This document shows positions 1 to 64,000 of a DNA stretch of 64,000 nucleotides, in pieces. A program made the translations under genes and the position numbers. The stretch covers positions 64,001 to 128,000 of the forward strand of contig JAPDKB010000008.1 of NCBI GenBank assembly GCA_029258795.1. Direction: 5' to 3'. The notes below the pieces were generated by a model. That model was not told the origin of the DNA. It worked only from the letters and a program-made list of their open reading frames with translations, and did no database searches. The DNA is from an archaeon. Lineage in GTDB: Archaea; EX4484-52; WAPT01. Within the stretch, counting starts at the first letter, position 1, and every line of letters begins with the position of its first letter.

Positions 1-41
1 CTTTCAGAATATGATTGATGTGTCCCGCTCTGTCCCGTGTG

Positions 42-89
42 CTCCCGTGCGAGCCCTGCTTGTGCCCGGGTTCAAATCCCGGCGGGAGA
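42..89 (+). ncRNA. tRNA-like minihelix (acceptor stem + T-arm, only one small internal hairpin)
   Basis: CTCCCG(42-47) pairs with CGGGAG(83-88); canonical T-arm CCGGG-TTCAAAT-CCCGG (66-82); only 18 nt between the 5' strand and the T-arm. Confidence 0.45.
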
Positions 90-119
90 TGATATGTGGC
101 GGGAGATGAATTTTGGAAT

Positions 120-179
120 GCCGCCGGGGGGCGCCAGCCCGGTGGTTTGTGACCGCCTACTTTTCGGCGGTACTGGCGC
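120..179 (+). ncRNA. GC-rich predicted three-stem pseudoknot
   Basis: S1 120-128/138-146 (two G-U pairs), S2 GCGCCAG 131-137/CTGGCGC 173-179, internal hairpin ACCGCC 152-157/GGCGGT 166-171. Confidence 0.4.
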
Positions 180-443
180 ACAAAAGTTTGTAATGGTTAG
201 AGGGGGGTGGATATGGAAGCTCCAGGCTTCGAGCTAATATTCGCAATAATTGGACTTTTAGCAACTCTGTGGTTATGAAAAAAGCGATTACAAGAGAGGA
301 GGTGAAAATGTGCTGAGGCGAAGGGATGGAGGCCCCATCGACAGAACGGGCCAATGAATTATAGTGATTCTAATGACTCTCACTTTTGTGTACATACTAC
401 TGGGTGCTGTGAATATTCTTAGAGAGCTCATGAGCTAAACAAT

Positions 444-511
444 TTCCCAATTTTTTATTTTTCATAATTTGGGAAATATTTCCCATAAAATGAAAAAATA
501 AAAAATGGGAA
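444..511. repeat. AT-rich long imperfect inverted repeat (possible terminator/cruciform)
   Basis: centred on GGGAAATATTTCCC (471-484); arms TTCCCA..T-tracts..TTCAT / ATGAA..A-tracts..TGGGAA; just downstream of the minus-strand ORF ending at 518. Confidence 0.6.
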
Positions 512-517
512 GGAAGT

Positions 518-1255
518 TCAGGTTGTGAAGTGTCCCTCCTCCGCAAACCTGACAAGCTGCATCTTCTTTTCTACCTCTTCCATCAGCTTTCCTTTCATAT
601 TTTCGACATCGCGTTTGATGGAGCTCTCTATTCCCTCAAGCCGCTTGAACAGCATAACGTCCGTGTTCGCTACGGACATTTTGAGATGGTGGGTTAATCT
701 TTCCACCGCCATCATTCTCAAAGTATCTCTGAATACGTCTGGAACCTCATTTCCATTTTCTATGAGCCCCTCAAATTCTTGAGTCAGGTCTACCCGGACT
801 TTATCCAGAATATCCCGCAACATGGCTTCGCCCAAAAGGGACTTTATTTGCTTCACCACCTCTTCGCTCAGCAGGTATCTCAGTGTGTGGTAAGCATCCC
901 CAACCATGACAGGTATCTCTTTCTCCGATACTGCTCTGCACCTCATCTCCCTCGCTTTTTCCAGCAGAATCTCTGCTTCCGTGTAATCCATGGGAACTGG
1001 TGCTGCCAGAATTTTAGCATCGGACACTACGACACCCTTTTCTTTTATGTACGTTGCAGCAATCTCTATTATTTTGTTTATTTCCCAGACATCCTTGTCC
1101 AATTTGTTTTTCCGGCAGAACTCCGCCAATTCCAAGATATCCACAGCATATCTTTCCTCCAGCAGCGCTCTCAAAGAAAGCACTTCCTCCTCGCTACTCC
1201 TTACATCTTCCACTACCGGTTTCTCAAACTCTACTTCCTCTCCACTCCCTACCAA
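518..1255 (-). CDS. hypothetical helical protein (likely TTG start at 1255)
   Basis: in frame with ORF 518..1378; GGAGGTGA RBS 4 nt upstream of TTG at 1255; E/K-rich composition begins there. Confidence 0.65.
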   Translation of the reverse strand: MVGSGEEVEFEKPVVEDVRSSEEEVLSLRALLEERYAVDILELAEFCRKNKLDKDVWEINKIIEIAATYIKEKGVVVSDAKILAAPVPMDYTEAEILLEKAREMRCRAVSEKEIPVMVGDAYHTLRYLLSEEVVKQIKSLLGEAMLRDILDKVRVDLTQEFEGLIENGNEVPDVFRDTLRMMAVERLTHHLKMSVANTDVMLFKRLEGIESSIKRDVENMKGKLMEEVEKKMQLVRFAEEGHFTT

Positions 1256-1274
1256 ACTCTCACCTCCTGAAGCC

Positions 1275-1322
1275 AGGGGCGCTCCGGACTCGAACCGGAG
1301 AAAAAACATCCCGTTGCGCCCC
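1275..1322 (-). ncRNA. tRNA-like minihelix lacking D- and anticodon arms
   Basis: minus strand GGGGCGC-AACGGGATGTTTTTTC-TCCGG-TTCGAGT-CCGGA-GCGCCCC-T: perfect 7-bp acceptor stem and canonical T-arm. Confidence 0.55.
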
Positions 1323-1519
1323 ATGAAGATAAGTTGAGACGAGGTAGAGCATAGGTAGAAGTAGACCATCCCATACAAACCGTCTCAAGAGCCCTTGTAG
1401 TTATTTGACAGCCCCCTATTTCGGGTTTAAAATTTTTAATCATTGCTGAAAGAATTGAGAGTGTAAAACGCCAAAGTAAAAAATTTAAGGTGCATAAATG
1501 ATAAGCTGTGTGATGCCAC

Positions 1520-4500
1520 ATGCAGTATGACTTCCACAAAATCGAGAAGGAGGTAAAGGAGTACTGGGAAAAGAACAAAATTCCGGAAAGGATTGCTGAC
1601 TTCAATGCCAACCTAAAGACACGTAAAAAGAAATTCTATCTGCTTGATGGACCGCCTTATGCCAACGCCCCTCCTCACGCTGGACATGCCATGACCATAG
1701 TTTTCAAGGATCTCTGGGGTAAGTTCAAGTTCATGAACGGCTATGCTGTCTGGTTCCAGCCGGGTTTTGACTGTCACGGCCTGCCGATTGAGAATATGGT
1801 TGAGAAGAAGTTTGGGATAGGATCAAAGAAGGATATAGAGAACAAGATTGGTGTTGCCAAGTTCATTCAGATGTGTAAAGAATATGCTACTCAAAACCTG
1901 AAAGAATGGATGGAATACTACAAAGATCTTGGAGCATGGAAGGGCTGGCTCACGCCTTACTTAACTTACGAGCCATACTACATAGAGAGCATATGGTGGA
2001 CCGTCAAAAAGCTTTTCGATGAAGGGTTGATGGTTAAGGGCAAGAAGCCCATACACTGGTGCCCGAGATGCCAGACATCCATTTCAGGGTATGAGGCTAC
2101 CGACTCCTACAAAAACGTTACCGACCCCTCCATTTATGTTAAGTTCAAGGTGAAGGATAGGGATAACGAGTACCTGCTCGCATGGACCACAACACCTTGG
2201 ACGCTTCCGGCTAACGTTGCGCTTGTTGTTCATCCTGATGAGACCTACGTTAAGATTGAGGTTGATGGCGAGTATTTAATTCTCGCTGAAAAACGCCTTA
2301 AGGATGTGATGGAAAGAGCTGGCATCAAGGACTACAAGGTTATTGAGAAGTTTGAGGGTAAGAAGCTGGATGGTGTGGAGTACGAGCCATTAATGCCAGA
2401 GCTTCAGACGCAGCAGGAGGCTGCCAAGAGTGGAAAAGCGCACAGAATTGTTATGTCCGTCCCTATTCTGAAGAAGGTTGTTGCCTCCAAGATAAAAGCA
2501 AAGAAAGAGGTTGAGGAGGAAGAGGAAGGAGAAGCTTTTGGTCACATGGTTACCATGGATGCCGGTACAGGCATAGTGCACTGTGCTCCCGGCCATGGAG
2601 CAGAAGACAACAAGCTTGGTGCTTATTATGGCTTGCCAGTAATCTCGCCTGTTGATGATGAGGGCAAGTTCACAAGCGAAGCTGGTTGGCTGGAAGGAAA
2701 GTTTGTGAAGGATGCGGATAAGGAAATAATAGAGCATCTTAAGCAAAAAGGTCTGCTATTCCACGCTGAAAGGATAGTTCACAGCTATCCTCTCTGCTGG
2801 AGGTGCAAAACCCCCCTCATTTACCGCACCACAGACCAATGGTTCTTCCTCATAGACCCAATAAAGGAGATGATGCTCAAATTCAATGAAGAGACAAGAT
2901 GGCTTCCTGACTTTGCAAAGGAGCGCATGAGGAACTGGGTCAAGGACGAGGCGGACTGGTGCATATCGACGCAGAGATACTGGGGCGCGCCAATCCCAAT
3001 CTGGGAGTGTAAGAACTGCGGGCACATGATCGCTGTGGGAAGCAAGAAGGAGCTTGAGGAGAAAATGGTGAACGATGTCAAGCTTGATGACCTCCACAAG
3101 CATGTTGTGGATAAGGTTGTGCTGAAATGTGAGAAGTGTGGAGGGGAGATGAAGAGAATTCCGGACATAATAAACATCTGGGTGGAGAGCGGCGTTGCTC
3201 CATGGGCTTCGCTCGGCTATCCTTATTATGATGGCGGTCTACTCAAAAAGCTGTGGCGCGTTGATCTGGTGGATGAGTCCCAGGATCAAATAAGGGGTTG
3301 GTTCCACGCCATGCTGTTCATGTCCGCTGCCACGTTCAAGGAGAGACCATATAACACCGTTTGCATGAACGGCTGGGTGCTGGATGAAAAAGGAGAGAAG
3401 ATGAGCAAGAGCTTGGGGAACGTGATTTCAGCGGAAGAGGCATTCGAGCAGCTCGGCGCTGATGTGCTCCGCTTGTACGTTTGCTACAGCACAGCTCCGT
3501 GGGAGACACATAAGTTCAGCATGAAGGAAGCAAAGGAACTCTTCCGCTTCATGAACATAATGGTCAATCTTGTCAACTTTGTGGACATGTATGGTGTAGA
3601 TATCAATGTTGATGGCGGCATGCCCAATCTCACCCGTGTTGAGGACAGATGGCTTCTTTCGAGGCTTAACTCCATAATAAGGAAGGTTGAAAGCCACATT
3701 GAAAACTTCCACTTCCATGCAGCAGCAAGAGAGCTTGTGGAGTTCGTGATGGAGGACTTCTCCCGCCTCTATCTGAAGCTGGTAAAGGAGAGGTATGATA
3801 AAAATGAGGAAAGAGAAGCGATGGATCATGTAATATCCAAGACAATCTTTGATGTGGTGAGAATGCTCGCACCCTTCTGCCCGTACATAAGCGAGTACAT
3901 CTATCTGAAGCTGTTCAAGGATGCTGTTAAGGAGGATTCAGTACACATGTTGGAGTGGCCCGTGGCTAATGAGAAGCTGATTGATGAGAAGTTGGAAAGG
4001 GAGATGGAGCTCGTTATGAAGATTGTGGAGGAACTCAATTCAATCAGGCAGAGCAAGGGCATAAGGTTGAGGTGGCCTCTTGAAGAAGTTGTGCTCTCGT
4101 CCAACGAGATCACTGCAAGGATTGGGGATGACATCAAGGAAGTCATAAAGACGCTTGCAAACGTGAAAAAGGTTGTTGTTAAGGATGTTGAGCTGAGCTA
4201 TGCGCTGAAGCCCAGATATGATGTGATAGGGCCGAAGTTTGGAGAGAAAACAAGAGAGGTTGTTGCCCTCCTGCAGAAACAAAGGCCTGAGGAGCTTTTG
4301 AACCGGCTTGAGGAAGAGGGGGCTGTAATGGTTGGTGAGTTTGAAATAACAAAAGAGATGGTGGATGTTGATGTCAAGCTTGAAAACGTGCCTGCTGGCT
4401 ATGAAGGTGGAGTTGTTGACGGCACAGCTGTGCTTCTCAAGGTTGAGATCGCGCCTGAACTGAAGGAAGAAGGGATAGCCAGAGAGTTCATAAGAAGAGT

Positions 4501-4705
4501 GCAGCTGGCAAGGAAGGAACTTGGCTTAAGGTTTGAGGATGAGGCAAAGCTGCTTGTCGATGGCATGTCTCCTTTCATCAACAAGTGGAAGGATTTGATT
4601 GAGGAAGAGACGAACACGAAAATTGTTGTTAGCGAGCTGAAAGAAGAGAGTGCTGAGAAGTTTGAGTTTGAAGAGGTCAAGCTTATTTTCAGGGTGGAAA
4701 AATAG
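1520..4705 (+). CDS. ileS: isoleucyl-tRNA synthetase
   Basis: DGPPYAN, HAGH, GFDCHGLP, WTTTPWTLP, GTGIVH, WCISTQRYWG, DQIRGWF and KMSKS motifs. Confidence 0.97.
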   Translation: MQYDFHKIEKEVKEYWEKNKIPERIADFNANLKTRKKKFYLLDGPPYANAPPHAGHAMTIVFKDLWGKFKFMNGYAVWFQPGFDCHGLPIENMVEKKFGIGSKKDIENKIGVAKFIQMCKEYATQNLKEWMEYYKDLGAWKGWLTPYLTYEPYYIESIWWTVKKLFDEGLMVKGKKPIHWCPRCQTSISGYEATDSYKNVTDPSIYVKFKVKDRDNEYLLAWTTTPWTLPANVALVVHPDETYVKIEVDGEYLILAEKRLKDVMERAGIKDYKVIEKFEGKKLDGVEYEPLMPELQTQQEAAKSGKAHRIVMSVPILKKVVASKIKAKKEVEEEEEGEAFGHMVTMDAGTGIVHCAPGHGAEDNKLGAYYGLPVISPVDDEGKFTSEAGWLEGKFVKDADKEIIEHLKQKGLLFHAERIVHSYPLCWRCKTPLIYRTTDQWFFLIDPIKEMMLKFNEETRWLPDFAKERMRNWVKDEADWCISTQRYWGAPIPIWECKNCGHMIAVGSKKELEEKMVNDVKLDDLHKHVVDKVVLKCEKCGGEMKRIPDIINIWVESGVAPWASLGYPYYDGGLLKKLWRVDLVDESQDQIRGWFHAMLFMSAATFKERPYNTVCMNGWVLDEKGEKMSKSLGNVISAEEAFEQLGADVLRLYVCYSTAPWETHKFSMKEAKELFRFMNIMVNLVNFVDMYGVDINVDGGMPNLTRVEDRWLLSRLNSIIRKVESHIENFHFHAAARELVEFVMEDFSRLYLKLVKERYDKNEEREAMDHVISKTIFDVVRMLAPFCPYISEYIYLKLFKDAVKEDSVHMLEWPVANEKLIDEKLEREMELVMKIVEELNSIRQSKGIRLRWPLEEVVLSSNEITARIGDDIKEVIKTLANVKKVVVKDVELSYALKPRYDVIGPKFGEKTREVVALLQKQRPEELLNRLEEEGAVMVGEFEITKEMVDVDVKLENVPAGYEGGVVDGTAVLLKVEIAPELKEEGIAREFIRRVQLARKELGLRFEDEAKLLVDGMSPFINKWKDLIEEETNTKIVVSELKEESAEKFEFEEVKLIFRVEK

Positions 4706-4712
4706 GGGTAAA

Positions 4713-4910
4713 TTAGCACACAGCAACATTTATGCCCAGCACATCCAAAAAGCTAACTATGATACTTGCGATATCACAAGCTATTCCCTGAATCTTGTCC
4801 AAAAACCCTCCTTCTTTTGTCAGGAAAATGAAAATAATCATACCTACAAACAGTGCCAGCATTATCAATCCGAACTCAGTTAATCCAAGCTCAATCCCCT
4901 TTCGTCTCAT
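4713..4910 (-). CDS. small class III signal peptide (pilin-like) protein
   Basis: MRRKG|IELGLTEF followed by hydrophobic helix. Confidence 0.7.
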   Translation of the reverse strand: MRRKGIELGLTEFGLIMLALFVGMIIFIFLTKEGGFLDKIQGIACDIASIIVSFLDVLGINVAVC

Positions 4911-4941
4911 GGTGAGTTGATGGTTCATGCTAATTCTACCT

Positions 4942-5049
4942 CTAAGGTCTTCCTAAATAATTGAAAGCTGTAGCAAAGAGCACATATAACAGCAATAGCC
5001 CGAGTAAAAGCATTAACAGAAGGCTGACCGAAAGGCCTGCTTTTTTCAT
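4942..5049 (-). CDS. 35-aa pilin-like membrane peptide (not in ORF track)
   Basis: hand translation MKKAGLSVSLLLMLLLGLLLLYVLFATAFNYLGRP*; basic N-terminus + hydrophobic helix. Confidence 0.5.
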   Translation of the reverse strand: MKKAGLSVSLLLMLLLGLLLLYVLFATAFNYLGRP

Positions 5050-5093
5050 CCTTACCACAACATATTTAAGGGAGGACAACAGATTTATAAGTT

Positions 5094-5288
5094 ATGTACT
5101 GCTCTTTAAGGAAAAGAAAAGGAGCTTCATATATAGAAATCATATTTTTGGTGTTATTGCTTGCATTCATCACATTTTTGTTTGTGGCTTTGTTCCGGCA
5201 CTGGGACATTAGCCTGGATGAAAAGGTTAAAAATGCTTTTGACACTGTTATGGCGAAAGCTCAGGAAAAGTTCGGGGTGGTGTTTTAA
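5094..5288 (+). CDS. class III signal peptide pilin-like protein
   Basis: RKRKG|ASYIE (Glu at +5) + hydrophobic helix. Confidence 0.75.
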   Translation: MYCSLRKRKGASYIEIIFLVLLLAFITFLFVALFRHWDISLDEKVKNAFDTVMAKAQEKFGVVF

Positions 5289-5480
5289 ATGGGAAGGAAG
5301 GGTATGGATAAAGTGGTGTGGATAGTTCTGAGTGTGTTATTAGCATTTGTTGTTGTTTATTTAGCTATCAAAATAACGGGTGGTAGCTTTTTTGGGTTTG
5401 AAAGCCTAGTACATAGTGGGCTCGAAGAATCAAACCAAACAATTAATGAAAGCATAGAAAATATAACAAAAGGTTGGTGA
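5289..5480 (+). CDS. class III signal peptide pilin-like protein
   Basis: MGRKG|MDKVVWIVLSVLL. Confidence 0.7.
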   Translation: MGRKGMDKVVWIVLSVLLAFVVVYLAIKITGGSFFGFESLVHSGLEESNQTINESIENITKGW

Positions 5481-5486
5481 TGTGTT

Positions 5487-5993
5487 ATGAGACCGCTGAA
5501 AAAAGGTTTCTCATTTTCTATATCCACCATAGCAGTGATTTTTCTCGTAGTGATAGTGATAGCCATCATTATTAAGTTCTATGGGGGAAGTATAGTTCCC
5601 CATCTCAATACTACTAAACTCAATATAGGTAGACTTGGTAATGTTACTACCACTATCGTTAATGAATCAACTTCCTCTTATCTCAACCCCTCAGGTGGCT
5701 CATCCAGTAGCTCATCTTATACTTTGACTCTATCGAATATGGGTGCTGGAAGCGGTAATAATTGTACCATAAACCTCAATGTCACTGATTCAAACAACAA
5801 GCCAGTTCCGAGTATAACCGTTACCGCACGGTATGACACCACATCTTCGAGCTGTACAAGCCAGAATGATGGCTCCTGTAAGATAGAAATTCCAAAACCT
5901 AGCCAAGAAGTAAACGTCTCTATCACTTGTTCTGGTTGCAATTCATTATGCATTAAAACAAACCCCTCATGTGGTAATCTGGGTGGGTGTTAA
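5487..5993 (+). CDS. pilin-like protein with Ser/Thr/Cys-rich beta (Ig-like) C-terminal domain
   Basis: LKKG|FSFSI + TM helix; Ser linker; C-terminal domain with several Cys. Confidence 0.7.
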   Translation: MRPLKKGFSFSISTIAVIFLVVIVIAIIIKFYGGSIVPHLNTTKLNIGRLGNVTTTIVNESTSSYLNPSGGSSSSSSYTLTLSNMGAGSGNNCTINLNVTDSNNKPVPSITVTARYDTTSSSCTSQNDGSCKIEIPKPSQEVNVSITCSGCNSLCIKTNPSCGNLGGC

Positions 5994-6157
5994 TGAAAAT
6001 TACCAAAAAAAGTAAGGGTTATTCTTGGCTGGAGATAATATTTTTTGTGCTGTTGCTTTCTGCATTGATATTTATTCTCATGAAATTCGGTAAAGGAGCG
6101 ATAGATAAAATATTGGGGCTTGCTGACCTCGGTTGGGAGAAAGGAGGGTTGAAATGA
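5993..6157 (+). CDS. 54-aa class III signal peptide pilin-like protein (not in ORF track)
   Basis: hand translation MKITKKSKG|YSWLEIIFFVLLLSALIFILMKFGKGAIDKILGLADLGWEKGGLK*; Glu at +5; TAATG and ATGA overlaps with neighbours. Confidence 0.7.
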   Translation: MKITKKSKGYSWLEIIFFVLLLSALIFILMKFGKGAIDKILGLADLGWEKGGLK

Positions 6158-6396
6158 ACAGGAAAGGACTGGTAGGAAGTCAGATCATGCTCATCATCTA
6201 CATAGTTATTTTTATAATCTGTTTAGCTCTTGCTTACATAATTCTTAATAAAATAGGCGTGCCCATTGTTGATACTTTGAAGAGGCAGTGGGGCTGGGTT
6301 AGCACAGTGGTCAAGACAGTGAGCTTTATTGGAAATGCCATTGATACTGTGATGAACATAGCTGGCAAGATATGGGGTTTTCTCACAGGCGGATAA
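6154..6396 (+). CDS. class III signal peptide pilin-like protein
   Basis: MNRKG|LVGSQIML + hydrophobic helix; ATGA overlap with upstream gene. Confidence 0.7.
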   Translation: MNRKGLVGSQIMLIIYIVIFIICLALAYIILNKIGVPIVDTLKRQWGWVSTVVKTVSFIGNAIDTVMNIAGKIWGFLTGG

Positions 6397-6419
6397 GAAA
6401 TTAAAATTTCCAAATTGAG

Positions 6420-6824
6420 GTGGAAAGTATGGATGAGAAAGCGAGGTCGATAGAGGTTTCTGGAAATAGCATAATCATTACTCTATCTCCATCGTTGTAT
6501 TCCAAAAACGCGGTAATGCGGGCCGCTTACAGGATGCTGGGTAATTGCAGCGCCAGGGTGCTGGGAGATGGCATAAATTCATTATCCGTTGAGCTGAGAG
6601 TGCTTGATGATGATGGGAGGGTGGACAAAGAGGATTTGGTTGACGCTTTTTTCGCTGAGCTGCTTCAGGCGGAGATGGAAGAGATTAACATGCGCAAATT
6701 CGGAGATGTGAGGAAAATGCTTCTTGAACTTGCCATAAGAGGGCTTGCAGCAGGAAAAAATGCAAATGTGGGTCAAAATCAGGATAATAAAGGTGAGGTG
6801 AATGAGGAAGAAAGAATTGTTTAG
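6420..6824 (+). CDS. hxsD: HxsD-like accessory protein of radical SAM RiPP system
   Basis: SLYSKNAVMRAAY and FFAELL..EEI...GDVRKMLLELAI resemble HxsD; adjacent to HxsC/HxsB-like genes. Confidence 0.65.
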   Translation: MESMDEKARSIEVSGNSIIITLSPSLYSKNAVMRAAYRMLGNCSARVLGDGINSLSVELRVLDDDGRVDKEDLVDAFFAELLQAEMEEINMRKFGDVRKMLLELAIRGLAAGKNANVGQNQDNKGEVNEEERIV

Positions 6825-7092
6825 AAAACTCAGATCTCTTGTCAAACCACCTCAACTCAATGATGATGGGGCATTGAATGTGCTCACACTTCTTGCAATT
6901 ATAAGTGCGCTCCCTCTCCTTTCCAAGCTCGCTCACTCAGTTGTAACTCATGAATGCGTCACCAACAAACAGGAATGGAGTGAGGTGGAGGGCGAGTACA
7001 ATACTTGGCTTCATAATGAGTGGAGCAACTGGATAGAGTGGGCTGATTGGAAGGAATGGTGTGAGTGGGGAAAGTGGGGAAACGGTGGTTAG
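6802..7092 (+). CDS. putative RiPP precursor peptide with Trp-Xaa-Xaa repeat core
   Basis: GAGGTGA RBS directly upstream; 96 aa; basic N-terminus, hydrophobic segment, then W74,77,80,83,86,89,92 in exact 3-residue register. Confidence 0.85.
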   Translation: MRKKELFRKLRSLVKPPQLNDDGALNVLTLLAIISALPLLSKLAHSVVTHECVTNKQEWSEVEGEYNTWLHNEWSNWIEWADWKEWCEWGKWGNGG

Positions 7093-7096
7093 ACAG

Positions 7097-8008
7097 ATGA
7101 GACTCATGCTCAAGAAGGCTTACTGCGTGTTCGGATATCAGTGCAACAATAACTGCAGGATATGCGCGGTCAGCTCGCAGGAGAGAGCGAGAAAGGAGCG
7201 GATCGGCACGGAAGAGCTCGTAAACTTTCTTATAGGGCTCCCACGCGAAATAAGGATTGTGGAGATTTCTGGAGGGGAGCCAACAATAAGAAGTGATTTT
7301 TTCACCGTTCTTGAAAAGGTAAGCAGTGAAAAACCCCATCTGAAATATCATCTTCTCACAAACGGAAGAATGCTGTCTTCAATCACCTTTGCGGAAAAAC
7401 TTGCAGACCTCCCTGTGGATTTCATAATTACGGCTCTTCACTCCGCCACACCGGAGAGACATGACTGGATGACCAGAGCTGAAGGAAGTTACATGCAGAC
7501 CATACAGGGTGTGAGAAACGCTTTAGATATGGGGTTTCGAGTCTCCCTAAAAACAATTGTGAATAAATCTAACTACAGAGAGCTGGAAAATATAGCAACT
7601 TTTGTCTGCTCTAGGTTTGATGACATCGATTTCTTTTCTTTTCACGCGCTTGACCTGACGGGAAATGCTCTTAAACACGCTTCCGAAGTTGCCGTAAGGA
7701 TGAGTGAAACCATCGATAATCTTCTTAGGGCTGTGACCATCCTTGACTCCTCGGGAATTAGAGTCAGGATATATGGATACCCTTACTGCATGGTGTCCGA
7801 AGACCTCTGGAAATATATTGCACCACAACCAAAACTGATTTACGGATATAAATCTCCATCACTGGAAATTGTAAACCAGAAATTTGATGATAACTACGGT
7901 CTGCTCGATGTTTGCGAGGGCTGCTCGCTCAGATACAAGTGCTCGGGATTGTGGTATACTTATGTCGAGTTTTTCGGCAAAGATGAGATTGTGCCAGTAG
8001 GAGGGTGA
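7097..8008 (+). CDS. hxsC: radical SAM protein, HxsC-like
   Basis: CNNNCRIC, ISGGEPT, LLTNGR, ALHS...HD, C-terminal CEGC-x5-CSGL. Confidence 0.75.
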   Translation: MRLMLKKAYCVFGYQCNNNCRICAVSSQERARKERIGTEELVNFLIGLPREIRIVEISGGEPTIRSDFFTVLEKVSSEKPHLKYHLLTNGRMLSSITFAEKLADLPVDFIITALHSATPERHDWMTRAEGSYMQTIQGVRNALDMGFRVSLKTIVNKSNYRELENIATFVCSRFDDIDFFSFHALDLTGNALKHASEVAVRMSETIDNLLRAVTILDSSGIRVRIYGYPYCMVSEDLWKYIAPQPKLIYGYKSPSLEIVNQKFDDNYGLLDVCEGCSLRYKCSGLWYTYVEFFGKDEIVPVGG

Positions 8009-9387
8009 AGGACGTGTACCTACTCAACGATGTACTCGAAGATAAATTGGACGGGAACAGAACTCTTCTCACCACGAGGTATGGAAGCTGGGTCATACTT
8101 ACAGAGGATGATGTAAAGGCTCTGAGGTCCGGCAAGGCTGATGAGGAACTTCTTCAGAAGCTGGAAGAGGCGGGGATCATACTCACCGAGAGGAACATCA
8201 GATCAGAACTGGAAAAAATCGTCAGGAGGTTTGGATACCTTTACAATATGCCGTTTCTCAACGTTCAGATCAATCTGACCCTGAGGTGCAATCTTTTATG
8301 CAAGTATTGTCACGCAAACTCTAGTCCAAGCTCAAGGCTGGAGATGGACAGAGATATCCTGCTTGATGTCGTAAGATTCCTTGAGCGCCTGCCGAAAACC
8401 TACATTTCCCTCGAATTTCAGGGTGGAGAACCCTTTCTCAAGTTTGACCTAATGGAGGAGCTCGTCGAGAGGGTGCGGAATGAGGTCAAGGATAAAAAGG
8501 TGGTCGAGACTGTGGTGATTTCCAACGGCACCGTTATCGATAAGGATATAGCAAGGTGGGTTGCTAAAAATAACGTTTCTGTTTCCGTGTCGCTTGACGG
8601 TCCGAAGGAAATGCACGATTCTCAGCGCGTTTATCCAAATGGCAAGGGAACTTACGAAGATGTTTTGCATGCCATCACACTGCTGCGGGATGCCGGGGGT
8701 TTTCCAACTTCCACCGCGACCATCACAAAGAACACCGTTAAGCTCGGAGGTGCGGAAAGGGTGATTGAGGAGTATGTTAAGAGGGGGTTTCCATTCATCT
8801 TTTATAGACCCATCATGGATGCGGGGCGTGGGGAGGATAACGAGGAGCTTGCACTGAGAGCTGAGGAGTTCTTCGAGTTTGTTAAGGGAAGCATTGAGAA
8901 GGTTGTGCAGCTGAAGCGTGAGGGTGTTGTTTTTAGGGATAAGTTTGTCGAAAAATTCCTTCAGAATATTTTTGGAAAGGGTACGCGTTCCTATTCATGT
9001 CTGCGCGATGTGTGTGGGGCAGGAATTACGCAGCTCGTGGTGGCTCCGGATGGTTGGCTGTATCCGTGTGATGTTATGAAGGTCTTGCCGGAATTCCGGG
9101 TCGGAAGGCTCGAGAACCAATACGAGGAAGTTATGATGAATGTGCTCAACAGCATGATGGTTCTGCCGGACATCTCCGCTGAGTGTCCTTCCTGTCCCTA
9201 CATAGCGTTCTGCGGTTTCTGCAAGCGGTGGAACTACGGAATATCCCGCTCACTGCTGCCGTACCACTTCCTGAGCGAGGACTGCAAATTCAAAAAAATG
9301 TTTTTCAAGTACATATTTCAGAATCTGAAATTCTTCCGTAAAAATGTGGACTGCTTTGTGGTTGAGGAGGGAGTGAGGTATGACTAG
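8005..9387 (+). CDS. hxsB: radical SAM/SPASM peptide maturase, HxsB-like
   Basis: N-terminal LLTTRYGSWVIL extension, CNLLCKYC, EFQGGEP, SLDGP, SPASM Cys set CGAG..YPC..CPSC..FC..C..DC. Confidence 0.8.
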   Translation: MKDVYLLNDVLEDKLDGNRTLLTTRYGSWVILTEDDVKALRSGKADEELLQKLEEAGIILTERNIRSELEKIVRRFGYLYNMPFLNVQINLTLRCNLLCKYCHANSSPSSRLEMDRDILLDVVRFLERLPKTYISLEFQGGEPFLKFDLMEELVERVRNEVKDKKVVETVVISNGTVIDKDIARWVAKNNVSVSVSLDGPKEMHDSQRVYPNGKGTYEDVLHAITLLRDAGGFPTSTATITKNTVKLGGAERVIEEYVKRGFPFIFYRPIMDAGRGEDNEELALRAEEFFEFVKGSIEKVVQLKREGVVFRDKFVEKFLQNIFGKGTRSYSCLRDVCGAGITQLVVAPDGWLYPCDVMKVLPEFRVGRLENQYEEVMMNVLNSMMVLPDISAECPSCPYIAFCGFCKRWNYGISRSLLPYHFLSEDCKFKKMFFKYIFQNLKFFRKNVDCFVVEEGVRYD

Positions 9388-10174
9388 CTGCTTTCGCTAT
9401 TTTTATCTGGTTTCCGCCCTCATCATGATTATCCTTGCGTTTCACATAACCAAAAGTTTTGTTCTCACATCCGCTCTTGTGTTCGCTTCCTTTTTTGGAG
9501 CAACCCTTCTTGCCATCGGGAAGGAATATGGATGGAGTGTTGTCTTTTCTGCATTTCACACAGCTATGAAAACACTCTCTCTTCTTATGCTTTCATTCAG
9601 TTTGCTGTTTTCCCTCTGCAAACAGGCGGTGGATATTAATTCCTTTTTATTGTTCATCCTGCTACTTTTCTCTTCGGTGAGTGCAGGAGCGATTGTGAAG
9701 CGTGCAGAAAATGTGTTGAGGTTCTGGCATGCGCTGCTACTTCTTGGATTTGCGCTTTCCGTTTACTTCCACTTTTACTTCATTTTTCTCAAAATTTCGG
9801 CCTTGCTCTTCATGATTTACGCAACCCCTTCCCTTACAACCCTACAGGTTGAGGTCTCTGAAAAGATTGTGGGAGAGTTCCCCGCAGAGATTGTGAAGGT
9901 CAGCAAGAAAGGTGTGAAAAAGGAAAGAATTTCTGTTTCTAAGATCAGGCTGGCACGCGCGGCCTTTTGCATCAGTAAGGGAGAGGTTATTGCCCAGCCC
10001 TTCAGAAGGCTGGATGATGCAGCGGTGAAGCTGTTGAAGAAAGCAGGGGTTAAGGAAATAAGGATTCAGAGGAAGGTGCTCCCGCAAAATATCTTTTTTC
10101 TTTCGATTCTCCTGTTCTTCCTTCTTATCCTTCTGGTAGCTCTACTGAATACGTTCCGAATGACTGTGGTGTGA
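9380..10174 (+). CDS. multi-pass membrane protein with prepilin-peptidase-like C-terminal domain, catalytic Asp motifs not seen
   Basis: about 6 TM segments; C-terminal part aligns by eye to the C-terminus of the A24 peptidase at 32660-33598. Confidence 0.6.
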   Translation: MTSCFRYFYLVSALIMIILAFHITKSFVLTSALVFASFFGATLLAIGKEYGWSVVFSAFHTAMKTLSLLMLSFSLLFSLCKQAVDINSFLLFILLLFSSVSAGAIVKRAENVLRFWHALLLLGFALSVYFHFYFIFLKISALLFMIYATPSLTTLQVEVSEKIVGEFPAEIVKVSKKGVKKERISVSKIRLARAAFCISKGEVIAQPFRRLDDAAVKLLKKAGVKEIRIQRKVLPQNIFFLSILLFFLLILLVALLNTFRMTVV

Positions 10175-12353
10175 TGGCTGTATTGGAAATTATATCGTCA
10201 GGCACACACGTCTCTGTTCCTCCGTTGCATTTGTTGTCATCAACATTCACGTTCACGATGAATCGCAGAACTACTGGAGTCCACTTATTCTGCGAGACAT
10301 CGAAGAGCTTGTATTTGGAATCGATAATTTCAACCAGTATTTTCAGATCCTTGAAGATGTAACGGTGGTAGTATTTCATAGTGCATTTGTGCCAATAATT
10401 CCATGCGATTTTGCACTTCCACTTTGGACAGCAATATTTATAACAATCCACATGAGGGGGTGGTTTCTGGATTAGCACCTGCCTTTCCACATGAATCAGG
10501 TTCTTATCTGTCCCTTCAATCTCCAGACCGCATCCAGAAGTGATGGTTTCGGTTACGGTTTTTTTTGCAAGCGTGTCTTTGTTTTCCACGAGTTCATTGA
10601 TTAACTCGTCTATTCGTGAAATGTAAGAATTATAGCTGCTATTTACGGTTAAGCAGAAGTCATCTATACTAGTTGTGTGTATACTTGAACATGCTGATTG
10701 AATGGAGTTGCACAAATCGTAAATATAGGGGGAATTGCAATATTCTTCAAGTTTTGGTGTGGTATCGTGAAACACAGAGCTAGGCAAATGGCCTGAACAA
10801 ATTACATTTACTCCCTCTTTTAGCGAATTACACCTAGAAATAAGATCTGAGCAATCTTCGTCCGTGACTGTTCCGGCTGCGCATATCGTGTCTATTTCTC
10901 TTCCCAGATCTTCCCTATCCGGGTTATAACCCATGAAATCGTTTATTGCGTTAAGTGTGTCATCATCCGTTCTATCAAGGGTGATGCTTCCCGCTTTACT
11001 CGGTGTTGCACTGTCACAGCACGGCTTCTTGTTGTCGTTCACACTCTCCCAAACATGCTTATCATCAAGATAGATGAGCTTCCATCCTATTCCTTCTGCA
11101 GAGCTCGCATTGAGATCGGCTTCAAGCTCGCTGAGAGCGCTTGTTATGACATTTTCAAAATCTGCTTCACCATATGTTGGTGTCTTATCCTCAGGACAAT
11201 CGTTACAAGTTAAAGGTCTGCAAACTTCCTCGCTTTCCTCTGTATAGTAATCCTGTAGCTTTTCATTGGACTTTTCAAATATCTTCCTTATCAACCATTC
11301 CTCAATGTTATCCACAAAGGTGTTGCCATAGTTCACCATCAATCCAAGCCTGGTGGAAACGTTCGTTTCGGTAAACATGTTGGAATGCAGCATGACCGTG
11401 ACCTTACCCTCTCTAGAAACTCTCGTTACGTTCATCCCTTCACTCATCCACACACTTCCGTGGATAGTATTTGTTGATGGGTCAAAAGTCACGTTGGGTT
11501 TTGATCCTTTGAAAGTCATACCATACATGTTGGTGGGTGTCCCTCTATAGTACTGTTCAAGATACCTTTCCATTATTTCCTGAATCATATCTCTACCACA
11601 ACCTACAGCGGAAAACTTGTTGGAGTCCTTATGCTTGTATATGGTCGCCACGATTCCGCGAAGCTTAACAGTATTGTTTCTGGATGCTTTGATTTCTATT
11701 CGATTTCCTTCTATAGAATCCCCTTTCAGGAAGTAAACACCCGTGTGATTTGCATTCATTAGTATTGTGCCTCCTGATTTTATAGTCACTGTCGCGTTTT
11801 TGAGGAAGTAGAGAGTTAGCATAACCTCTCCGACTCTGAACCCGGGATCCACGCTGAACTCTATAGTGGTGGGCACTCTTCCAATCCACCCATTGAAATC
11901 CTTGAAATATGAGATGGGTTTGTAAACCTGCATCCCTGTTCCCTCCGCTTGAACCCAGTAGAGCACATACTCTCCATCAACATCTTCTATCCTCATACAA
12001 CCCCTATCCACACCCTCAAAATTCACTCTCATGTTCAGAACGTACTTTCGATTGCCGCTTTCATAAGTTATACCGTTTTCAGCTATGAGCTTGGACGTTA
12101 TCATTCCATGCGATGCGTAGTCAAGAACTGTTTTCATCATCGCAAATATTAGCGCTGGCTGTTCCTGACTTTCCTTTATCATCGATATCTCGAATTTCCC
12201 TTTCTCTATGAAATTTCTCAGCACTTCACCCTCTATTATTTGCATCGCCTCAAAAGTTCTGGTTAGCATAACCCAAGAGGCAAAAGCTACCCACACCATC
12301 AGGAGTAACGCTACTGCCAAAACCGATGCAAATCCCTTATCCCTATCTTTCAT
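10125..12353 (-). CDS. large Cys-rich class III signal peptide surface protein (adhesin/minor pilin-like)
   Basis: MKDRDKG|FASVLAVALLL; 742 aa; many Cys in C-terminal half. Confidence 0.7.
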   Translation of the reverse strand: MKDRDKGFASVLAVALLLMVWVAFASWVMLTRTFEAMQIIEGEVLRNFIEKGKFEISMIKESQEQPALIFAMMKTVLDYASHGMITSKLIAENGITYESGNRKYVLNMRVNFEGVDRGCMRIEDVDGEYVLYWVQAEGTGMQVYKPISYFKDFNGWIGRVPTTIEFSVDPGFRVGEVMLTLYFLKNATVTIKSGGTILMNANHTGVYFLKGDSIEGNRIEIKASRNNTVKLRGIVATIYKHKDSNKFSAVGCGRDMIQEIMERYLEQYYRGTPTNMYGMTFKGSKPNVTFDPSTNTIHGSVWMSEGMNVTRVSREGKVTVMLHSNMFTETNVSTRLGLMVNYGNTFVDNIEEWLIRKIFEKSNEKLQDYYTEESEEVCRPLTCNDCPEDKTPTYGEADFENVITSALSELEADLNASSAEGIGWKLIYLDDKHVWESVNDNKKPCCDSATPSKAGSITLDRTDDDTLNAINDFMGYNPDREDLGREIDTICAAGTVTDEDCSDLISRCNSLKEGVNVICSGHLPSSVFHDTTPKLEEYCNSPYIYDLCNSIQSACSSIHTTSIDDFCLTVNSSYNSYISRIDELINELVENKDTLAKKTVTETITSGCGLEIEGTDKNLIHVERQVLIQKPPPHVDCYKYCCPKWKCKIAWNYWHKCTMKYYHRYIFKDLKILVEIIDSKYKLFDVSQNKWTPVVLRFIVNVNVDDNKCNGGTETCVPDDIISNTAITPQSFGTYSVELPEG

Positions 12354-13042
12354 TTGAACACCTCTGCTGTTGCAATCCCTTCAGGTAACTCTTTGTTATT
12401 GGCATTAACAAATAAGAGTGTGTAATTTACTGCGGGATAATATTCTTCAGATGGTGTAGGGATAAACACTTCCTCCTTGAAAAGATACTTACCCCCAACA
12501 CACTTACCAACATCGTAAGGGTAACGGAGATGGTGCTGCCATGTAGGTGTATTCACAAACTTGTTATAAAAAACTCTCTGGGGAAAGTGTCTCTCCCCAC
12601 TGCCAACTATAGAGGGTAGAGAGGGTGGGGGTGTGCATTCATCCGGCCCTTGCGGAGATGGGAGCATTAGCTTTACTGTGTTGTTCAGATTGACTTTACC
12701 CTTAACACCACCATAATCAATATACACTTCACTCCATCCAGGAATGAAATGATTAACTTGAGATAAATCGTGCTGCGCTCCGTAAGTGTAAATGCCCAGC
12801 AGTTCATCAATCTGGAGTGTGCTGCGCTCACCCGAGTCAAGTGTTGGTTTTACATTGAAGTATGTTAAATAGGTGGATGCGTTTCTCTCCGTAGCGTAAT
12901 ACTGAATTACAGCCCCGATTGACTTGAAATTCTTCAGCCACGGCATGAAAATGGAGATGACTAGTGTTAATGTTATCAGGAGCACGAATACAGGTAGCTC
13001 CAATCCAAGCGCCTTATTTCTGTATTTTTTAAACATCGTCAC
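12350..13042 (-). CDS. class III signal peptide protein
   Basis: YRNKA|LGLELPVFVLL + TM helix. Confidence 0.65.
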   Translation of the reverse strand: MTMFKKYRNKALGLELPVFVLLITLTLVISIFMPWLKNFKSIGAVIQYYATERNASTYLTYFNVKPTLDSGERSTLQIDELLGIYTYGAQHDLSQVNHFIPGWSEVYIDYGGVKGKVNLNNTVKLMLPSPQGPDECTPPPSLPSIVGSGERHFPQRVFYNKFVNTPTWQHHLRYPYDVGKCVGGKYLFKEEVFIPTPSEEYYPAVNYTLLFVNANNKELPEGIATAEVFK

Positions 13043-13518
13043 CGCCCTTCAAGAGTTACGTTCAGGTATGTGAATTCCACGATTACTGGATATCCGTCAT
13101 CTGTGGATAGATGATACTTCATGGTAGCGTTTAGTTTTTTCCCTGCCACGTTTTTGAAGGTTTTTCTGGAAAGTACATTATTAAAGTCTGGAGTGTAGAT
13201 TGTTATGTTGAGAATGTATTCAATATCATCTCCAAGACAGGGTAGTGGTGCGCCATCGGGTGTGCTTTCTATAAACGTTCGGTTTAAAATGAACCACCTT
13301 CTATTGTTTAGAGAGTCGTTCGCAAGCAGGCAGCTATCGGTGATTATCTTGTTGGCGTAAGCTTCCATTAATCTGGCTCTGGCTAGCTCATCTATCGTTT
13401 TTGCGTTCATACCGGATTCAGCTTTATATACTAAGAGAGCTGCTGATGCGATTATGATGAGCACCATGGCACTAAATACCTGGGTGTATGGGAGCCCTCC
13501 TTTCATTGCTTTCAACAT
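13039..13518 (-). CDS. class III signal peptide protein
   Basis: AMKG|GLPYTQVFSAMVLIII. Confidence 0.6.
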   Translation of the reverse strand: MLKAMKGGLPYTQVFSAMVLIIIASAALLVYKAESGMNAKTIDELARARLMEAYANKIITDSCLLANDSLNNRRWFILNRTFIESTPDGAPLPCLGDDIEYILNITIYTPDFNNVLSRKTFKNVAGKKLNATMKYHLSTDDGYPVIVEFTYLNVTLEGR

Positions 13519-13997
13519 ATATTCTCACCTATATTACAGCAGGATTTATTCGATGCATCGCAGATCATTATATATGGAGTGCAGTTCAAAATCTTCTTGA
13601 CCACGCACAACTCTTCAGCATTGGTTACTGCGGAGCTAACCACATTGGATATGTTGTGACGAATATGATAGGTTATGTTCCTTGAAGGGGTGTGAAGCAC
13701 AACCACCAACTTGGAATCTGTCAAATTGACTGTAAATTTTGGGGTTATTGATGTGTATATACTGTATCCTTGTTCCGAAGAGGAAATTTCCAAGAGGAGT
13801 GCGTAGATGGTGGAAGCTGTGTTTTTGGCTATGATTCTCGAATCCATAAGTATTTCTCTGTAAGAATTCAAGTAATATGATGCGACCAAGAACGCAATAA
13901 TTACCATTATGCCCGTAACTACTAACATGGTCTGCGTCTCGTCCTCCATTGATAGAAATTTGTGTTTCAACCCATATAAAGCTTGAGAAGTAGGCAT
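13512..13997 (-). CDS. membrane-anchored minor pilin-like protein
   Basis: single N-terminal TM helix, C-terminal Cys cluster, overlapping gene run. Confidence 0.55.
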   Translation of the reverse strand: MPTSQALYGLKHKFLSMEDETQTMLVVTGIMVIIAFLVASYYLNSYREILMDSRIIAKNTASTIYALLLEISSSEQGYSIYTSITPKFTVNLTDSKLVVVLHTPSRNITYHIRHNISNVVSSAVTNAEELCVVKKILNCTPYIMICDASNKSCCNIGENIC

Positions 13998-14042
13998 AGG
14001 GTAGGAAACGGTTACTGGTGCTTCTGGATTGAAAAATTCGAA

Positions 14043-14168
14043 TGGTGCCCCCGCCGGGATTTTCAGCTGCGGGACAGCCCTAAGGTTTCAAGCTTTGCTT
14101 CCGCAGCATTTGAACCCGGGTCATCGGCTCGAAAGGCCGATATCCTTGCCTGGCTAGACTACGGGGGC
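14043..14168 (-). tRNA. tRNA-Glu(TTC) with ~49-nt T-loop intron (~14061-14109)
   Basis: GCCCCCG/CGGGGGC acceptor stem, encoded CCA, anticodon loop CT-TTC-GA, TTCAA[intron]AT. Confidence 0.93.
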
Positions 14169-14273
14169 AACGAAAGATACATTTCTCGTGAGATTTATTA
14201 ATTTTTTCCTACTGCCAGTTCGGGCTTGTAAAATAATAAAAATAAAAAGGAGGCAGCAGTGCATGCCCATTTT

Positions 14274-14561
14274 TCACTCCTTCGCCAGAACTATGGTAAT
14301 GGAAGAGACATTCACTTCCTGTCCGTTCTCTGATTTCAATGTGTCGGTTGCGATGCTGATGTCCTTCACTTTGACATCGGGGATGAACCTGTTCCTCACT
14401 ATCTCCGCTACATCCACTGCCCTGCTTATCGCTTTACCTCTCGCCTTTATCACCACTTCCTTGTTTCCTTTCTCGTTGAACTGAGTTACCACAGCTAGCA
14501 CATAGCTCATGGCTGGCTTGTTACCCACAAGCACTGCATTGTCTTCCTGCGCCATCTTCAT
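14274..14561 (-). CDS. albA: DNA/RNA-binding protein Alba
   Basis: [37 protein letters not shown]. Confidence 0.95.
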
Positions 14562-14634
14562 GCACCTCCTTCAAGCTGTTGTTACTTAACTACCTCAACA
14601 TTTGCGCGAGAAAATATTTAAAAATAAGTCAAAA

Positions 14635-15228
14635 TCACAGCATGTCCTTAAGCTCGCTCCATTCAAGCTTTTCTTCCAGCCTTTTTCCATTTGTGTTGAT
14701 GATGTACAGCTCCGGCTTCCTGCTGCTGAAATCATAATACAACCCTATAAGCTTTTTGAGCATACCTCTGTCCATCGTGTTCTTCACAACCTCATCCTTC
14801 ATCATCAGTTTTATCTGTCTGTGAACGTTCTCCTTTGCGAGCTCATCAACATCATTTGTGGGTAGCGTGCCTCCAAAAACCTCGTTCTTTATTGTGTTTA
14901 TCGCATCCTGTATGTAAGGATTCTCATCCCCTCCCTTAATCACGGCTTTCATCATCCCGCAGTTGTTGTGTCCGCAAACCAGTACAACCTCAATCCTCAG
15001 ATGCTCCACACCATAATAAAAGGTTTCTTTGTTGAAAAAGTAACAATTTCCCGCGTTGCTGATTGTAAATACCTCTCCCGGCTGAAACGTGAAGCCAGTT
15101 AACATCTCGCCTTTTGGCACGCGGGAATCTGCACAGCATATCACCATGTACTTTGGTTTCTGTCCTTTTAACAGGTCCTCACCGTAAGATGGTATATTAC
15201 TTTCTTCCATCAGAATCACCTCCACCAT
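14635..15228 (-). CDS. beta-class carbonic anhydrase
   Basis: CADSRV, NAGN, GHNNCG zinc-ligand motifs. Confidence 0.9.
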   Translation of the reverse strand: MVEVILMEESNIPSYGEDLLKGQKPKYMVICCADSRVPKGEMLTGFTFQPGEVFTISNAGNCYFFNKETFYYGVEHLRIEVVLVCGHNNCGMMKAVIKGGDENPYIQDAINTIKNEVFGGTLPTNDVDELAKENVHRQIKLMMKDEVVKNTMDRGMLKKLIGLYYDFSSRKPELYIINTNGKRLEEKLEWSELKDML

Positions 15229-15311
15229 TATTAACAGGAAGTAGATAACTTCAGAAACACATAAAAATATTTTGAAAGAGCAGAATGTATATCACATTGT
15301 TTTTGTCATGT

Positions 15312-15436
15312 GGGCCCGTAGCTCAGCCTGGACATTTTGGAAAGCTGGGCTTCATGTGTTTCCGGCTTTCCAATCCAGAAAGAGCGGCAGCCTCCTAAGC
15401 TGTAGGTCGCGGGTTCAAATCCCGCCGGGCCCGCCA
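15312..15436 (+). tRNA. tRNA-Arg(CCT) with ~47-nt D-loop intron (~15334-15380)
   Basis: GGGCCCG/CGGGCCC, anticodon arm GCAGC-CTCCTAA-GCTGT, T-arm, CCA; hairpin insertion in D-loop. Confidence 0.92.
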
Positions 15437-15438
15437 CT

Positions 15439-15726
15439 TCATAATTCTTTCTTTTTCGAGTAACTGGCAATGTATCGATACAGCGCTCTCTTCTGCTCCA
15501 TGGATATGTGGAGAGTTTCTTCAATCGCTTCAATGATTCTGTCATCTTTCTGAAGCTCTTCGTATTTCAAATATCTCTTTTCATTTCCTTTTCGGAGGTA
15601 CACCCCACTACCATCCACACATAAAGGGATGTGCGCTTCCAGGAATCCAAGACATAAAGCGATGTTATTGTTTCTCTCTTTCAATCTATCCTGCAAATAT
15701 GAAATGAACCCAAGGACTTCATTCAT
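15439..15726 (-). CDS. hypothetical protein
   Basis: 95-aa ORF with plausible composition. Confidence 0.5.
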   Translation of the reverse strand: MNEVLGFISYLQDRLKERNNNIALCLGFLEAHIPLCVDGSGVYLRKGNEKRYLKYEELQKDDRIIEAIEETLHISMEQKRALYRYIASYSKKKEL

Positions 15727-15783
15727 AATGGAAGAATCCGAGTTGAGAGTTAAATTTTTAAAGTTCCCAATATATCTTAGTTA

Positions 15784-15810
15784 TTGCAAGATGTATGAAA
15801 TATCTTGCAA
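15784..15810. promoter_or_regulatory. palindromic putative operator upstream of thioredoxin
   Basis: TTGCAAGAT-N9-ATCTTGCAA perfect 9-bp arms. Confidence 0.4.
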
Positions 15811-15829
15811 AAACTTGGAGTGATATAAA

Positions 15830-16234
15830 ATGGTTGACGAGGTTGAGAGGATCAAGATGGATAAATTGAAGAGACTGATGGGGAAGATGCAGCAAAATGA
15901 AGGCGATGTTGGTATGGTGATGGATGTTGATGAGAGGGGTTTCGATGAAGCCGTGCTTAAAAGTAGTGTGCCAGTGGTGGTGGATTTTTGGGCGGAGTGG
16001 TGCATGCCGTGCGGGATGCTCGCGCCAATATTTAAGGAACTTGCAAAAGAATATGCAGGAAAGCTCAAGTTCGTGAAGGTGAATGTGGATGACAACCCTG
16101 TGTTGGCAGCCAGATATGGAGTGCAGGGAATACCCACACTGGTCATCTTCAGAAATGGTAAAGAAGTTGAAAGGGTTGTTGGGGCTTATCCAAAAGCCGT
16201 GCTCAATGAGATTCTGGATAGAGTGTTGGGATGA
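15830..16234 (+). CDS. trxA: thioredoxin
   Basis: [19 protein letters not shown]. Confidence 0.93.
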
Positions 16235-16240
16235 TGGAGC

Positions 16241-16684
16241 ATGAGCAGCGGTAAAAAAGGCAGAGTGCTTAGCGATGACAAATTTGAAAGCGTGCTCTCC
16301 AAAGCGAAGAGGGTGGTGGTGATCGGTCTTTCCAGAAATGAATACAAGGCATCAAATATCATAGCTAGGCAACTGGCAGAAAAGTACGAGGTAGTGGGAG
16401 TTAATCCTGCAGGAGATGTTGAGGGCTTTAAAACCTATTCTGATATTGAGGAGATGGCAGGAGAGGTTGGCGAAGCGGACATAGTTGTTGTGTTCCGCCC
16501 TTCCGAAGAGGTTGGAGAGATAGCAGAAAAGCTCCTCAAATCCGGGTTGAAGTTTCAGGTGCTATGGATGCAGGAAGGAATTGAGAACGAGGGGGCTGCG
16601 AAGCTTTTGATTGAGCAAGGAATTGATGTTGTCATGAACAGATGTATGGGGAAAGCGCTTCACATGCTGGAGAAAAATTTTTAA
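16241..16684 (+). CDS. CoA-binding protein (YccU-like)
   Basis: VIGLS, VNP, DIVVVFRP, WMQEG, NRC. Confidence 0.85.
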   Translation: MSSGKKGRVLSDDKFESVLSKAKRVVVIGLSRNEYKASNIIARQLAEKYEVVGVNPAGDVEGFKTYSDIEEMAGEVGEADIVVVFRPSEEVGEIAEKLLKSGLKFQVLWMQEGIENEGAAKLLIEQGIDVVMNRCMGKALHMLEKNF

Positions 16685-16721
16685 ACGAGATGTATATAAC
16701 TCAATATATTAGTGTTGCAAT

Positions 16722-17315
16722 ATGATGCCCGTCTACAGGGATAGTGGCGGGGCGCACTATTTAGTTCAGCTGCGTTTGCCACCCCAGGAGCTCGATCTCA
16801 GCCCCCTGAATGACTATACAAGGGATGCTATTCTTGTCAATGATGTTGCTTATATGGTGGCTAAAAAGAAGGAGGAGTATCAGACAGGCGGCCATTCGGA
16901 GAATGAACATTCACTAGTGTTCTATCCTTCGAGCATTTACGTCAGCGGGAAGGATCCAAAAGATGTGTCAATTTTTGATGAGATTGCTGTTGTGAGGTAT
17001 TTTACTCTTCCAGGCAACTACTCGAATATAAGTGGAGGAACCGATGTGACTAAATGGTTCTGGAGAACCTTTATTGCTTTCTATGGCGATAAAAATCTGG
17101 AATATGCAAAAATAACTTGTGGAGGTATACCTGCTCTCCCGAATTATAGAGTTATCAAAAAATTGAAAGATATAGATATCAACCTTAAAAACCTCGAAAA
17201 GGAAGGAAAGTGTGTGTGGCTTGAGGGAACATTACGTATGGTTGAAATGAAAGAGCCTGACGAATTTCTGGAAGACGGATTTTATTCCTTTCCTCATTCC
17301 CACAAATACATATAA
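16722..17315 (+). CDS. hypothetical protein
   Basis: 197-aa ORF, no recognised motif. Confidence 0.6.
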   Translation: MMPVYRDSGGAHYLVQLRLPPQELDLSPLNDYTRDAILVNDVAYMVAKKKEEYQTGGHSENEHSLVFYPSSIYVSGKDPKDVSIFDEIAVVRYFTLPGNYSNISGGTDVTKWFWRTFIAFYGDKNLEYAKITCGGIPALPNYRVIKKLKDIDINLKNLEKEGKCVWLEGTLRMVEMKEPDEFLEDGFYSFPHSHKYI

Positions 17316-17375
17316 AAACCAAAAACAACAAACAGATCTTGCCGTTCAGAATTTCATGAATTATGAATGTTGATT

Positions 17376-17618
17376 TCATTCCATCAATGTGTCCAGCGCT
17401 TTCTTCACCTCTTCAACAACACCTTTATCGTAAGGCAGGGCTATGCTTCTCTTGAAGCGCTTCTCGTTCTCCCTCGTGATGAAACCTCTAGAAAGAGAGA
17501 TGAATTCGTTCTCTCCCTCGCTCGTTATGGCTTTCTTGTGCGCAACTTCCAGAAAGTTGTTTCCACCAAGCTGCACATCCATACTCTTTATGGTTTCAAA
17601 CTTCACCACGTTCTTCAC
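17376..17618 (-). CDS. small hypothetical protein, possible PC4/PUR-like nucleic-acid-binding fold
   Basis: four predicted beta strands + C-terminal helix; FISLSRGF...RSIALP. Confidence 0.5.
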   Translation of the reverse strand: MKNVVKFETIKSMDVQLGGNNFLEVAHKKAITSEGENEFISLSRGFITRENEKRFKRSIALPYDKGVVEEVKKALDTLME

Positions 17619-17730
17619 CCCTTTGCAAGTTTGTCCATCCTTAACCTTTCTCTGGAAGATTTATATAGCTATGCAGACATGCGTGCCGATAGAGAAGAAA
17701 AATTTTGGTTTTGCTCCATCCGATTGAGCT

Positions 17731-19563
17731 TTAATCAACCAGCACCCTCAGATTGCCAAGTGCAACGGCCTGCAGTACTTTCTTGCCGGCATCGCTCTTC
17801 TTTTTGACCCTTATCTGCCCTCTCTTGCCTACAGTTGCAGAAAAGAGAAACTCCTCGCCCTTGTAAACATCAACGTTCTTGCCGACCAGCTTTCTGTCCA
17901 CCTCGATGATAACCGAGCCGGAAGCTTCCCTCACCCTGAAGGGTATGGCTTTTTTCAACGTGTCAACTATCGGCTCGACAGAAAGCCTTATGCCAACGAG
18001 CTCCTCCAGCTTGGCTATGTTCCTGCCCTCCTTACCAATAACTTTCGGCACATCCTCCTTCTTCACCCTCAGTACAGCTCTGTTCGGTCCGACTATCTCA
18101 ACGCTGAAGTCCTTTATGTAGCGCTTCAGAATTTGAGTGAGCCGCTCCTCAGCAAGCTTGGCTATGGTCGATTCCTTAGCTTCCCGGACCTTCATCACCA
18201 CCGTCTGCTCTCCGTAGGTGTAAATCTCGTACTCAAGCTTGCCCGTCTCAAAATCTATGACCTCCACTATTGGCCTCGCAAGGTCCTCAGCGGTCATGCC
18301 AGAAGGCACGCGCACATTCAAGTCAAGCACGTAAACCTTCTCTATCCTTCCGTTCTTCACGAAAATTATCGTGTCCACTATATGCGGAATCAAGCCCAGC
18401 TCAACTCTTTGGATGAAACGCTGCACCGCATCTATTGGCTGGGTGGCATGAACCACACCCACCATCCCAACTCCCGCTAATCTCATATCCGCAAAAACCT
18501 TGAAATCGTGGGTGGTGCGCAGCTCATCATAAATGGTGTAGTCGGGCCTCACAAGCAGAAGTATGTCTGAGGTTTTGGCCATGTCTCCTTCAAGGGGAGC
18601 GTATTGAGTTATCTCTGCGCTGACCTGCAAATCTCTCGGCTGCTCCATGGTTTTGACTATCTTGCCCTTGGACGCGTAGAATTCAGCGAGAGCCTGAGCA
18701 AGCGTGGTTTTTCCATGACCGGGAGGGCCGGCTATCAGTATGCCCTCAGCCCTCTCTTCCAGCCTTTTCTTCAGCTTGTCCGAGAGCTTGTAGTCCTCAA
18801 GCGTGACCTTCAGAATCGGCCTAACCAGCGTTATCTCCATCGCTTCAGAGAATGGTGGGCGTGTTATCGCTATCCTGTAGGAGCCAAGCTGCACAACGGT
18901 TGCGCCCTTCCTGCTTATCTCCACCATGGCCTTTTCGTCCATTCTAGCGCGTTCCATTATCTCTCTCGCAAACTCCTCCAGCATCTCTCTGGTCAAGACC
19001 ACATCATCCACATCCACCAGCTTGAAAGCTCCAGGCTTTCCTCTCTTTGCCTTTGGTCTGCACCCTTCCTTGAGGTGAAGAGACATCGTGTCCTTCGTGA
19101 TCCACCTCTCTATTGATAGCTTTTCCGGCATCTCGTGCTCCACATATATGATCTCTATACCCAGAGCTTCAGCACCCTTGGCTTGGATCATATCGCATGT
19201 TATGAGCACACCACCCATCTCTTTGGCAACGTCTCTTATGAGCGCGTCTATCCTCCCGCTCCTCGCAAGCTGAATCTCCTCAAGCGTGGGCTTTCTTCCT
19301 GCCTCTTTAAACTCGATCCCCCTCTTTTCACATTCCTCCCTTATCATCTTGAGCTCCTCAAGCCCCTCTATCCCTATCTCTCTTCCCCTGTTGGCCTGAT
19401 TTTCAAGCTCAGAAATCACGAATTCAGGAACAACTATGATGTCGTTCTTCTTTATTCTTCCTTCTTCCATCAACCTTCTTACCACTCCAGCGATTATGGC
19501 TGAAGTGTCAGGTACATACACTTTTCCTTTTGTTTTGCTTTTCGTTTTGCTTCCCATTTTCAA
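17731..19563 (-). CDS. PIN-domain ATPase with KH domain (PINA / PINc-VapC family ATPase)
   Basis: VPDTS PIN start, GPPGHGKT Walker A, EQPRDL, RPDYTIYDELR, VIGKEG KH motif. Confidence 0.92.
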   Translation of the reverse strand: MKMGSKTKSKTKGKVYVPDTSAIIAGVVRRLMEEGRIKKNDIIVVPEFVISELENQANRGREIGIEGLEELKMIREECEKRGIEFKEAGRKPTLEEIQLARSGRIDALIRDVAKEMGGVLITCDMIQAKGAEALGIEIIYVEHEMPEKLSIERWITKDTMSLHLKEGCRPKAKRGKPGAFKLVDVDDVVLTREMLEEFAREIMERARMDEKAMVEISRKGATVVQLGSYRIAITRPPFSEAMEITLVRPILKVTLEDYKLSDKLKKRLEERAEGILIAGPPGHGKTTLAQALAEFYASKGKIVKTMEQPRDLQVSAEITQYAPLEGDMAKTSDILLLVRPDYTIYDELRTTHDFKVFADMRLAGVGMVGVVHATQPIDAVQRFIQRVELGLIPHIVDTIIFVKNGRIEKVYVLDLNVRVPSGMTAEDLARPIVEVIDFETGKLEYEIYTYGEQTVVMKVREAKESTIAKLAEERLTQILKRYIKDFSVEIVGPNRAVLRVKKEDVPKVIGKEGRNIAKLEELVGIRLSVEPIVDTLKKAIPFRVREASGSVIIEVDRKLVGKNVDVYKGEEFLFSATVGKRGQIRVKKKSDAGKKVLQAVALGNLRVLVD

Positions 19564-19657
19564 TTCACCAGAACATTCAATTCTCTACCACTTTTAAAAA
19601 AGTTGTGGGAAAAAGAAAAAAAGCTCCCTGCTGCTGCGCTTCTTCTTTCAAGCTGGC

Positions 19658-19996
19658 TCATGCGATGTTCTCCGCTATGTTGCCCACGATGGGCAGCTTG
19701 AAATCCTCGTGCTTTATCGCTTTGATCATGCACACTATCCAGAGCACAAATCCAAGAAGTCCGAGCAGCACTCCTGTAATCCAGCCCAGTATTGGAATGA
19801 AGCCGAGCACGAACTTGATCACGAAAAGTCCGAGAAACAGCACCGTTGATTGTGCTGCATGAAACCTTACATACCTGCTCTTCTTTTCGACCAGCAGAAA
19901 TATTATTCCAGTCACAAATCCGAGCAGGTATGCAAGAAACGCTTCCACGTTCTCGGCCATACCAAGGCTTGTATCTCCACCTTTTTTCTCAGCCAT
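19658..19996 (-). CDS. DUF4870-like membrane protein
   Basis: ENVEAFLAY, VRFHAAQS, FKLPIVG. Confidence 0.75.
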   Translation of the reverse strand: MAEKKGGDTSLGMAENVEAFLAYLLGFVTGIIFLLVEKKSRYVRFHAAQSTVLFLGLFVIKFVLGFIPILGWITGVLLGLLGFVLWIVCMIKAIKHEDFKLPIVGNIAENIA

Positions 19997-20032
19997 TTCT
20001 TTTCACCTCTGTTGATTTAAATGATCAGAACC

Positions 20033-20950
20033 TCAGCTCACCACCGCCATGTAAGATATCTCCACAACCTGTGAACCGATGGTGGATGAGATTCCATAAG
20101 TTACGCCTTCCTTAACCACCACTCCGCTTATCTCATCCCCGCTGACTTGCACACCACTTGCCTGATACCCTTCCTTTGAAAGCTCGTTCACAAGCTCTTG
20201 TATATCCTCACTGCTAACTGCGCGTGGCACAGCATAGGATAGCACAACATAATTTGCTGTGCCGGTGCTCACCGTACCTACATCTGCCAGCTTTGCCCCT
20301 CCAAAGATGGAGATCAAAACAGGCCTTATGTCCTCATCCAGCTGTTGCGCGTATCCTGAAGGAGGTGTGACGTCAGCTGCTGACTCGTAGTAATCTTCCT
20401 GTGTGCTCTCACCTTGTGATGTCTCACCGGTTTCACCACAGGGTTTGGACAAATCGAGATTGATAAGTGTGTATTCTTTATCGCCGATCTTTACCAGTCC
20501 AACATCCACGTACAATATGTTGTTACCTTTTGAGAAAGTGAGTGACGTTCCCTCAACATAATGCATCGTGCCCACCCCCGGCACCACAATTCCGGCTCCT
20601 GCGGAAGAGCTCTTGCTTTCAAGATTCCAGCCATCGTTCTCCAGCTCGGAAGTGTAAAACTCAACCGCACCATCCATCTTGTTACCCTTAAGGTAGTATG
20701 AAGCGCTCTCAGAACATTCATCGAAAGAGTAGCTCACTCTTGTGGTGTCCGGATAGCGGGGCACACCATCTATATCTTTATCTCCAACATCATGCTTGGG
20801 AAGAAGCAGCTGAGCTGCATTTTCGACAACGCTCGTTGATGGCTTCCCACCACCTATGCAACCGCTTGCCAGAACAACGACAAAAACCAGAGACAAGACC
20901 GCAAATGCGCTTTTAATCGAAATTTTTTCTTTTATCATCAAGTTCACCAC
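20033..20950 (-). CDS. secreted/lipid-anchored hypothetical protein
   Basis: LASGC lipobox; DVPRYP-like motif; acidic linker. Confidence 0.65.
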   Translation of the reverse strand: MVNLMIKEKISIKSAFAVLSLVFVVVLASGCIGGGKPSTSVVENAAQLLLPKHDVGDKDIDGVPRYPDTTRVSYSFDECSESASYYLKGNKMDGAVEFYTSELENDGWNLESKSSSAGAGIVVPGVGTMHYVEGTSLTFSKGNNILYVDVGLVKIGDKEYTLINLDLSKPCGETGETSQGESTQEDYYESAADVTPPSGYAQQLDEDIRPVLISIFGGAKLADVGTVSTGTANYVVLSYAVPRAVSSEDIQELVNELSKEGYQASGVQVSGDEISGVVVKEGVTYGISSTIGSQVVEISYMAVVS

Positions 20951-21103
20951 AATTTTTTGTTTTAATTCACTTTGTTCAAAAAATTTATATAAGTATCTGG
21001 TTGTTCTGAAAAGAGACGAAATTCGAACTTTTTATTTGTTTAAATTTTGATGTTTCTGGTTAAACCGCAATCTTTTTATGATGATTTGAACAAAAACTGA
21101 TTC

Positions 21104-21367
21104 ATGGGATTGCATGGAGTGTGCACACGTCCAGACCACAAATTCGATATGGACTCTGTGGAGATGATATATGATCCGGAGACCAATACAGAATACTTGT
21201 GGGGGAAGTGTCTTGTCTGCGGAGCACCGAGAATAGAAAAGAGGCATCCCGGTTGTTCTGAGAAACAGCAGGTAAGCGCGAGAGAAATTTACAATACATT
21301 ACTCGCGCTTAAAGAACATGAGAAATACCCCACCATCATCCCTGTTACCACCTACACTTCCCACTAG
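21104..21367 (+). CDS. small Cys/His-containing hypothetical protein
   Basis: C-x4-H, CLVC, HPGC. Confidence 0.45.
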   Translation: MGLHGVCTRPDHKFDMDSVEMIYDPETNTEYLWGKCLVCGAPRIEKRHPGCSEKQQVSAREIYNTLLALKEHEKYPTIIPVTTYTSH

Positions 21368-22289
21368 CTTTCAACGCGCTGATTATATCATCGATCATCT
21401 CAAGCGCGGCCTGTCTGGCCGCCTCCTCAAACCTGTCTTCACCCGCCTCATATTTCTCTGATCTGTACGCTGCTATAACACCTCTCGCTGAGTGGATTAT
21501 GGCTCCGAGTCCATCCTCATTGAAGTTGTGCACAACGTCCTTTGCTTTTGCACCCTGCGCTCCGTAGCCCGGCACGAGCACCACAGCTCTTGGAACAAGC
21601 TTCCTGCACACCTTTGCCTGCTCGGGATAGGTTGCGCCAACAACCATACCAACGGAAGAGTAGCCGTACTCCGTGCCGATCAGCTCGGCACCCCATTCAT
21701 CCACCTTCCTTGCAACCATCTGGAAGAGCGTTGAACTATCGTTGTCCATTTTCACGTCCTGAAACTCGTGGCTGGAAGGATTGGAGGTCTTCACGAGCAC
21801 AAAGATGCCTTTGCCGAAATTCCCGCACGCATCAAGGAACGGCTTTATCCCATCCGTGCCGAGGTACGGGTTGACTGTTATTGCGTCAGCATCAAAATAG
21901 CTACTTGCCTTTGTTCCGTCACACAGTTCAACTCTGCCCAAATAAGCGTTAGCGTAAGCTTCTGCTGTGCTTCCGATGTCGTTGCGCTTCACATCCAAAA
22001 TCACAATTCTGTCCCTCTTTTTCACATGCTCTACGGTCTTTTTCAGCGCTTTTATGCCGTGCTTCCCGTAAAGTTCGTAGAACGCTGAATTGATTTTGTA
22101 GCACGGCACTAAATCGTATGTAGCATCCACAATTTTCCTGTTAAACTCAAGTATGGCTTCTGCTGTGGCTTCAAACACGTTATCCTCCTTTTCCACGGCT
22201 TGCTGCTTTATGAACGAGGGCACGAAGCTTATTCTTGTGTCAAGCCCTATGCAGCACGGATTTTGTAGTTTATCCATTAGGTTTAACAA
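21345..22289 (-). CDS. pyrF: orotidine-5'-phosphate decarboxylase (subfamily 2)
   Basis: IGLD, DVKRNDIGST, NPYLG, VKTSN, VVGAT, PGYGAQG. Confidence 0.95.
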   Translation of the reverse strand: MLNLMDKLQNPCCIGLDTRISFVPSFIKQQAVEKEDNVFEATAEAILEFNRKIVDATYDLVPCYKINSAFYELYGKHGIKALKKTVEHVKKRDRIVILDVKRNDIGSTAEAYANAYLGRVELCDGTKASSYFDADAITVNPYLGTDGIKPFLDACGNFGKGIFVLVKTSNPSSHEFQDVKMDNDSSTLFQMVARKVDEWGAELIGTEYGYSSVGMVVGATYPEQAKVCRKLVPRAVVLVPGYGAQGAKAKDVVHNFNEDGLGAIIHSARGVIAAYRSEKYEAGEDRFEEAARQAALEMIDDIISALKASGKCRW

Positions 22290-22322
22290 GCAGTCAGCGA
22301 AATTTTTCTTGATGATATCGCA

Positions 22323-22733
22323 TCACCAAGACAATAAAGTTATGGCAGCTATAGCAAGCAATACTCCCATAGCTTTGATGAGCGTTATCTTCTCCTCCAG
22401 CACCAGTATGCCTAGCAGCACTGTCACAGCAGTACTCATACCAACTATCGGCTTGACTATACTTATCTTACCTGAGCTTATTGCACGAATGTAAAAGAAG
22501 AATGCTATGCTTGCTATAAAGCCAGCGGTGCTTACATAAGGCACAACTTGCTTGTTGATGGATTTTGACGGAGCTTGATAAACCCACATCAGAGCAAGAA
22601 AGAGGAGCATGAAGCCTGTGGTGAGGAAAGTCACGGTTAAAGAGTCTGCATAGTTTGATGCGAGCTTATAAAGCAGAGGCGTGATACCATAAAGGAGCAT
22701 GGCGACCAGAGCAAAAATTACGTAAGCTTCCAT
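22323..22733 (-). CDS. EamA/DMT family membrane protein
   Basis: 5 TM segments; GKISIVKPI, LEEKIT. Confidence 0.8.
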   Translation of the reverse strand: MEAYVIFALVAMLLYGITPLLYKLASNYADSLTVTFLTTGFMLLFLALMWVYQAPSKSINKQVVPYVSTAGFIASIAFFFYIRAISSGKISIVKPIVGMSTAVTVLLGILVLEEKITLIKAMGVLLAIAAITLLSW

Positions 22734-22794
22734 GAAACTTCGATGAAGTTTAAAAACTTTAAATTTCTGTCGCTGCATATCTGTCCTTGTATCG

Positions 22795-23176
22795 TTAAAG
22801 TTGTACCACAAAACCCAGCTCTTCCAGAGCTTCCTTTGCATTTTTCAAGTCATTCTCCTTCACCAGAATGTGATCAGTCGAGTAGGAAGAGATAACAAAG
22901 ATAGATACGCTTTTTTTGGCGAGTGCACTAGCTACTTTTGCGAGAAATCCGACAAGGTTGAAAGGCAGCACCATGTCAAAAGTAAGAAGCTTCCATCCCG
23001 GCTCCATCTCCAGTGTGTCCACTTCATCAATCTTTGCTTCATCGATTATGACCGTTATTTCCTTCCCATCCATTATGTTGGCAAAAGCTTCAGGGTGTGG
23101 TTTCTTGGCTTTGACTATCGCAAATCTCTCTTTCCACACGTATACTCTTCCATCAGAACGAACATCTTGTTCCATG
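22795..23176 (-). CDS. ACT domain protein
   Basis: LPFNLVGFLA, SIFVISSYSTDHILVK. Confidence 0.85.
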
Positions 23177-23200
23177 GTTTGATGATGCTCAAGAACATAT

Positions 23201-24052
23201 TTATTTGTAGGGCTCCAATCCCTCAAAAAACTCCACCGCAAGCTTCCCTATGTCTTGACTGTAACCTCCTTCAAGAACAGCAAAACATCTTGCTTTGCAT
23301 TCTTTAACTGTGTTTGCTATGGGTTTAGCAATTTTTTGGTAGCTTTCTTTTTTGAGCAGAAAACCCGTAAGAGGATCCTTCTCGTAAGTGTCGAAACCCA
23401 ACGAGATTGCAAGCACATCCGGCATGAATTGCTGTATTCTTGTCAGAGCTTTTTCCAGCGTTTTAAGGTAAGCTTTCTCATCCGTTCCGGCTGGGAGCGG
23501 GAAGTTTATGCAGTTATCAGTGCTTTCCGTTCCTGTGCCGGGATAAAATGGATACTGATGAATGGAAACGTAAAGCACGTTGTCATCATGCAAGAAGATG
23601 TCCTGAGTGCCGTTTCCGTGATGCACATCGATATCAAGAATGGCTACTCTTTCTCCAGAATAAACCTTCCTCACCGCTACGGCTATGTTGTTGAAGTAGC
23701 AAAATCCTCCGAGAAAGTTCTTGCCAGCGTGATGGCCCGGCGGTCTTGTCAGGGCAAAGCCCTCAAGCTCGGCAGCCTTTATTGCGCATCCTGCTGCAAG
23801 AATCGGGTACTTAACGTCTATGGGCGGTGTGTCAGCATCAAAATAGTTCATACTCTCCACGCGTTTCACATGCTCTTCTGTGTGCACCACCAGCAGATCT
23901 TCAAGCTTTGCAGGCCTTGCATCCACAAAATCATGGTCAGTCTTTTCAAGCGCCTCCGCAATCCTTTTTACCCTTTCCGGAGTTTCCGGATGAAAGTCAT
24001 CATGTCTGTATTCCAAACAGAGCGGGTTGTAGATGACGAGCATACTTTTCAA
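23201..24052 (-). CDS. histone deacetylase family protein
   Basis: HPETPER, RPPGHHA, GFCYFNN, DIDVHHGNGTQ, LEGGY. Confidence 0.93.
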   Translation of the reverse strand: MKSMLVIYNPLCLEYRHDDFHPETPERVKRIAEALEKTDHDFVDARPAKLEDLLVVHTEEHVKRVESMNYFDADTPPIDVKYPILAAGCAIKAAELEGFALTRPPGHHAGKNFLGGFCYFNNIAVAVRKVYSGERVAILDIDVHHGNGTQDIFLHDDNVLYVSIHQYPFYPGTGTESTDNCINFPLPAGTDEKAYLKTLEKALTRIQQFMPDVLAISLGFDTYEKDPLTGFLLKKESYQKIAKPIANTVKECKARCFAVLEGGYSQDIGKLAVEFFEGLEPYK

Positions 24053-24086
24053 TTGAAAAAAGAAGAAAGTTTAAGGCGCTTTTTCA

Positions 24087-24749
24087 TCACTTCTTTCTCA
24101 ACGTGTGTGCTGCCACAAGCACGGCAAGGAAGAGAAATACTGCACCAATCATGGACGATGCTGTGCCGACAGCCATCCCCGAAATGCTTCTTTCAGCCAG
24201 AGATGCCATGTTGAAAGCGGCTGTGGCAAGGAGTAATATCGGTGTGATGAGCAGAGCAAGCTCCAAGCCGTGGGATGTCGATTGACTTGTTTCTTCCCTC
24301 ACAGGGGCCTGTGGAACTTGCTCTTGCTCTTCTTCTTTCTGGAATTTATCTTCGAAAGCATGCCACCTATGTAGTTCATAAGCTATGGACTCCCTTATTA
24401 TGTTTCTTATCCTCTCAAGCCGGTGGCCCTCCTTCCTTTTAGCAAAGCGGTATGAATGCCCATCAGTGTGCAGGAAATCCTTCACAGCTCTTGCATTCAG
24501 GATTACATGTTCCTTTTCATGGTCTATGTGCACCAGCTTATCGGGTGGTGTGGGCTCAACATAGAATCTAAATCTTCTGAGCATATCGTGATAAACAACA
24601 TCCGGGCTCAAATTTGGGTGGTGCGCGACTATTCTCTCTGCCGCAAGCCTGACAGCTTCCGGGAATATGCTTCCGAACACTCCTTTTATATCCTTTCTAA
24701 CAACTGACTTGTAAGCATCCTTCATTGCATCAAGGTATCTCTTTGTCAT
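24087..24749 (-). CDS. hypothetical protein with two C-terminal TM helices
   Basis: 220-aa ORF. Confidence 0.6.
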   Translation of the reverse strand: MTKRYLDAMKDAYKSVVRKDIKGVFGSIFPEAVRLAAERIVAHHPNLSPDVVYHDMLRRFRFYVEPTPPDKLVHIDHEKEHVILNARAVKDFLHTDGHSYRFAKRKEGHRLERIRNIIRESIAYELHRWHAFEDKFQKEEEQEQVPQAPVREETSQSTSHGLELALLITPILLLATAAFNMASLAERSISGMAVGTASSMIGAVFLFLAVLVAAHTLRKK

Positions 24750-24909
24750 GTTAGAAAGGAAGAAAATAACCTAAATATATTGATTTGTATAGTGTAATAT
24801 ACATTATACGGAATGTAATTTTGATTCAGAGCTATGTTCGGTTACGACACATTATTGAAAAATCAATTTTTCTCGTGAAATAAACCCTTTTAAAACTCCA
24901 CCCGAAATT

Positions 24910-27573
24910 TTGTTTATGGCTTCTGCGGAGCAGGGTGAAGCTTCAGCCGGAAGAATCGTCTGGATGGATAAGCCCTACAGCAGGGAGGAGATAGAGAGCA
25001 TACTAGACCCGCTGGTTAGAGAGTGGTTCTTCTCCCGCTTTAAAGATTTTTCTCCACCCCAGCGCTTCGCCATCATGGAGATACACAGGCAGAACAACGT
25101 GCTCGTTTCAAGCCCAACTGGAAGCGGGAAGACGCTTGCTGCCTTCCTTGCAATCATAAACGAGCTTGTGATCCTTGCAAGGAACAACATGCTTGAAGAT
25201 AAGATTTACTGCATCTACATCTCTCCTTTGAGGGCTTTGAGCAACGACATAGAAAGAAATCTGCAAGTACCCCTTGCTGAGATCTACGAGCTCGCGAAGA
25301 AAAAAGGAATAAAATTGCAAAGGATACGCGTGGCAAAGCGCACCGGAGACACCACCGCAAGTCAAAAATCCAGCCAGCTGAAGAAGCCGCCACACATACT
25401 CATCACCACACCCGAAAGCTTCACCATAGCTCTGTCTTCCCCAAAATTCTCGCAGCTGATGGCTCAGGCAAGGTATGTTGTGGTGGATGAAATACACAGC
25501 ATAGCCGAAAATAAGCGCGGCTCCCTGCTGTCTCTGGCTTTGGAAAGGCTCGAAGCCAAAGCTCAGAACAGCTTTGTCAGAATTGGTCTTTCAGCCACGA
25601 TCCACCCGCTGGAAGAGGTGGCTAAATTCCTCGTTGGATTTGAGGAAGAGGGGTTGCCAAGGCACTGTAAAATTGTGGATGTCTCGTTTGAAAAAAGGAT
25701 CGATGTTGAGGTGCTTTCTCCAGTGGAGGATCTGATCTACACACCAACAGAAGTTATGCATGAAAAGCTTTACCAGCTGCTGGACAAGCTGATAGAAAAG
25801 CACACCACCACCCTCATCTTCACCAATACGAGATCGGGCACGGAAAGGGTTGTGCACCATCTCAAAACCAAGTTCAAGGATAAGTACGCTGAGCTTGTTG
25901 AAGCGCACCACGGTTCTCTCTCAAGAGAGATAAGGTTGGACGTGGAGAGAAAGCTGAAGGAGGGCAAGCTGAAGTGCGTGGTGTCATCCACTTCCCTTGA
26001 GCTTGGAATAGACATAGGTTATATCGATCTTGTGGTGCTCATAGGCAGCCCGAAGTCGGTAACGAGAGCTATCCAGCGCATAGGGAGAAGTGGTCATAGG
26101 CTGGAGGATGTGGCCAAAGGCAAGATAGTCGTGCTTGACAGGGATGATCTTGTTGAATGTGTGGTGATGGCGAAGAACATAAGGGAGAGGAAACTCGACA
26201 AGATTCACATACCCACAAACACGCTCGATGTGTTATGTCAGCATCTGGTCGGCATGAGCATAGAGAGGGGGTGGAAAGTTGAGGAAGCTTTCAGCATGAT
26301 AAAAAGGAGCTATACCTTTCACAATCTCAGCTGGGAAGATTACATGGCGGTGCTGCGCTATCTGAATGGAGAGTACGTGCAGCTGGAAGAGAGAAACGTG
26401 TACGCGAAGCTCTGGTTTGATGAGGAGACGATGGAGTTTGGAAGGCGTGGCAAGATGATAAGACCCATCTACTATTTAAACGTGGGGACGATACCTGAGG
26501 AGAGCTACGCCAAGATCTATTCAGCTGACAAGAAGTCCTTCATCGGGATGGTGGAGGAGGAGTTTATGGAGAAGCTGACAAAAGGAGATAGGTTTGTTCT
26601 TGGTGGTAAGGTTTACGAGTTTCTTTATTCGAGGGGGAATAAGGGCTATGTCAAGCTGGTGGAGGATGCCAAGCCAACCGTGCCGTCATGGTTTTCCGAG
26701 CAGCTCCCTCTGACATATGAACTCGCTCAGGACATCGGCCGCTTCAGGTTCGAGATGAGGAGCCTGCTGGAGAGCGGGGCCGATAAACCTTACATAATAA
26801 GACATTTGATGGAGAAGTACAAGGTGAATAGAGTCACAGCTGAAGCCATCTACAACTACTTCAGGGAGCAGTATGACTATCTCTTCGTGCCAACGCATGC
26901 TGAGGTGCTTGTTGAGAACTACATGGATGAGCTGGGCAGGCAGAACATAATATTCCACACTCTTGTGGGAAGGAGAGCTAATGAAGCTTTGAGCAGAGCT
27001 TATGCTTATGCTCTTTCCCGCTACAAAAGGTGCAACGTCAGGATAATGCTCAATGATAACGGCTTTGCATTGATTCTGCCGAGGGATGTACGGGTTGACC
27101 CTCATCTCGTGGTTGAGCTTGTAACATCTGACAATCTGGAAGAAATGCTCAGACATGCGCTCGAAGGCACGGAAATTCTGAAGCGCAGATTCAGGCATGT
27201 GGCGACGAGAAGCTTCCTGATACTCAGGCGTTACGGAAAGCGTGAGAAAAGTGTGGCAAGGCAGCAGGTGAATGCCGAGATGCTTCTCAAGCTTATAAAG
27301 CGCATCGATCCGAACTTCCCTCTTCTCAAGGAGACGTACCGCGAGATAATGGAGGATGCCATGGACATAAAGAATGCGAAGCTCTTCCTGAAGGACATCG
27401 AGGCGGGAAGAAAGAGGTTCGTGATAAAGGACAGCGTAGAGCTCCCATCTCCGTTTGCGCTGAATCTCGTGGTGCTCGGATCAACGGATGCCGTGCTCAT
27501 GGAGGACAGGAGGGAGCTGATAAAGCTCTTCCATCACCAGCTCATGAAACGGCTTGGAGGTGAGGTGTCTTGA
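24910..27573 (+). CDS. lhr: Lhr-type ATP-dependent helicase
   Basis: SPTGSGKT, TTPES, DEIH, GLSAT, HHGSLS, LELGID, QRIGRSGH. Confidence 0.92.
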   Translation: MFMASAEQGEASAGRIVWMDKPYSREEIESILDPLVREWFFSRFKDFSPPQRFAIMEIHRQNNVLVSSPTGSGKTLAAFLAIINELVILARNNMLEDKIYCIYISPLRALSNDIERNLQVPLAEIYELAKKKGIKLQRIRVAKRTGDTTASQKSSQLKKPPHILITTPESFTIALSSPKFSQLMAQARYVVVDEIHSIAENKRGSLLSLALERLEAKAQNSFVRIGLSATIHPLEEVAKFLVGFEEEGLPRHCKIVDVSFEKRIDVEVLSPVEDLIYTPTEVMHEKLYQLLDKLIEKHTTTLIFTNTRSGTERVVHHLKTKFKDKYAELVEAHHGSLSREIRLDVERKLKEGKLKCVVSSTSLELGIDIGYIDLVVLIGSPKSVTRAIQRIGRSGHRLEDVAKGKIVVLDRDDLVECVVMAKNIRERKLDKIHIPTNTLDVLCQHLVGMSIERGWKVEEAFSMIKRSYTFHNLSWEDYMAVLRYLNGEYVQLEERNVYAKLWFDEETMEFGRRGKMIRPIYYLNVGTIPEESYAKIYSADKKSFIGMVEEEFMEKLTKGDRFVLGGKVYEFLYSRGNKGYVKLVEDAKPTVPSWFSEQLPLTYELAQDIGRFRFEMRSLLESGADKPYIIRHLMEKYKVNRVTAEAIYNYFREQYDYLFVPTHAEVLVENYMDELGRQNIIFHTLVGRRANEALSRAYAYALSRYKRCNVRIMLNDNGFALILPRDVRVDPHLVVELVTSDNLEEMLRHALEGTEILKRRFRHVATRSFLILRRYGKREKSVARQQVNAEMLLKLIKRIDPNFPLLKETYREIMEDAMDIKNAKLFLKDIEAGRKRFVIKDSVELPSPFALNLVVLGSTDAVLMEDRRELIKLFHHQLMKRLGGEVS

Positions 27574-27902
27574 AGGGAATTGATTTTTTCAGGCTGAATG
27601 AGGAGGGATTGAAGAGAAGAAAGGAGAAGGAAATGGAAGAAGAGAAGATGATTTACGATGCTCTCCGCAAGTATGTGAAAGATGGAGAGGGGCTTGTGCT
27701 TCTCTATACTATCGGGCCGGGGGCTGAGAGGGAAGAGTACAGGGTCGTGATGGACAGATTCAACGTCAAGGAGGTTAGGAAGGCTCTGGAGTACATGGGA
27801 GGTAAGCTTGAAATCTCCGTGCCATCCGAAGGCTTGTGCCTCGTGCTGAAAAAGGATGATACCCTCCAAGAATTTTACGTGGAAGTGAAAAATGATGAGT
27901 GA
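27570..27902 (+). CDS. hypothetical protein
   Basis: overlaps lhr stop, GGAGGTGA RBS. Confidence 0.6.
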   Translation: MKGIDFFRLNEEGLKRRKEKEMEEEKMIYDALRKYVKDGEGLVLLYTIGPGAEREEYRVVMDRFNVKEVRKALEYMGGKLEISVPSEGLCLVLKKDDTLQEFYVEVKNDE

Positions 27903-28662
27903 TGATATTATACCAAAGGAAGTTTTGGTGGACAGCAAGATTAAGTTATTGCCGGAAGGGGGAGCGGTCATTGACGACAAAATTCTTGTTATAGCGGATC
28001 TCCACCTTGGTTTTGAAGGTGTGATGGCCACAAGCGGGCTATTCATGCCGCGCATCATGCTTGAGGACGTAAAAGCTCTGCTTTCCCGAATTGTGGATAA
28101 GCACAAAAAACTTGAGGAGCTCGTTGTTGCTGGAGACATGAAGCATGAATTTGCGGAGATGCACGGGTTTGAGTGGAAGGATGTGCATGCCTTCATGGAG
28201 TTCGCGCTTGAAAAATTCAAAAGGGTCGTGGTGGTGAGGGGAAATCATGACAACTATCTCAAAGTTGCACTCAAGAGGTATGAGAGAGTGGTGTTTGAGG
28301 AAGCTGCCTATGTTAAAGATGATTTTGTGGTGGTGCATGGCGATAAGGATAATGTTGCGGCTTTTTCCAGACCCTTCCTGATAATGGGGCACGAGCATCC
28401 AGCCATCGTTGTGAAGGATGATGTTGGTGCCGTTGTGAGAACAAGATGTTTCATGGTTGGCAAGTATGGGAGGACTAGGATTGTTGTGCTTCCGGCATTC
28501 TCTCCGATTTTTATGGGTACCGACATCCTTTCAATGCCGGACAGCGAGCTCCTCTCGCCGATTCTAAGAAGGATTGGCATAGAGGATTTCAAGCTTTACG
28601 CCTGCCTTGAAGATGAGGTTCTCGAATTTCCCACCATAGCTGAGATAAGAGCTCACATGTGA
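27892..28662 (+). CDS. metallophosphoesterase (Lhr-associated MPE-like)
   Basis: ADLHLG, GD, GNHD, HG, GHEHP, LPAF. Confidence 0.88.
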   Translation: MMSDDIIPKEVLVDSKIKLLPEGGAVIDDKILVIADLHLGFEGVMATSGLFMPRIMLEDVKALLSRIVDKHKKLEELVVAGDMKHEFAEMHGFEWKDVHAFMEFALEKFKRVVVVRGNHDNYLKVALKRYERVVFEEAAYVKDDFVVVHGDKDNVAAFSRPFLIMGHEHPAIVVKDDVGAVVRTRCFMVGKYGRTRIVVLPAFSPIFMGTDILSMPDSELLSPILRRIGIEDFKLYACLEDEVLEFPTIAEIRAHM

Positions 28663-28668
28663 TGCGCG

Positions 28669-29838
28669 ATGGATGCTGAAAAGCTGAAAAAAAGGGTGGT
28701 GGATGCTTACCACTTGGGCAGATTTGCCGGGTGGGAAGGGAATAAAAACCTTGCTGTATATCGTTGGTTTCCTTACAAGGAAGCGTTTTCAAAGCAGCTG
28801 ATGGATGAGATTCTCAGCGCTCATTCCACCAAAAATGTGGAAAGAGTCCTCGACCCTTTCTGTGGGACAGGCACAACAATACTTGCGTGTCTTGAGCGCG
28901 GGATAAGCGCTGTTGGGGTTGAGGCAAGCAGGATGATGGTTGCAGTTGCGAAAACAAAAACCACACGCTATAACGCTTTCGAGCTCAGGAACAAGCTTGC
29001 GCTTTTGGTGAAAGAAGCTAAAAAGATGGATGTGGATGAGGAGGAAGTAAGAGAAGCTCTCAACAACCCTCTGCTCGCAAGAGCATTCTCTCCAAGAAAA
29101 ATGAAGGAGTTGCTCGCCCTCAAGAAAGCAATAAACAACGTTTGTGAAGATGGAAATGAAGCCCGGTTTTTTAGGCTTGCGCTTGCAACCGCTGCTTATG
29201 AAGCATCCGCACTCCTCAGAGATGGAGCGGTTTTCAAGCAAAGGAAACGGGTTAAACCCGCGCTCCTTGAAGAATTTGAAAGGCAGGCAAGCAGGATGAT
29301 TCAAGATGTTGCAAGTTTCTGGCAAAAACATGCAAAAACTCATGCAGAGACAGGCGTTGTTCATGGAGATGCGAGAAACCTTCCTTTTCATAATGAAAGC
29401 TTTGACCTTCTCATTACCTCTCCACCCTATCTTAAAAAAGAGGAGTACGTGAAGGTGTACGGAATAGAGAGGTTCTGCATGCTCAACGAAACCATGGAAA
29501 ATGCGAGCAGGTTTCTCGGCACATCCTACAGGAAGGGCGGTAAGGAGGGGGATGAAAGTGTTGAAGAAATGGTCGAATCTTATTTTAATGATCTGGGGAA
29601 GTTTCTGGTTGAGGCATTCAGGTGTTTAAGGGGGGGTGGAAGCGCGTACATCATTATTGGGGATGCGTGCATAGATGGAAAAGCATACGACTGCTGCTTT
29701 AGAACGGCTGAGATAGCAAGCAAAACCGGGTTTGAAGTGAAGCGAATATACATGTTAAATGAGAGGTGGTGTGTGAGGCAGCGCGTCTTCAAAACATCCA
29801 AAGTTTATGAGGCTGCTGTATGGATTAGAAAGCCGTAA
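28669..29838 (+). CDS. amino-DNA methyltransferase (N4-cytosine type), orphan
   Basis: LDPFCGTGT motif I, TSPPY motif IV. Confidence 0.8.
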   Translation: MDAEKLKKRVVDAYHLGRFAGWEGNKNLAVYRWFPYKEAFSKQLMDEILSAHSTKNVERVLDPFCGTGTTILACLERGISAVGVEASRMMVAVAKTKTTRYNAFELRNKLALLVKEAKKMDVDEEEVREALNNPLLARAFSPRKMKELLALKKAINNVCEDGNEARFFRLALATAAYEASALLRDGAVFKQRKRVKPALLEEFERQASRMIQDVASFWQKHAKTHAETGVVHGDARNLPFHNESFDLLITSPPYLKKEEYVKVYGIERFCMLNETMENASRFLGTSYRKGGKEGDESVEEMVESYFNDLGKFLVEAFRCLRGGGSAYIIIGDACIDGKAYDCCFRTAEIASKTGFEVKRIYMLNERWCVRQRVFKTSKVYEAAVWIRKP

Positions 29839-29898
29839 ACAGCAAGTTTTTACCTGAAAGAGGTAAAAATTAAAATTTTTTGAACAATCAGAACAACC

Positions 29899-30681
29899 AT
29901 GATAAAATTTATTCACCTTCCTGAATTCGGGATGGTTCGCTTTACATCTAAAGATGAAAGCCGCGACTACAAATTCACTCCCGAAACAACGCCACGGCTT
30001 GAATTGGGGTTGCCCTATTCTTACCTCTCCTCGCTTCCTGATGTGAAGCTGGGCGACGAGTATTATGTAAAATGTGTGGATAGTGGTTTTCGGATTCATT
30101 CCATCTACAAAAATGTTGTGAGAAAGGAGAGTGACGATTATAGGGAGGTGGGATTTGAAGAGCGCGGCAAGGTGGAAATAGGAGGTCATGAATTGTTTTT
30201 TAGGAGGAGGATGTCTCGGGTGGAGAAGGAAGAGGAGGTTGTTGAGGACGGAGTTCCTGCTTCAAAGATGGTTGGAGGTTTTGAGAGTATAATGAGGATT
30301 GGTAAAGCGAGGGAGCTGGTGGAATGTGATTACGAGAGCGAGAATGGGCTTTACCGCTTTTACACCAGAGTTAGAGGGATGGAGGCTAATGGTCCTGCAA
30401 AGGATGCAACCTACTGGCACATGTTTCCCTCCAGGAGATGGGTGCCCGAGCTCAACCTTTCAGAATACGATGTTGAGTTCTGCGGGTTTGTGAGAGAGCT
30501 CTCCCATCCCTCCTCCAAAATCAGGACAAAGGAATGGTGGATATTTCAGATGGGAGAGAATGCTGAAAAGCTACGCGCTCTTCAAGTGGTGTCAAACTTC
30601 GAAAGGGATTACGGGGAAGTGGAGACAGTGTACAGAAGCATGAAGGATAGGTTAGCAGAAACAATGGCACAGCTGGTTTGA
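29899..30681 (+). CDS. hypothetical protein
   Basis: 260-aa ORF. Confidence 0.6.
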   Translation: MIKFIHLPEFGMVRFTSKDESRDYKFTPETTPRLELGLPYSYLSSLPDVKLGDEYYVKCVDSGFRIHSIYKNVVRKESDDYREVGFEERGKVEIGGHELFFRRRMSRVEKEEEVVEDGVPASKMVGGFESIMRIGKARELVECDYESENGLYRFYTRVRGMEANGPAKDATYWHMFPSRRWVPELNLSEYDVEFCGFVRELSHPSSKIRTKEWWIFQMGENAEKLRALQVVSNFERDYGEVETVYRSMKDRLAETMAQLV

Positions 30682-30736
30682 TTTGGGAGTGATATCAGAA
30701 AAATTTATATGTAAGTTCTCAACCTTAATTACCTTT

Positions 30737-30892
30737 ATGGCGAAATGTCCTATCTGCGGGGAAAAGATAAGTCTTTCCGGTCACAGACACGTTCTTTGTA
30801 AGCATCACAAATGGTTTGTGCATCTGGAATGCTGCAAGAAAAAGTGTAGCATGCATGGCGAGCCATGCGAGCATGCTTTCAAAATCTACTGA
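30737..30892 (+). CDS. small Cys/His-rich zinc-finger-like protein
   Basis: MAKCPICG...CKHH...HLECC...C...C. Confidence 0.55.
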   Translation: MAKCPICGEKISLSGHRHVLCKHHKWFVHLECCKKKCSMHGEPCEHAFKIY

Positions 30893-31248
30893 ACGCTTAT
30901 TCTTTTGCTCATCCACGTGCCGTGAAGATTGCACCTCGCTTTTGCAAAGATTGTTGAGCTGGGCGTTGCGTGCACAAGAACTTCCACAGAAGGATGGGCA
31001 AGAGATGCCGTGAAATCAACTCTTACTGCAGGAGTGTCATCCACACAAAGCTCAATCCACTGTATAAAATGTGAGGGTTCATTGGGATGTTTGAGGTATT
31101 TTCCCACCTCAACCCTCACTCTGGCAAGCTGCTTTTCCTCATCAAAACTCAGCACATCAACATCAACATGATGTTTCTTCTCGGCATCGCTCATCTCAAC
31201 CGGATCCCAGCTTCTGGGTCTGTTCACACCGTATAGCAAGGCATTCAT
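30886..31248 (-). CDS. sor: superoxide reductase (neelaredoxin-type)
   Basis: EKKH, HPNEPSHFIQW, CNLHG iron-ligand motifs. Confidence 0.85.
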   Translation of the reverse strand: MNALLYGVNRPRSWDPVEMSDAEKKHHVDVDVLSFDEEKQLARVRVEVGKYLKHPNEPSHFIQWIELCVDDTPAVRVDFTASLAHPSVEVLVHATPSSTIFAKARCNLHGTWMSKRISVQ

Positions 31249-31320
31249 ACCCACCACCTCCGATATGAATGGTGAGCAGGAATTTTTAAAATAAAAATCT
31301 AAGCCACCAAGCTGAAAAAC

Positions 31321-32682
31321 ATGGACCTCCCTAAGGTTGAAAAGCCAACTCCTGTTCAAATTAGGAACTACTATTCCCAGCCAGAACTCATGGAGTTCAT
31401 GTTTGAAGTTGCAAAGCAGAGGGAGTTCGTGCCCGTGTATGACGGAAAATATGGCAAGAGGCCTGACATGCTGAACATGCCCGGAGATCTTAAAACCATG
31501 ATTCTAAGTGGCGCTACATCCTTCCACATGTCTGTGGAGAGGTGGCACAACCCTCTTAACCTCAGCAACGAGATGAGGCCGGATGAGATTGAGAAGCTGC
31601 GTGCCGGCTGGGACCTGATTCTTGATATTGACTGCAATGAGGGCTACATTTATGCGAGAGAAGCTGCGTTGATTCTTGTTAAGGCGTTGAAAGCGCACGG
31701 AATAAAGAATGTTTTCGTTAAGTTCTCGGGCAGCAGGGGTTTTCATGTTGCCGTGCCGTTCGAGTCCCTTCCAAAAGAGGTGGAGGGCAAGCCCATCCAG
31801 TCGTTTTATCCGGAACTGCTGCAAGGAATAGCAGCTTATCTCAAACACCTGATAAAGGAAAAGCTTGGCCAGGAGCTTTTGCGCAAGTATCCGGAGCTTT
31901 ACGAAAAGATTGCTGTTGATGATGAGAGGGTTGATCCTTACAAAATCATGGAGATAGAGGAAAACTGGTCGGTCAGGCATCTGTTCAGGGCTCCTTACTC
32001 CTTAAACGAGAAGACGTGGTTGGTTAGCACCCCCCTAAGAGTTGAGGAAATTCCATCGTTTAAAGCCGAGATGGCAGCAATTGAAAGAGTTAAGGTTGGA
32101 AGCGCGGGATTTCTGACGAGATGGGAGGAGGGTGAAGCGGAAAACCTTATATTTGAGGTGCTGGATTTCATGAGCAGGAGGGTGGATGAAAAAAGATTGA
32201 GTGTTTCCTCCGAGGTTGAGAGAGGTGCTGGCTTCAGAGAGGTGAGGAGTGACGCTTACCTTAAAAACAGAGTTGATGAAAGGTTTTTCCCTCCATGCAT
32301 AAAGAAAGGGCTTGAAGGGCTTGAGGATGGTAGAAAGAGGTTTCTGTTCGTGCTGATTAACTTTCTAAAATTGATGAGGTGGAAGCCAGAGGAGATAAAG
32401 AGTTTGGTGTGGGAGTGGAACAAAAGGAACAAGGAGCCGCTCCGCGATTCATATGTCAGGGGTCAGCTAAAATATGCTTTCAAGAAGCAGATGGCTTACA
32501 TCCCTCCGAACTGCGATAACAAGGATTATTATCCAGACATAAAAATTTGCGAGAAGGACTCATTGTGTGAGAAGATAAGAAATCCCTTATCCTATACTCT
32601 CACCAGATACACGCTCTACCTCAAGAAGTCGGGAAAAAAGAGAGGGAGGAAAATCGGAACTAGAACAGGTAAAAGAAAATGA
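31321..32682 (+). CDS. priS: fused DNA primase (PriS catalytic domain + PriL/PriX-type C-terminal domain)
   Basis: WDLILDID, KFSGSRGFH, RAPYS then FPPCI, GRKR, PPNC, NPLSY. Confidence 0.88.
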   Translation: MDLPKVEKPTPVQIRNYYSQPELMEFMFEVAKQREFVPVYDGKYGKRPDMLNMPGDLKTMILSGATSFHMSVERWHNPLNLSNEMRPDEIEKLRAGWDLILDIDCNEGYIYAREAALILVKALKAHGIKNVFVKFSGSRGFHVAVPFESLPKEVEGKPIQSFYPELLQGIAAYLKHLIKEKLGQELLRKYPELYEKIAVDDERVDPYKIMEIEENWSVRHLFRAPYSLNEKTWLVSTPLRVEEIPSFKAEMAAIERVKVGSAGFLTRWEEGEAENLIFEVLDFMSRRVDEKRLSVSSEVERGAGFREVRSDAYLKNRVDERFFPPCIKKGLEGLEDGRKRFLFVLINFLKLMRWKPEEIKSLVWEWNKRNKEPLRDSYVRGQLKYAFKKQMAYIPPNCDNKDYYPDIKICEKDSLCEKIRNPLSYTLTRYTLYLKKSGKKRGRKIGTRTGKRK

Positions 32683-33598
32683 ACCCGTATTTTGCCGTTA
32701 CCAGCAATGATAAAAAGAAGGTTGGAGCGTAGCGCACACCTTCCTTTATCTTGATTTTACCCTTTCGCTCCGTCTTCAGCTTTCCGGATTTCCATGCTTT
32801 CTTTATGAAGTCCACATCCTGTTTTGTCAGACCCACGAAAAGCTTTGAGCTGAACCTTTTCGTTGGAGTTTTGACATCTTCAGCGAGCACATCCCCCTCC
32901 TTCAACTTTTGGATGCTTATGTATCTCATAAAAACGTTTCTATCAGCATGTCTGGCGAAGTTAAGCAGGATGAAGAGCAGGAACATGATCGCGGTGTATT
33001 TAGCTCCCACTAAAACCATCTCCATTGCGATGCTCTCGTTGAGTGGAGAGAGGTAAAGATACGCTGTGCAGCCCATCACCAGAGGTATGGAAGCCACCAC
33101 ACCTTTAATCCGCATCCCTTCAAAGCTGGCTTTCAGCAGCTCACTTTTCTTCTCAGCATATAAAAGCGCGTAAATCAGGGTAAAGAGGATAGCATATATT
33201 GCTCCTACCACAAAACAGTTTATGAGAAATGCGACGGGGTAGAAAAGTAAGTGATTGACAGCCATCAAATTCGGGTGGAAGAAGCTCAGCGGTTTTGGTA
33301 CTGCAAATCCTATCGATGCTAAAATCAATACGTCAGCTTCACCCCACTGTCCTGTGGAGAAAAGCGCGTATCCCAGCACGAGGAAAATTGTGGCTGTGGC
33401 AAAAGCTATGAATATGTCATCCCACTGGGAGAAAACCACACCCCTGCCAAGATAAATCAGAAGTGCTCCCACAAAACCCCCAAGCGGAACAAAATCTGGG
33501 ATTTCGGTGGTTTTGATATCATATATTGCTCCTGCAAGGGATGTTAGACATGCTATCAGGAAAAGCGTGTGGTCTGAGAGGATGAGCGAGACATCCAT
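32660..33598 (-). CDS. prepilin/preflagellin peptidase (A24)
   Basis: YDIKTTEIPD and GQWGEAD catalytic Asp motifs; EGDVL; RYAP. Confidence 0.88.
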   Translation of the reverse strand: MDVSLILSDHTLFLIACLTSLAGAIYDIKTTEIPDFVPLGGFVGALLIYLGRGVVFSQWDDIFIAFATATIFLVLGYALFSTGQWGEADVLILASIGFAVPKPLSFFHPNLMAVNHLLFYPVAFLINCFVVGAIYAILFTLIYALLYAEKKSELLKASFEGMRIKGVVASIPLVMGCTAYLYLSPLNESIAMEMVLVGAKYTAIMFLLFILLNFARHADRNVFMRYISIQKLKEGDVLAEDVKTPTKRFSSKLFVGLTKQDVDFIKKAWKSGKLKTERKGKIKIKEGVRYAPTFFLSLLVTAKYGFIFFYLF

Positions 33599-33618
33599 GC
33601 AAATACACCGGATTTAGT

Positions 33619-34200
33619 TCACTTCTTTTTGGTTTTTCTTGTGGACTTGGCCTTTTCCTTCTTTTTGGTGCTGCTTTTCTTTCTGGTTGAAAGCAGGATT
33701 TCCGCTGCCTCTGTTAAGCTTGAAACTTCATGTTTTGGCATTTCTTCCTCAAACTCCGCATCCCTGTCAGCATATTTTCCTCTTCTCACTCTTATCGTCT
33801 TTATTCCCGCAAGGTTGCCGAGCAAGATGTCTCTATCTGGTCTGTCACCCACCATCCAGAAGTTGCGCAAGTCAAACTTCCTCTCAAATTTATCGTAGAG
33901 TAGGGTGCGTATCACTCCAATAATTCGGGGGTCCGGTTTTCTCATATCATAATCGGTTGCGCTCACCACAAGATCAAAGTAAGGGTAAAGGAGGTGCGAG
34001 CTTAATATTTCCTTTATCTTGGCTTCTGTGTGGTTGCTTAATAGGACAACCACATATTCTTTTCTGACCTTTTCGAGGAATTTTAGCGCATCTTCCACAA
34101 GCTCATTACCGCTAACCAGCGTTTCCTCTAAGTCAACTATCAGTACCTTCCTTCTGCTGTCTTTTTCCTTCTTATCACTCTCTTTTTTAATAGCCGCCAT
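33619..34200 (-). CDS. HAD-family hydrolase
   Basis: DLEETL, LSN, KPDP, VGDRPDRD. Confidence 0.85.
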   Translation of the reverse strand: MAAIKKESDKKEKDSRRKVLIVDLEETLVSGNELVEDALKFLEKVRKEYVVVLLSNHTEAKIKEILSSHLLYPYFDLVVSATDYDMRKPDPRIIGVIRTLLYDKFERKFDLRNFWMVGDRPDRDILLGNLAGIKTIRVRRGKYADRDAEFEEEMPKHEVSSLTEAAEILLSTRKKSSTKKKEKAKSTRKTKKK

Positions 34201-34219
34201 TTTCCATCCCGTTCTGCTT

Positions 34220-34720
34220 TCACTCCCTTAATCTCCTGAAAGTATCTTCCATGACTGCTGGAGGAATGTCGAGGGTTGGCAGCGCTGCCAGAAGATTCAT
34301 GTCCACCTTCTTGCTGGAATAGGTTGGGATGATGTGCGTTACAAAATGCCCTGTCATCTGGCCGCTGGAAAATCCGTTCTGTGAAACAACTGTGTATCCG
34401 GTTATGTAGAGCTTCCTCCTCATCTTCCTTACCACGCTCTTGATGGTGTGCGCGTACTCCGCCATCTCCTTCATATCCATCTCTTCAAAGTGTGCTATGT
34501 GTCTCTTGGGGAACACCAGCACATGCCCTATGGCTTTAGGGTTTATCTCCAGCACCGCCATGAAGCTGCTGTTCTCTTCCACCACCATTGCGGGCAGCTG
34601 CTTTGCAAGTATCTTGCAAAACACACACTCCTGAAATTCCTGAGGTACATGCTTCTCCTGCTCCTCTCCTTTCTCTGCCCTTACCTCTCCTTCAATTTGA
34701 GTTGCTTCATTCTCCATCAT
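34220..34720 (-). CDS. HIT family protein (degenerate triad)
   Basis: CVFCKI, GHVLVFPKRH, GQMTGHFVTHIIP. Confidence 0.8.
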   Translation of the reverse strand: MMENEATQIEGEVRAEKGEEQEKHVPQEFQECVFCKILAKQLPAMVVEENSSFMAVLEINPKAIGHVLVFPKRHIAHFEEMDMKEMAEYAHTIKSVVRKMRRKLYITGYTVVSQNGFSSGQMTGHFVTHIIPTYSSKKVDMNLLAALPTLDIPPAVMEDTFRRLRE

Positions 34721-34734
34721 GAAATCACACCTTT

Positions 34735-35331
34735 TTATTCAGCGGGCTTAACCACAAACCTACACACCTTATCTCCCTTAGCCACACATTCCGTCTCAAT
34801 GCAATCGAGCTTTCTTCCTCCTATTGCCTCGGCAGCCCCTGCTATAAATCCGCGCAGCAACGAGCAAACGGGTTTGTCCGTTTTTATGTTGTTTCTAACG
34901 TACCAAGTTGCCACAAATGAGTTTTCAACCACAATCACTGACTCGCCCTCCCAGTCCAGCTTTTCAAGCGTGCCTTTTCCATAACCGTATGCTGACAGGA
35001 GGTCCACAACCTTATTAGCTACTGCATCCCTGCCCTTCTTGGTTTTGGCAAGTAGCTTAAGTGGCGGGAAGTGATTCATGTAATACAATACCACTGCCTT
35101 CACATGCTCTTTTGCGACATCATAGATTATCGCGTCAGCTGCATTACCTATAACCTCTCTCATTCTCTCGCGCATGTCCGAGTAGAAGCCGTTGAAAACT
35201 ATTGCGTGTCTCCTGCCACCAATGGTTAACTCTCCCTTTTCCGGATCAAATTTCGCTGCTTTTATCCATTCCATCACTCCCTTTTCTTTCTCCTTATCTT
35301 CCTTCTTTTTACCAAGTATTTTTGCGGACAT
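34735..35331 (-). CDS. V4R domain protein
   Basis: GYG, PVC..RG..AG, ETECVAKGDKVCRF. Confidence 0.85.
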   Translation of the reverse strand: MSAKILGKKKEDKEKEKGVMEWIKAAKFDPEKGELTIGGRRHAIVFNGFYSDMRERMREVIGNAADAIIYDVAKEHVKAVVLYYMNHFPPLKLLAKTKKGRDAVANKVVDLLSAYGYGKGTLEKLDWEGESVIVVENSFVATWYVRNNIKTDKPVCSLLRGFIAGAAEAIGGRKLDCIETECVAKGDKVCRFVVKPAE

Positions 35332-35447
35332 ATAATACTCACCTGGTTTTCTTTTTTTGAATTTTAATTATCCAGACAAACTTTCTGTATGGATCAACTA
35401 CCTTATATAATTTTTTGTTTTGTTCGTCAATAGTTATGATTGATGGA

Positions 35448-35520
35448 TTTTGTATACTGACATGAACATAAAATATTTAAAGTTTGTATCCACACTTTTG
35501 TATACCGACATGAACATAAA
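35448..35520. repeat. 25-bp direct repeat pair upstream of the thermosome gene
   Basis: TTTTGTATACTGACATGAACATAAA (35448-35472) and TTTTGTATACCGACATGAACATAAA (35496-35520), one mismatch. Confidence 0.85.
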
Positions 35521-35568
35521 CATCGTTTTGGTTCTGAACCAAAAATTATGGTATGGAGGTGATGTGAG

Positions 35569-37206
35569 ATGTATGGAGGTGGAGGAGCGGCTCAACCAAT
35601 TTTGATACTACCCGAAAATGTGATAAGGCAGACAGGTAGAACCGCTCAAAAAAACAACATCGCTGCAGCAATAGCAATAGCGGAAACTGTAAAAACGACT
35701 TTGGGTCCAAGAGGAATGGACAAGATGCTGGTGGACAGCATAGGAGATATAGTGATAACAAACGACGGTGTGACTATTCTGGAGGAAATGGAGATAGAAC
35801 ACCCAGCAGCAAAGATGCTGGTGGAGGTGGCTAAAGCGCAGAATGAAGAGGTGGGAGATGGAACAACCACTGCAGTGGTTATAGCTGGAGAGTTGTTGAA
35901 GGAAGCTGAAGACCTTCTTGACAAGAACATCCACCCGACAATAATCGCTCATGGATACAGGATGGCGAAGGATAAAGCCATAGAGGTGCTGGAGAAAATA
36001 TCCAAACCTGTCACCCTGAAAGACAAGGATGTTCTCAAGAAAATTGCAATGACATCCATGACTGGAAAGAATGCGGAAGTGGCAAGGGATAATCTTGCAG
36101 AGCTTGTTGTTGAAGCCGTGCTGACCGTTGCGGAAGAGGATAAGGGCAGGGTTGTTGTGGACCTTGACAGGATAAAGGTGGAGAAGAAGGAGGGAGCCTC
36201 AACCTCAGAGTCCGAACTCATTAAGGGTATTGTGCTGGACAAGGAGAAGGTCCATCCAGCGATGCCAACAAGAGTGGAGAATGCAAAGATTGCTCTTGTG
36301 GATATGGCACTTGAAGTAAAGGGTCCTGAGACCGATGCACAGATCAGGATAACGGATCCGAGCCAGCTCCAGGCGTTCATAGAACAGGAGGAAAAGATGC
36401 TCAGAGAGATGGTTGAGAAAATAGCGGCAACAGGAGCAAACGTCGTGTTCTGCCAGAAGGGTATAGATGACCTGGCACAGCACTTCCTTGCTAAGAAAGG
36501 CATTCTTGCTGTCAGGAGAGTGAAGAAATCCGATATGGAAGCGCTGGCAAGGGCAACCGGAGGTAAGATAGTGACCACACTCGATGATCTTAGCAAAGAG
36601 GATTTGGGACATGCAGGAGTGGTGGAAGAGAAGAAGGTTGCAGGAGAGGCAATGATATTTGTGCGTGATTGCAAGGATCCGAAGTCAGTGACTCTGCTTG
36701 TGAGAGGAGGCACAGAACACGTGGTGGAAGAGGTTTACAGGGCTGTTGAGGATGCTCTCGGAGCTGTGGCCTCAGCACTTGAAAGCGGAAAGGTCGTTGC
36801 GGGAGGTGGAGCTGCGGAGGCAGAAGTGGCAAGGGAGCTCAGGAGGTATGCTGAAAAAGTTGGTGGTAGAGAGCAGCTGGCTATAAACGCTTTTGCCAAC
36901 GCTGTTGAAGCAATATCGAAGGCGCTTGCAGAAAATGCCGGAATGGATCCAATAGACACGCTCGTGGAGCTCAGGGCAAGGCACGACAAGGGTGAGGTTT
37001 CAGCGGGAGTTGATGTAATAGAGGGTAAGGTCGATGACATGGAGAAGCTCGGCGTTATTGAGCCACTGAAGGTCAAGACGCAAGCAATAAAGAGCGCTGC
37101 AGAAGCTGCAGAGATGATACTGCGCATAGATGACGTGATAGCAGCTAAGAAGACCGGTGGAGGCAAGGAGAGTGGTGGAGAGAACTTCGGCGCTGATTTC
37201 GAGTGA
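35569..37206 (+). CDS. ths: thermosome (group II chaperonin) subunit
   Basis: [29 protein letters not shown]. Confidence 0.97.
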
Positions 37207-37213
37207 ATGTGAG

Positions 37214-37238
37214 GAAAGGGCTTCGGCCCTTTCTTTTT
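37214..37238 (+). terminator. hairpin + T-tract terminator
   Basis: GAAAGGGC-TTCG-GCCCTTTC-TTTTT. Confidence 0.8.
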
Positions 37239-37298
37239 AGAATTTTTCTGAACAGTATTGAAAACCTTTAAATATTTTTATCACTATATAGTAGTTAC

Positions 37299-38123
37299 AT
37301 GAAGATTGAAGAAATTGTTAGAGAAATTAAAGACAAATATTATGCTTGCAGAAGATTAAAATCATCTTCCATCGATTCTCTTTGGAGTGAGGCAGTATAT
37401 TTTTTGCTCGTGATGGACTGGGAAGACATGATAAGGGTCGTTGAGTGGCCGGAGAAGCTTGTGGGCGATCTCGCGGCAAGATATGAAAAAAGCAAAGAAG
37501 AATTTTATGACCACATTCGTGAGAAATACAGAGAGAAATACGGAGTCCTTCTATCTGAAGAACCACAAAAGAGCACAACATGGCATTTCTTAGGTGACGA
37601 AAAAACTCATCGAAAGGCAATTAGAGGTAGGGATGGTGGGATTTACCTTCCAAAAATTTACATTAAGGTTGGTAGCAATCATCTTGCGGAAGAAGGTGGA
37701 ATGGAAAGATACTTCAATATGCTTGGGAAAGTGACAGAATTACTTTTGAACAAAGATTGGTTTTGCAAGTTAAAGATGCCGAAAGATTTCGGGAAGTATG
37801 TTGTAAGGAAGGACGGCTGTATTTTTTATCTAAAAGATCATGATGCTGTGGGATTGAGCGAATCTTTGAACGACATCTATAGAGTCGTACGTAATACTTT
37901 CGGAAAAGATGCACGGCTCGTGCTAGGCTACGACAGAATAAAAGATGGAGGAGAAGACAGCTATTCAGAGGTTCTCGCCAACACTATCGTGGAACTGAGT
38001 AGAAGCAACAACTACAGAAATATGGGTGAGGCGCTTAGAGATGCGATCTTGCAAATTGAGAAAAACATTGGTGGTGTTTACGGGCATCTAGCTAGAGATT
38101 TCGGCCCGTTCACCAACATTTAA
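37299..38123 (+). CDS. hypothetical protein, possible HopA1-like domain
   Basis: KIYIKV...FCKLK...YVVRKDGCIFYL...DSYS pattern. Confidence 0.5.
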   Translation: MKIEEIVREIKDKYYACRRLKSSSIDSLWSEAVYFLLVMDWEDMIRVVEWPEKLVGDLAARYEKSKEEFYDHIREKYREKYGVLLSEEPQKSTTWHFLGDEKTHRKAIRGRDGGIYLPKIYIKVGSNHLAEEGGMERYFNMLGKVTELLLNKDWFCKLKMPKDFGKYVVRKDGCIFYLKDHDAVGLSESLNDIYRVVRNTFGKDARLVLGYDRIKDGGEDSYSEVLANTIVELSRSNNYRNMGEALRDAILQIEKNIGGVYGHLARDFGPFTNI

Positions 38124-38156
38124 AAGTTTTAGAAACCCATTTTACTGAGGGTTCTC

Positions 38157-39080
38157 TTGCATGCAAAAAGTGTGGTGAGCGCAAAGGACTTCACAAAGAG
38201 CTGGCTGGTTGATTTCTTTTCCTTGGTTTCGCGTGTGAAGAACAACATGGATGCGTTCAGAAACAAGCTTGATGGGAAGCTCGCTGCCCTTCTGTTCTTC
38301 GAGCCATCAACCAGAACTCACGAAAGTTTTAGAGTGGCTGCATTGAATTTGGGTATGGACATATGCGGGTTTGCCGATCCCAAAGCGAGTTCTGTGGCAA
38401 AGGGCGAGTCCTTGATGGACACTGTGAAAATGTTCGTTGGATATGGAGTTGATGTAATAATAATGAGACACGGGAAGGCAGGAGCAGTAAGATATATAGC
38501 TGAGAGAGTCAACATTCCTGTGATAAACGCTGGAGATGACAGTAATGAGCATCCCACACAGGCGTTGCTCGATACCTACACCATTCATGAAGCTTTCGGC
38601 AAAATCGACGGGCTTAAGGTCGGGATGATAGGTGACCTCCGCTACGGAAGGACGGTGCCTTCATTGGCTTACGCTCTGTCCAATTTCGATGTGGAGATGC
38701 ATTTCATAGCTCCTCCAGCCCTGATGCTCAGGGAGCACGTGCGCATGTTTCTGGAGGAGAGAGGCGCAGATTTTCACGAGCATGATGTTTCATCTCTTTC
38801 CTCCATTCTGCCAGAGCTTGATGTGCTTTATGTAACGAGAATTCAGAAGGAGAGGATACCTGATGAGATGGAATACGAGAAGGTAAGGAGGAGTTACACT
38901 GTAACGCGGGAACTGCTGAAAAATGCCAAGGAGAGCTTGATTGTTATGCACCCATTGCCCAGAGTTGATGAGATAAGGTCAGAGGTTGATGGGACAAAGC
39001 ACGCTCTTTACTTCAGGCAGGCATCCAACGGCATGTATGTCAGGATGGCTCTCCTGTATTCCATCCTAAAGGAGGGATAG
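38157..39080 (+). CDS. pyrB: aspartate carbamoyltransferase catalytic subunit
   Basis: FFEPSTRT, HPTQ, GDLRYGRT, TRIQKER, MHPLPR. Confidence 0.96.
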   Translation: MHAKSVVSAKDFTKSWLVDFFSLVSRVKNNMDAFRNKLDGKLAALLFFEPSTRTHESFRVAALNLGMDICGFADPKASSVAKGESLMDTVKMFVGYGVDVIIMRHGKAGAVRYIAERVNIPVINAGDDSNEHPTQALLDTYTIHEAFGKIDGLKVGMIGDLRYGRTVPSLAYALSNFDVEMHFIAPPALMLREHVRMFLEERGADFHEHDVSSLSSILPELDVLYVTRIQKERIPDEMEYEKVRRSYTVTRELLKNAKESLIVMHPLPRVDEIRSEVDGTKHALYFRQASNGMYVRMALLYSILKEG

Positions 39081-39081
39081 G

Positions 39082-39564
39082 ATGAAGGATGGTGAGTTAC
39101 TTGTAAGGAAGATAAATGAGGGTGTGGTGATAGACCACATAAGAGTGGGGAGAGGTAAGATTATTTTGAGCATGCTCGGCGTGGATGAGAAGTACAGGTT
39201 CGTGCTGGTTTCGAATGTTGAAAGCAGGAAGCTCGGCAGAAAAGATCTCATAAAGGTGGAGGGCTGGTTTCCGAAAAAGGAGGAGATGGAGATAATAGCC
39301 CTGGTTTCGGGAGAGGTCACCATAAACATAGTGAAGAATAATGAAGTTGTGGAAAAGTTCAAGGTGAGTCCTCCTTCAAGGGTGGAGGGCTTTGTCAAAT
39401 GCAGGAACCCTAGATGCATAACCAACGATGAGAGGGAAAAGGAGTTTGTGAAACCTTTACTGGAGAAGGTAAGTGGCTCGCCCCTCATTTATTCATGTCA
39501 TTATTGCGACGTCAGGATGGATGAGAGTGAGATTCTGCGCAACCTCACAGTTTCAGGGAGGTGA
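39082..39564 (+). CDS. pyrI: aspartate carbamoyltransferase regulatory subunit
   Basis: GVVIDHI, KDLIKVE, CRNPRCIT, CHYC. Confidence 0.95.
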   Translation: MKDGELLVRKINEGVVIDHIRVGRGKIILSMLGVDEKYRFVLVSNVESRKLGRKDLIKVEGWFPKKEEMEIIALVSGEVTINIVKNNEVVEKFKVSPPSRVEGFVKCRNPRCITNDEREKEFVKPLLEKVSGSPLIYSCHYCDVRMDESEILRNLTVSGR

Positions 39565-40402
39565 GCAGTTTTCTTGCTTCACCCCACCTCCTCGCTTTTC
39601 CGAAAGCGGAAAGGTAAGCGGTCACATATTTCCATGGTGTGCAATCGAAGGCAGGATTCAAAATTTCCACATTCTTTCCTAACTCCTTCGGGTTTATTAT
39701 TTCGGCAGGAGACCTCATCTCTATCTCCAGCTTCTCAATCCTTTTGTCAACCTTCAGAACATCTCCCACAAAGTAACATGGCTTCCTTATCTCTTTTGCA
39801 AAGACCGCCATCATGCACGTGCCCACCTTGTTATATATCCCCTCCCTCCTTACGGCATCACACCCGAACATGAACTTGGTGATCTCATCCTTAAAATGAC
39901 TCAAAGCTGTGTCCACCACGTAAATCACTTTGATGCCTGCTTCGCTCAACTCTCTCGCTGTTATGATGCCCTGCATTTTGGGTCGGGTTTCCGTCACGAT
40001 GACGGTAAATTCCTTGCCCTGCTTTCTCGCCTCCTTGAGAAGGGCTACGAGTTCGCTTGAATGGCAGTGTGTAGCAATAACCTCTCCATTTTTTATTATG
40101 TGGTGCCACTCCTTCCCAATGTTTTGTGCTACGTTTTTCAGGTAGGAAATCAGCTTTTCAACATCCTCCAGCTTTTCTGCTTTTTTTGCCAGCTTCATCG
40201 CGTTGTAAAGCACGGATTGTGTGGGTCTCAATGCTGCAAGTTCATCCGCAAGTTTGGAAAAACCTTCATCAAAGCTATGGATGGAAGCGTAGTCCCTGAG
40301 AAGCTGGAGGCATGCAATTGTTATGTTTCTCGCGCCCTGAATCTTCAGCTCTTTGATGTCGTGCACCACCACTCTTACCTTTTTTCTGAGCTTCTCGTCC
40401 AT
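39545..40402 (-). CDS. eIF-2B alpha-like / ribose-1,5-bisphosphate isomerase family
   Basis: IQGA, RPT, THCHS, ETRP, NKVGT, NPAFD. Confidence 0.85.
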   Translation of the reverse strand: MDEKLRKKVRVVVHDIKELKIQGARNITIACLQLLRDYASIHSFDEGFSKLADELAALRPTQSVLYNAMKLAKKAEKLEDVEKLISYLKNVAQNIGKEWHHIIKNGEVIATHCHSSELVALLKEARKQGKEFTVIVTETRPKMQGIITARELSEAGIKVIYVVDTALSHFKDEITKFMFGCDAVRREGIYNKVGTCMMAVFAKEIRKPCYFVGDVLKVDKRIEKLEIEMRSPAEIINPKELGKNVEILNPAFDCTPWKYVTAYLSAFGKARRWGEARKLLTSLKL

Positions 40403-40447
40403 GTTTTTTCATTGTGGTGAAATCAAAATATAAAGAATTGCGGTAAA

Positions 40448-41098
40448 ATGATGATTATGGTTATATTCAAGGACAGGGCGGAAGCGGGGAGGATGCTTGC
40501 TGAGAAGCTTTCGGAGTATAAGGGTAGGGAGGACGCTGTTGTCTGCGGGATAACGAGAGGGGGTGTCGTTGTGGCTGCTGAAGTAGCAAGAATTCTTTCT
40601 CTTCCGCTTTTGCCCGTGGTAATGAAAAAGATAGGAGCACCCTTTAACAAAGAATTTGCGATAGGTAGTGTGGATGCTGATGGAAACGTTTATCTGAGCG
40701 ATGAAGCTATGATGATCACCTCTTCCAACTACATTGAGGAGGAAGCGGAGAGGTTGAGGGATGAGATCAAGGAAAAGCTGGAGTATTATGGTGTGAAGGG
40801 GGAGGTTGTGGAAAGGATGGCGAAGGGGAAGGTCTGTATAGTGGTGGATGACGGTGTTGCCACCGGCCTCACAACGGTTGGTGCATCCAATTATCTCAAA
40901 AGAAAAGGCGCCAAAAAAGTTGTTCTTGCGGTGCCGGTTGCTCCTGCGGAAAGTGCGGACAAGCTGAAAGAGCATTTTGATGAGGTTGTTGTGGTGCATG
41001 CGCCCCAACAATTCTATGCAGTCAGCCAGTTTTACAGGAACTTCGAGCAGGTGAGTGATGAAGAAGTTAGAAGGATTCTTGAGGAACTGAAGTCATGA
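40448..41098 (+). CDS. phosphoribosyltransferase family protein
   Basis: [33 protein letters not shown]. Confidence 0.88.
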
Positions 41099-42115
41099 GA
41101 ACGAAAATAGGGTTTTCTGTGCTTTTGCCTTCTCAGCTTCCTCAAGCTTGGCGAGAGCATTCTCTACCCTTTCCTGCGAGAACTCGTGCTCATCAACCAG
41201 AATCTTGATTATCTTTTCTTTATCAAGCTGTGGAAACTCTATCTCAACATCCTCTACCGGAGGGTTCATGAAAAATTCAAAGATTGCGTGGGGGTCAACA
41301 TCATGCTCCCATTTAACATGGATGAGGATGCGATCCAGCGTTCTGTAGGTTTTCACAAGCTGCAATGCTTTTTTCGGTCCTATGCCTTTCACGCCTTCAG
41401 GATTGTAGTCCGTTCCGATAAGAATTCCCATTATTATGAGCTCTTCCCTGCTTATTTTCAACGTGTTGAGCACCTCCTCCAGCTCTATGAGCTCGGGATG
41501 CACCTCCTTGTAGTAAGGCTTGCCCGGAACCTTCCTCTTACCCGTTATGTTCAGATTTCTGACAAGCCTCGGAGAGCCAAAAAGCAAGGAATCCATGTCT
41601 TGGCTCACGGAAGCGTATGCCTGACCCTTCCTCACGAGGTGTGCGGCTTGCGCTTCCCCCTCAGACGGGGCCTGCACAACCGCTATGCCCATGGCCTGCA
41701 GAAGCTCCTTCGATTCCTTCACCATCTCTTCATCCAAACTTACGGCTGCCTGCGCGTATTTCCTAGCTTCCTCCAGATCTCCTGCTTCCAGAGCTTCCTT
41801 CCATTTCTGTGCGGCTTCCTGCCTTATTCTCTCCCTCTCCTCTATCGTTTTTTCCTTGAAGGTTGGTTTCTCTCCGTCGAACACATAAACCAGCTTCAAA
41901 CCCTTCTCAAGCAAATTAACATTTCTGTAGAACAGGCCGGAAAGATGGGATGTTATGCGCCCTTTAGAATCTTTTAGTGGTGTGCCGTCAGCCTGCCTTA
42001 TTATGCTGAGAAATTGATAGATTGCGTTGAAGGCATCAACAGCCAGAACCTTGTGGGCAAGATCCTCGATCTTTATCTCTCTCTTCGGCACGATCTCGCT
42101 TATTTTGACGCCCAT
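41093..42115 (-). CDS. fen: flap endonuclease 1
   Basis: MGV, YQFL, TSHLSG, EGEAQA, GTDYN, C-terminal PIP box QKTLFSF. Confidence 0.96.
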
Positions 42116-42158
42116 GAATTAAGTGTGGGAAGGAAAGATTTAAATGAGAATTCTCATT

Positions 42159-43403
42159 TCAGGCGGGACAGGAATAGGCAAGAGCAACATAGTCCCCTGT
42201 GGTCACAGGCTGGTTATTTGAATCTGCAAAGGTTATGTCGGTAAAGGCTGATTCTAATGTTGCGGATAGGGTTGCGCAGTTTCCAACTTTAGTGGTAGAA
42301 TATATTGCCTCACGTATGCAGTGTTTTGTTGTGGCATCGTATATTGGATGGTCAGCAGGACAGTAAACACAAACATTATCCACATCGTCTTCCTGAATGA
42401 AAACTTCTCCAGCTTCAGTGGGTGGGCAGCGGGGTGTTTTGTAGCACACTTTATCTTCTTTGTCGAATTTCGGATAATCAGATGGGCATTTATAACATTT
42501 TCCATTAAGTGCTACATACCCATTTGGGCAGCACCAATATCTCTCTCCTATGTTCGTGGTAAAACTTCCGTCACAATAATATCCGGACGGACAATAAATA
42601 TAGAGATAACCAAAAAATGATGGGTCTTCTATTTTAAAACATATTTCCGCACCACTCGGTACACAACCTGGTGCACCACAGGAAGGTGATCGTAAGGCAT
42701 TTACAATATCAGAAGGGTTCATGTCGTTCCTAGATTTCGTGATCCTCGGTACGGGATCTGCCCCTATAATTAGTTTTGTGGGAGGATTGGCTCCAAAATC
42801 GCACACCGTTATCTTCACATTACAACCTGCCTTTGGAAGAGAAAGAGGTATAGTCGATATTCCCGCATTTGAGCCATCATCCTTGAAAATTATCACACCC
42901 TGCAACGGCATGCTTCCGCCTGTTGTTCCTCCTGCGGCAAGTAGATCAGCCGCATCATAACCATCAAGCTTATCGGCATTCAATCCAGTAGATACATCCC
43001 CGCTCGCGTCAATTGTCACAGTGCCACCGTTCAAAATCAGGTTTCCGCTCGAGTCTTCTCGGACGGATGAAGAGGTGAGAGTGTCCGGATCATCCCACTT
43101 GGCGAGGAAGTTTGATGTGCCAGAACCATCGATACCGGAGGTGCCTGCGGGTATTGACGAGCACACCTTACCTGACGCGTCAAAACCAGAAACAAAGCTA
43201 CCTGTGGGGCACGCGCCCAGTGAGCTCCAGTTGATCACGTTCGCTGCTATTTTTTCGCCATCAGGGGAGATTGGTTGGCCGTTTCTTGTGAGTATTTCAT
43301 CTAGGTAGTGGTATACTTGGGAATGAGAAGCGTTTACGATCACAACAACGACTGAAAGAATTACGATACTAGAAATGAACAACAAACGATCATATCTCAT
43401 CAT
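42159..43403 (-). CDS. secreted surface protein with LNADKLDG motif and Cys-rich C-terminus
   Basis: signal peptide, GSGTSNFLAKW, LNADKLDGYDA, repeated C-P-x-x-Y motifs. Confidence 0.75.
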   Translation of the reverse strand: MMRYDRLLFISSIVILSVVVVIVNASHSQVYHYLDEILTRNGQPISPDGEKIAANVINWSSLGACPTGSFVSGFDASGKVCSSIPAGTSGIDGSGTSNFLAKWDDPDTLTSSSVREDSSGNLILNGGTVTIDASGDVSTGLNADKLDGYDAADLLAAGGTTGGSMPLQGVIIFKDDGSNAGISTIPLSLPKAGCNVKITVCDFGANPPTKLIIGADPVPRITKSRNDMNPSDIVNALRSPSCGAPGCVPSGAEICFKIEDPSFFGYLYIYCPSGYYCDGSFTTNIGERYWCCPNGYVALNGKCYKCPSDYPKFDKEDKVCYKTPRCPPTEAGEVFIQEDDVDNVCVYCPADHPIYDATTKHCIREAIYSTTKVGNCATLSATLESAFTDITFADSNNQPVTTGDYVALAYSCPA

Positions 43404-43428
43404 GTTGGTTTAATCTTGCTCTGTGAAA

Positions 43429-44016
43429 TTATATATGTTTTTTCATCTCCCTCCATTCTTCAAAAGTCAGGACTTTCCCCACAATGTGCCCTCTGCTTAT
43501 GTAGCCAAAGAAGCGGGAATCGAAGGAATCCTCTTCATTCACCTCTTCTCCAAGCACCAGAAAGCTGTTGGCAGGAATTTTTCCGTTCTGTAAAGGAATG
43601 CTCAAAATCTTCTTTGCTCTCTCCGAGAACACATATGGCTGGTTGTTGCTGTTCCGGAGCAGGTTTCCGTTCAGGAACAGGTGAACTCCCTCGAATCTCA
43701 CTTCATCTCCCGGCAAGCCGACAATCCTCTTAACGAAAATCTCAGTTCTTGTCTTGAACTTTATGGCCACGATATCCCCTCTCCTTACAGGATTGCAGTC
43801 ATAATAACCACGCAGCAAAACCACTTCCTGTCCGTTCATTAAAACTGGTTGCAGGGATGTTCCTCTCACCCTGTGTTCCTCAGCCGTCACACAACTCATA
43901 TTGATGCTTGTCCAGCTATCCGCACTATTTTGTGGCTTTCCGTGCAGGACGTAAGTAAAGGTAAACCACGCAGTCATAACCAGCAGCAAAATTGCAACGA
44001 TAATTTTCAATCTCAT
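43429..44016 (-). CDS. signal peptidase I (S26)
   Basis: GTSLQP (Ser), FVKRIVGLPGD (Lys), DSRFFG. Confidence 0.88.
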   Translation of the reverse strand: MRLKIIVAILLLVMTAWFTFTYVLHGKPQNSADSWTSINMSCVTAEEHRVRGTSLQPVLMNGQEVVLLRGYYDCNPVRRGDIVAIKFKTRTEIFVKRIVGLPGDEVRFEGVHLFLNGNLLRNSNNQPYVFSERAKKILSIPLQNGKIPANSFLVLGEEVNEEDSFDSRFFGYISRGHIVGKVLTFEEWREMKKHI

Positions 44017-44061
44017 TGTTTTGAAATAGCGGGTTAAAACGATAAAAAAGTTGTCAACCAG

Positions 44062-44502
44062 ATGAGTTCCATGATGGATGTTAAAAGGAAAAAGCGGTAT
44101 GAGCAGAAACTCGACGAGCTTATCGACAGGCTGGAGTTCATACAGGAAAACCTGCCAGCCAAGAGAGAATTTCTGGAAAACAGGATAATCAGGAAAGCAC
44201 TCTACAAAGAGTTTCAGGAAGCCGTGGAGATCGTTTCTGATATAGCAGCCATGATGGTGAAGGATAACGGGAAACTTGTGAAGGATGACTACTCAAACCT
44301 GGAAGCTTCGGCCAAAATTTTGGGACTGAAGGGAACAACGGTTGAACTCCTGAAGCGTGCTCACGGCTTGAGAAATGTGCTCGTGCACGAGTACAACGGT
44401 ATAGTGGATGAGATGGCCTATGATGCTATAAGGGAAGTTTTACCTGCAATTGAGACATTTTTCAAAAGGGTGGAAGAATGGTTGAGGAGCTGGAAAAGCT
44501 GA
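44062..44502 (+). CDS. HEPN (DUF86) RNase toxin
   Basis: RNVLVHEY (R-x4-H-x-Y). Confidence 0.88.
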   Translation: MSSMMDVKRKKRYEQKLDELIDRLEFIQENLPAKREFLENRIIRKALYKEFQEAVEIVSDIAAMMVKDNGKLVKDDYSNLEASAKILGLKGTTVELLKRAHGLRNVLVHEYNGIVDEMAYDAIREVLPAIETFFKRVEEWLRSWKS

Positions 44503-44867
44503 AGGAGAAAATTGCAAATGACTTCTCGTTCCTGCTGAACGATGTGCTGGGCGTAATCCTTTTCGGTTCGGTCGTGATGAACAAGAGCACACCCCGCTCC
44601 GATATAGATGTGTGTGTGGTCGTCGGCACAACATCCAAAAGTGAGGTCAAGAGGATATTCGATAACATTCTCAGCTCTGGTGTCACGCAGCGATACGATG
44701 TGAAAATATTTGAAATGCTTCCGCTCCACCTGAAAGGAGAAGTGCTGGAGAATGGAGTAATTGTTGCAAGCAAGGATGAGAGAGAACTGAGCTACTACCT
44801 CCATAAGTACAGAAAGATGTGGCAGGATCATGAAATCAAGATGAAGAAGCTCGGAATAAAACCATGA
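44478..44867 (+). CDS. MNT minimal nucleotidyltransferase antitoxin
   Basis: LFGS-x10-DID motif. Confidence 0.88.
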   Translation: MVEELEKLKEKIANDFSFLLNDVLGVILFGSVVMNKSTPRSDIDVCVVVGTTSKSEVKRIFDNILSSGVTQRYDVKIFEMLPLHLKGEVLENGVIVASKDERELSYYLHKYRKMWQDHEIKMKKLGIKP

Positions 44868-44891
44868 AAGAAATCCCACATGATAATTTTT

Positions 44892-45792
44892 TTAGCGATA
44901 CCAGCAATACACTGTATGATACACACTTTCTGTTGCTGCACTAGAACACGACCGCTGAAATTCTATGTTTCTGGTGCTCGGATCCACAAAAAGTGTGAAC
45001 ACGTAAAAACCCCAGCCGTAACAATATTCCTGTGTGTCCACTTTATTCACATAAGTGAATCCGTTACCTGAAAAAGTAATCAGATCAGTAGCCGAAAAGA
45101 TAACGTATTTCCCACACTTGATGTGAAGAGTACAACTGCTACCATCATTAGCCGTTGTAGTATAAATGAACAATCCCGTTCCAGCACCAGGGTTAATACA
45201 GCAAATTAGTTGTTTTGCAGCCGAAGGTAACGCCCCAATGACCTTTGTTCCTGTTTCAGTTCCGCTAAAACTTGCACTCCCAAGAAGTTTCCATGGAGTC
45301 GATACATCGGCAAATGGATGATCGTAACAGGAGGTTGCTGGAGTTCCAGCAGCAAGCAAGTCACTTGCCTCATACCCATCAAGCTTGTCGGCATTTAAGC
45401 CAGAAGAAATCCCTCCGCTTGAATTTATTGTTACAGTGCCGCCGTTTAAAATCAGGTTTCCTTCTGAGTCCTCTCGAACGGATGAAGATATCAGCGTATC
45501 TGAATCACTCCATTTAGCCATGAAGTTTGAAGTGCCTGAGCCATCAACCGGTGGGAGGGAGCCATATTTTGCCCTGCGAATTAAATCCGGATACGAAGCT
45601 TCCGGAGGGGCATGTGCCTAAAGAGCTCCAGTTGATCACGCTTGAAGTTATTGTTTCTCCGTTGGCGGAGATGGGTTTTCCGCTTTTTGTTATTATTTCG
45701 TCGAGGTAGTGGTAGACTTAGGGGTGGGAGAAGTTTGTGACAGCCATGACAGTAAGTGCTGTAGCTAATATCCACATTAACGTTTTTTTCAT
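44892..45792 (-). pseudogene. disrupted paralog of the 42159-43403 surface protein
   Basis: from ATG 45792: MKKTLMW...FSHP*VYHYLDEII...INWSSLGTCPSGSFVSGF; TAA at 45718-45720 where the paralog has CAA; frameshift near 45550-45570; C-terminal ORF 44892..45521 intact. Confidence 0.8.
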
Positions 45793-45850
45793 GATCTTTT
45801 TCCTGAGTTAGAAAGTTATATAATTTACGTCCCGGGTACGATGCAAAATT

Positions 45851-47404
45851 TCACTTTTCCTTCAACCCCTCCTCCGTTACCTCTCCCACCACATCATCCT
45901 CCAGCTTTTTGCCTGTTTTCTTCTCCCACTCCTCCACGCTCATACCGTACTGTTCGTTTATCTTATCCCTGTAAACCTCGGGGAACACGTTGTAAGTACA
46001 GAATGGGATTATCCTGCCGTCGGGAGTGGCATAATGAATGCAGCACCTCTTGACACGCTCTATATCATAGTTGTAGGGATCCTGAAAGTGCATCATACCT
46101 ATGAAAAGGGCTTTCCAGTGGAACTCTCCCAAGCTGGAGTAGTCAGCGTTCCTGAAAATATCGGTCAGTATCTTCTTTATATCCATCCCTTTCGGCGCTT
46201 TCTCCTGATCAACAACTTTATTCAGCCCCGCTATCAGCTTGGCAAGAGCTTTGGCTTTTCCTATCTTACTCTGCAAATTCTCCTGAGCCATTGAGTTGAG
46301 CAGGGTGATGAAGCCCGGCACATCTATGAAATCAGTTATGGGTATAATGCCACGTGAATCATCAAGGAAAATGTATGTAGCCATACCGCAGTGTGGATGG
46401 GTGGTGAACTCAACCTGAGGCGCTCCTTTCACAGCTTCGACAAATCTTGAGACGGGCACTACCGTTGGTACGGGATAGAAGGCATTGGCTGGAATCTTTC
46501 CGTTTGTTTGTTCTTCAATCCCATGAATGACATCGGGAATTGTGATGCGCATCTTCTCCCTCATCTTTGCGGGCATGCTCCCCACGAACGAAACGGGCTG
46601 GAAGTTCACACCTCTAACTATGTCTATGTTCTTAACGGCAAACTCGATTATCGCCCCGAGCTCGTGATCGTTAACTCCTTTTATCACAGTTGGTACAAGC
46701 ACCACAGGCATCTTCGCATCTCTCAGAGCATCAAGAATGGCGGGAATGTATTTGTGGTTTTTGGGGTTTGTCTTTTCAGTCACACCGTCAAAGCTCAGAT
46801 AAACCACGTTAACTCCAGCCTTCCTGAACTCTTTTGCAAGTTCTGGTTCTCTCGCAAATCTCAAGCCATTCGTGTTTAGCTGGATGTGAGAAAAGCCAAG
46901 CTTTTTGGCTTCCTTAACGATCTCTATCATATCATCTCTCATCAAAGGTTCTCCGCCCGTGAACTGAACAGCTGGAGTTGGCACTGGTTTGTTTGACCTC
47001 AGAACCTTCAGCATGTCCACTATAACCTCAAAATCGGGCTCGTAAACATAGCCCTGCGCTCCTGCATTTGCGAAACAGTACCAGCATCTCAGGTCACAGC
47101 GGTTGGTCACGAACACATTCGCAAGTACCGTGTGGCTTTTGTGGAAGTTGCACAGTCCGCACGCCCAGGGGCATGCATCCTCACTCGAAGCTTTTATCTT
47201 CGGATTTTCCACTCCTCTTCCATCGTTAGCATACTTCTTTGCCTGCAGGTACATGTAGTAGTCGCTCCAGTAAACTTCCTTGAACTCGCCGTGTTCCTCA
47301 CATCTCTTTATTATGTAAACTTTACCCCCTTCCTCAACTATATCGGCTGAAAGAACACGTTTGCATTCCGGACATACCGACTTGGTCTTGCCTATAATCC
47401 GCAT
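45851..47404 (-). CDS. tes: tetraether lipid synthase (Tes/GDGT-MAS)-like radical SAM protein
   Basis: N-terminal SVCPEC..CEEHG, CPWACGLCNFH, CDLRCWYC, HPHC, MHFQD, RCCIHY..IIPFC. Confidence 0.85.
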   Translation of the reverse strand: MRIIGKTKSVCPECKRVLSADIVEEGGKVYIIKRCEEHGEFKEVYWSDYYMYLQAKKYANDGRGVENPKIKASSEDACPWACGLCNFHKSHTVLANVFVTNRCDLRCWYCFANAGAQGYVYEPDFEVIVDMLKVLRSNKPVPTPAVQFTGGEPLMRDDMIEIVKEAKKLGFSHIQLNTNGLRFAREPELAKEFRKAGVNVVYLSFDGVTEKTNPKNHKYIPAILDALRDAKMPVVLVPTVIKGVNDHELGAIIEFAVKNIDIVRGVNFQPVSFVGSMPAKMREKMRITIPDVIHGIEEQTNGKIPANAFYPVPTVVPVSRFVEAVKGAPQVEFTTHPHCGMATYIFLDDSRGIIPITDFIDVPGFITLLNSMAQENLQSKIGKAKALAKLIAGLNKVVDQEKAPKGMDIKKILTDIFRNADYSSLGEFHWKALFIGMMHFQDPYNYDIERVKRCCIHYATPDGRIIPFCTYNVFPEVYRDKINEQYGMSVEEWEKKTGKKLEDDVVGEVTEEGLKEK

Positions 47405-47468
47405 GGTATCACAGCGTTATTTAATGTGCAGGAAATCTTTAAGTAATTTCCGATAAAGGCAAAAGCCG

Positions 47469-47729
47469 TTATATAAGGGTCACACTTATGGTTTCCACAT
47501 CACCCGCTCCTTCTATGGATTTCAGCTTTTCCTCGAGTTTTTCCACCACGCCACCCTCATCAGCAACCAAAAACACAGCTTCTATGGCTTTCAAACCAAA
47601 CGCGACAGGCACGACTTTTATGTCCTTAAGTTCAAGACCCATCCCCTCGATTTCATTCTTTATTTTGTCAACATCCACCTCGACGCTCTCCGGCATTATC
47701 CTCATACTCACTGCCACTTTCCTGCCCAT
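47469..47729 (-). CDS. ef1b: translation elongation factor 1-beta
   Basis: IMPES, PVAFGLKA, E..L. Confidence 0.92.
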   Translation of the reverse strand: MGRKVAVSMRIMPESVEVDVDKIKNEIEGMGLELKDIKVVPVAFGLKAIEAVFLVADEGGVVEKLEEKLKSIEGAGDVETISVTLI

Positions 47730-47754
47730 ATCTCACACCTCTACCCTGTTTAAT

Positions 47755-47934
47755 TCACGGCCCCACAAAACCGCACGCGGGACATTTATATTCGTTAACA
47801 AGAACCTTGCACTTCTCGCATCTGATTATCTTTGCCTCTCCGCAGGACGGACATGGAAATTCCACAAAATTTTCACCTGCTCCTATAACACCATTACACG
47901 ATGTGCAGCGCTTTATCGTCATTTCCTTCGCCAT
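47755..47934 (-). CDS. DUF1610 / HVO_2753-like zinc-finger protein (not in ORF track)
   Basis: hand translation MAKEMTIKRCTSCNG...FPCPSCGE..IIRCEKC...YKCPACGFVGP*; usual position upstream of EF-1beta. Confidence 0.88.
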   Translation of the reverse strand: MAKEMTIKRCTSCNGVIGAGENFVEFPCPSCGEAKIIRCEKCKVLVNEYKCPACGFVGP

Positions 47935-48045
47935 TTCGATTCACCTCGCTAAGCATGATGCGAAAAAGGACAACTAATTTAACAGGGGGAAAATTTATAA
48001 ACATTTTTAGCTTTTCTCCAAAAAGAAGTTGTAAGAGAAATTGGT

Positions 48046-48148
48046 GGACCCGTAGTTTAGCCTGGACAGAATGGAGGCTTGCGGAGCCTCTGACCCGGGT
48101 TCAAAAGAACTGTGTTATCTCGTTCTGAAAATCCCGGCGGGTCCGCCA
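48046..48148 (+). tRNA. tRNA-Arg(GCG) with ~26-nt T-loop intron (~48105-48130)
   Basis: GGACCCG/CGGGTCC, GAGGC-TTGCGGA-GCCTC, CCA. Confidence 0.92.
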
Positions 48149-48230
48149 CCGCGCTTTTTTCAAAATTGTGCCATTGGGAGCCATCACTTATATATATTTT
48201 TAAGAACTCAAACAATAATGAGGTGATGGC

Positions 48231-48950
48231 TTGCCCGAAAAAAACAAGCTTGATGATGTTGAGATCAACAGATTGAAAGCCATCGTTGGAATGGGGGATA
48301 AATCTTCTTCTCAAGACGATGCCGGAAAGCTCGCTGAAGCACTTGAGAAGCTCGAGGGAGAGAAGAAAAAGCTTGAAGAGTTGAGGAAAAGTGTTGTGGC
48401 TACAAATGCTCCTCCCAAACCCCAGCGGGAAGTAAAAGAGAGTGCAGCTAGAATAGAGAGTGCTGCCAAAAAAGAGGAAAGTGCGGAGAAAAAAGTAAGG
48501 AGGGACGATGTTAAGCTGAGAGAGAGTGCAAAGAAGCTCGTGGAAAAGCTCAAAGAAAGTGGGAAAGTTGCTGAAAGAATTCAAACATCTGATGCTGGGC
48601 TGAGGATCGGTGGGGTGAAAAAATCCAATAAGGATCTTTTTGTCAAGATAGATGAGCATAGGGAAATAGCGGAGCAGCTTATCCTTGCAAAGGAAGCGAT
48701 AAAGGAAATAGCGGAAACAGTGGAGCTTCTTGCCAAAGCCGAGTCGATAAAGGAGGAAGCGATAAAGAGGTTGGAGGAAAGCTTGGATAAGATAGATCAT
48801 GCCTGGAAAAGGGCGCTTGAGCTTCTGGAGGAGGGAGACAAAACCTACCCCGAATATTATGATGAGAGCAGCACGATTAAGGGAGATGAGTACTACCAGC
48901 TCAAGGTGGAGCTGGAAAGGTTAAGGAAAATCCTGGAAAAGATAAAGTGA
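48231..48950 (+). CDS. coiled-coil hypothetical protein
   Basis: E/K-rich heptads; GAGGTGA RBS. Confidence 0.7.
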   Translation: MPEKNKLDDVEINRLKAIVGMGDKSSSQDDAGKLAEALEKLEGEKKKLEELRKSVVATNAPPKPQREVKESAARIESAAKKEESAEKKVRRDDVKLRESAKKLVEKLKESGKVAERIQTSDAGLRIGGVKKSNKDLFVKIDEHREIAEQLILAKEAIKEIAETVELLAKAESIKEEAIKRLEESLDKIDHAWKRALELLEEGDKTYPEYYDESSTIKGDEYYQLKVELERLRKILEKIK

Positions 48951-49039
48951 AATTAAAGATGGTGAGTAAGGATTGTTGTTCCTTCTGTGCTTTTCATCAA
49001 AACTTTAAAAATTAAGCCATGAAAATAATTCTGTTCTGT

Positions 49040-49230
49040 GCGGGGGTTGCCGAGCCTGGTCAAAGGCGCGGGACTCAAGGGCGCAGGGCTCTTGAGTGAT
49101 GAGCCAACACGGCAATGATATGATGTGCTGAGTTATCCCGTGGCTCAGTGCCTTCGTGGGTTCGAATGCTGCGGAGAAAGCTGAATAATTGCTGGAGGCT
49201 TCGCAGCTGAAAGTCCCACCCCCCGCACCA
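49040..49230 (+). tRNA. tRNA-Leu(CAA) with two introns (canonical 49080-49134; T-loop ~49166-49212)
   Basis: GCGGGGG/CCCCCGC, long variable arm, CT-CAA-G|A with BHB (CTCA/TGAG), CCA. Confidence 0.92.
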
Positions 49231-49318
49231 CACCTTATCTCCGCTTTTTCTTATGTTTGGATTTTTGGACTCTCGAGATACCCACAGTCATTTAAAGCTT
49301 ACTACCTCAACAATCCTC

Positions 49319-49948
49319 GTGCGGTTGCAGGTTGCGCTTGATTTTGTGAAGCTGGAAGATGCTTTGAAAGTTGCCAGTGCTGTTTCTCCATACGTGGATA
49401 TCCTGGAGGCGGGTACTCCCCTTATAAAAGCTGAGGGGATGAAGGCGGTAAGAGAGCTATCACAGCTTGGTCTGCCTGTCATGGCGGACATGAAAACAAT
49501 GGACACTGGCTATCTGGAAGTTGAGCTTGCAGCAGTCAATGATGCCAAAATAGTTAGCGTTATGGGCTTAGCGGATGATGCCACCATAGCTTCGGCAATG
49601 GAAGCCGCAAGGGATTACGGTGTTGAAATCATGGTGGATATGATGAATGCAATAAGTGAGGAAAACATAAAACGCGTCGCAGGTTTCAGACCGAATTATT
49701 TGCTGGTGCATGTTGGGATAGACCAGCAGGAAGCCGGAAAGAGCACGCTTGAACAGTTTGAGAAGATGGTGATGCTAGCTGGTAAGGATGTTAATTTTGC
49801 TGTTGCCGGCGGGCTGGATGAAGATGAGATAAAGAAACTTCCGAAAACCGAGAGGCTGGAAATTGTGGTGGTTGGCGGAGCGATAATAAGGAGGGAAAAC
49901 CCCGCAGAGAGGGCAAAGATAATCTCGGATGTGGTGAAAAGCATATGA
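49319..49948 (+). CDS. hps: 3-hexulose-6-phosphate synthase
   Basis: LQVALD, EAGTPLI, DMKTMD, HVGIDQQ, AGG. Confidence 0.92.
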   Translation: MRLQVALDFVKLEDALKVASAVSPYVDILEAGTPLIKAEGMKAVRELSQLGLPVMADMKTMDTGYLEVELAAVNDAKIVSVMGLADDATIASAMEAARDYGVEIMVDMMNAISEENIKRVAGFRPNYLLVHVGIDQQEAGKSTLEQFEKMVMLAGKDVNFAVAGGLDEDEIKKLPKTERLEIVVVGGAIIRRENPAERAKIISDVVKSI

Positions 49949-50544
49949 AGGTTTATAGGGTGGCTAGGGATTACCTTCTCAAGAGCATAGAGAAAAATCT
50001 GCGCAATGTGGATGAGGGCGCTGTCAACAAGTTTATAGAGCTGCTTGAGAAGGCGAAGACGGAGGGGAGGCGTGTCTTTCTCATCGGAGCTGGGAGAAGC
50101 GGTCTGGTGGCAAAGGCAGTGGGGATGAGACTGGTGCATCTGGATATTGAGGCTTATGTTGTTGGGGAGACCATCACAAGACCCCTGCACAAAGGAGATA
50201 TCGTCATTGCGATATCGGGATCAGGGGAGACGACTTCTGTTGCTTCAGTTGTTAAGAAGGCAAGGGAGCTTGGGGGTGTTGTGGTTGCGATAACCTCAAA
50301 GCCATCATCCACCATAGGAAAACTTGCGGACATCATGATAAAGCTTGAAAGTAAAAGGCCGGAGGATGATGAATCCAACTATCTTGTGAGGCAGATAGAG
50401 GAAAGGAAAGCTCCGATCTCACCGCTTGGAACTCTTTTTGAGCTTTCAGCACTCATTTTCCTTGACAGCATGATAAGCGAGCTTGGGGCCAGACTTGAGA
50501 TGGATGAGGAGGATATGAGAAAGAGGCACACGAACATAGAGTAA
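49945..50544 (+). CDS. phi: 6-phospho-3-hexuloisomerase
   Basis: GAGRSG, VGET, ISGSGET, PLGTLFE, RHTNIE. Confidence 0.92.
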   Translation: MKVYRVARDYLLKSIEKNLRNVDEGAVNKFIELLEKAKTEGRRVFLIGAGRSGLVAKAVGMRLVHLDIEAYVVGETITRPLHKGDIVIAISGSGETTSVASVVKKARELGGVVVAITSKPSSTIGKLADIMIKLESKRPEDDESNYLVRQIEERKAPISPLGTLFELSALIFLDSMISELGARLEMDEEDMRKRHTNIE

Positions 50545-50668
50545 CGGTTTAAGCTTTTACCCTAGTCAGTTCTGTAAATTTAATTGTTGGTAAAAACATC
50601 AAAAAAGCTTAGGTAAAAAGAAGGTAACTGTTCCTTCTGCAGATATTGATTGGGTTGAAGAATTTTAT

Positions 50669-50893
50669 TTGAAAAATGGTTATAAACCTGTCCAATTCTT
50701 AGTAAAAGTAAAAAAGGAAAAGCTTTCAAAAGATTATAAAAATAAAGGATATAAAATCCTAAATGAAAGAGCAGAAGGAAAATACAAAATATTTTACATA
50801 AACATAAGAAAGTATGATCCAAAATTAAGAGAAAGATTAAAGATATTATTTAATGCTGATGAAGTAATTTATATAATGGAAAAGAAGTTATAA
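50669..50893 (+). CDS. small AT-rich hypothetical protein
   Basis: 74-aa Lys-rich ORF in low-GC island. Confidence 0.4.
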   Translation: MKNGYKPVQFLVKVKKEKLSKDYKNKGYKILNERAEGKYKIFYINIRKYDPKLRERLKILFNADEVIYIMEKKL

Positions 50894-50966
50894 AATGTTC
50901 CTTCCACCAGAGCATCTGCAACTCTGCGCAAAATCAAAGATTTTGCTTGCCTCACTCCGTTCGGTC

Positions 50967-51061
50967 GTTGAACAAGCGTTATCAGGTTCGCCGGACGCTC
51001 ACGCTGGCTCACCCAAATTTGTGCCAAAGGCACAAACTTCTGATAACGCTATATGTTAAGT
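50967..51061 (-). mobile_element. attC-like integron cassette recombination site
   Basis: minus strand ACTTAAC ... GTTCAAC with inner inverted repeat GCGTTATCAG/CTGATAACGC and hairpin TTTGTGCC/GGCACAAA, 21 nt after the cassette gene stop. Confidence 0.7.
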
Positions 51062-51082
51062 CCAATCAGCCTCGGGGCGCAT

Positions 51083-51604
51083 TTAAAGAATGTTGAATTT
51101 AAAAAGAACAACAATAATTAAAAAAATTAAATTGAATAACATAAAGTAATTTTCTGAAATTCCTTTAATATTTTTGTCTTTAATTCTTTGCATCCATTTC
51201 TTTGAGTTTTCAGATTTAATGAATAAATTGTCTGGGATAAAAATTCCCAAACCTTCCTTTTTCTTTATCTTCAAAAATAGAGCAAAAGGATAAGTTTCAA
51301 AGACACATAAATAATCTAAGAAAATATGACTCGCATATGGAATTAAAACTAATATAAAGAAAATCTTATCTATCATACCAAGAATAAACGAAAGAAGTAA
51401 GCCAATTATAATCAAACCAAATGGCTCTTGAATCCATGTTCTTCTATGATACCATGGAGCTTTTTTGTTGAATTTATGATCATAATCTATTAAGATGCCA
51501 AATATTAAAGAAAACAAAATTGTGAGCAGTATATTGACTGAACTGAATGGAATAAGTAGTAAGCATACACCAATAGCAAAAATGAAATGGTTTAGCCAAT
51601 TCAT
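51083..51604 (-). CDS. membrane metal-dependent hydrolase (YdjM-like), cassette-borne
   Basis: N-terminal H, IDYDH, HRR, SHIFLD; very AT-rich. Confidence 0.75.
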   Translation of the reverse strand: MNWLNHFIFAIGVCLLLIPFSSVNILLTILFSLIFGILIDYDHKFNKKAPWYHRRTWIQEPFGLIIIGLLLSFILGMIDKIFFILVLIPYASHIFLDYLCVFETYPFALFLKIKKKEGLGIFIPDNLFIKSENSKKWMQRIKDKNIKGISENYFMLFNLIFLIIVVLFKFNIL

Positions 51605-51949
51605 TAAACATTAGTAAATTTGGATATTATAAACATTTAGTGCCCATCGGCTGACTTCTCCGAATTGCTTCACAATTCTCGACCGCTTCAAGTATTCGTG
51701 GGGACTTAACAGCAATTTAACGGAAAATCCCACTTTTTTATAAAGAAGTCCTGTTTCTATATAGCCTTGCAGGAATTTTCCCAAATTTCCCACGCTTCGC
51801 TTCGGTGCTAACGCACTCGGACAACAGGTGGATATGTGGTTCGCTTCGCTCACACAAATTTGCTCACTTCGTTGGATTTTTCCCAAGTTCGCCTTTAATG
51901 AACTTCATAAAACGAAATAGCCATACCAACGATAAGATTACAGAATTGC

Positions 51950-52276
51950 CTAGTCCTTCACCAGAATTTCTATCTCCTTCCCTTCAATAATGTCCACAAC
52001 ATCGTTGCAGAAAGGACATCTTATGAAGTGAACGTGAGCAGGGATGTCCACCTCTCCTTCATACCCGCAAGTCCTGCATCTTATTTTCGGCTTGATTTCG
52101 ATGAACTCCAGCTTTATTCTCTCAAGCGCTGTGCCTTTAATCATGCTTTCTATCGCGAACCTCACAAAATCAACATTACCATTCAGCTTGCTGAGCTTGA
52201 TGTACACTCTATTAGGGAGCTCTCCCATGTTCAGAAGGGAGTTGTATATTTTCTCCACAGTATCAAACTCATGCAT
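51950..52276 (-). CDS. hypA: hydrogenase nickel incorporation protein HypA
   Basis: MHE, CRTC, CPFC, GKE. Confidence 0.85.
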   Translation of the reverse strand: MHEFDTVEKIYNSLLNMGELPNRVYIKLSKLNGNVDFVRFAIESMIKGTALERIKLEFIEIKPKIRCRTCGYEGEVDIPAHVHFIRCPFCNDVVDIIEGKEIEILVKD

Positions 52277-52335
52277 AGTATCAATTATTATTCTCCATTG
52301 CATTATAAAAACTTTTATTCATAGGGAAATATAGC

Positions 52336-52737
52336 ATGAAGAAAAAAGAAAAAAACAGGAGCTCAATTCTCGTGCTGTGTGTGTATGCCTACGGTGTTGC
52401 AAGTGTCGTGTTCCCTTTGTTTGGAGGGATAGTACTCCTTCCAGTGTTCAATTATTTTTCAGTTGCGTTGCCCTTCCTAAAACACATGGCACAGCTATGG
52501 GCGTTTGTCGCGGGGCTCAACGCTTCAGCACTTTATCTGGCGAGAGAAGGCTATACCGAGCTAGCAAGAAAAATTTTCAATTTTGCAACGATTGCCGGCA
52601 TAGTTACTTTTGCTGCTTTCGGCATAGCACCGTTCTTATCCATACTTGCATCAAGCCACGTCAGCTTTTATGAGAAAGTGGTGCGCCATGAAAAGAAGCG
52701 TGATCATGTGCATAGGAAACGAGTTAAGAGGAGATGA
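52336..52737 (+). CDS. hypothetical membrane protein
   Basis: 3 hydrophobic segments. Confidence 0.5.
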   Translation: MKKKEKNRSSILVLCVYAYGVASVVFPLFGGIVLLPVFNYFSVALPFLKHMAQLWAFVAGLNASALYLAREGYTELARKIFNFATIAGIVTFAAFGIAPFLSILASSHVSFYEKVVRHEKKRDHVHRKRVKRR

Positions 52738-53113
52738 TGGCGTAGCTCTTCTGTTTTACGACATGCTGAAGAGAGATGAAGAGGTAAGCGGGATTGCAGA
52801 TGTGGTTAAGATTGGTTCAGCGCTAACAATCAAACCAGCAGAAAATGCTGAGAAAATCATTGTGATTGATGCTGTGGATTTTGGTGGAGAGGTGGGAGAG
52901 GTGAAGGTGTTAGAGCTGGATGATTTGGATGAGGTAGCGGGCTTCACCCACAAACCCTCCCTAAGGATAATGTTGGGCTCGTTGAACACGAGAGATGTGT
53001 ATATAGTAGGGATTCAGCCGAAGAATTTAGGGATTGGAGAGGAAATAAGTGAGGAATGTCTGAGCGCTTATGATAAGGTAAGGAGTGTCATCCTCCAAAT
53101 TCTTTCATCCTGA
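52688..53113 (+). CDS. hycI: hydrogenase maturation protease
   Basis: IGNELRGDDG, IDAVD, TH, GIQP. Confidence 0.88.
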   Translation: MKRSVIMCIGNELRGDDGVALLFYDMLKRDEEVSGIADVVKIGSALTIKPAENAEKIIVIDAVDFGGEVGEVKVLELDDLDEVAGFTHKPSLRIMLGSLNTRDVYIVGIQPKNLGIGEEISEECLSAYDKVRSVILQILSS

Positions 53114-53425
53114 CGCGTATTTTTTTCTGAGTTCCTCGATCATGGATACAAGGGGCTTCACGTCCTCCATGACCTCGGGGTGTGTGTTCTCAAGCTCCTT
53201 CAGCGCGTTTTCGTAAACCATCCGCGGGAGCTCGCCATCTCTCTTCATCTCCATTAGATAGGAGGCGTAGCTCCTCACAGCGTACATGAACTCGCGCAAA
53301 CTCTCAACTCTTATCTCATCCACCAGCGGCATCCAGGCCTCAAGCACAAAATTGTTGAGTTCTGCAAGCGTTATCAGCTTCCTTATCGTTCTCCTATCCT
53401 CTTCACTTACCTTCAGCTTTACCAC
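53105..53425 (-). CDS. hypothetical protein at end of mbh operon
   Basis: overlaps mbhN stop. Confidence 0.6.
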   Translation of the reverse strand: MVKLKVSEEDRRTIRKLITLAELNNFVLEAWMPLVDEIRVESLREFMYAVRSYASYLMEMKRDGELPRMVYENALKELENTHPEVMEDVKPLVSMIEELRKKYASG

Positions 53426-53777
53426 CTCCTGCCTTGAAATGCACCACCCTCGGCATCTCGGTTAATCTGGGGTGCACCATACTGAAGTGTTTTGTGAGGT
53501 GGATTGCATTTGCCTTTATCACCTCGCTGCACACTTCTTGGCATGCTCCACAATATATGCATTTTTTCATATCATAGCTCCAGCTTTTGTTGGGCTCGAC
53601 CTTTATTGCTCCTGTGGGACATACGCGCTGGCATGCTCCACAATATATGCATTTTTCAGGTAGATGGTAGAGCTTGCCCCTGAACCCATCCGGCACCCTA
53701 GCTCCTTCGTAAGGATAAAGCCGGGTGGCATATTTCCTGAGCATTGAAGTGAAAACGTGCCTGAAGAGTTTAAACAT
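53403..53777 (-). CDS. mbhN: Mbh 2[4Fe-4S] subunit (NuoI-like)
   Basis: two CIYCGAC..C motifs, FRGK. Confidence 0.85.
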   Translation of the reverse strand: MFKLFRHVFTSMLRKYATRLYPYEGARVPDGFRGKLYHLPEKCIYCGACQRVCPTGAIKVEPNKSWSYDMKKCIYCGACQEVCSEVIKANAIHLTKHFSMVHPRLTEMPRVVHFKAGGGKAEGK

Positions 53778-54642
53778 AAACCCTCACCAAAATGACCATT
53801 GCTACTAATATTGTCAGGAGTGCATATATTTTTAGCGTGTTCTTTATCCTCGTTCTTGCGAGAGATGCCCTCACTGCAGAAAGGAAAAGAACAATTGCTA
53901 TGGATGCGAGTAAAAATTGAAGAAAGGGGAGGGGTCCGTTGAGATATAGTAAGATGAAGAGAGATATGAGAGTGTAGAGCTTCAGATAGGTCACCATCTC
54001 CGTAATTGCGTAAGGCACAGAGGAGAATTCTGTTGCGTATCCAGTCACTATCTCCTGATGCGCGTTAGGAATGTTGAAGGGCTGAAGGTTGAGCTGTGGA
54101 AGGATGGTGAGGAGGTACACCACACCCAAAAACGGAAACACAGTGATCAGATTTTCGTTGATAGCTAAAGGAATGGTCATATCCCTTGCCACATAATATG
54201 CTGGCCAGAGTGTTGTAAGGAGAAACGCCCCTTCAAAAGACAGGAATTGTACAAGAGCCCGCATCCCTCCTATCTCGCTGAACGCGCTAAAGCTACCCAA
54301 CCCCGCAAAGGTAACGAAAAGGTAAGCTGCAGAGAGGAGCAGCACAACAAGTATGATATTTGTTTGTGCGGAATAAATGCTGTTTTTGAAGGGCACCACC
54401 ATCAAACATGCAAGCGCTGCTGACAATAAAGCAAAACTCAGCCAGATTTCGTGGTTTGATGCCCTGTAGGACAGGTTTTCCTTTCCCATCAGCTTTATCA
54501 GGTCATATAACGGCTGGAGGAGTGGTGGGCCCTTTCGATTCTGCATCCTCGCAACGAGCTTTCTGTGCAGTCCAAACAAAAACGTGCTGTACAATAAGGC
54601 AAAGAGCAGGTAAAGTAAAGCGCTTGCAACCTCAGCGAGCAT
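53770..54642 (-). CDS. mbhM: Mbh membrane subunit (NuoH-like)
   Basis: RKLVARMQNRKGPP..QP..D..KL, PFN, GYATEFS. Confidence 0.88.
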   Translation of the reverse strand: MLAEVASALLYLLFALLYSTFLFGLHRKLVARMQNRKGPPLLQPLYDLIKLMGKENLSYRASNHEIWLSFALLSAALACLMVVPFKNSIYSAQTNIILVVLLLSAAYLFVTFAGLGSFSAFSEIGGMRALVQFLSFEGAFLLTTLWPAYYVARDMTIPLAINENLITVFPFLGVVYLLTILPQLNLQPFNIPNAHQEIVTGYATEFSSVPYAITEMVTYLKLYTLISLFILLYLNGPLPFLQFLLASIAIVLFLSAVRASLARTRIKNTLKIYALLTILVAMVILVRVYV

Positions 54643-56269
54643 CCTTACTCAACCTCCTGAGATCATCCATGGTCAGCACATCCTTGCTATCACGCCTGAC
54701 ATCAACAACCATCACTCTCTCGCAGCACGAAAAGCAGGGATCTATGGAAGCTATTATTACGGGCACGTCCGCAAGGTGCTGGTTTTTAAGCATGAAGGAC
54801 AACAACTGAAAGTTTGTAAGGGTGGGGGTTCTCACCTTTATCCTGTGGGGTTTATCAGTACCATTACCCTTAATGTAGTAGAAGAGCTCACCTCTCGGAG
54901 CCTCCGTCCTGTTTGTCTGCTCCACATCCTCCAAGCGGAAGGCGGGGAGGGGTTTTTCCTTTATCTTTCCCTCCGGCATGCTGGATGCTGCTTCCTCAAT
55001 TATCCTTGTGCTCTCCACAATCTCCTTTATTCTCACAAGAGTTGAGGAAAGCACATCACAACCTTTCTCAACAACAACACTCCAGCTTATGGAGTCATAA
55101 GCGGCATATCCATCGGACCTGACATCAAATTTTATGCCGCATGCTCTCATGTTGGGTCCTGTCGCAAATCTTTCCGCAACCAGTTTGCTTATCTTTCCCA
55201 CATTCTCCATTCTGCTCAGCAAGCTTTTGTCCGAGCTGAAAATGTTGAGGTAGTGTTCTGCTCTATTTCTTATCTTGCGAGCTGTCTCCCTCAACCTTTT
55301 CAACTGCTCTTTGTTCACATCTCTCCTCACACCACCTATCGTGCTCATTCCGTAATTTATCCTGTTACCGCTTATCTCCTCCAATCTGTCCAGCACCATC
55401 TCCCTATCCCTAAAAATGTAATTGAAGAGAGTGTCCTGCCCCATCTCGTATGCAAATATGCCCAGCCATAACATGTGGGAGTGGATTCTTTCGAGCTCAA
55501 GAACCAATGTTCTTATATATTCTGCTCTCTCCGGAGCTTGAATTCCTGCAGCCCTCTCCAGACAAGCAGTATAGCATACGGTGTGGACGCCACTACATAT
55601 CCCGCATATTCTCTCTATGAGAAATATGTCCTGGAGGTAGTTCTTCTGTTCCGCAAGTTTCTCTATGCCTCTGTGCACATAGCCCAGATTGATTTTGGCG
55701 TTGAGCACAACCTCATCCTCCACTTCCAGAACAAAGTTCTCTGGCTCGAGCAGTGCTGGATGCTGCGGTCCTATTGGAATCAGGCAGGATGTTCTGGAAC
55801 TCTTTGAGGTTATGATCTCGTGCTCATCCTTCTTTTCCACCTTTTTCTCGTGGAAAGGGGATTTCACATCGTGGAGTAGGAGACCTTCCTTTTCTTTGGA
55901 TGTTCTTGTGTCCACCATCCTTATTCCAAACATCTCAGCAAACTCTCTCTCAAAAGCATCAGCTTCCGGAAAATAATTTGTTATTGAGTTCATGCTTTCC
56001 GGCTTTTCCTCCATCCTGCATTTCAGCGTCAGTATGCAGTAGGGATTTGAGAAGTGGTAGAGAAGGATAAAGCTTCCATCATTCTCAAAATATCCGTTTA
56101 CAGCCACAGCCCTGAACTCATCCTCTCTTCCCGCAAGCGTTTTTATCATCCTTTCCATCTTCTCCGGCTTGACCTCCACGATCATGTCCCTCCCATCGTC
56201 TTTCAGCACTGAGCCATTTCTCTTCAACCATCTTAACAATGCCTGTTTGTTAAACGTCCTGAGCTTCAT
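54632..56269 (-). CDS. mbhL: group 4 [NiFe] hydrogenase large subunit fused to NuoC-like (MbhK+MbhL)
   Basis: ERE.AEMFG N-domain; GPQHP, HRGIEK, RICGIC, EAPRGE, DPCFSC + C-terminal extension. Confidence 0.9.
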   Translation of the reverse strand: MKLRTFNKQALLRWLKRNGSVLKDDGRDMIVEVKPEKMERMIKTLAGREDEFRAVAVNGYFENDGSFILLYHFSNPYCILTLKCRMEEKPESMNSITNYFPEADAFEREFAEMFGIRMVDTRTSKEKEGLLLHDVKSPFHEKKVEKKDEHEIITSKSSRTSCLIPIGPQHPALLEPENFVLEVEDEVVLNAKINLGYVHRGIEKLAEQKNYLQDIFLIERICGICSGVHTVCYTACLERAAGIQAPERAEYIRTLVLELERIHSHMLWLGIFAYEMGQDTLFNYIFRDREMVLDRLEEISGNRINYGMSTIGGVRRDVNKEQLKRLRETARKIRNRAEHYLNIFSSDKSLLSRMENVGKISKLVAERFATGPNMRACGIKFDVRSDGYAAYDSISWSVVVEKGCDVLSSTLVRIKEIVESTRIIEEAASSMPEGKIKEKPLPAFRLEDVEQTNRTEAPRGELFYYIKGNGTDKPHRIKVRTPTLTNFQLLSFMLKNQHLADVPVIIASIDPCFSCCERVMVVDVRRDSKDVLTMDDLRRLSKDAR

Positions 56270-56270
56270 A

Positions 56271-56948
56271 TCAACACCCTTTTATTATCGTGCCGACAGG
56301 ATGATTATCCACAACCCTCAAGAGATTGTTAACGTCCTTTCCGTTGAATATGATTAGAGGGATGTTGTGTTTTTCCAGCAAATCTATGGCTGAAAGGTCG
56401 AAAAGTGCGTATTTGCCTGGGGATTGCTCCTCCTTGCTAAGTATTTTCCTCATCTCATCGTAAGTTGCCTCTCGCAGAAGCTCAGCACCCTCTTCCTCTG
56501 GATTTTTTGTGTACAGTCCATCAACCTTGGTCGCGTTGAGCACGACATCAGCATCAAGCATGGTTGCAATGTCTGCAGCCACCTTATCTGTGCTCTGCCC
56601 GGGCTTCATACCACCACATACCACAAACCCCGTCTGTTTTGCCGCTTCCACGACCTCCTCACAGCTTTCAGGCACTCTTGAACTCAAGTTCAGCAGCATG
56701 GAAAGCAGGAGAGCGTTCACTCTCGTTACCGCTATCCCCATTATATCCTGTTTTTCCTCATCAAGCCCGCAGTTCCTTGCCATTTCTATGTAATCTCTCG
56801 CATAACTCCCGCCTCCAGCCACCGCAACAAGCACCTCCACCTTATTTTTCAGGGTGGAAAGCGCTTCAGCATATTTTTTGAACATGCTTCCATCCTTTTC
56901 CATCAACAAAAGTCCACCGCTTATCGACACCACCACTCTCCCCCACAT
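56271..56948 (-). CDS. pyrH: UMP kinase
   Basis: SISGG, GGG..AR, D..GI..TR.NA, PGQSTD, VDGLY. Confidence 0.9.
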   Translation of the reverse strand: MWGRVVVSISGGLLLMEKDGSMFKKYAEALSTLKNKVEVLVAVAGGGSYARDYIEMARNCGLDEEKQDIMGIAVTRVNALLLSMLLNLSSRVPESCEEVVEAAKQTGFVVCGGMKPGQSTDKVAADIATMLDADVVLNATKVDGLYTKNPEEEGAELLREATYDEMRKILSKEEQSPGKYALFDLSAIDLLEKHNIPLIIFNGKDVNNLLRVVDNHPVGTIIKGC

Positions 56949-56953
56949 CCCTA

Positions 56954-57436
56954 TCACCTGCAGCTTGCATCCCTCATTTTCAATCCATCCTTGTTTGTTT
57001 CGAAACGCTTTATCCATATTTCGATGGTTTTCATCAATCCGTCTATTATCGCTTCTGGTTTTGGGGGGCATCCATGAACATAAACATCAACGGGGATGTG
57101 CTTGTGCACTGGCCCAACGATGTTGTAAGATCCATTGAACACGCCGCAGCTTGTGGTGCAGGTGCCCACCGCAAGCACCGCTTTTGGATGGGGCATCTGG
57201 TCATAAATTCTTTTGAGGCGTGGCGCTATCTTTCTGTTCACAGCACCAGTTACAACCAGTATGTCTCCCTGCCTCGGATTGCCCTTCTCCAGCACACCAA
57301 ATCTCTCAACATCGTATTTTGCGGAGAGTAGGGTGAATATTTCCACATCACATCCATTACACCCACCAGTATCAAGATGTATTATCCATGGCGATTTCTT
57401 TGCGGCTTTCATCACAATCTTGGCAACGAAATCCAT
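56954..57436 (-). CDS. mbhJ: Mbh small subunit (NuoB-like)
   Basis: GGCNGCDVE, VTG, GTC, GCPPKP. Confidence 0.9.
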   Translation of the reverse strand: MDFVAKIVMKAAKKSPWIIHLDTGGCNGCDVEIFTLLSAKYDVERFGVLEKGNPRQGDILVVTGAVNRKIAPRLKRIYDQMPHPKAVLAVGTCTTSCGVFNGSYNIVGPVHKHIPVDVYVHGCPPKPEAIIDGLMKTIEIWIKRFETNKDGLKMRDASCR

Positions 57437-57720
57437 ACGAGCACCACCATCGTTGCAAGGACAAGCAATATGTATATTATCATCCTGTTCATATTTTCGT
57501 TTCCAATCCTTCTATTCTTTATCACGCTGATTCTGTATGCTCGGTTGTGCACCACCAGTCTTTCCGTCTCTCCGCACAGATACATGGAAGATGCGTCCTC
57601 CACAAGATTGGCAGGATTCTTCCTTCTCTCCATCAGAAAGATTGCCAGAGTAACTATAAATAGACAAATGATTGCCTGCACTCCGATGTTCTCGAGTGGA
57701 ATAGCAGTTTCATCCATCAT
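57412..57720 (-). CDS. mbhI: Mbh subunit I-like
   Basis: two TM helices, YLCGE. Confidence 0.65.
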   Translation of the reverse strand: MMDETAIPLENIGVQAIICLFIVTLAIFLMERRKNPANLVEDASSMYLCGETERLVVHNRAYRISVIKNRRIGNENMNRMIIYILLVLATMVVLVWISLPRL

Positions 57721-57727
57721 TCACACA

Positions 57728-59146
57728 TCACCCGTAAACCATTAAGGCGTGAGCCATCATTTTTCCTGCGGTGATTAAGGGCTCATACCATATGCCCAGC
57801 AGGAACGTGAGCGCGAAAAAAACGAAGACAATGGAGATGTGTGGGATTTTGTTCTCCACACTCCTTCTGTAATGGAATTCCTTTCTCAGATTGTAAGCGT
57901 TGAGGCCGTAAGCTGCTGACGCCAGGATAAGTGTGATGCTCAGCAAGAATACTGGAATGGATGCTTGCATAAATCCAATGATGGCAAGATACTTTGATAT
58001 GAATCCTGAGGTTAGGGGTACACCTATACTTGACACCACTCCTGTGGAAAACAGGAGCTCTATGAGCTCCTTAACTATGCCTCCTCGAAGCACGAGGCTT
58101 CCGAAGATGAGCGTTTCGAATATCATCATGTTGAGCTGGTGTATCATCGCATATACAATTAGTTCTCCGTTCAGCACTGAAGCTGTGAGAAGCATGAGGG
58201 CTAAAGCGGCTTGCGCCACGCTTCCGTATGCAAGTCCTTCCATAAGATTTTTTGCGCGGAACGCCATCACAATGACAACCAAACCAGTCACACCTGAAAG
58301 AACGGTCAGGAAAGTGGAAAAGATTTTCATGCTCAGGAGATTTAAATCAACCATCAGTTTGGAAAGCAGGTAGAAAGAAATTGTGGGCGATAATGCTCCA
58401 AGGAAAAATGCAAAGGGCACGTTGGTTGTGCGCATGAGCTTTGTCTTCCACAGGTAGAATGGAAACACTGCCAGCTTGAAAATCATTGCAAGTATGACCA
58501 TGGCTGATGCGAACAGTGCTGTGGGAAGCGGGTGGGTGGAAGCGATTCTTATTTCTTGGAGGTTGAGCGTGCCGTAAGCAGTATAGATAATGAACACGCC
58601 AAGAAGGAAGAAGGTTGATGCTAAGGAAGAGGAGAAAGCGTAATACAAAGCCGATCTGTATCTACCGCGCTCTTTGGAAATCGCTGCAAGTCCGTATGAT
58701 GCTATGCTCATCACTTCCATGTAAACGAATAGGTTGAACAGGTCGTTAGTGTGGAGCATGCCAAAGACGCCTATGAAGAGGAGAATGAACAGCACATGCG
58801 CCAAATGAGTTATCCTCTCGGTTTTTAAGCTCAGAAAAACGATCAGCATGGAAATCGCTGCGAAAAGCAGCAATATGGAGTTGTAGAAATTAACCGCAAC
58901 CTCAATACCATAAGGAGGGGGCCACCCACCCACGCTGAGCTCTAGTAGGGGGGAGCTACCAACAATCTCCAGAAATGTGTATGCCACAAGAACAACAACA
59001 ATCACTGGCACCACTAGATTCAGATTCTCTATCCAGCTGGACTTTTTCCTGGCTATCAGGATGAGATTGAGGATTAGGAAGAGCACAAGTACTGCCATCG
59101 TTCCAAAACTCGTGATTTCAAAGCTGCTTGCCCCAAATATTATCAT
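57728..59146 (-). CDS. mbhH: Mbh antiporter-like subunit (MrpD-like)
   Basis: GGWPPPYGIE, DLFNLFVYME, KLAVFPF, GVPLTSGFISK. Confidence 0.88.
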   Translation of the reverse strand: MIIFGASSFEITSFGTMAVLVLFLILNLILIARKKSSWIENLNLVVPVIVVVLVAYTFLEIVGSSPLLELSVGGWPPPYGIEVAVNFYNSILLLFAAISMLIVFLSLKTERITHLAHVLFILLFIGVFGMLHTNDLFNLFVYMEVMSIASYGLAAISKERGRYRSALYYAFSSSLASTFFLLGVFIIYTAYGTLNLQEIRIASTHPLPTALFASAMVILAMIFKLAVFPFYLWKTKLMRTTNVPFAFFLGALSPTISFYLLSKLMVDLNLLSMKIFSTFLTVLSGVTGLVVIVMAFRAKNLMEGLAYGSVAQAALALMLLTASVLNGELIVYAMIHQLNMMIFETLIFGSLVLRGGIVKELIELLFSTGVVSSIGVPLTSGFISKYLAIIGFMQASIPVFLLSITLILASAAYGLNAYNLRKEFHYRRSVENKIPHISIVFVFFALTFLLGIWYEPLITAGKMMAHALMVYG

Positions 59147-59475
59147 CTTTCACCACACTCTACCTTTCTTATGAATAATGCTAACAACACGGCAGTTATG
59201 GAAACGTCTATCACGATGGAAGTGAGTATGAGCGCCTGAGGTAAAGGGTCAACACTCATCTTTGCAAATGTATCGACGGCTGAAGCACTTGACAAAATCG
59301 GCGGGAGGGATGATGGGGAGAAGCCCGCGCTCGCCAGAAAAACATGCGTTCCATTCACCATGATGTTCAGACCCATCACTTTCTTTATCATGCTTTTCTC
59401 CACCACCACAACAACCATTCCTGTTGTGAAGAGCAACATGGCGAGTGTGTGTTCAATCATCTCACATACCTCCAT
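59143..59475 (-). CDS. mbhG: Mbh subunit G (MrpC-like)
   Basis: KKVMGL, DPLPQALILTSIVI. Confidence 0.88.
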   Translation of the reverse strand: MEVCEMIEHTLAMLLFTTGMVVVVVEKSMIKKVMGLNIMVNGTHVFLASAGFSPSSLPPILSSASAVDTFAKMSVDPLPQALILTSIVIDVSITAVLLALFIRKVECGER

Positions 59476-59849
59476 AGGATTATAACAAGGGCTGTTGTGA
59501 CCATCATACTTCCTGCAAAGTTCATGAGGAGTGTGTATTCCCCGCTCCAGAACGACATGATGTGTTGTGATTGGAGTATTTTCGCTCTGAAAGTTGCGCC
59601 AATCAGTAAAATAAGCAGGATCACAAAACCTCCGAAAGTTTCGAGGAATGAAAACTCCTTCTCCACAAATATTTCCCTTGCAACATTTTCTCTCATCGTG
59701 AGAAAAACCAGCAAAAACGCCGATGCCATGATGACTCCTCCAGCAAATCCCCCTCCAGGAGATAGGTGGCCGTGCAGCGCTACAGCCAGCCCTACCATCA
59801 TGATTATGGGAAACATTATTCTTGTGGATGCTCTGGCTATTTCATCCAT
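59457..59849 (-). CDS. mbhF: Mbh subunit F (MnhB-like)
   Basis: HGHLSPGGGFAGG. Confidence 0.88.
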   Translation of the reverse strand: MDEIARASTRIMFPIIMMVGLAVALHGHLSPGGGFAGGVIMASAFLLVFLTMRENVAREIFVEKEFSFLETFGGFVILLILLIGATFRAKILQSQHIMSFWSGEYTLLMNFAGSMMVTTALVIILWRYVR

Positions 59850-60144
59850 TTTCAACCACCTTTTTCCCTCTGTGCCTTTCTCTATAAAGCAAAGCAAGGA
59901 CTGAGATGGATGCTGCTATCAGCACGAGCTCTTCTCCAAGTGTATCATAGCCCCTGAACTCCCAGACTATCGCATTCACGGCATTAGCGGAAGTTAGAAG
60001 GTTTATGCTTTTCTCAGCATAAAATCTTGCAACATTTCCATACATCGTGGTTGTTGTGCTCATACCTATGAGTATTAGAATGCATGAGATAATGATCAGA
60101 GAGGCTGTTGCTGCAATCATCTCCACCTTATTCATACCTCTCAC
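59842..60144 (-). CDS. mbhE: Mbh subunit E
   Basis: NAVNAIVWEFRGYDTLGE. Confidence 0.85.
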   Translation of the reverse strand: MRGMNKVEMIAATASLIIISCILILIGMSTTTTMYGNVARFYAEKSINLLTSANAVNAIVWEFRGYDTLGEELVLIAASISVLALLYRERHRGKKVVENG

Positions 60145-60367
60145 CGCTCCTCTTTATGGCATAGACAAAGATGGCCGTGGATGCAGCGGCATTTACACTT
60201 GCCTGCGTTATTGCAAGATCCGGAGCGTTTACCAGATAAAAATACAGCGCAACAACGAAGTTCATCACTCCAAGCACTATCGCTGCTTTCAGCATATCCT
60301 TTAGCATTAGGACTCTTACGGACAGTATTATGCATATAGTCAATAGCAACACGTGAATGAATGACAT
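60128..60367 (-). CDS. mbhD: Mbh subunit D (DUF4040)
   Basis: APDLAITQA. Confidence 0.82.
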   Translation of the reverse strand: MSFIHVLLLTICIILSVRVLMLKDMLKAAIVLGVMNFVVALYFYLVNAPDLAITQASVNAAASTAIFVYAIKRSGERYE

Positions 60368-60370
60368 GGG

Positions 60371-60670
60371 TCATCTCCTCTTCCCTTTACCTTCAACAAC
60401 GTGTATTCGGTAGTGGCATCTTGCTATGAAGTGTGAGGAAACCGGAACGGTAAGGAAAGTCAGGAGCAGGAGGAACAGCGTTTTCACCCTGAGCTCGTGG
60501 GATGGCGCGTAAATGGAAAATAGCAGCAGGCTGAGCATGACACCCCCCACATATATCATGGTTGCGGACTGCATCTTCATCATGAAGCTTCTGAATCTGA
60601 TCACGCCTACTGTGCCCAGCAGCATGGAGATGGATGGGACGAGGAAAAGGATGTCATACATGGCCACCAT
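60371..60670 (-). CDS. mbhC: Mbh subunit C (MrpG-like)
   Basis: GVIRF, PVSSHFIAR. Confidence 0.8.
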   Translation of the reverse strand: MVAMYDILFLVPSISMLLGTVGVIRFRSFMMKMQSATMIYVGGVMLSLLLFSIYAPSHELRVKTLFLLLLTFLTVPVSSHFIARCHYRIHVVEGKGKRR

Positions 60671-60677
60671 CTATTCG

Positions 60678-60926
60678 TCACCCCCTAACGACGTATTTTG
60701 TTATGGCTATCGTGCCGATGAATGAAAGCAAAATCATGACTATACTTATGTCAAGATAGTATGCTGTTTCCCTCGAAAAAGCCATTATCACCAAATAGAT
60801 GGAGATCAGTGCTACTGTAAGATCAGTGTACATCATCAGCTCGTAAAGTTTTCTCGAGGTTAGCAGCTTCACAAACACCATTATACTGGTTAACAGGAGC
60901 ACGTAAGTGTAAAGCATGGTCACCAC
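60678..60926 (-). CDS. mbhB: Mbh subunit B (MrpF-like)
   Basis: YLDI...LSFIGTIA. Confidence 0.8.
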   Translation of the reverse strand: MVTMLYTYVLLLTSIMVFVKLLTSRKLYELMMYTDLTVALISIYLVIMAFSRETAYYLDISIVMILLSFIGTIAITKYVVRG

Positions 60927-61375
60927 CTCAACGCATCAACGTATTTTTTTCCAACCTGCTTCTTGAGTTCTGGAGATGCAACATGCACGATAGCACTATC
61001 ATCATCGCACCTTACAACTATAGTCCCGGGTGTTAGAGTTATCCCGTTGTAAACGAGGAGGTTGACAAGCTCATGATGAGTTGGTCGTTTAATTTTGATG
61101 AAACTCTCTTTTTCCTCCCCTCTCAGGATTATCAGTGTCATGCGAGCATGAGCTTTGATTTCTTCCAAAACAAGCCGTACCGAGTACCTTATAAAAGCCA
61201 CAACACCCTGAAGAACTTTCAGCTCCTCCTTTCTCGGGAACGTGAAACGTGCCGACATGAAAGTCACTGCTATGGAAGCTCCGACACCAACCACCAGCTC
61301 GTCAGGGCTTGTTGCGCCTGTGAACATTATCCAGCATCCTATAAGGATGAGGAACACCACAAAATATCTCTTCAT
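60920..61375 (-). CDS. mbhA: Mbh subunit A (MrpE-like)
   Basis: NGITLTPGT, VH. Confidence 0.85.
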   Translation of the reverse strand: MKRYFVVFLILIGCWIMFTGATSPDELVVGVGASIAVTFMSARFTFPRKEELKVLQGVVAFIRYSVRLVLEEIKAHARMTLIILRGEEKESFIKIKRPTHHELVNLLVYNGITLTPGTIVVRCDDDSAIVHVASPELKKQVGKKYVDALRW

Positions 61376-61463
61376 GCTGATATTTTTGTTTCATCCATGA
61401 TATATAGTTTTGGGTGGACGGTTTCGAAATCTTTATATAGTGGCGTGAGAAAAAATTAACTTC

Positions 61464-61778
61464 ATGCCCGAGTTCATATTTAGATTACCTGATGGGAAGG
61501 AAGTCGGGAGAGCGAAAAACTTGCGGGAATTTTTGAAAAAGCTCAAAGAAGTCCCCCTTGAGAGTTTGGAGTATCACTTCTACAACAAACACTTTGCACC
61601 GTGGTTGAAGGATAATGGACATGGGAAGCTGGTTGCAAGGATGAATCTTGTGAAGGTTAAAAGCAGGGAGGAGCTGCGCGACAAGCTCGTTGCGTGCGTT
61701 AAAGCGTATATGGATTCAACATCCAAATCAAGGAAAGGAAAGAGCGGGAGGGGCAGGAAAAATGCTAAAAGGCGTTAA
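61464..61778 (+). CDS. DUF5752-like small protein
   Basis: AKNLREF...SLEYH...HFAPWL. Confidence 0.6.
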   Translation: MPEFIFRLPDGKEVGRAKNLREFLKKLKEVPLESLEYHFYNKHFAPWLKDNGHGKLVARMNLVKVKSREELRDKLVACVKAYMDSTSKSRKGKSGRGRKNAKRR

Positions 61779-62397
61779 GGTTGGATTTGTTATCCTTGCT
61801 TTTGCTGTTCTTCTCACGCTCCATTTCTATACTTTTCTGCCCGGAAGGATAGCGATACACTGGAACGCTGAAGGAGTGCCGGATGGTTATGCATCAAAAG
61901 AAGCAGGACTTATGCTCATTCCACTAATTCTTCTCATGGTCCTGCTTCTCTTCGAGGCGATACCCAGAATAGACCCGCTTTCAAAGAACATAAAGAAGTT
62001 CATGAATTTTTATGATGGGTTCGTGATAGCTTTTGCCATATTCATGGCTTTTGTGCAGGTGCTCCTCTTGCTTTACAATGCGGGGTATGCTTTCAACATG
62101 GGCTCACTGATTATTGGAGCGTTGGGCATTTTCCTCGTTTACATCGGAATCGTGCTACCTCACCTCAGAAGAAACTGGTTTATCGGGATAAGGACTCCGT
62201 GGACTCTTAGCAGCGAGGCAGTTTGGGAGAAAACTCACAAATTGGGCGGGAAGCTGTTCATCTGTGCGGGCATCATCTCCTTGCTTTTCAGTGTGTTTTT
62301 CAGCAAGGCCGTTGTTGTGCTTGTCATTCTTCTGATAGCCATCAGCGTTATTCTCATCACGTATTCTTACCTGCTCTGGAGGAAGGAAAGGAAGTGA
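61762..62397 (+). CDS. SdpI / DUF1648 family membrane protein
   Basis: LP.RIAIHW...G.PDG, NWFIGIRTPWTL, W.KTH. Confidence 0.85.
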   Translation: MLKGVKVGFVILAFAVLLTLHFYTFLPGRIAIHWNAEGVPDGYASKEAGLMLIPLILLMVLLLFEAIPRIDPLSKNIKKFMNFYDGFVIAFAIFMAFVQVLLLLYNAGYAFNMGSLIIGALGIFLVYIGIVLPHLRRNWFIGIRTPWTLSSEAVWEKTHKLGGKLFICAGIISLLFSVFFSKAVVVLVILLIAISVILITYSYLLWRKERK

Positions 62398-62875
62398 GCT
62401 CTTCCGAGCTGACCACCCTTCTGAAATTCTCTGGATGCCAGGAGTTGGGATAGTCAACCCATCTCGCATGATTCTGCTCCACAAGCAATCGATTCACGTT
62501 GAGAAAATGAGTCCTGTTCGCTTTCACGTAAAGAATGGCAATAACCCTTCCGTACCCGTCATAGGTGCTTTTTTCGTCCACATCCAGATACACGGTGGTG
62601 TGATTTGAGAGCAATCTTTCCAGAAATTCCTTGGCCTCCTTGCCTCCTTCCTCTTCCAGCTCAAACGCATCTATGTCAGCAAGCCGCACCTTAAAACTCT
62701 GGTTTTCCTTGAAGCCAGCAGTACTTTTAACCCAGAGAGTATCGCCGTCCACCACCCTTTCAACGACACAGATAGCGTTGATTTCGGGAGAGGGCGTGCT
62801 ACCATTCTGAACGCAGAAGAGATTGAGCAATATCGCAATCAGCAAAAAGAATGGTATTTTGGTTCGCATCTCCAT
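62357..62875 (-). CDS. thermonuclease (SNase) family secreted nuclease
   Basis: VVDGDT, VRLADID..E, D.YGR. Confidence 0.85.
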   Translation of the reverse strand: MEMRTKIPFFLLIAILLNLFCVQNGSTPSPEINAICVVERVVDGDTLWVKSTAGFKENQSFKVRLADIDAFELEEEGGKEAKEFLERLLSNHTTVYLDVDEKSTYDGYGRVIAILYVKANRTHFLNVNRLLVEQNHARWVDYPNSWHPENFRRVVSSEELTSFPSSRAGKNT

Positions 62876-62929
62876 ATTCCATACTGAAAGATGATTATGA
62901 ATTTAAATTTAGGGTGAAATTATAGGTTT

Positions 62930-63253
62930 ATGAGAAGCAACGGGTATCTGAAAAAAGTTGAAGAGAGTATAAGAAACTCTGAGGCGTACAGAGAGCTGAT
63001 CGATGAGGCGGGTGGATTGAGTAAGAGGTATGTTGAGAAACAGCTCGATAGATTTCTGAGAATTATCAGAATTGGGCTGGATGAGAACGTGATGGAAATC
63101 AGCAGGAGAGAGCTTGATGAGCTCATTGATGCCGGGAAGATGGGAGATGTGTTCAGAATGTACGTGGATAACGGCATTTATGGTGGTGATCTGACCTCAC
63201 CACAAACAACCTACAGGATCATTAAAAGATGCATGGAGAAGGCGAAGCTATAA
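62930..63253 (+). CDS. hypothetical protein
   Basis: 107-aa ORF. Confidence 0.5.
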   Translation: MRSNGYLKKVEESIRNSEAYRELIDEAGGLSKRYVEKQLDRFLRIIRIGLDENVMEISRRELDELIDAGKMGDVFRMYVDNGIYGGDLTSPQTTYRIIKRCMEKAKL

Positions 63254-63958
63254 TTTTTCAGCGAGTTCTGTGATTACGTTCTTCAGCTTTCCCTGCACCC
63301 TTTTCATGAGCTCAAAGACCTCCTCCAGCGTTATCCTGCTCTGCATACCCGCCGCGTAGTTGGTAACAACGCAAAGCGACGCGTATTCCAAATTCTGTTC
63401 TCTGGCGAGGACGGCCTCTGGTACGGAGGTCATGCCAACGACATGAGCTCCGAGCATTCCGTACATTCTTATCTCTGCTGGCGTCTCAAATCTTGGACCT
63501 GCGGTACACACGTAGATTTTGTTGGTATGAACGACGAACCTCGCTTTTTCGCACAGCTCCTTCAGGATTGAAATCAATCTTTCCGAATACGGGTTGGTCA
63601 TGTCCACATGCACTACCTCATCCTCAAAATACGTCCACACATGCTTCGTGAAGTCAAGAAAATCAGATGGCAACACAACGCTTCCAGGTTTGATTTCTTC
63701 TGTGAGGGAGCCCACCGAGTTTATTCCTACCACAATTTTAGCGTTGGAAAGCTTAGCCGCCATTATATTTGCATGATGATTCAGTTTGTGTGGTGGTGCT
63801 TCATGCTCCTTTCCATGGCGCGGAATGAAAAGGAATTCCTTGCTTTCCGTGGATTTAACACGATATGCAACAACCTTTCCGTAAGGTGTGCTTATCTCAA
63901 CCTCCTCACTATCCTCAAACAGCTTTTCCAGTCCGCTCCCTCCTATCACGCAGAGCAT
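63248..63958 (-). CDS. mtnP: MTAP-family purine nucleoside phosphorylase
   Basis: IGGSG, TPYG, PRHG, GPRFETPAE, VGMT..PE, VTNYAAG. Confidence 0.9.
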   Translation of the reverse strand: MLCVIGGSGLEKLFEDSEEVEISTPYGKVVAYRVKSTESKEFLFIPRHGKEHEAPPHKLNHHANIMAAKLSNAKIVVGINSVGSLTEEIKPGSVVLPSDFLDFTKHVWTYFEDEVVHVDMTNPYSERLISILKELCEKARFVVHTNKIYVCTAGPRFETPAEIRMYGMLGAHVVGMTSVPEAVLAREQNLEYASLCVVTNYAAGMQSRITLEEVFELMKRVQGKLKNVITELAEKL

Positions 63959-64000
63959 GAAGAAAAATTGTGGAAGAAAAGATTTTATTGTTGGCGCCGG

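What the first reader, a model, noticed from the sequence alone, without database searches (positions are those of the whole stretch)
6420..10174. Archaeal radical-SAM RiPP operon: Hxs-type machinery paired with a Trp-Xaa-Xaa repeat precursor
Seen: five tightly coupled genes in the order HxsD-like, 96-aa Trp-repeat peptide, rSAM (CNNNCRIC), rSAM/SPASM (CNLLCKYC + SPASM Cys) and a membrane protein. Established: HxsB/HxsC/HxsD define the His-Xaa-Ser system, whose precursors carry HxS repeats, and other rSAM/SPASM enzymes make three-residue aromatic cyclophanes (triceptides). Inference: this is a variant system in a DPANN-like archaeon, in which the 3-residue repeat is Trp-based, giving a multiply cross-linked poly-cyclophane peptide. 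I do not recognise this combination as described.
Basis: partly seen in the sequence, partly recalled or inferred. Interest (0 to 1): 0.95.

Follow-up and report, generated by a model that had tools for sequence, protein, structure and literature searches.

The report
Trp-rich variant of Hxs system
A small archaeon carries a relative of the bacterial His-Xaa-Ser radical-SAM system whose target peptide has tryptophan repeats instead, a conserved and apparently undescribed variant whose chemistry and role are still unknown.

Summary
Five overlapping + strand genes at 6420-10174 encode an HxsD-like protein, a 96-aa peptide ending in seven Trp at period 3, an HxsC-like rSAM, an HxsB-like rSAM/SPASM and a membrane protein.

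All three enzymes hit the Hxs models best but fall below their curated cut-offs.

The Trp-rich ORF is a real, conserved gene:
- 16 distinct homologues lie just upstream of the HxsC-like gene.
- Its model hits 19 of 42 genomes of the window's phylum, which holds an Aenigmatarchaeota-labelled MAG, and 0 of 616 genomes of two other DPANN phyla.
- It has 18 hits among 1.84 billion representatives and matches no curated family.
- Its HxsB-like partners lie outside the clade holding every HxS-associated HxsB.

New here:
- The fifth gene is a prepilin-peptidase (A24) homologue without the catalytic Asp motifs.
- A 742-aa orphan surface protein co-occurs with the module.
- Trp spacing varies across the family (2, 3 and 5).
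- In W-x-x-W units the third residue is Asn/Asp in 81 of 106.

Cyclophane chemistry and function remain untested. Canonical HXS was shown in 2026 to be antiphage. Verdict: new variant of a known kind.

The parts
6420..6824 (+). HxsD-like small protein (134 aa from GTG 6420; likely start ATG 6429)
   Evidence: TIGR03976 scores 33.2 bits, below the cut-off of 50. Homologues were found in 13 of 16 distinct W-type loci and not in L124, L125 or L127. SD-like GAGGTGG lies before ATG 6429.
6802..7092 (+). Trp-rich precursor or effector peptide, 96 aa. Basic N-terminal leader (aa 1-22), invariant Gly23, hydrophobic segment (aa 24-43), invariant Cys52, acidic Trp-rich core (aa 56-96) with W at 59, 69, 74, 77, 80, 83, 86, 89 and 92.
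   Evidence: 16 distinct homologues aligned as A2, with M1, G23, C52, W69 and W74 invariant. tblastn finds the same-genus homologues at 51% identity, E 8e-21. No Pfam or NCBIfam family. A gene was called here in the window's own assembly (P0121).
7021..7083 (+). Seven W-x-x units at strict period 3 (aa 74-94)
   Evidence: This is the only (W..)4+ run in the window.
7061..8008 (+). HxsC-like radical SAM enzyme (CNNNCRIC; C-terminal CxxCx5C; likely start ATG 7097)
   Evidence: TIGR03977 scores 177.4 bits, below the cut-off of 267.9. PF04055 scores 74.3 bits.
8005..9387 (+). HxsB-like radical SAM/SPASM enzyme (CNLLCKYC plus 8 conserved auxiliary Cys)
   Evidence: TIGR03978 scores 265.5 bits, below the cut-off of 370. 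Invariant Cys are listed. The best solved relatives are 5wgg (E 4.7e-44) and anaerobic sulfatase maturase 4k37. It lies outside the HxS-associated HxsB clade.
9380..10174 (+). Multi-pass membrane protein, homologous to archaeal A24 prepilin peptidases but without their two Asp motifs (pseudo-peptidase)
   Evidence: 7 of 10 family members hit PF06819 Arc_PepC, best E 1.7e-9; the window's own copy does not. hhalign against the window's canonical A24 peptidase gives E 5e-5 over 81 C-terminal columns. The alignment shows the first Asp segment missing and S/T at the second Asp. The family is found in 20 of 42 genomes, including all 19 with the precursor.
10125..12353 (-). 742-aa orphan protein with an N-terminal basic-Gly-hydrophobic (class III signal-like) start. 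It is convergent and overlaps the end of the operon by 50 bases. It co-occurs with the module.
   Evidence: It is adjacent in 12 of 16 loci. It is found in 21 of 42 genomes, including all 19 with the precursor. No Pfam family and no significant PDB relative (best E 0.058).

Best explanation
This is a lineage-specific offshoot of the His-Xaa-Ser (Hxs) radical-SAM maturation system. The HxS-repeat effector has been replaced by a small peptide with a Trp-rich, acidic C-terminal core.

Proposed course (every step is inferred; no step is shown by experiment):
1. The 96-aa peptide is made with a basic N-terminal leader that resembles the leader of archaeal HxsA4-type proteins.
2. In the cytoplasm the HxsD-like protein, probably bound to the HxsC-like enzyme as in E. 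coli HXS, and the HxsB-like SPASM enzyme act on the core. The most likely reaction is radical hydrogen abstraction that cross-links Trp rings to neighbouring side chains within three-residue W-x-(N/D/E/K) units.
3. The hydrophobic segment after the invariant Gly then takes the peptide to or through the membrane. The catalytically dead prepilin-peptidase homologue acts as membrane partner.
4. The product ends up at the cell envelope together with the co-occurring 742-aa surface protein.

The most likely role is that of HxsA in bacteria: an envelope effector against incoming viruses or DNA. It would have to act through aromatic or hydrophobic contacts, because the core is acidic.

My odds for each step: the peptide is the substrate, 0.85; it is exported or anchored, 0.7; the cross-link is of the cyclophane type, 0.35; the role is antiviral, 0.3.
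For: Substrate link:
- In 16 of 16 distinct loci the Trp-rich ORF lies immediately upstream of the HxsC-like gene.
- Its HMM hits only loci of this phylum among 115 sources: 114 loci and the first 16 kb of the window.
- Of the 16 HxsB-like rows that fall outside the 100*-supported clade of 49 rows holding all 28 HxS-associated HxsB, 14 have the ORF. The other 2 lie at contig ends.

Curated-model scores separate the two kinds:
- W-type HxsB-like proteins fail the TIGR03978 cut-off in 6 of 6.
- HxS-type archaeal HxsB pass it in 4 of 4.

Leader: profile-profile match of the W-type leader to the HxsA4-type leader has E 8e-5, probability 61%.

Motif:
- In 47 distinct cores, the third residue of W-x-x-W is N/D in 81 of 106 units.
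- The second residue is N/D in 11 of 106, and the background is 24%.
- Characterised three-residue Trp cross-linking enzymes use such aromatic-X2-X3 motifs (PMC11851443, passages read).

The enzyme is of the peptide-modifying kind:
- The best solved relative is 5wgg.
- The next best curated families are the PapB, CcpM and DynA peptide maturases and the anaerobic sulfatase maturase.

Export: there is a basic N-terminus, invariant Gly23 and a hydrophobic stretch of about 20 residues.

Module:
- The precursor is in 19 of 42 genomes.
- The A24-like membrane protein is in those 19 plus 1.
- The 742-aa protein is in those 19 plus 2.
- A neighbouring 230-aa gene is found in only 3 of 42.

Link to A24: true A24-type peptidase genes sit next to HxsD in the HxS-type DPANN loci L002, L005, L008, L138 and L141.

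Role:
- E. coli HXS needs HxsB, C and D to mature and export HxsA, and HxsC binds HxsD (PMC13128918, sections 8 and 9).
- The 5 genomes with HxS-type precursors have no W-type precursor.
Against: - There is no evidence of expression or modification. No RNA run holds the region.
- Even for canonical HXS the chemistry is unsolved: a +8 Da shift on one motif (PMC13128918, section 9).
- The D, C and B homologues all fall below the curated equivalog cut-offs.
- The HxsD-like gene was not found in 3 of 16 loci.
- Trp spacing is not uniform across the family. Spacings of 2, 3 and 5 occur 103, 106 and 45 times, so one three-residue rule may not hold for all members.
- The core is acidic (D+E 9, K+R 3). 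The electrostatic DNA-binding model proposed for HxsA therefore cannot apply.
- The membrane protein lacks both catalytic Asp motifs, and the window's own copy does not reach Pfam's Arc_PepC.
- The phyletic co-occurrence rests on related genomes, and many are 57-90% complete.
- The locus keeps its gene order across families and lies among housekeeping genes, unlike a typical mobile defence island.
Confidence: 0.45

Rival explanations
1. A diffusible triceptide- or daropeptide-like RiPP natural product. The leader is removed, and the multiply cross-linked Trp core is released as an antibiotic or signal.
For: - Seven W-x-x units.
- A family-wide preference for W-[S/C/G]-[N/D].
- A SPASM enzyme related to peptide maturases.
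- Two differently patterned paralogous loci in single genomes, G003 and G013, as in diversifying RiPP families.
- Trp-Trp and Trp-Lys cross-links are made by the rSAM enzyme DarE (PMC9055067, abstract in the search listing).
Against: - No protease or ABC exporter gene is in the module.
- The peptide carries a hydrophobic segment of about 20 residues between leader and core.
- The enzymes score far below the cut-offs of characterised cyclophane or ether-forming families.
- The module co-occurs with a membrane pseudo-peptidase and a large surface protein.
- The homologous bacterial system makes a retained protein effector, not a secreted small molecule (PMC13128918).
Confidence: 0.2
2. A structural or adhesive cell-surface component. 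The peptide is a pilin-like protein with a class III-type signal, cut at or held by the invariant Gly. It is assembled or displayed with the 742-aa protein and serves attachment of this probably host-dependent archaeon to other cells.
For: - Invariant Gly23 lies directly before the hydrophobic helix.
- The dedicated partner is an A24 prepilin-peptidase homologue.
- In this genus the operon is flanked by small ORFs with basic-Gly-hydrophobic N-termini. The 742-aa protein starts the same way.
- The module looks vertically inherited, with the same gene order kept across families.
Against: - The residue two before the Gly is T/S/D/E rather than the K/R seen in the window's own pilin-like ORFs.
- Ala-x-Ala-like sites after the hydrophobic stretch fit ordinary signal peptidase equally well.
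- The partner peptidase homologue lacks catalytic residues.
- No assembly ATPase or platform gene was identified among the ORFs I scanned next to the operon (Pfam). I did not scan every neighbouring ORF.
Confidence: 0.2
3. The Trp-rich ORF is not the substrate. It is a chance or unrelated small gene, and the enzymes act on something else.
For: There is no experimental link. The enzymes are divergent. Loci L132, L133, L134 and L136 of the same phylum have HxsB/C/D-like genes and no recognisable precursor nearby.
Against: - The ORF keeps its position in 16 of 16 loci.
- Its leader and its Trp residues are conserved.
- It is restricted to the enzyme lineage that lacks HxS precursors.
- Chance expectation for the Trp run is 5e-8.
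Confidence: 0.03

Closest known systems
HXS antiphage system HxsA/B/C/D (TIGR03979/03978/03977/03976; Li et al., Nat Commun 2026, PMC13128918)
   Same: - A small HxsD-like protein, a non-SPASM HxsC-like rSAM and an HxsB-like rSAM/SPASM are encoded together with a repeat-bearing target that has a hydrophobic N-terminal export segment.
- The best curated hits of all three proteins are the Hxs models.
   Different: - The target has Trp repeats in an acidic core instead of basic HxS repeats, and no peptidoglycan-binding domain.
- Gene order is D-A-C-B instead of D-B-C-A, which the paper's section 10 reports for 99.6% of systems.
- All three proteins score below the curated cut-offs.
- The HxsB-like enzymes lie outside the HxS-associated clade.
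- An A24-like pseudo-peptidase and a 742-aa orphan protein are added.
- The host is archaeal, whereas the paper reports 99.7% Pseudomonadota.
HxsA4/HxsC4-type Hxs variants of DPANN archaea (NCBIfam NF038313, NF038332)
   Same: - They occur in the same phylum and in neighbouring DPANN phyla.
- The targets are short (95-150 aa) with a similar leader: basic N-terminus, acidic patch, Gly, hydrophobic stretch (hhalign E 8e-5).
- A24-type peptidase genes lie next to the locus.
   Different: - Their targets carry HxS repeats and hit NF038313 at 39-61 bits; 1 of the 4 scanned reaches the cut-off of 55.
- Their HxsB pass TIGR03978.
- Their second rSAM is HxsC4-like, whereas the W-type one is closer to classical HxsC.
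- Their A24 neighbours, where full-length and aligned (L002, L008, L141), keep both Asp motifs.
- They are never found with a W-type precursor, except in G028, a possible mixed bin.
Triceptide / three-residue cyclophane-forming rSAM-SPASM systems (e.g. WprB, WgkB, YhhB)
   Same: - Repeated aromatic-X2-X3 units in a leader-bearing precursor.
- A SPASM maturase and a small accessory protein.
- The W-x-(N/D) preference in the family fits the motif logic described in PMC11851443.
   Different: - The maturase is not a member of those families: WgkB 77.9 bits against a cut-off of 650, YhhB 79.8 against 445.
- There is a second rSAM enzyme.
- There is a hydrophobic export segment.
- The product is unknown.
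Daropeptide and dynobactin maturases (DarE, DynA)
   Same: rSAM/SPASM enzymes that cross-link Trp side chains. The period-2 W-x-W members of the precursor family (L116, L120, L122, L129) recall Trp-to-Trp links.
   Different: - DynA scores only 118.7 bits against a cut-off of 450.
- Those systems use a single enzyme and a short heptapeptide-type core.
- The hosts are bacterial.
Archaeal A24 (GXGD-type) prepilin/preflagellin peptidases with the Arc_PepC domain (family name and catalytic motif recalled)
   Same: The fifth gene shares the C-terminal Arc_PepC region and aligns over the later membrane helices.
   Different: - No PF01478 hit.
- The N-terminal Asp segment is absent, and Ser/Thr stands at the second Asp position.
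- The window has a separate canonical A24 peptidase at 32660-33598.

Membership tests
HxsB (TIGR03978, equivalog) | Score at or above the curated cut-off of 370 bits | tested here: not met
   The window scores 265.5. Five other W-type proteins score 250-323, so 0 of 6 pass. Four HxS-type archaeal HxsB score 403-442, so 4 of 4 pass.
HxsB (TIGR03978, equivalog) | Radical SAM CxxxCxxC plus SPASM auxiliary-cluster Cys | tested here: met
   C95/C99/C102 and 8 further Cys are invariant in 13 W-type sequences. PF04055 scores 67.9 bits. Pfam SPASM scores only 16.6 bits, below its cut-off of 21.5.
HxsB (TIGR03978, equivalog) | Groups with HxsB enzymes that are encoded next to HxS-repeat proteins | tested here: not met
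   All 28 HxS-associated rows lie in one clade of 49 rows (SH-aLRT 100). The 16 W-lineage rows lie outside it. One clade for the 16 is not rejected (AU p 0.114).
HxsC (TIGR03977, equivalog) | Score at or above the curated cut-off of 267.9 bits | tested here: not met
   The window scores 177.4. L113 scores 176.2 and L121 167.6. The fused double form in L119 reaches 300.2 only as the sum of two stretches.
HxsD (TIGR03976, equivalog) | Score at or above the curated cut-off of 50 bits | tested here: not met
   The window scores 33.2, L121 42.9 and L113 38.1. HxS-type archaeal HxsD score 54.3 and 55.0 and pass.
HxsD (TIGR03976, equivalog) | LYW and LLNDYxLRE motifs (as named in PMC13128918, section 8) | tested here: inconclusive
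   The window has LYS and FFAELLQAEMEE at the aligned places. L23, Y24, F74, E77, L78 and E84 are invariant among 11 W-type proteins.
HxsA family (TIGR03979, NF038296, NF038309, NF038313) | HxS repeats and a match to one of the four curated models | tested here: not met
   No model matched at E up to 1-10 in any of the 10 W-type precursors scanned. The 4 HxS-type precursors scanned hit HxsA4 and HxsA3. The window has no (H..)4+ run.
HXS system (as defined in PMC13128918) | Antiphage activity and rSAM-dependent maturation and export of the effector | not testable with these tools
   This needs experiments. PADLOC-DB 2.0.0 gives only generic viperin-model hits to the two rSAM enzymes.
Triceptides (three-residue cyclophane RiPPs) | Repeated aromatic-X2-X3 motif in the precursor core | tested here: met
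   The window has seven W-x-x units with the third residue N, E, D, E, E, K, N. Across the family the third residue is N/D in 81 of 106 units.
Triceptides (three-residue cyclophane RiPPs) | Maturase belongs to a characterised cyclophane-forming rSAM/SPASM family | tested here: not met
   YhhB NF041707 scores 79.8 against a cut-off of 445. WgkB NF050035 scores 77.9 against 650.
Triceptides (three-residue cyclophane RiPPs) | Aromatic C to C-beta or C-gamma cross-link in the product | not testable with these tools
   This needs MS and NMR of the modified peptide.
Peptidase A24 (prepilin peptidase), for the fifth gene | PF01478 domain with two catalytic Asp | tested here: not met
   No PF01478 hit in 10 of 10 members at E up to 1. 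The first Asp segment is absent and S/T stands at the second Asp. The window's canonical enzyme at 32660-33598 has PF01478 at 36.3 bits.
Peptidase A24 (prepilin peptidase), for the fifth gene | Arc_PepC C-terminal domain (PF06819) | tested here: inconclusive
   7 of 10 family members match (best E 1.7e-9), but the window's own copy does not. It aligns to the canonical enzyme's C-terminus only through the family profile (E 5e-5).

The most novel reading that the evidence does not exclude
This is a phylum-specific six-gene envelope module with no described counterpart. Two radical-SAM enzymes weld a ladder of Trp side chains in a small acidic peptide. A prepilin peptidase that has lost its catalytic residues hands the peptide over at the membrane. 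The peptide then works with a 742-aa orphan surface protein. The module would be either the first archaeal HXS-type barrier against virus or DNA entry, acting by a non-electrostatic mechanism, or a new kind of attachment structure of host-dependent DPANN archaea.
Probability: 0.2. Interest if true: 0.85.

Novelty: new variant of a known kind. Interest (0 to 1): 0.68.

Why it matters
HxsB/HxsC chemistry is still unsolved. The only experimental study found a +8 Da change on one HxS motif and could not reconstitute the reaction (PMC13128918, sections 9 and 11).

A natural sister lineage of the same enzymes, acting on a very different and spectroscopically convenient Trp-rich core, gives a second way into that chemistry. 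It also extends the substrate range of the family from His/Ser to Trp.

The lineage further shows that archaeal Hxs-type systems are tied to prepilin-peptidase homologues. That link suggests how the effectors are processed or exported in archaea.

For DPANN biology, the module is found in 19 of 42 genomes of about 1 Mb. In genomes this small it is likely to matter to the cell, whether in defence or in contact with hosts.

Tried and rejected
- Expression: the look-up of sequencing runs listed no RNA holder. The six holders are DNA runs of three studies, labelled hydrothermal vent metagenome where an organism is given.
- Structure and complexes:
No fold of the HxsD-like protein, the membrane protein or the 742-aa protein could be obtained, and no test of peptide-enzyme binding was run.
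  - The protein-atlas search did not hold the membrane protein.
- PADLOC gave only generic viperin-model hits to the rSAM cores. I reject these as uninformative, because the library dates from 2023, before HXS was described.
- The 742-aa protein has no Pfam family. Its only PDB hit has E 0.058, which I reject.
- The HxsD-like profile has no PDB relative (best E 1.3).
- I considered that the Trp ORF could be the antisense shadow of an HxS repeat, as the W-L-P run in L008 is. I rejected this: the window has no HxS run on the other strand, and the x positions vary.
- I considered the membrane protein to be an active dedicated leader peptidase. I rejected this because both Asp motifs are missing.
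- P0158, a weak hit (E 6.6e-4) with eight W-x-N units and a different N-terminus, was left out of the family counts. Its best curated hit (HaaA, 12.7 bits) is not significant.
- The first tree attempt with 95 rows did not finish. For one search I dropped 22 distant rows from loci L041-L080 and kept 8 of them as outgroup.
- Supplementary files of PMC13128918 are closed. They may list rare gene orders or non-HxS variants that I could not see.
- Not in print, as far as these searches reach: 'HxsB', 'His-Xaa-Ser' with 'radical SAM' (18), 'triceptide' with 'radical SAM' and 'Trp' (47), 'DPANN' with 'RiPP' and 'radical SAM' (48), and 'HxsA', 'HxsD', 'tryptophan' (49).

Full report
WHAT IS THERE. Searches show five + strand ORFs with overlapping ends:
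- 6420-6824 (134 aa; probable start ATG 6429)
- 6802-7092 (96 aa)
- 7061-8008 (315 aa; probable start ATG 7097; CNNNCRIC)
- 8005-9387 (460 aa; CNLLCKYC)
- 9380-10174 (264 aa)

A purine-rich GGTGAGGTGA stretch precedes the ATG of the 96-aa ORF. That ORF ends in KQEWSEVEGEYNTWLHNEWSNWIEWADWKEWCEWGKWGNGG. It has nine Trp, the last seven at strict period 3. From the window's six-frame Trp frequency, 5e-8 such runs are expected. The DNA is not a tandem repeat apart from 19 bases.

WHAT THE PROTEINS ARE. Against NCBIfam, each enzyme's best hit is an Hxs model, and each falls below the curated cut-off:
- First protein: HxsD, TIGR03976, 33.2 bits (cut-off 50).
- Third protein: HxsC, TIGR03977, 177.4 bits (cut-off 267.9).
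- Fourth protein: HxsB, TIGR03978, 265.5 bits (cut-off 370).

The next best hits of the fourth protein are the PapB, CcpM and DynA peptide maturases and the anaerobic sulfatase maturase. The best solved relatives of its family profile are 5wgg and the anaerobic sulfatase maturase. Thirteen W-type HxsB-like proteins share the CxxxCxxC and eight further invariant Cys. The 96-aa peptide and the fifth protein hit nothing in NCBIfam or Pfam.

IS THE Trp ORF A GENE AND THE PARTNER OF THE ENZYMES?
- The window lies in a 1.17-Mb genome that is 96% complete. Its phylum has 42 species genomes in the collection, all of one order. One of them (G010) holds the contig titled 'Candidatus Aenigmatarchaeota archaeon' that one search returned as L001.
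- 28 of the 42 genomes have an HxsB-like gene at E <= 1e-20.
- I fetched the surroundings of 34 matches and located homologues of the five window proteins.
- Sixteen distinct loci, the window included, carry a 95-116 aa ORF with a Trp-rich C-terminus immediately upstream of the HxsC-like gene. The two same-genus genomes have it at 51% identity (tblastn E 8e-21).
- The alignment (A2) shows a conserved basic start (consensus MSxxDKxKKIRK), an invariant Gly, a hydrophobic stretch of about 20 residues, an invariant Cys and then the Trp-rich part.
- Within the genus, 9 of 9 Trp are conserved against 13 of 32 other core positions.
- An HMM of A2 hits only loci of this phylum among the 115 sources searched: 114 fetched loci and the first 16 kb of the window.
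- As a whole-genome search, the model is found in 19 of 42 genomes of the phylum. It is found in 0 of 401 sampled genomes of the phylum of L004 and in 0 of 215 of the phylum of L002.
- In a word-indexed search of 5.8 billion proteins it has 25 clusters, named only 'hypothetical protein'. In a full HMMER pass over 1.84 billion representatives it has 18 hits. It is a small, coherent and unannotated family.

TWO KINDS OF Hxs SYSTEM IN ONE PHYLUM.
- Other genomes of the same phylum (G011, G012, G025, G027, G031) have HxsD-HxsB followed by a short protein with HxS repeats.
- Those proteins hit HxsA4 (NF038313, 39-61 bits; 1 of the 4 scanned reaches the cut-off of 55) and HxsA3.
- Their HxsB pass TIGR03978 in 4 of 4 (403-442 bits). 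W-type HxsB-like proteins pass in 0 of 6 (250-323 bits).
- Their HxsD pass the cut-off (54-55 bits), and the W-type ones do not (33-43 bits).
- Their second rSAM is closest to HxsC4. The W-type one is closest to classical HxsC.
- None of those five genomes has a W-type precursor.
- A tree of 73 HxsB-like proteins was rooted on 8 other SPASM maturases. 22 distant rows were dropped after the first attempt timed out. The tree puts all 28 HxS-associated enzymes, bacterial and archaeal, in one clade of 49 rows (SH-aLRT 100).
- The 16 W-lineage rows fall outside that clade. 14 of them have the Trp ORF, and the other two lie at contig ends.
- Whether the 16 form one clade or a basal grade is open (AU p 0.114).
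- The W-type and HxS-type leaders match profile to profile at E 8e-5, probability 61%. This suggests the precursors are homologous in the leader and differ in the core.

THE CORE. Across 47 distinct cores, successive Trp are spaced by 2 (103 times), 3 (106), 5 (45), 1 (23) or 4 (27).
- The window's genus, L119 and the L124/L125/L127 group are period-3 types.
- L116, L120, L122 and L129 have W-x-W runs.
- L113, L126 and L128 have WWDH-like units.
- In W-x2-x3-W units the third residue is Asn or Asp in 81 of 106. The second residue is Asn or Asp in 11 of 106, and the background is 24%. The sequences are related, so these are not independent counts.
- This position-specific pattern is what an aromatic-X2-X3 recognition unit would give. 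Such units are the substrates of characterised Trp cross-linking rSAM enzymes (PMC11851443, passages read).
- The W-type enzymes are nevertheless not members of those families, so the resemblance concerns how the system may work, not membership.
- The core is acidic (D+E 9, K+R 3 in the window).

THE FIFTH GENE AND A SIXTH.
- Homologues of the membrane protein follow the HxsB-like gene in most W-type loci. They occur in 20 of 42 genomes: all 19 with the precursor, plus G008.
- Seven of ten members hit Pfam Arc_PepC, the C-terminal domain of archaeal A24 peptidases (best E 1.7e-9). The window's own copy does not.
- The family profile aligns with the C-terminus of the window's canonical A24 peptidase (32660-33598, PF01478 36.3 bits) at E 5e-5.
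- In a joint alignment, the membrane proteins lack the N-terminal segment with the first Asp motif. They have Ser/Thr where the true peptidases have the second Asp.
- True A24-type genes lie next to HxsD in the HxS-type DPANN loci L002, L005, L008, L138 and L141.
- Archaeal Hxs systems therefore seem to be tied to prepilin-peptidase homologues, and in the W-type lineage the homologue looks catalytically dead.
- The convergent 742-aa ORF (10125-12353) starts with a basic-Gly-hydrophobic N-terminus. It is adjacent in 12 of 16 loci.
- It is found in 21 of 42 genomes, including all 19 with the precursor. The next gene (230 aa) is found only in the genus, 3 of 42.
- The 742-aa protein has no Pfam family and no significant PDB relative (best E 0.058).
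- The co-occurrence follows clades (families f1, f2, f5 and f8 against f3, f4, f6 and f7), so it overstates independence.

WHAT IS KNOWN. Li et al. (PMC13128918; abstract and sections 8-11 read) showed the following:
- E. coli HXS (HxsA-D) blocks phage DNA entry.
- HxsA has a signal peptide and a peptidoglycan-binding domain.
- HxsB, C and D are all needed for its N-terminal processing and periplasmic accumulation.
- HxsC binds HxsD.
- One SHRSS motif carries a +8 Da change of unknown chemistry.
- 99.6% of systems are ordered D-B-C-A, and 99.7% are in Pseudomonadota.

Nothing in that text mentions Trp-type targets; 'tryptophan' occurs 0 times. Five literature searches found no paper that links Hxs enzymes with Trp-rich precursors. 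Supplements were closed.

HOW IT MOST LIKELY WORKS. Every step is inferred.
- The leader is recognised in the cytoplasm by the HxsD-like/HxsC-like pair and by the HxsB-like enzyme.
- The two rSAM enzymes modify the Trp-rich core, most plausibly by cross-linking Trp rings to side chains two residues away.
- The hydrophobic segment then directs export or anchoring, with the pseudo-peptidase as membrane partner.
- The product acts at the envelope with the 742-aa protein.

The role is open. The complementary distribution with HxS-type loci and the homology to HXS favour an envelope barrier against viruses. The acidic core, the stable gene order and the pilin-like surroundings leave room for a structural or adhesive role. 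A diffusible RiPP is less likely, given the hydrophobic segment and the lack of a protease or exporter.

VERDICT. The Hxs assignment and the novelty of the pairing are supported. The cyclophane product is a reasonable but untested inference. This is a new variant of a known kind.

Noticed in passing
window 32660-33598 (-): Canonical archaeal A24 prepilin peptidase (312 aa; PF01478 36.3 bits plus a weak Arc_PepC hit), the only PF01478 match in the genome. It is a candidate for cutting the class III-like signals nearby, and perhaps the Trp peptide.
   Followed up: partly
window 4713-6396 and 12350-13997: Runs of small ORFs flank the operon on both sides. Several of their N-termini have a basic residue, a Gly and then a long hydrophobic stretch (pilin-like, class III signal-like). 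The 230-aa one at 12350-13042 is found only in the genus (3 of 42 genomes).
   Followed up: partly
L002 663-1733; L005 200-832; L008 1762-2907; L138 11-754; L141 3101-4369: A24-type peptidase genes lie close to HxsD in HxS-type Hxs loci of several DPANN lineages, directly upstream in L002, L005 and L008. The three full-length ones aligned (L002, L008, L141) keep both Asp motifs. I have not seen this association with Hxs systems described.
   Followed up: partly
L119 2133-3968; L124 2215-3978; L125 391-2154; L127 (oriented) 2212-3978: In some W-type loci two HxsC-like rSAM domains are fused into one protein of 587-611 aa. L126 and L128 have two separate HxsC-like genes. The three loci of family f5 (L124, L125, L127) have the fusion and no detectable HxsD-like gene in the stretch fetched.
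   Followed up: partly
L132, L133, L134, L136 (family f6 of the same phylum): These are loci with HxsB-like and HxsC-like genes. L132, L133 and L136 also have an HxsD-like gene and an 85-89 aa HxsD-related ORF. L133, L134 and L136 have a second, convergent HxsC-like gene. None has an HxS or Trp-rich ORF nearby, so their target is unknown.
   Followed up: no
P0158 (100 aa, no context available): A weak hit of the precursor profile (E 6.6e-4). It has eight W-x-N units at the C-terminus and a different, Arg-rich signal-like N-terminus. It may be an unrelated Trp-repeat family elsewhere.
   Followed up: partly
L115 = L117 = L118 and L122 = L123 (genomes G028, G003, G007): Identical W-type precursor and locus sequences appear in genomes placed in different families (G028 in f6, G003 in f2). 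This suggests a mixed bin or very recent sharing. G028 is also the only f6 genome with the W-type module.
   Followed up: no
L126 3799-4497 (-); L128 1029-1691 (+): The HxsD-like proteins of these two loci carry a C-terminal extension of about 90 residues with a Cys-rich CxxCxxxC stretch, which could be a metal- or cluster-binding add-on.
   Followed up: no
L008 4909-5202 (-): A W-L-P repeat ORF is only the antisense frame of the HxS-repeat gene. This is a caution for anyone scanning for Trp repeats next to Hxs enzymes.
   Followed up: yes
window 50001-52000: G+C drops to 0.372 against 0.41-0.49 elsewhere in the window.
   Followed up: no

Follow-up and report, generated by a model that had tools for sequence, protein, structure and literature searches.

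In bacteria, HxsA, HxsB, HxsC and HxsD make up HXS, an antiphage system reported in Nat Commun 2026 (PMC13128918). According to that report, HxsA carries a signal peptide, is processed in an HxsBCD-dependent manner and acts in the periplasm, where the cationic, peptidoglycan-binding effector protects by blocking viral genome entry; 99.7% of the systems belong to Pseudomonadota, and the gene order D-B-C-A is given for 99.6% of them (PMC13128918). The only Hxs modification published so far, described there, amounts to +8 Da at one SHRSS motif, its structure being presented as unsolved, versus the -2 Da of a cyclophane link (PMC13128918). Among the triceptide-forming enzymes, OscB links C7 of Trp to the Cβ of Asn or Asp at i+2 (PMC11002830), and sister enzymes of OscB use His, Tyr and Phe (PMC11002830; PMC11499958).

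In the window, by which we mean the whole 64,000-nucleotide stretch of archaeal DNA analysed here, we found a cassette of five tightly packed genes, overlapping or separated by 4-nt gaps, in which the ORF 6802-7092 is likely to fill the HxsA slot, as the substrate peptide of an archaeal HXS branch that has diverged and in which Trp-x-x replaces His-x-Ser. The five genes are the following:

6420-6824, forward strand: HxsD-like small protein of 134 aa (TIGR03976 HxsD, E 5e-8, 33.2 bits, cut-off 50)
6802-7092, forward strand: precursor ORF of 96 aa with an ATG start, as given in the ORF list; orthologues in two congeners are 52-53% identical
7097-8008, forward strand: HxsC-like radical SAM enzyme of 303 aa, with CX3CX2C at C16/C20/C23 (TIGR03977, E 2.9e-52, 177.4 bits, cut-off 267.9)
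8005-9387, forward strand: HxsB-like radical SAM/SPASM enzyme of 460 aa (TIGR03978, E 8.1e-79, 265.5 bits, cut-off 370)
9380-10174, forward strand: conserved multi-pass membrane protein of 264 aa, which follows HxsB in Trp-type loci

The HxsB-, HxsC- and HxsD-like proteins each match the corresponding family best, and all three matches lie below the NCBIfam curated cut-offs. TIGR03976 is the sole NCBIfam match of the HxsD-like protein and is covered from position 4 to 87 of 90; the 3' end of its gene overlaps the precursor start by 23 nt, and in related loci HxsD-like ORFs are located upstream of the precursor or of HxsB. The HxsC-like enzyme additionally scores 74.5 bits against Pfam Radical_SAM. 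In the family of the HxsB-like enzyme, C95, C99 and C102 are invariant and the SPASM cysteines nearly so. Its nearest named relatives in a set of 5.8 billion proteins are all called HxsB, at 25-32% identity, and GrrM/OscB is absent from its best 25 matches; the second-best NCBIfam family after TIGR03978 is PapB (5.7e-44), while among the characterised cyclophane synthases YhhB comes out best with 79.8 bits (cut-off 445); WgkB scores 77.9 bits (cut-off 650). PADLOC, which has no HXS model, returned only generic viperin-type radical SAM matches and, for the HxsD-like protein, one weak match to REase_II (E 0.0077). Complex prediction for the HxsB-like enzyme and the precursor, both supplied as alignments, gave a score of 0.00 in two runs. 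The first-pass annotation had read the ORF as a precursor in the company of radical SAM, HxsB-like and HxsD genes; that it is a conserved precursor-like gene beside HxsB-, HxsC- and HxsD-like genes is borne out by the best family matches and by the related loci described below.

Like bacterial HXS, the cassette combines an HxsB- and HxsC-type radical SAM pair with a small HxsD-type protein and a repeat substrate bearing an N-terminal export signal, here a candidate one, and its HxsB-type radical SAM/SPASM maturase groups with HxsB against a GrrM outgroup. Unlike bacterial HXS, however, the substrate is a Trp-x-x peptide of only 96 aa, acidic and devoid of a peptidoglycan-binding domain, the genes are arranged in the order D-A-C-B followed by a fifth gene for a membrane protein, and the host is an uncultured archaeon. 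The scores of the HxsB-, HxsC- and HxsD-like proteins (265.5/370, 177.4/267.9 and 33.2/50 bits versus cut-off, respectively) also set it apart from HXS as defined. Since the substrate, the gene order and the scores against cut-offs all depart from those of the Hxs system, we regard the cassette as a variant; judging by sequence, it appears to descend from an Hxs system, to which we liken its putative manner of working.

The region upstream of the precursor and the layout of its product were read as follows:

6792-6801, forward strand: Shine-Dalgarno-like GGTGAGGTGA, immediately 5' of the precursor ATG, read from the sequence
6802-7092, forward strand: domain plan of the precursor, namely a basic N-terminal helix, a hydrophobic segment, an A-H-S site, Cys52 and the Trp array
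6802-6867, forward strand: basic n-region, residues 1-22, the proposed enzyme-recognition leader, whose conserved start is common to the His-x-Ser-type precursors of the phylum
6868-6939, forward strand: invariant Gly23, hydrophobic stretch 24-40 and A44-H45-S46, a candidate signal-peptidase I site (29-member alignment)
6955-6957, forward strand: Cys52, family-invariant (alignment of 15 sequences)
7021-7083, forward strand: seven in-register W-x-x units, residues 74-94

A GGTGA box lies at 6792-6796, six bases before the precursor ATG. Seven phased Trp triplets at DNA 7021-7083 and nine Trp in the last 38 residues had been reported from the sequence beforehand; the 96-aa product in the ORF list confirms both, with the array WSN WIE WAD WKE WCE WGK WGN in the tail and the nine Trp (W59, W69 and the seven in register) within residues 59-96. 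In six frames of the 1,168,407-base genome, period-3 Trp runs comprise a single run of 7 units, a single run of 4 and 34 runs of 3; at a Trp frequency of 0.011, derived from ORFs of 150 aa or more, about 4.5e-8 seven-unit runs per genome would be expected by chance, versus the one observed. The array is not a DNA microsatellite, because the sole report of Tandem Repeats Finder is a 9-bp unit repeated 2.1 times at 7064-7082, spanning the last two units, and its end has grown by unit duplication. The family HMM revealed no second precursor copy among the 12,982 ORFs of 40 aa or more in the genome, the precursor matches neither Pfam nor NCBIfam at E <= 0.01, and no H-x-S triplet occurs in its 96 aa. 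In the AF2 model (mean pLDDT 53.3), residues 3-13 form a helix of low confidence and the core fold is unusable. Extracellular Trp at intervals of three residues, spaced by small or polar ones, is also found in thrombospondin type-1 repeats (W-x-x-W-x-x-W ladders) and WSXWS motifs; these belong to folded domains of eukaryotes that have partner Arg strands and undergo C-mannosylation, and the likeness is one of structural analogy only.

Both congeners keep the Trp periodicity, for which a comparison of orthologues had been proposed: 7/7 array Trp are retained, with position 2 identical in 2/7 units and position 3 in 4/7. A close strain, represented by contigs of an independent study, shows 15 differences from the window in 3,001 bases. 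Its precursor carries P17S, S75N and G93E, and a 9-nt in-frame insertion behind 7063 adds one W-G-K unit, all Trp being kept; the genes flanking the precursor account for 5 non-synonymous and 6 synonymous changes. From the congener and close-strain comparisons it follows that the x residues and the number of units change while Trp is constant. Together with the Tandem Repeats Finder result, they uphold the view, already put forward in the first-pass annotation, that selection acts at the protein level.

When we inspected 42 genomes of 0.5-2.2 Mb (the order and phylum scopes give the same 42), Trp-rich precursors with one common leader were detected in 17 of them, all from this small-genome archaeal phylum, and classical His-x-Ser precursors in four. 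HxsB relatives occur in 27 of the 41 genomes searched in the order. The Trp-type loci are arranged as HxsD, precursor, HxsC, HxsB and membrane protein, and the His-x-Ser-type loci as HxsD, HxsB and precursor; the latter lack a fifth gene and have HxsC in the vicinity. In four more loci, HxsC-like genes flank HxsB and no precursor was seen within the DNA examined. One His-x-Ser precursor passes the NCBIfam model HxsA4 (60.8 bits, cut-off 55), and others match HxsA3/HxsA4 below cut-off; the Trp-type precursors give no match to the Hxs-family models at E <= 1. Both precursor types nevertheless follow one leader plan, consisting of a basic K/I-rich N-terminal helix with a conserved M-x-x-x-DK-I-KK-I-K-like start, an acidic patch that closes with an invariant Gly, some 17 hydrophobic residues and an A-x-A-like site, and hhalign aligns the leaders of the two types with a probability of 80% (E 1.3e-5, 44 columns). 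The Trp type also has an invariant Cys shortly after the A-x-A-like site and four invariant Trp; in the numbering of the window's precursor, the invariant residues among 15 sequences are G23, C52, W74, W80, W83 and W86.

Period-3 arrays are present in 7 of the 42 genomes and in three families, with no match in a reversed-pattern control: they are found in the genus of the window, in three genomes of a second family and in a single genome of a third. The Trp cores of sister lineages have period 4 (W-W-D-H) or period 2 (W-x-W-x-W). Most members have another Cys within the Trp region, as part of W-x-N-H-C-W or, in the window, of W-C-E; the period-3 locus L109 has no Cys inside its array. A single-sequence word-index homologue search with the precursor returned only the protein of the window itself, and the relatives surfaced by profile search: a profile of 15 Trp-type precursors matched 17 proteins at E <= 0.001 among 1,835,955,588 representatives, all of which share the leader, and the ten that were looked up are unnamed singletons. 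Eighty bacterial and other HxsB-like loci, screened with a crude window filter, yielded no convincing Trp-rich precursor. Within the material searched, the family is thus seen in one small-genome archaeal phylum alone. Full-text searches of published articles did not turn up any account of Hxs-type precursors with Trp repeats, or of systems of this kind in archaea.

In a maximum-likelihood tree of 35 rows with GrrM enzymes as the outgroup, all 15 Trp-linked HxsB proteins fall into a single clade together with 3 database proteins (SH-aLRT 100, branch length 0.84), separate from the HxS-linked archaeal HxsB and from named bacterial HxsB; the inner relations are unresolved. Like HxsA3/HxsA4 (NCBIfam NF038309, NF038313), the precursors described here are of similar length and follow the same leader plan, including A-x-A. 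Unlike them, they have a Trp-rich core, whereas HxsA3/HxsA4-type precursors are built of His-x-Ser, are encoded in D-B-A loci without a fifth gene and are served by HxsB enzymes that fall outside the Trp-linked clade.

The motif of the period-3 arrays of the family is W-[small]-[N/D]. Over their 82 W-x-x units, N occupies position 3 in 35 and D in 25, and position 2 is S in 30, G in 12, C in 10 and T in 8 (60/82 S/G/C/T); the array of the window departs from this in having E three times and K once at third positions, which are not OscB-type residues. A small precursor that ends in repeated aromatic-X-X motifs and is encoded beside a radical SAM/SPASM enzyme is a feature shared with the triceptides (OscB/GrrM, TIGR04261), as is the W-[small]-[N/D] bias across the family, and bacterial W-x-N ORFs adjoin GrrM/OscB enzymes. 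Unlike in triceptides, however, the maturases are Hxs-type and lie outside the characterised cyclophane-synthase families (XyeB, GrrM/OscB, FxsB, YhhB, AmcB), a second radical SAM enzyme and an HxsD-like partner are present, the precursor has an internal signal-like segment, and the cross-link is a presumed one. In metagenome contigs, the pattern (W-x-[NDEK])x4-W gave at least 118 stretches, from which 80 loci were kept, most of them looking by eye like read-throughs of repeated DNA; tblastn (E <= 1e-5) found no HxsC-, HxsD- or membrane-protein-like genes in these 80. A non-repetitive W-x-N tail stands beside a radical SAM gene in 5 of the 80, and the radical SAM genes of three of these five were scanned: two loci encode GrrM/OscB enzymes (422 and 395 bits, cut-off 310), while both radical SAM genes of the third, L194, fall below every cut-off.

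That His-x-Ser and Trp-x-Asn are both 'aromatic-X-X' motifs is the principal ground for expecting side-chain cross-links here, and the W(i)-X(i+2) cross-links suggested in the first-pass annotation are consistent with the data. The particular type of modification, in which Trp would be joined to a side-chain carbon two residues on, we put forward tentatively, as something slightly short of an even possibility. Speaking against such cross-links are the Hxs type of the enzymes, the +8 Da reported for HxsA in place of -2 Da (PMC13128918), and the E and K at third positions in the window. Moreover, Trp recurs at period 2 or 4 in sister precursors, and therefore a strict i to i+2 N/D rule cannot span the family.

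As for the leader, the window precursor has 7 K/R in residues 1-15, then D21-D22-G23 and then the hydrophobic residues 24-40, in agreement with the basic leader and the hydrophobic stretch after DDG that had been noted earlier. Across the 29 members aligned, A-x-[A/S] is present in 20 and V-x-A in most others, at a site that follows the invariant Gly by 17-22 residues and precedes the invariant Cys by 3-8; n-regions measure 20-31 aa with 5-9 K/R (one open-frame outlier left out). The leader is best read as a signal peptide of the Sec type whose long n-region may double as enzyme-recognition leader, and the hydrophobic stretch with its A-x-A/S site resembles a cleavable signal peptide more closely than it does an anchor. 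Retention of the product by a membrane anchor, as originally envisaged, is disfavoured by the signal-peptidase-like A-x-[A/S] that lies between the hydrophobic stretch and the invariant Cys in 20/29 members. Sec-type cleavage itself seems to us about evenly balanced on these features. The predicted mature part after A44-H45-S46 would comprise about 50 residues with 10 D/E, 3 K/R and 9 Trp; it is acidic, unlike the cationic HxsA, and therefore DNA binding is unlikely to carry over.

Other explanations of the locus have to be weighed against this one. That the ORF is a chance or untranslated frame whose Trp periodicity reflects a DNA-repeat artefact could draw on the many metagenome loci that resemble repeated-DNA read-throughs and on the 9-bp duplication in the last two units of the array, but it is practically untenable and already contradicted by the conservation data: the seven-unit run stands against a chance expectation of 4.5e-8, the DNA repeat is absent outside 7064-7082, the gene has an SD-like box, operon packing and orthologues that keep all Trp while other codons differ, and the profile matches share a leader unrelated to the repeat. 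Quite improbable, too, is a pilin-like product, cut after Gly23 at a class III type site, that would retain the hydrophobic helix and thereby display its Trp array in a filament or at the cell surface, a reading close to the surface retention proposed in the first-pass annotation. Gly23 is indeed invariant before the hydrophobic stretch in 15/15 sequences; 7 of 10 members of the fifth-gene family match Pfam PF06819 Arc_PepC, the C-terminal domain of archaeal A24 prepilin peptidases (best E 1.7e-9); and eight class-III-like ORFs, in which [KR]-G precedes a hydrophobic stretch, surround the cassette at 5094-13518, and five of these lie directly upstream in the same orientation. However, class III signals have a short n-region ending in [K/R]-[G/A], whereas that of the window is 21 aa long and ends in D-D-G (E-K-T-G in relatives), so that K/R at -2, present in the neighbouring pilin-like ORFs, is missing here, and long n-regions of 20-31 aa are the rule in the family. 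The membrane protein of the window itself matches neither Arc_PepC nor any other family; the fifth-gene membrane protein has no PF01478 match, and its family alignment contains no invariant Asp. Its AF2 model (pLDDT 76.7) consists of six helices, a small β-domain and a C-terminal helix and has no counterpart in the PDB at E <= 0.001 by Foldseek (best E 0.051) and no usable match in the ESM Atlas. The sole PF01478 peptidase of the genome lies away from the cassette, at 33188-33556 of the window; pilin-like neighbours occur in only 1 of 12 other loci scanned, where flanks were short overall (two ORFs in locus L273); and the conserved A-x-A/S site after the hydrophobic stretch also speaks against a pilin.

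It is somewhat unlikely, in our view, that the radical SAM enzymes spare Trp altogether and form thioether or other links at cysteines, or make a one-carbon modification as in bacterial HxsA, leaving the Trp array as an unmodified functional surface that might, for instance, bind glycans or the membrane interface. In favour of this, Cys52 is invariant, and the second Cys of most members lies in the Trp region; the best matches of the SPASM enzyme after HxsB are thioether-forming or Cys-directed maturases (PapB at 5.7e-44, CcpM and the SCIFF maturase); the published Hxs change of +8 Da is not a cross-link mass (PMC13128918); and Trp periodicity varies across the family. Against this, the single core feature found family-wide is Trp richness with small or polar neighbours, N/D occupies the third position in 60/82 units, as in proven Trp-Cβ cyclophane substrates, and some period-3 members, such as L109, have no Cys inside the array.

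The reality of the gene and its place in the cassette are well supported. We consider it most likely that the precursor, probably an exported peptide, is an uncatalogued Trp version of the Hxs enzyme-modified repeat peptide. In such a pathway, the precursor peptide would be synthesised in the cytoplasm, where its basic N-terminal helix may be bound by the HxsD-like/HxsC-like/HxsB-like machinery. The two radical SAM enzymes would then modify the C-terminal repeat, the likeliest reaction being the joining of each indole to the side-chain carbon two residues on (N/D/E/K), and the seven units, once cross-linked, would form a row of small rigid rings. The internal hydrophobic segment would next serve as signal sequence, and a cut after A44-H45-S46 would free some 50 residues, acidic and rich in Trp, at the cell envelope. 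By analogy with HxsA, this peptide may be an effector located in the envelope; that its function is virus exclusion is a doubtful extension of the same analogy.

A wider reading, which we think unlikely as a whole, holds that HxsB/HxsC-type enzymes are general 'aromatic-X-X' cross-linkers and that the archaeal product is a ribbon of seven to ten Trp cyclophanes, exported or pilin-like. If it were true, His-x-Ser and Trp-x-Asn/Asp would be two faces of one chemistry, the archaeal peptide would be a covalently rigid aromatic surface ladder that excludes viruses or grips a host cell, and the unresolved modification of bacterial HXS would gain a chemical explanation. The Trp-type family is rare, with 17 members among 1.84 billion representative proteins. 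Its Trp-rich substrate would yield products that can readily be tracked by UV and mass, and its repeat array differs in unit number between strains. A related enzyme branch in which His-x-Ser has been swapped for Trp-x-Asn/Asp narrows what Hxs enzymes can be doing.

The number of units in the Trp array of the precursor is polymorphic: in contigs from two runs of another study, an in-frame insertion of 9 nt at window position 7063/7064 gives the array one more W-G-K unit.

The cassette is flanked by eight ORFs, at 5094 to 6393 (+) and 10128 to 13518 (-), whose N-termini look like class III, pilin-like signals, each having a short basic segment with [K/R]-G or [K/R]-A at its end and a long hydrophobic run after it. 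Five of the eight are co-directional with the cassette and end 26 nt upstream of the HxsD-like gene. None of the eight gave a Pfam match; one of the downstream ORFs encodes a 742-amino-acid Cys-rich protein which is conserved in the two congeners. The genome has a single match to PF01478 (peptidase A24, prepilin peptidase), at 33188 to 33556 (-), roughly 23 kb away from the cassette; it scores 35.5 bits, above the cut-off, within an open frame of 317 amino acids.

Another radical SAM gene, with an open frame of 521 amino acids, is found at window positions 46904 to 47131 (-) (G000:C3:110904-111131), which the HxsB model matches weakly (E value of 8e-7). Among related loci, the HxsC-like gene of L270 (4765 to 6612; genome G041), a locus whose precursor has a period-3 Trp array, encodes a 616-amino-acid tandem of two radical SAM domains, so that the cassette there has three such domains. 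The HxsC-like ORFs of the g5 loci are also long, at about 490 amino acids. Four loci (L259, L260, L262, and L269, from G034, G020, G004, and G030, respectively) combine an HxsD-like ORF with an HxsB gene that has one or two HxsC-like genes beside it; the DNA retrieved for them showed no precursor rich in Trp or His.

On the metagenome contig L194, an 82-amino-acid ORF (6369 to 6614, -) ends in nine [W/Y]-x-N units and is followed by two radical SAM/SPASM genes (4778 to 6094 and 3679 to 4956, -), both of which fall under every NCBIfam cut-off, with anSME and DynA as top matches. L194 may represent an uncharacterised bacterial cyclophane system.
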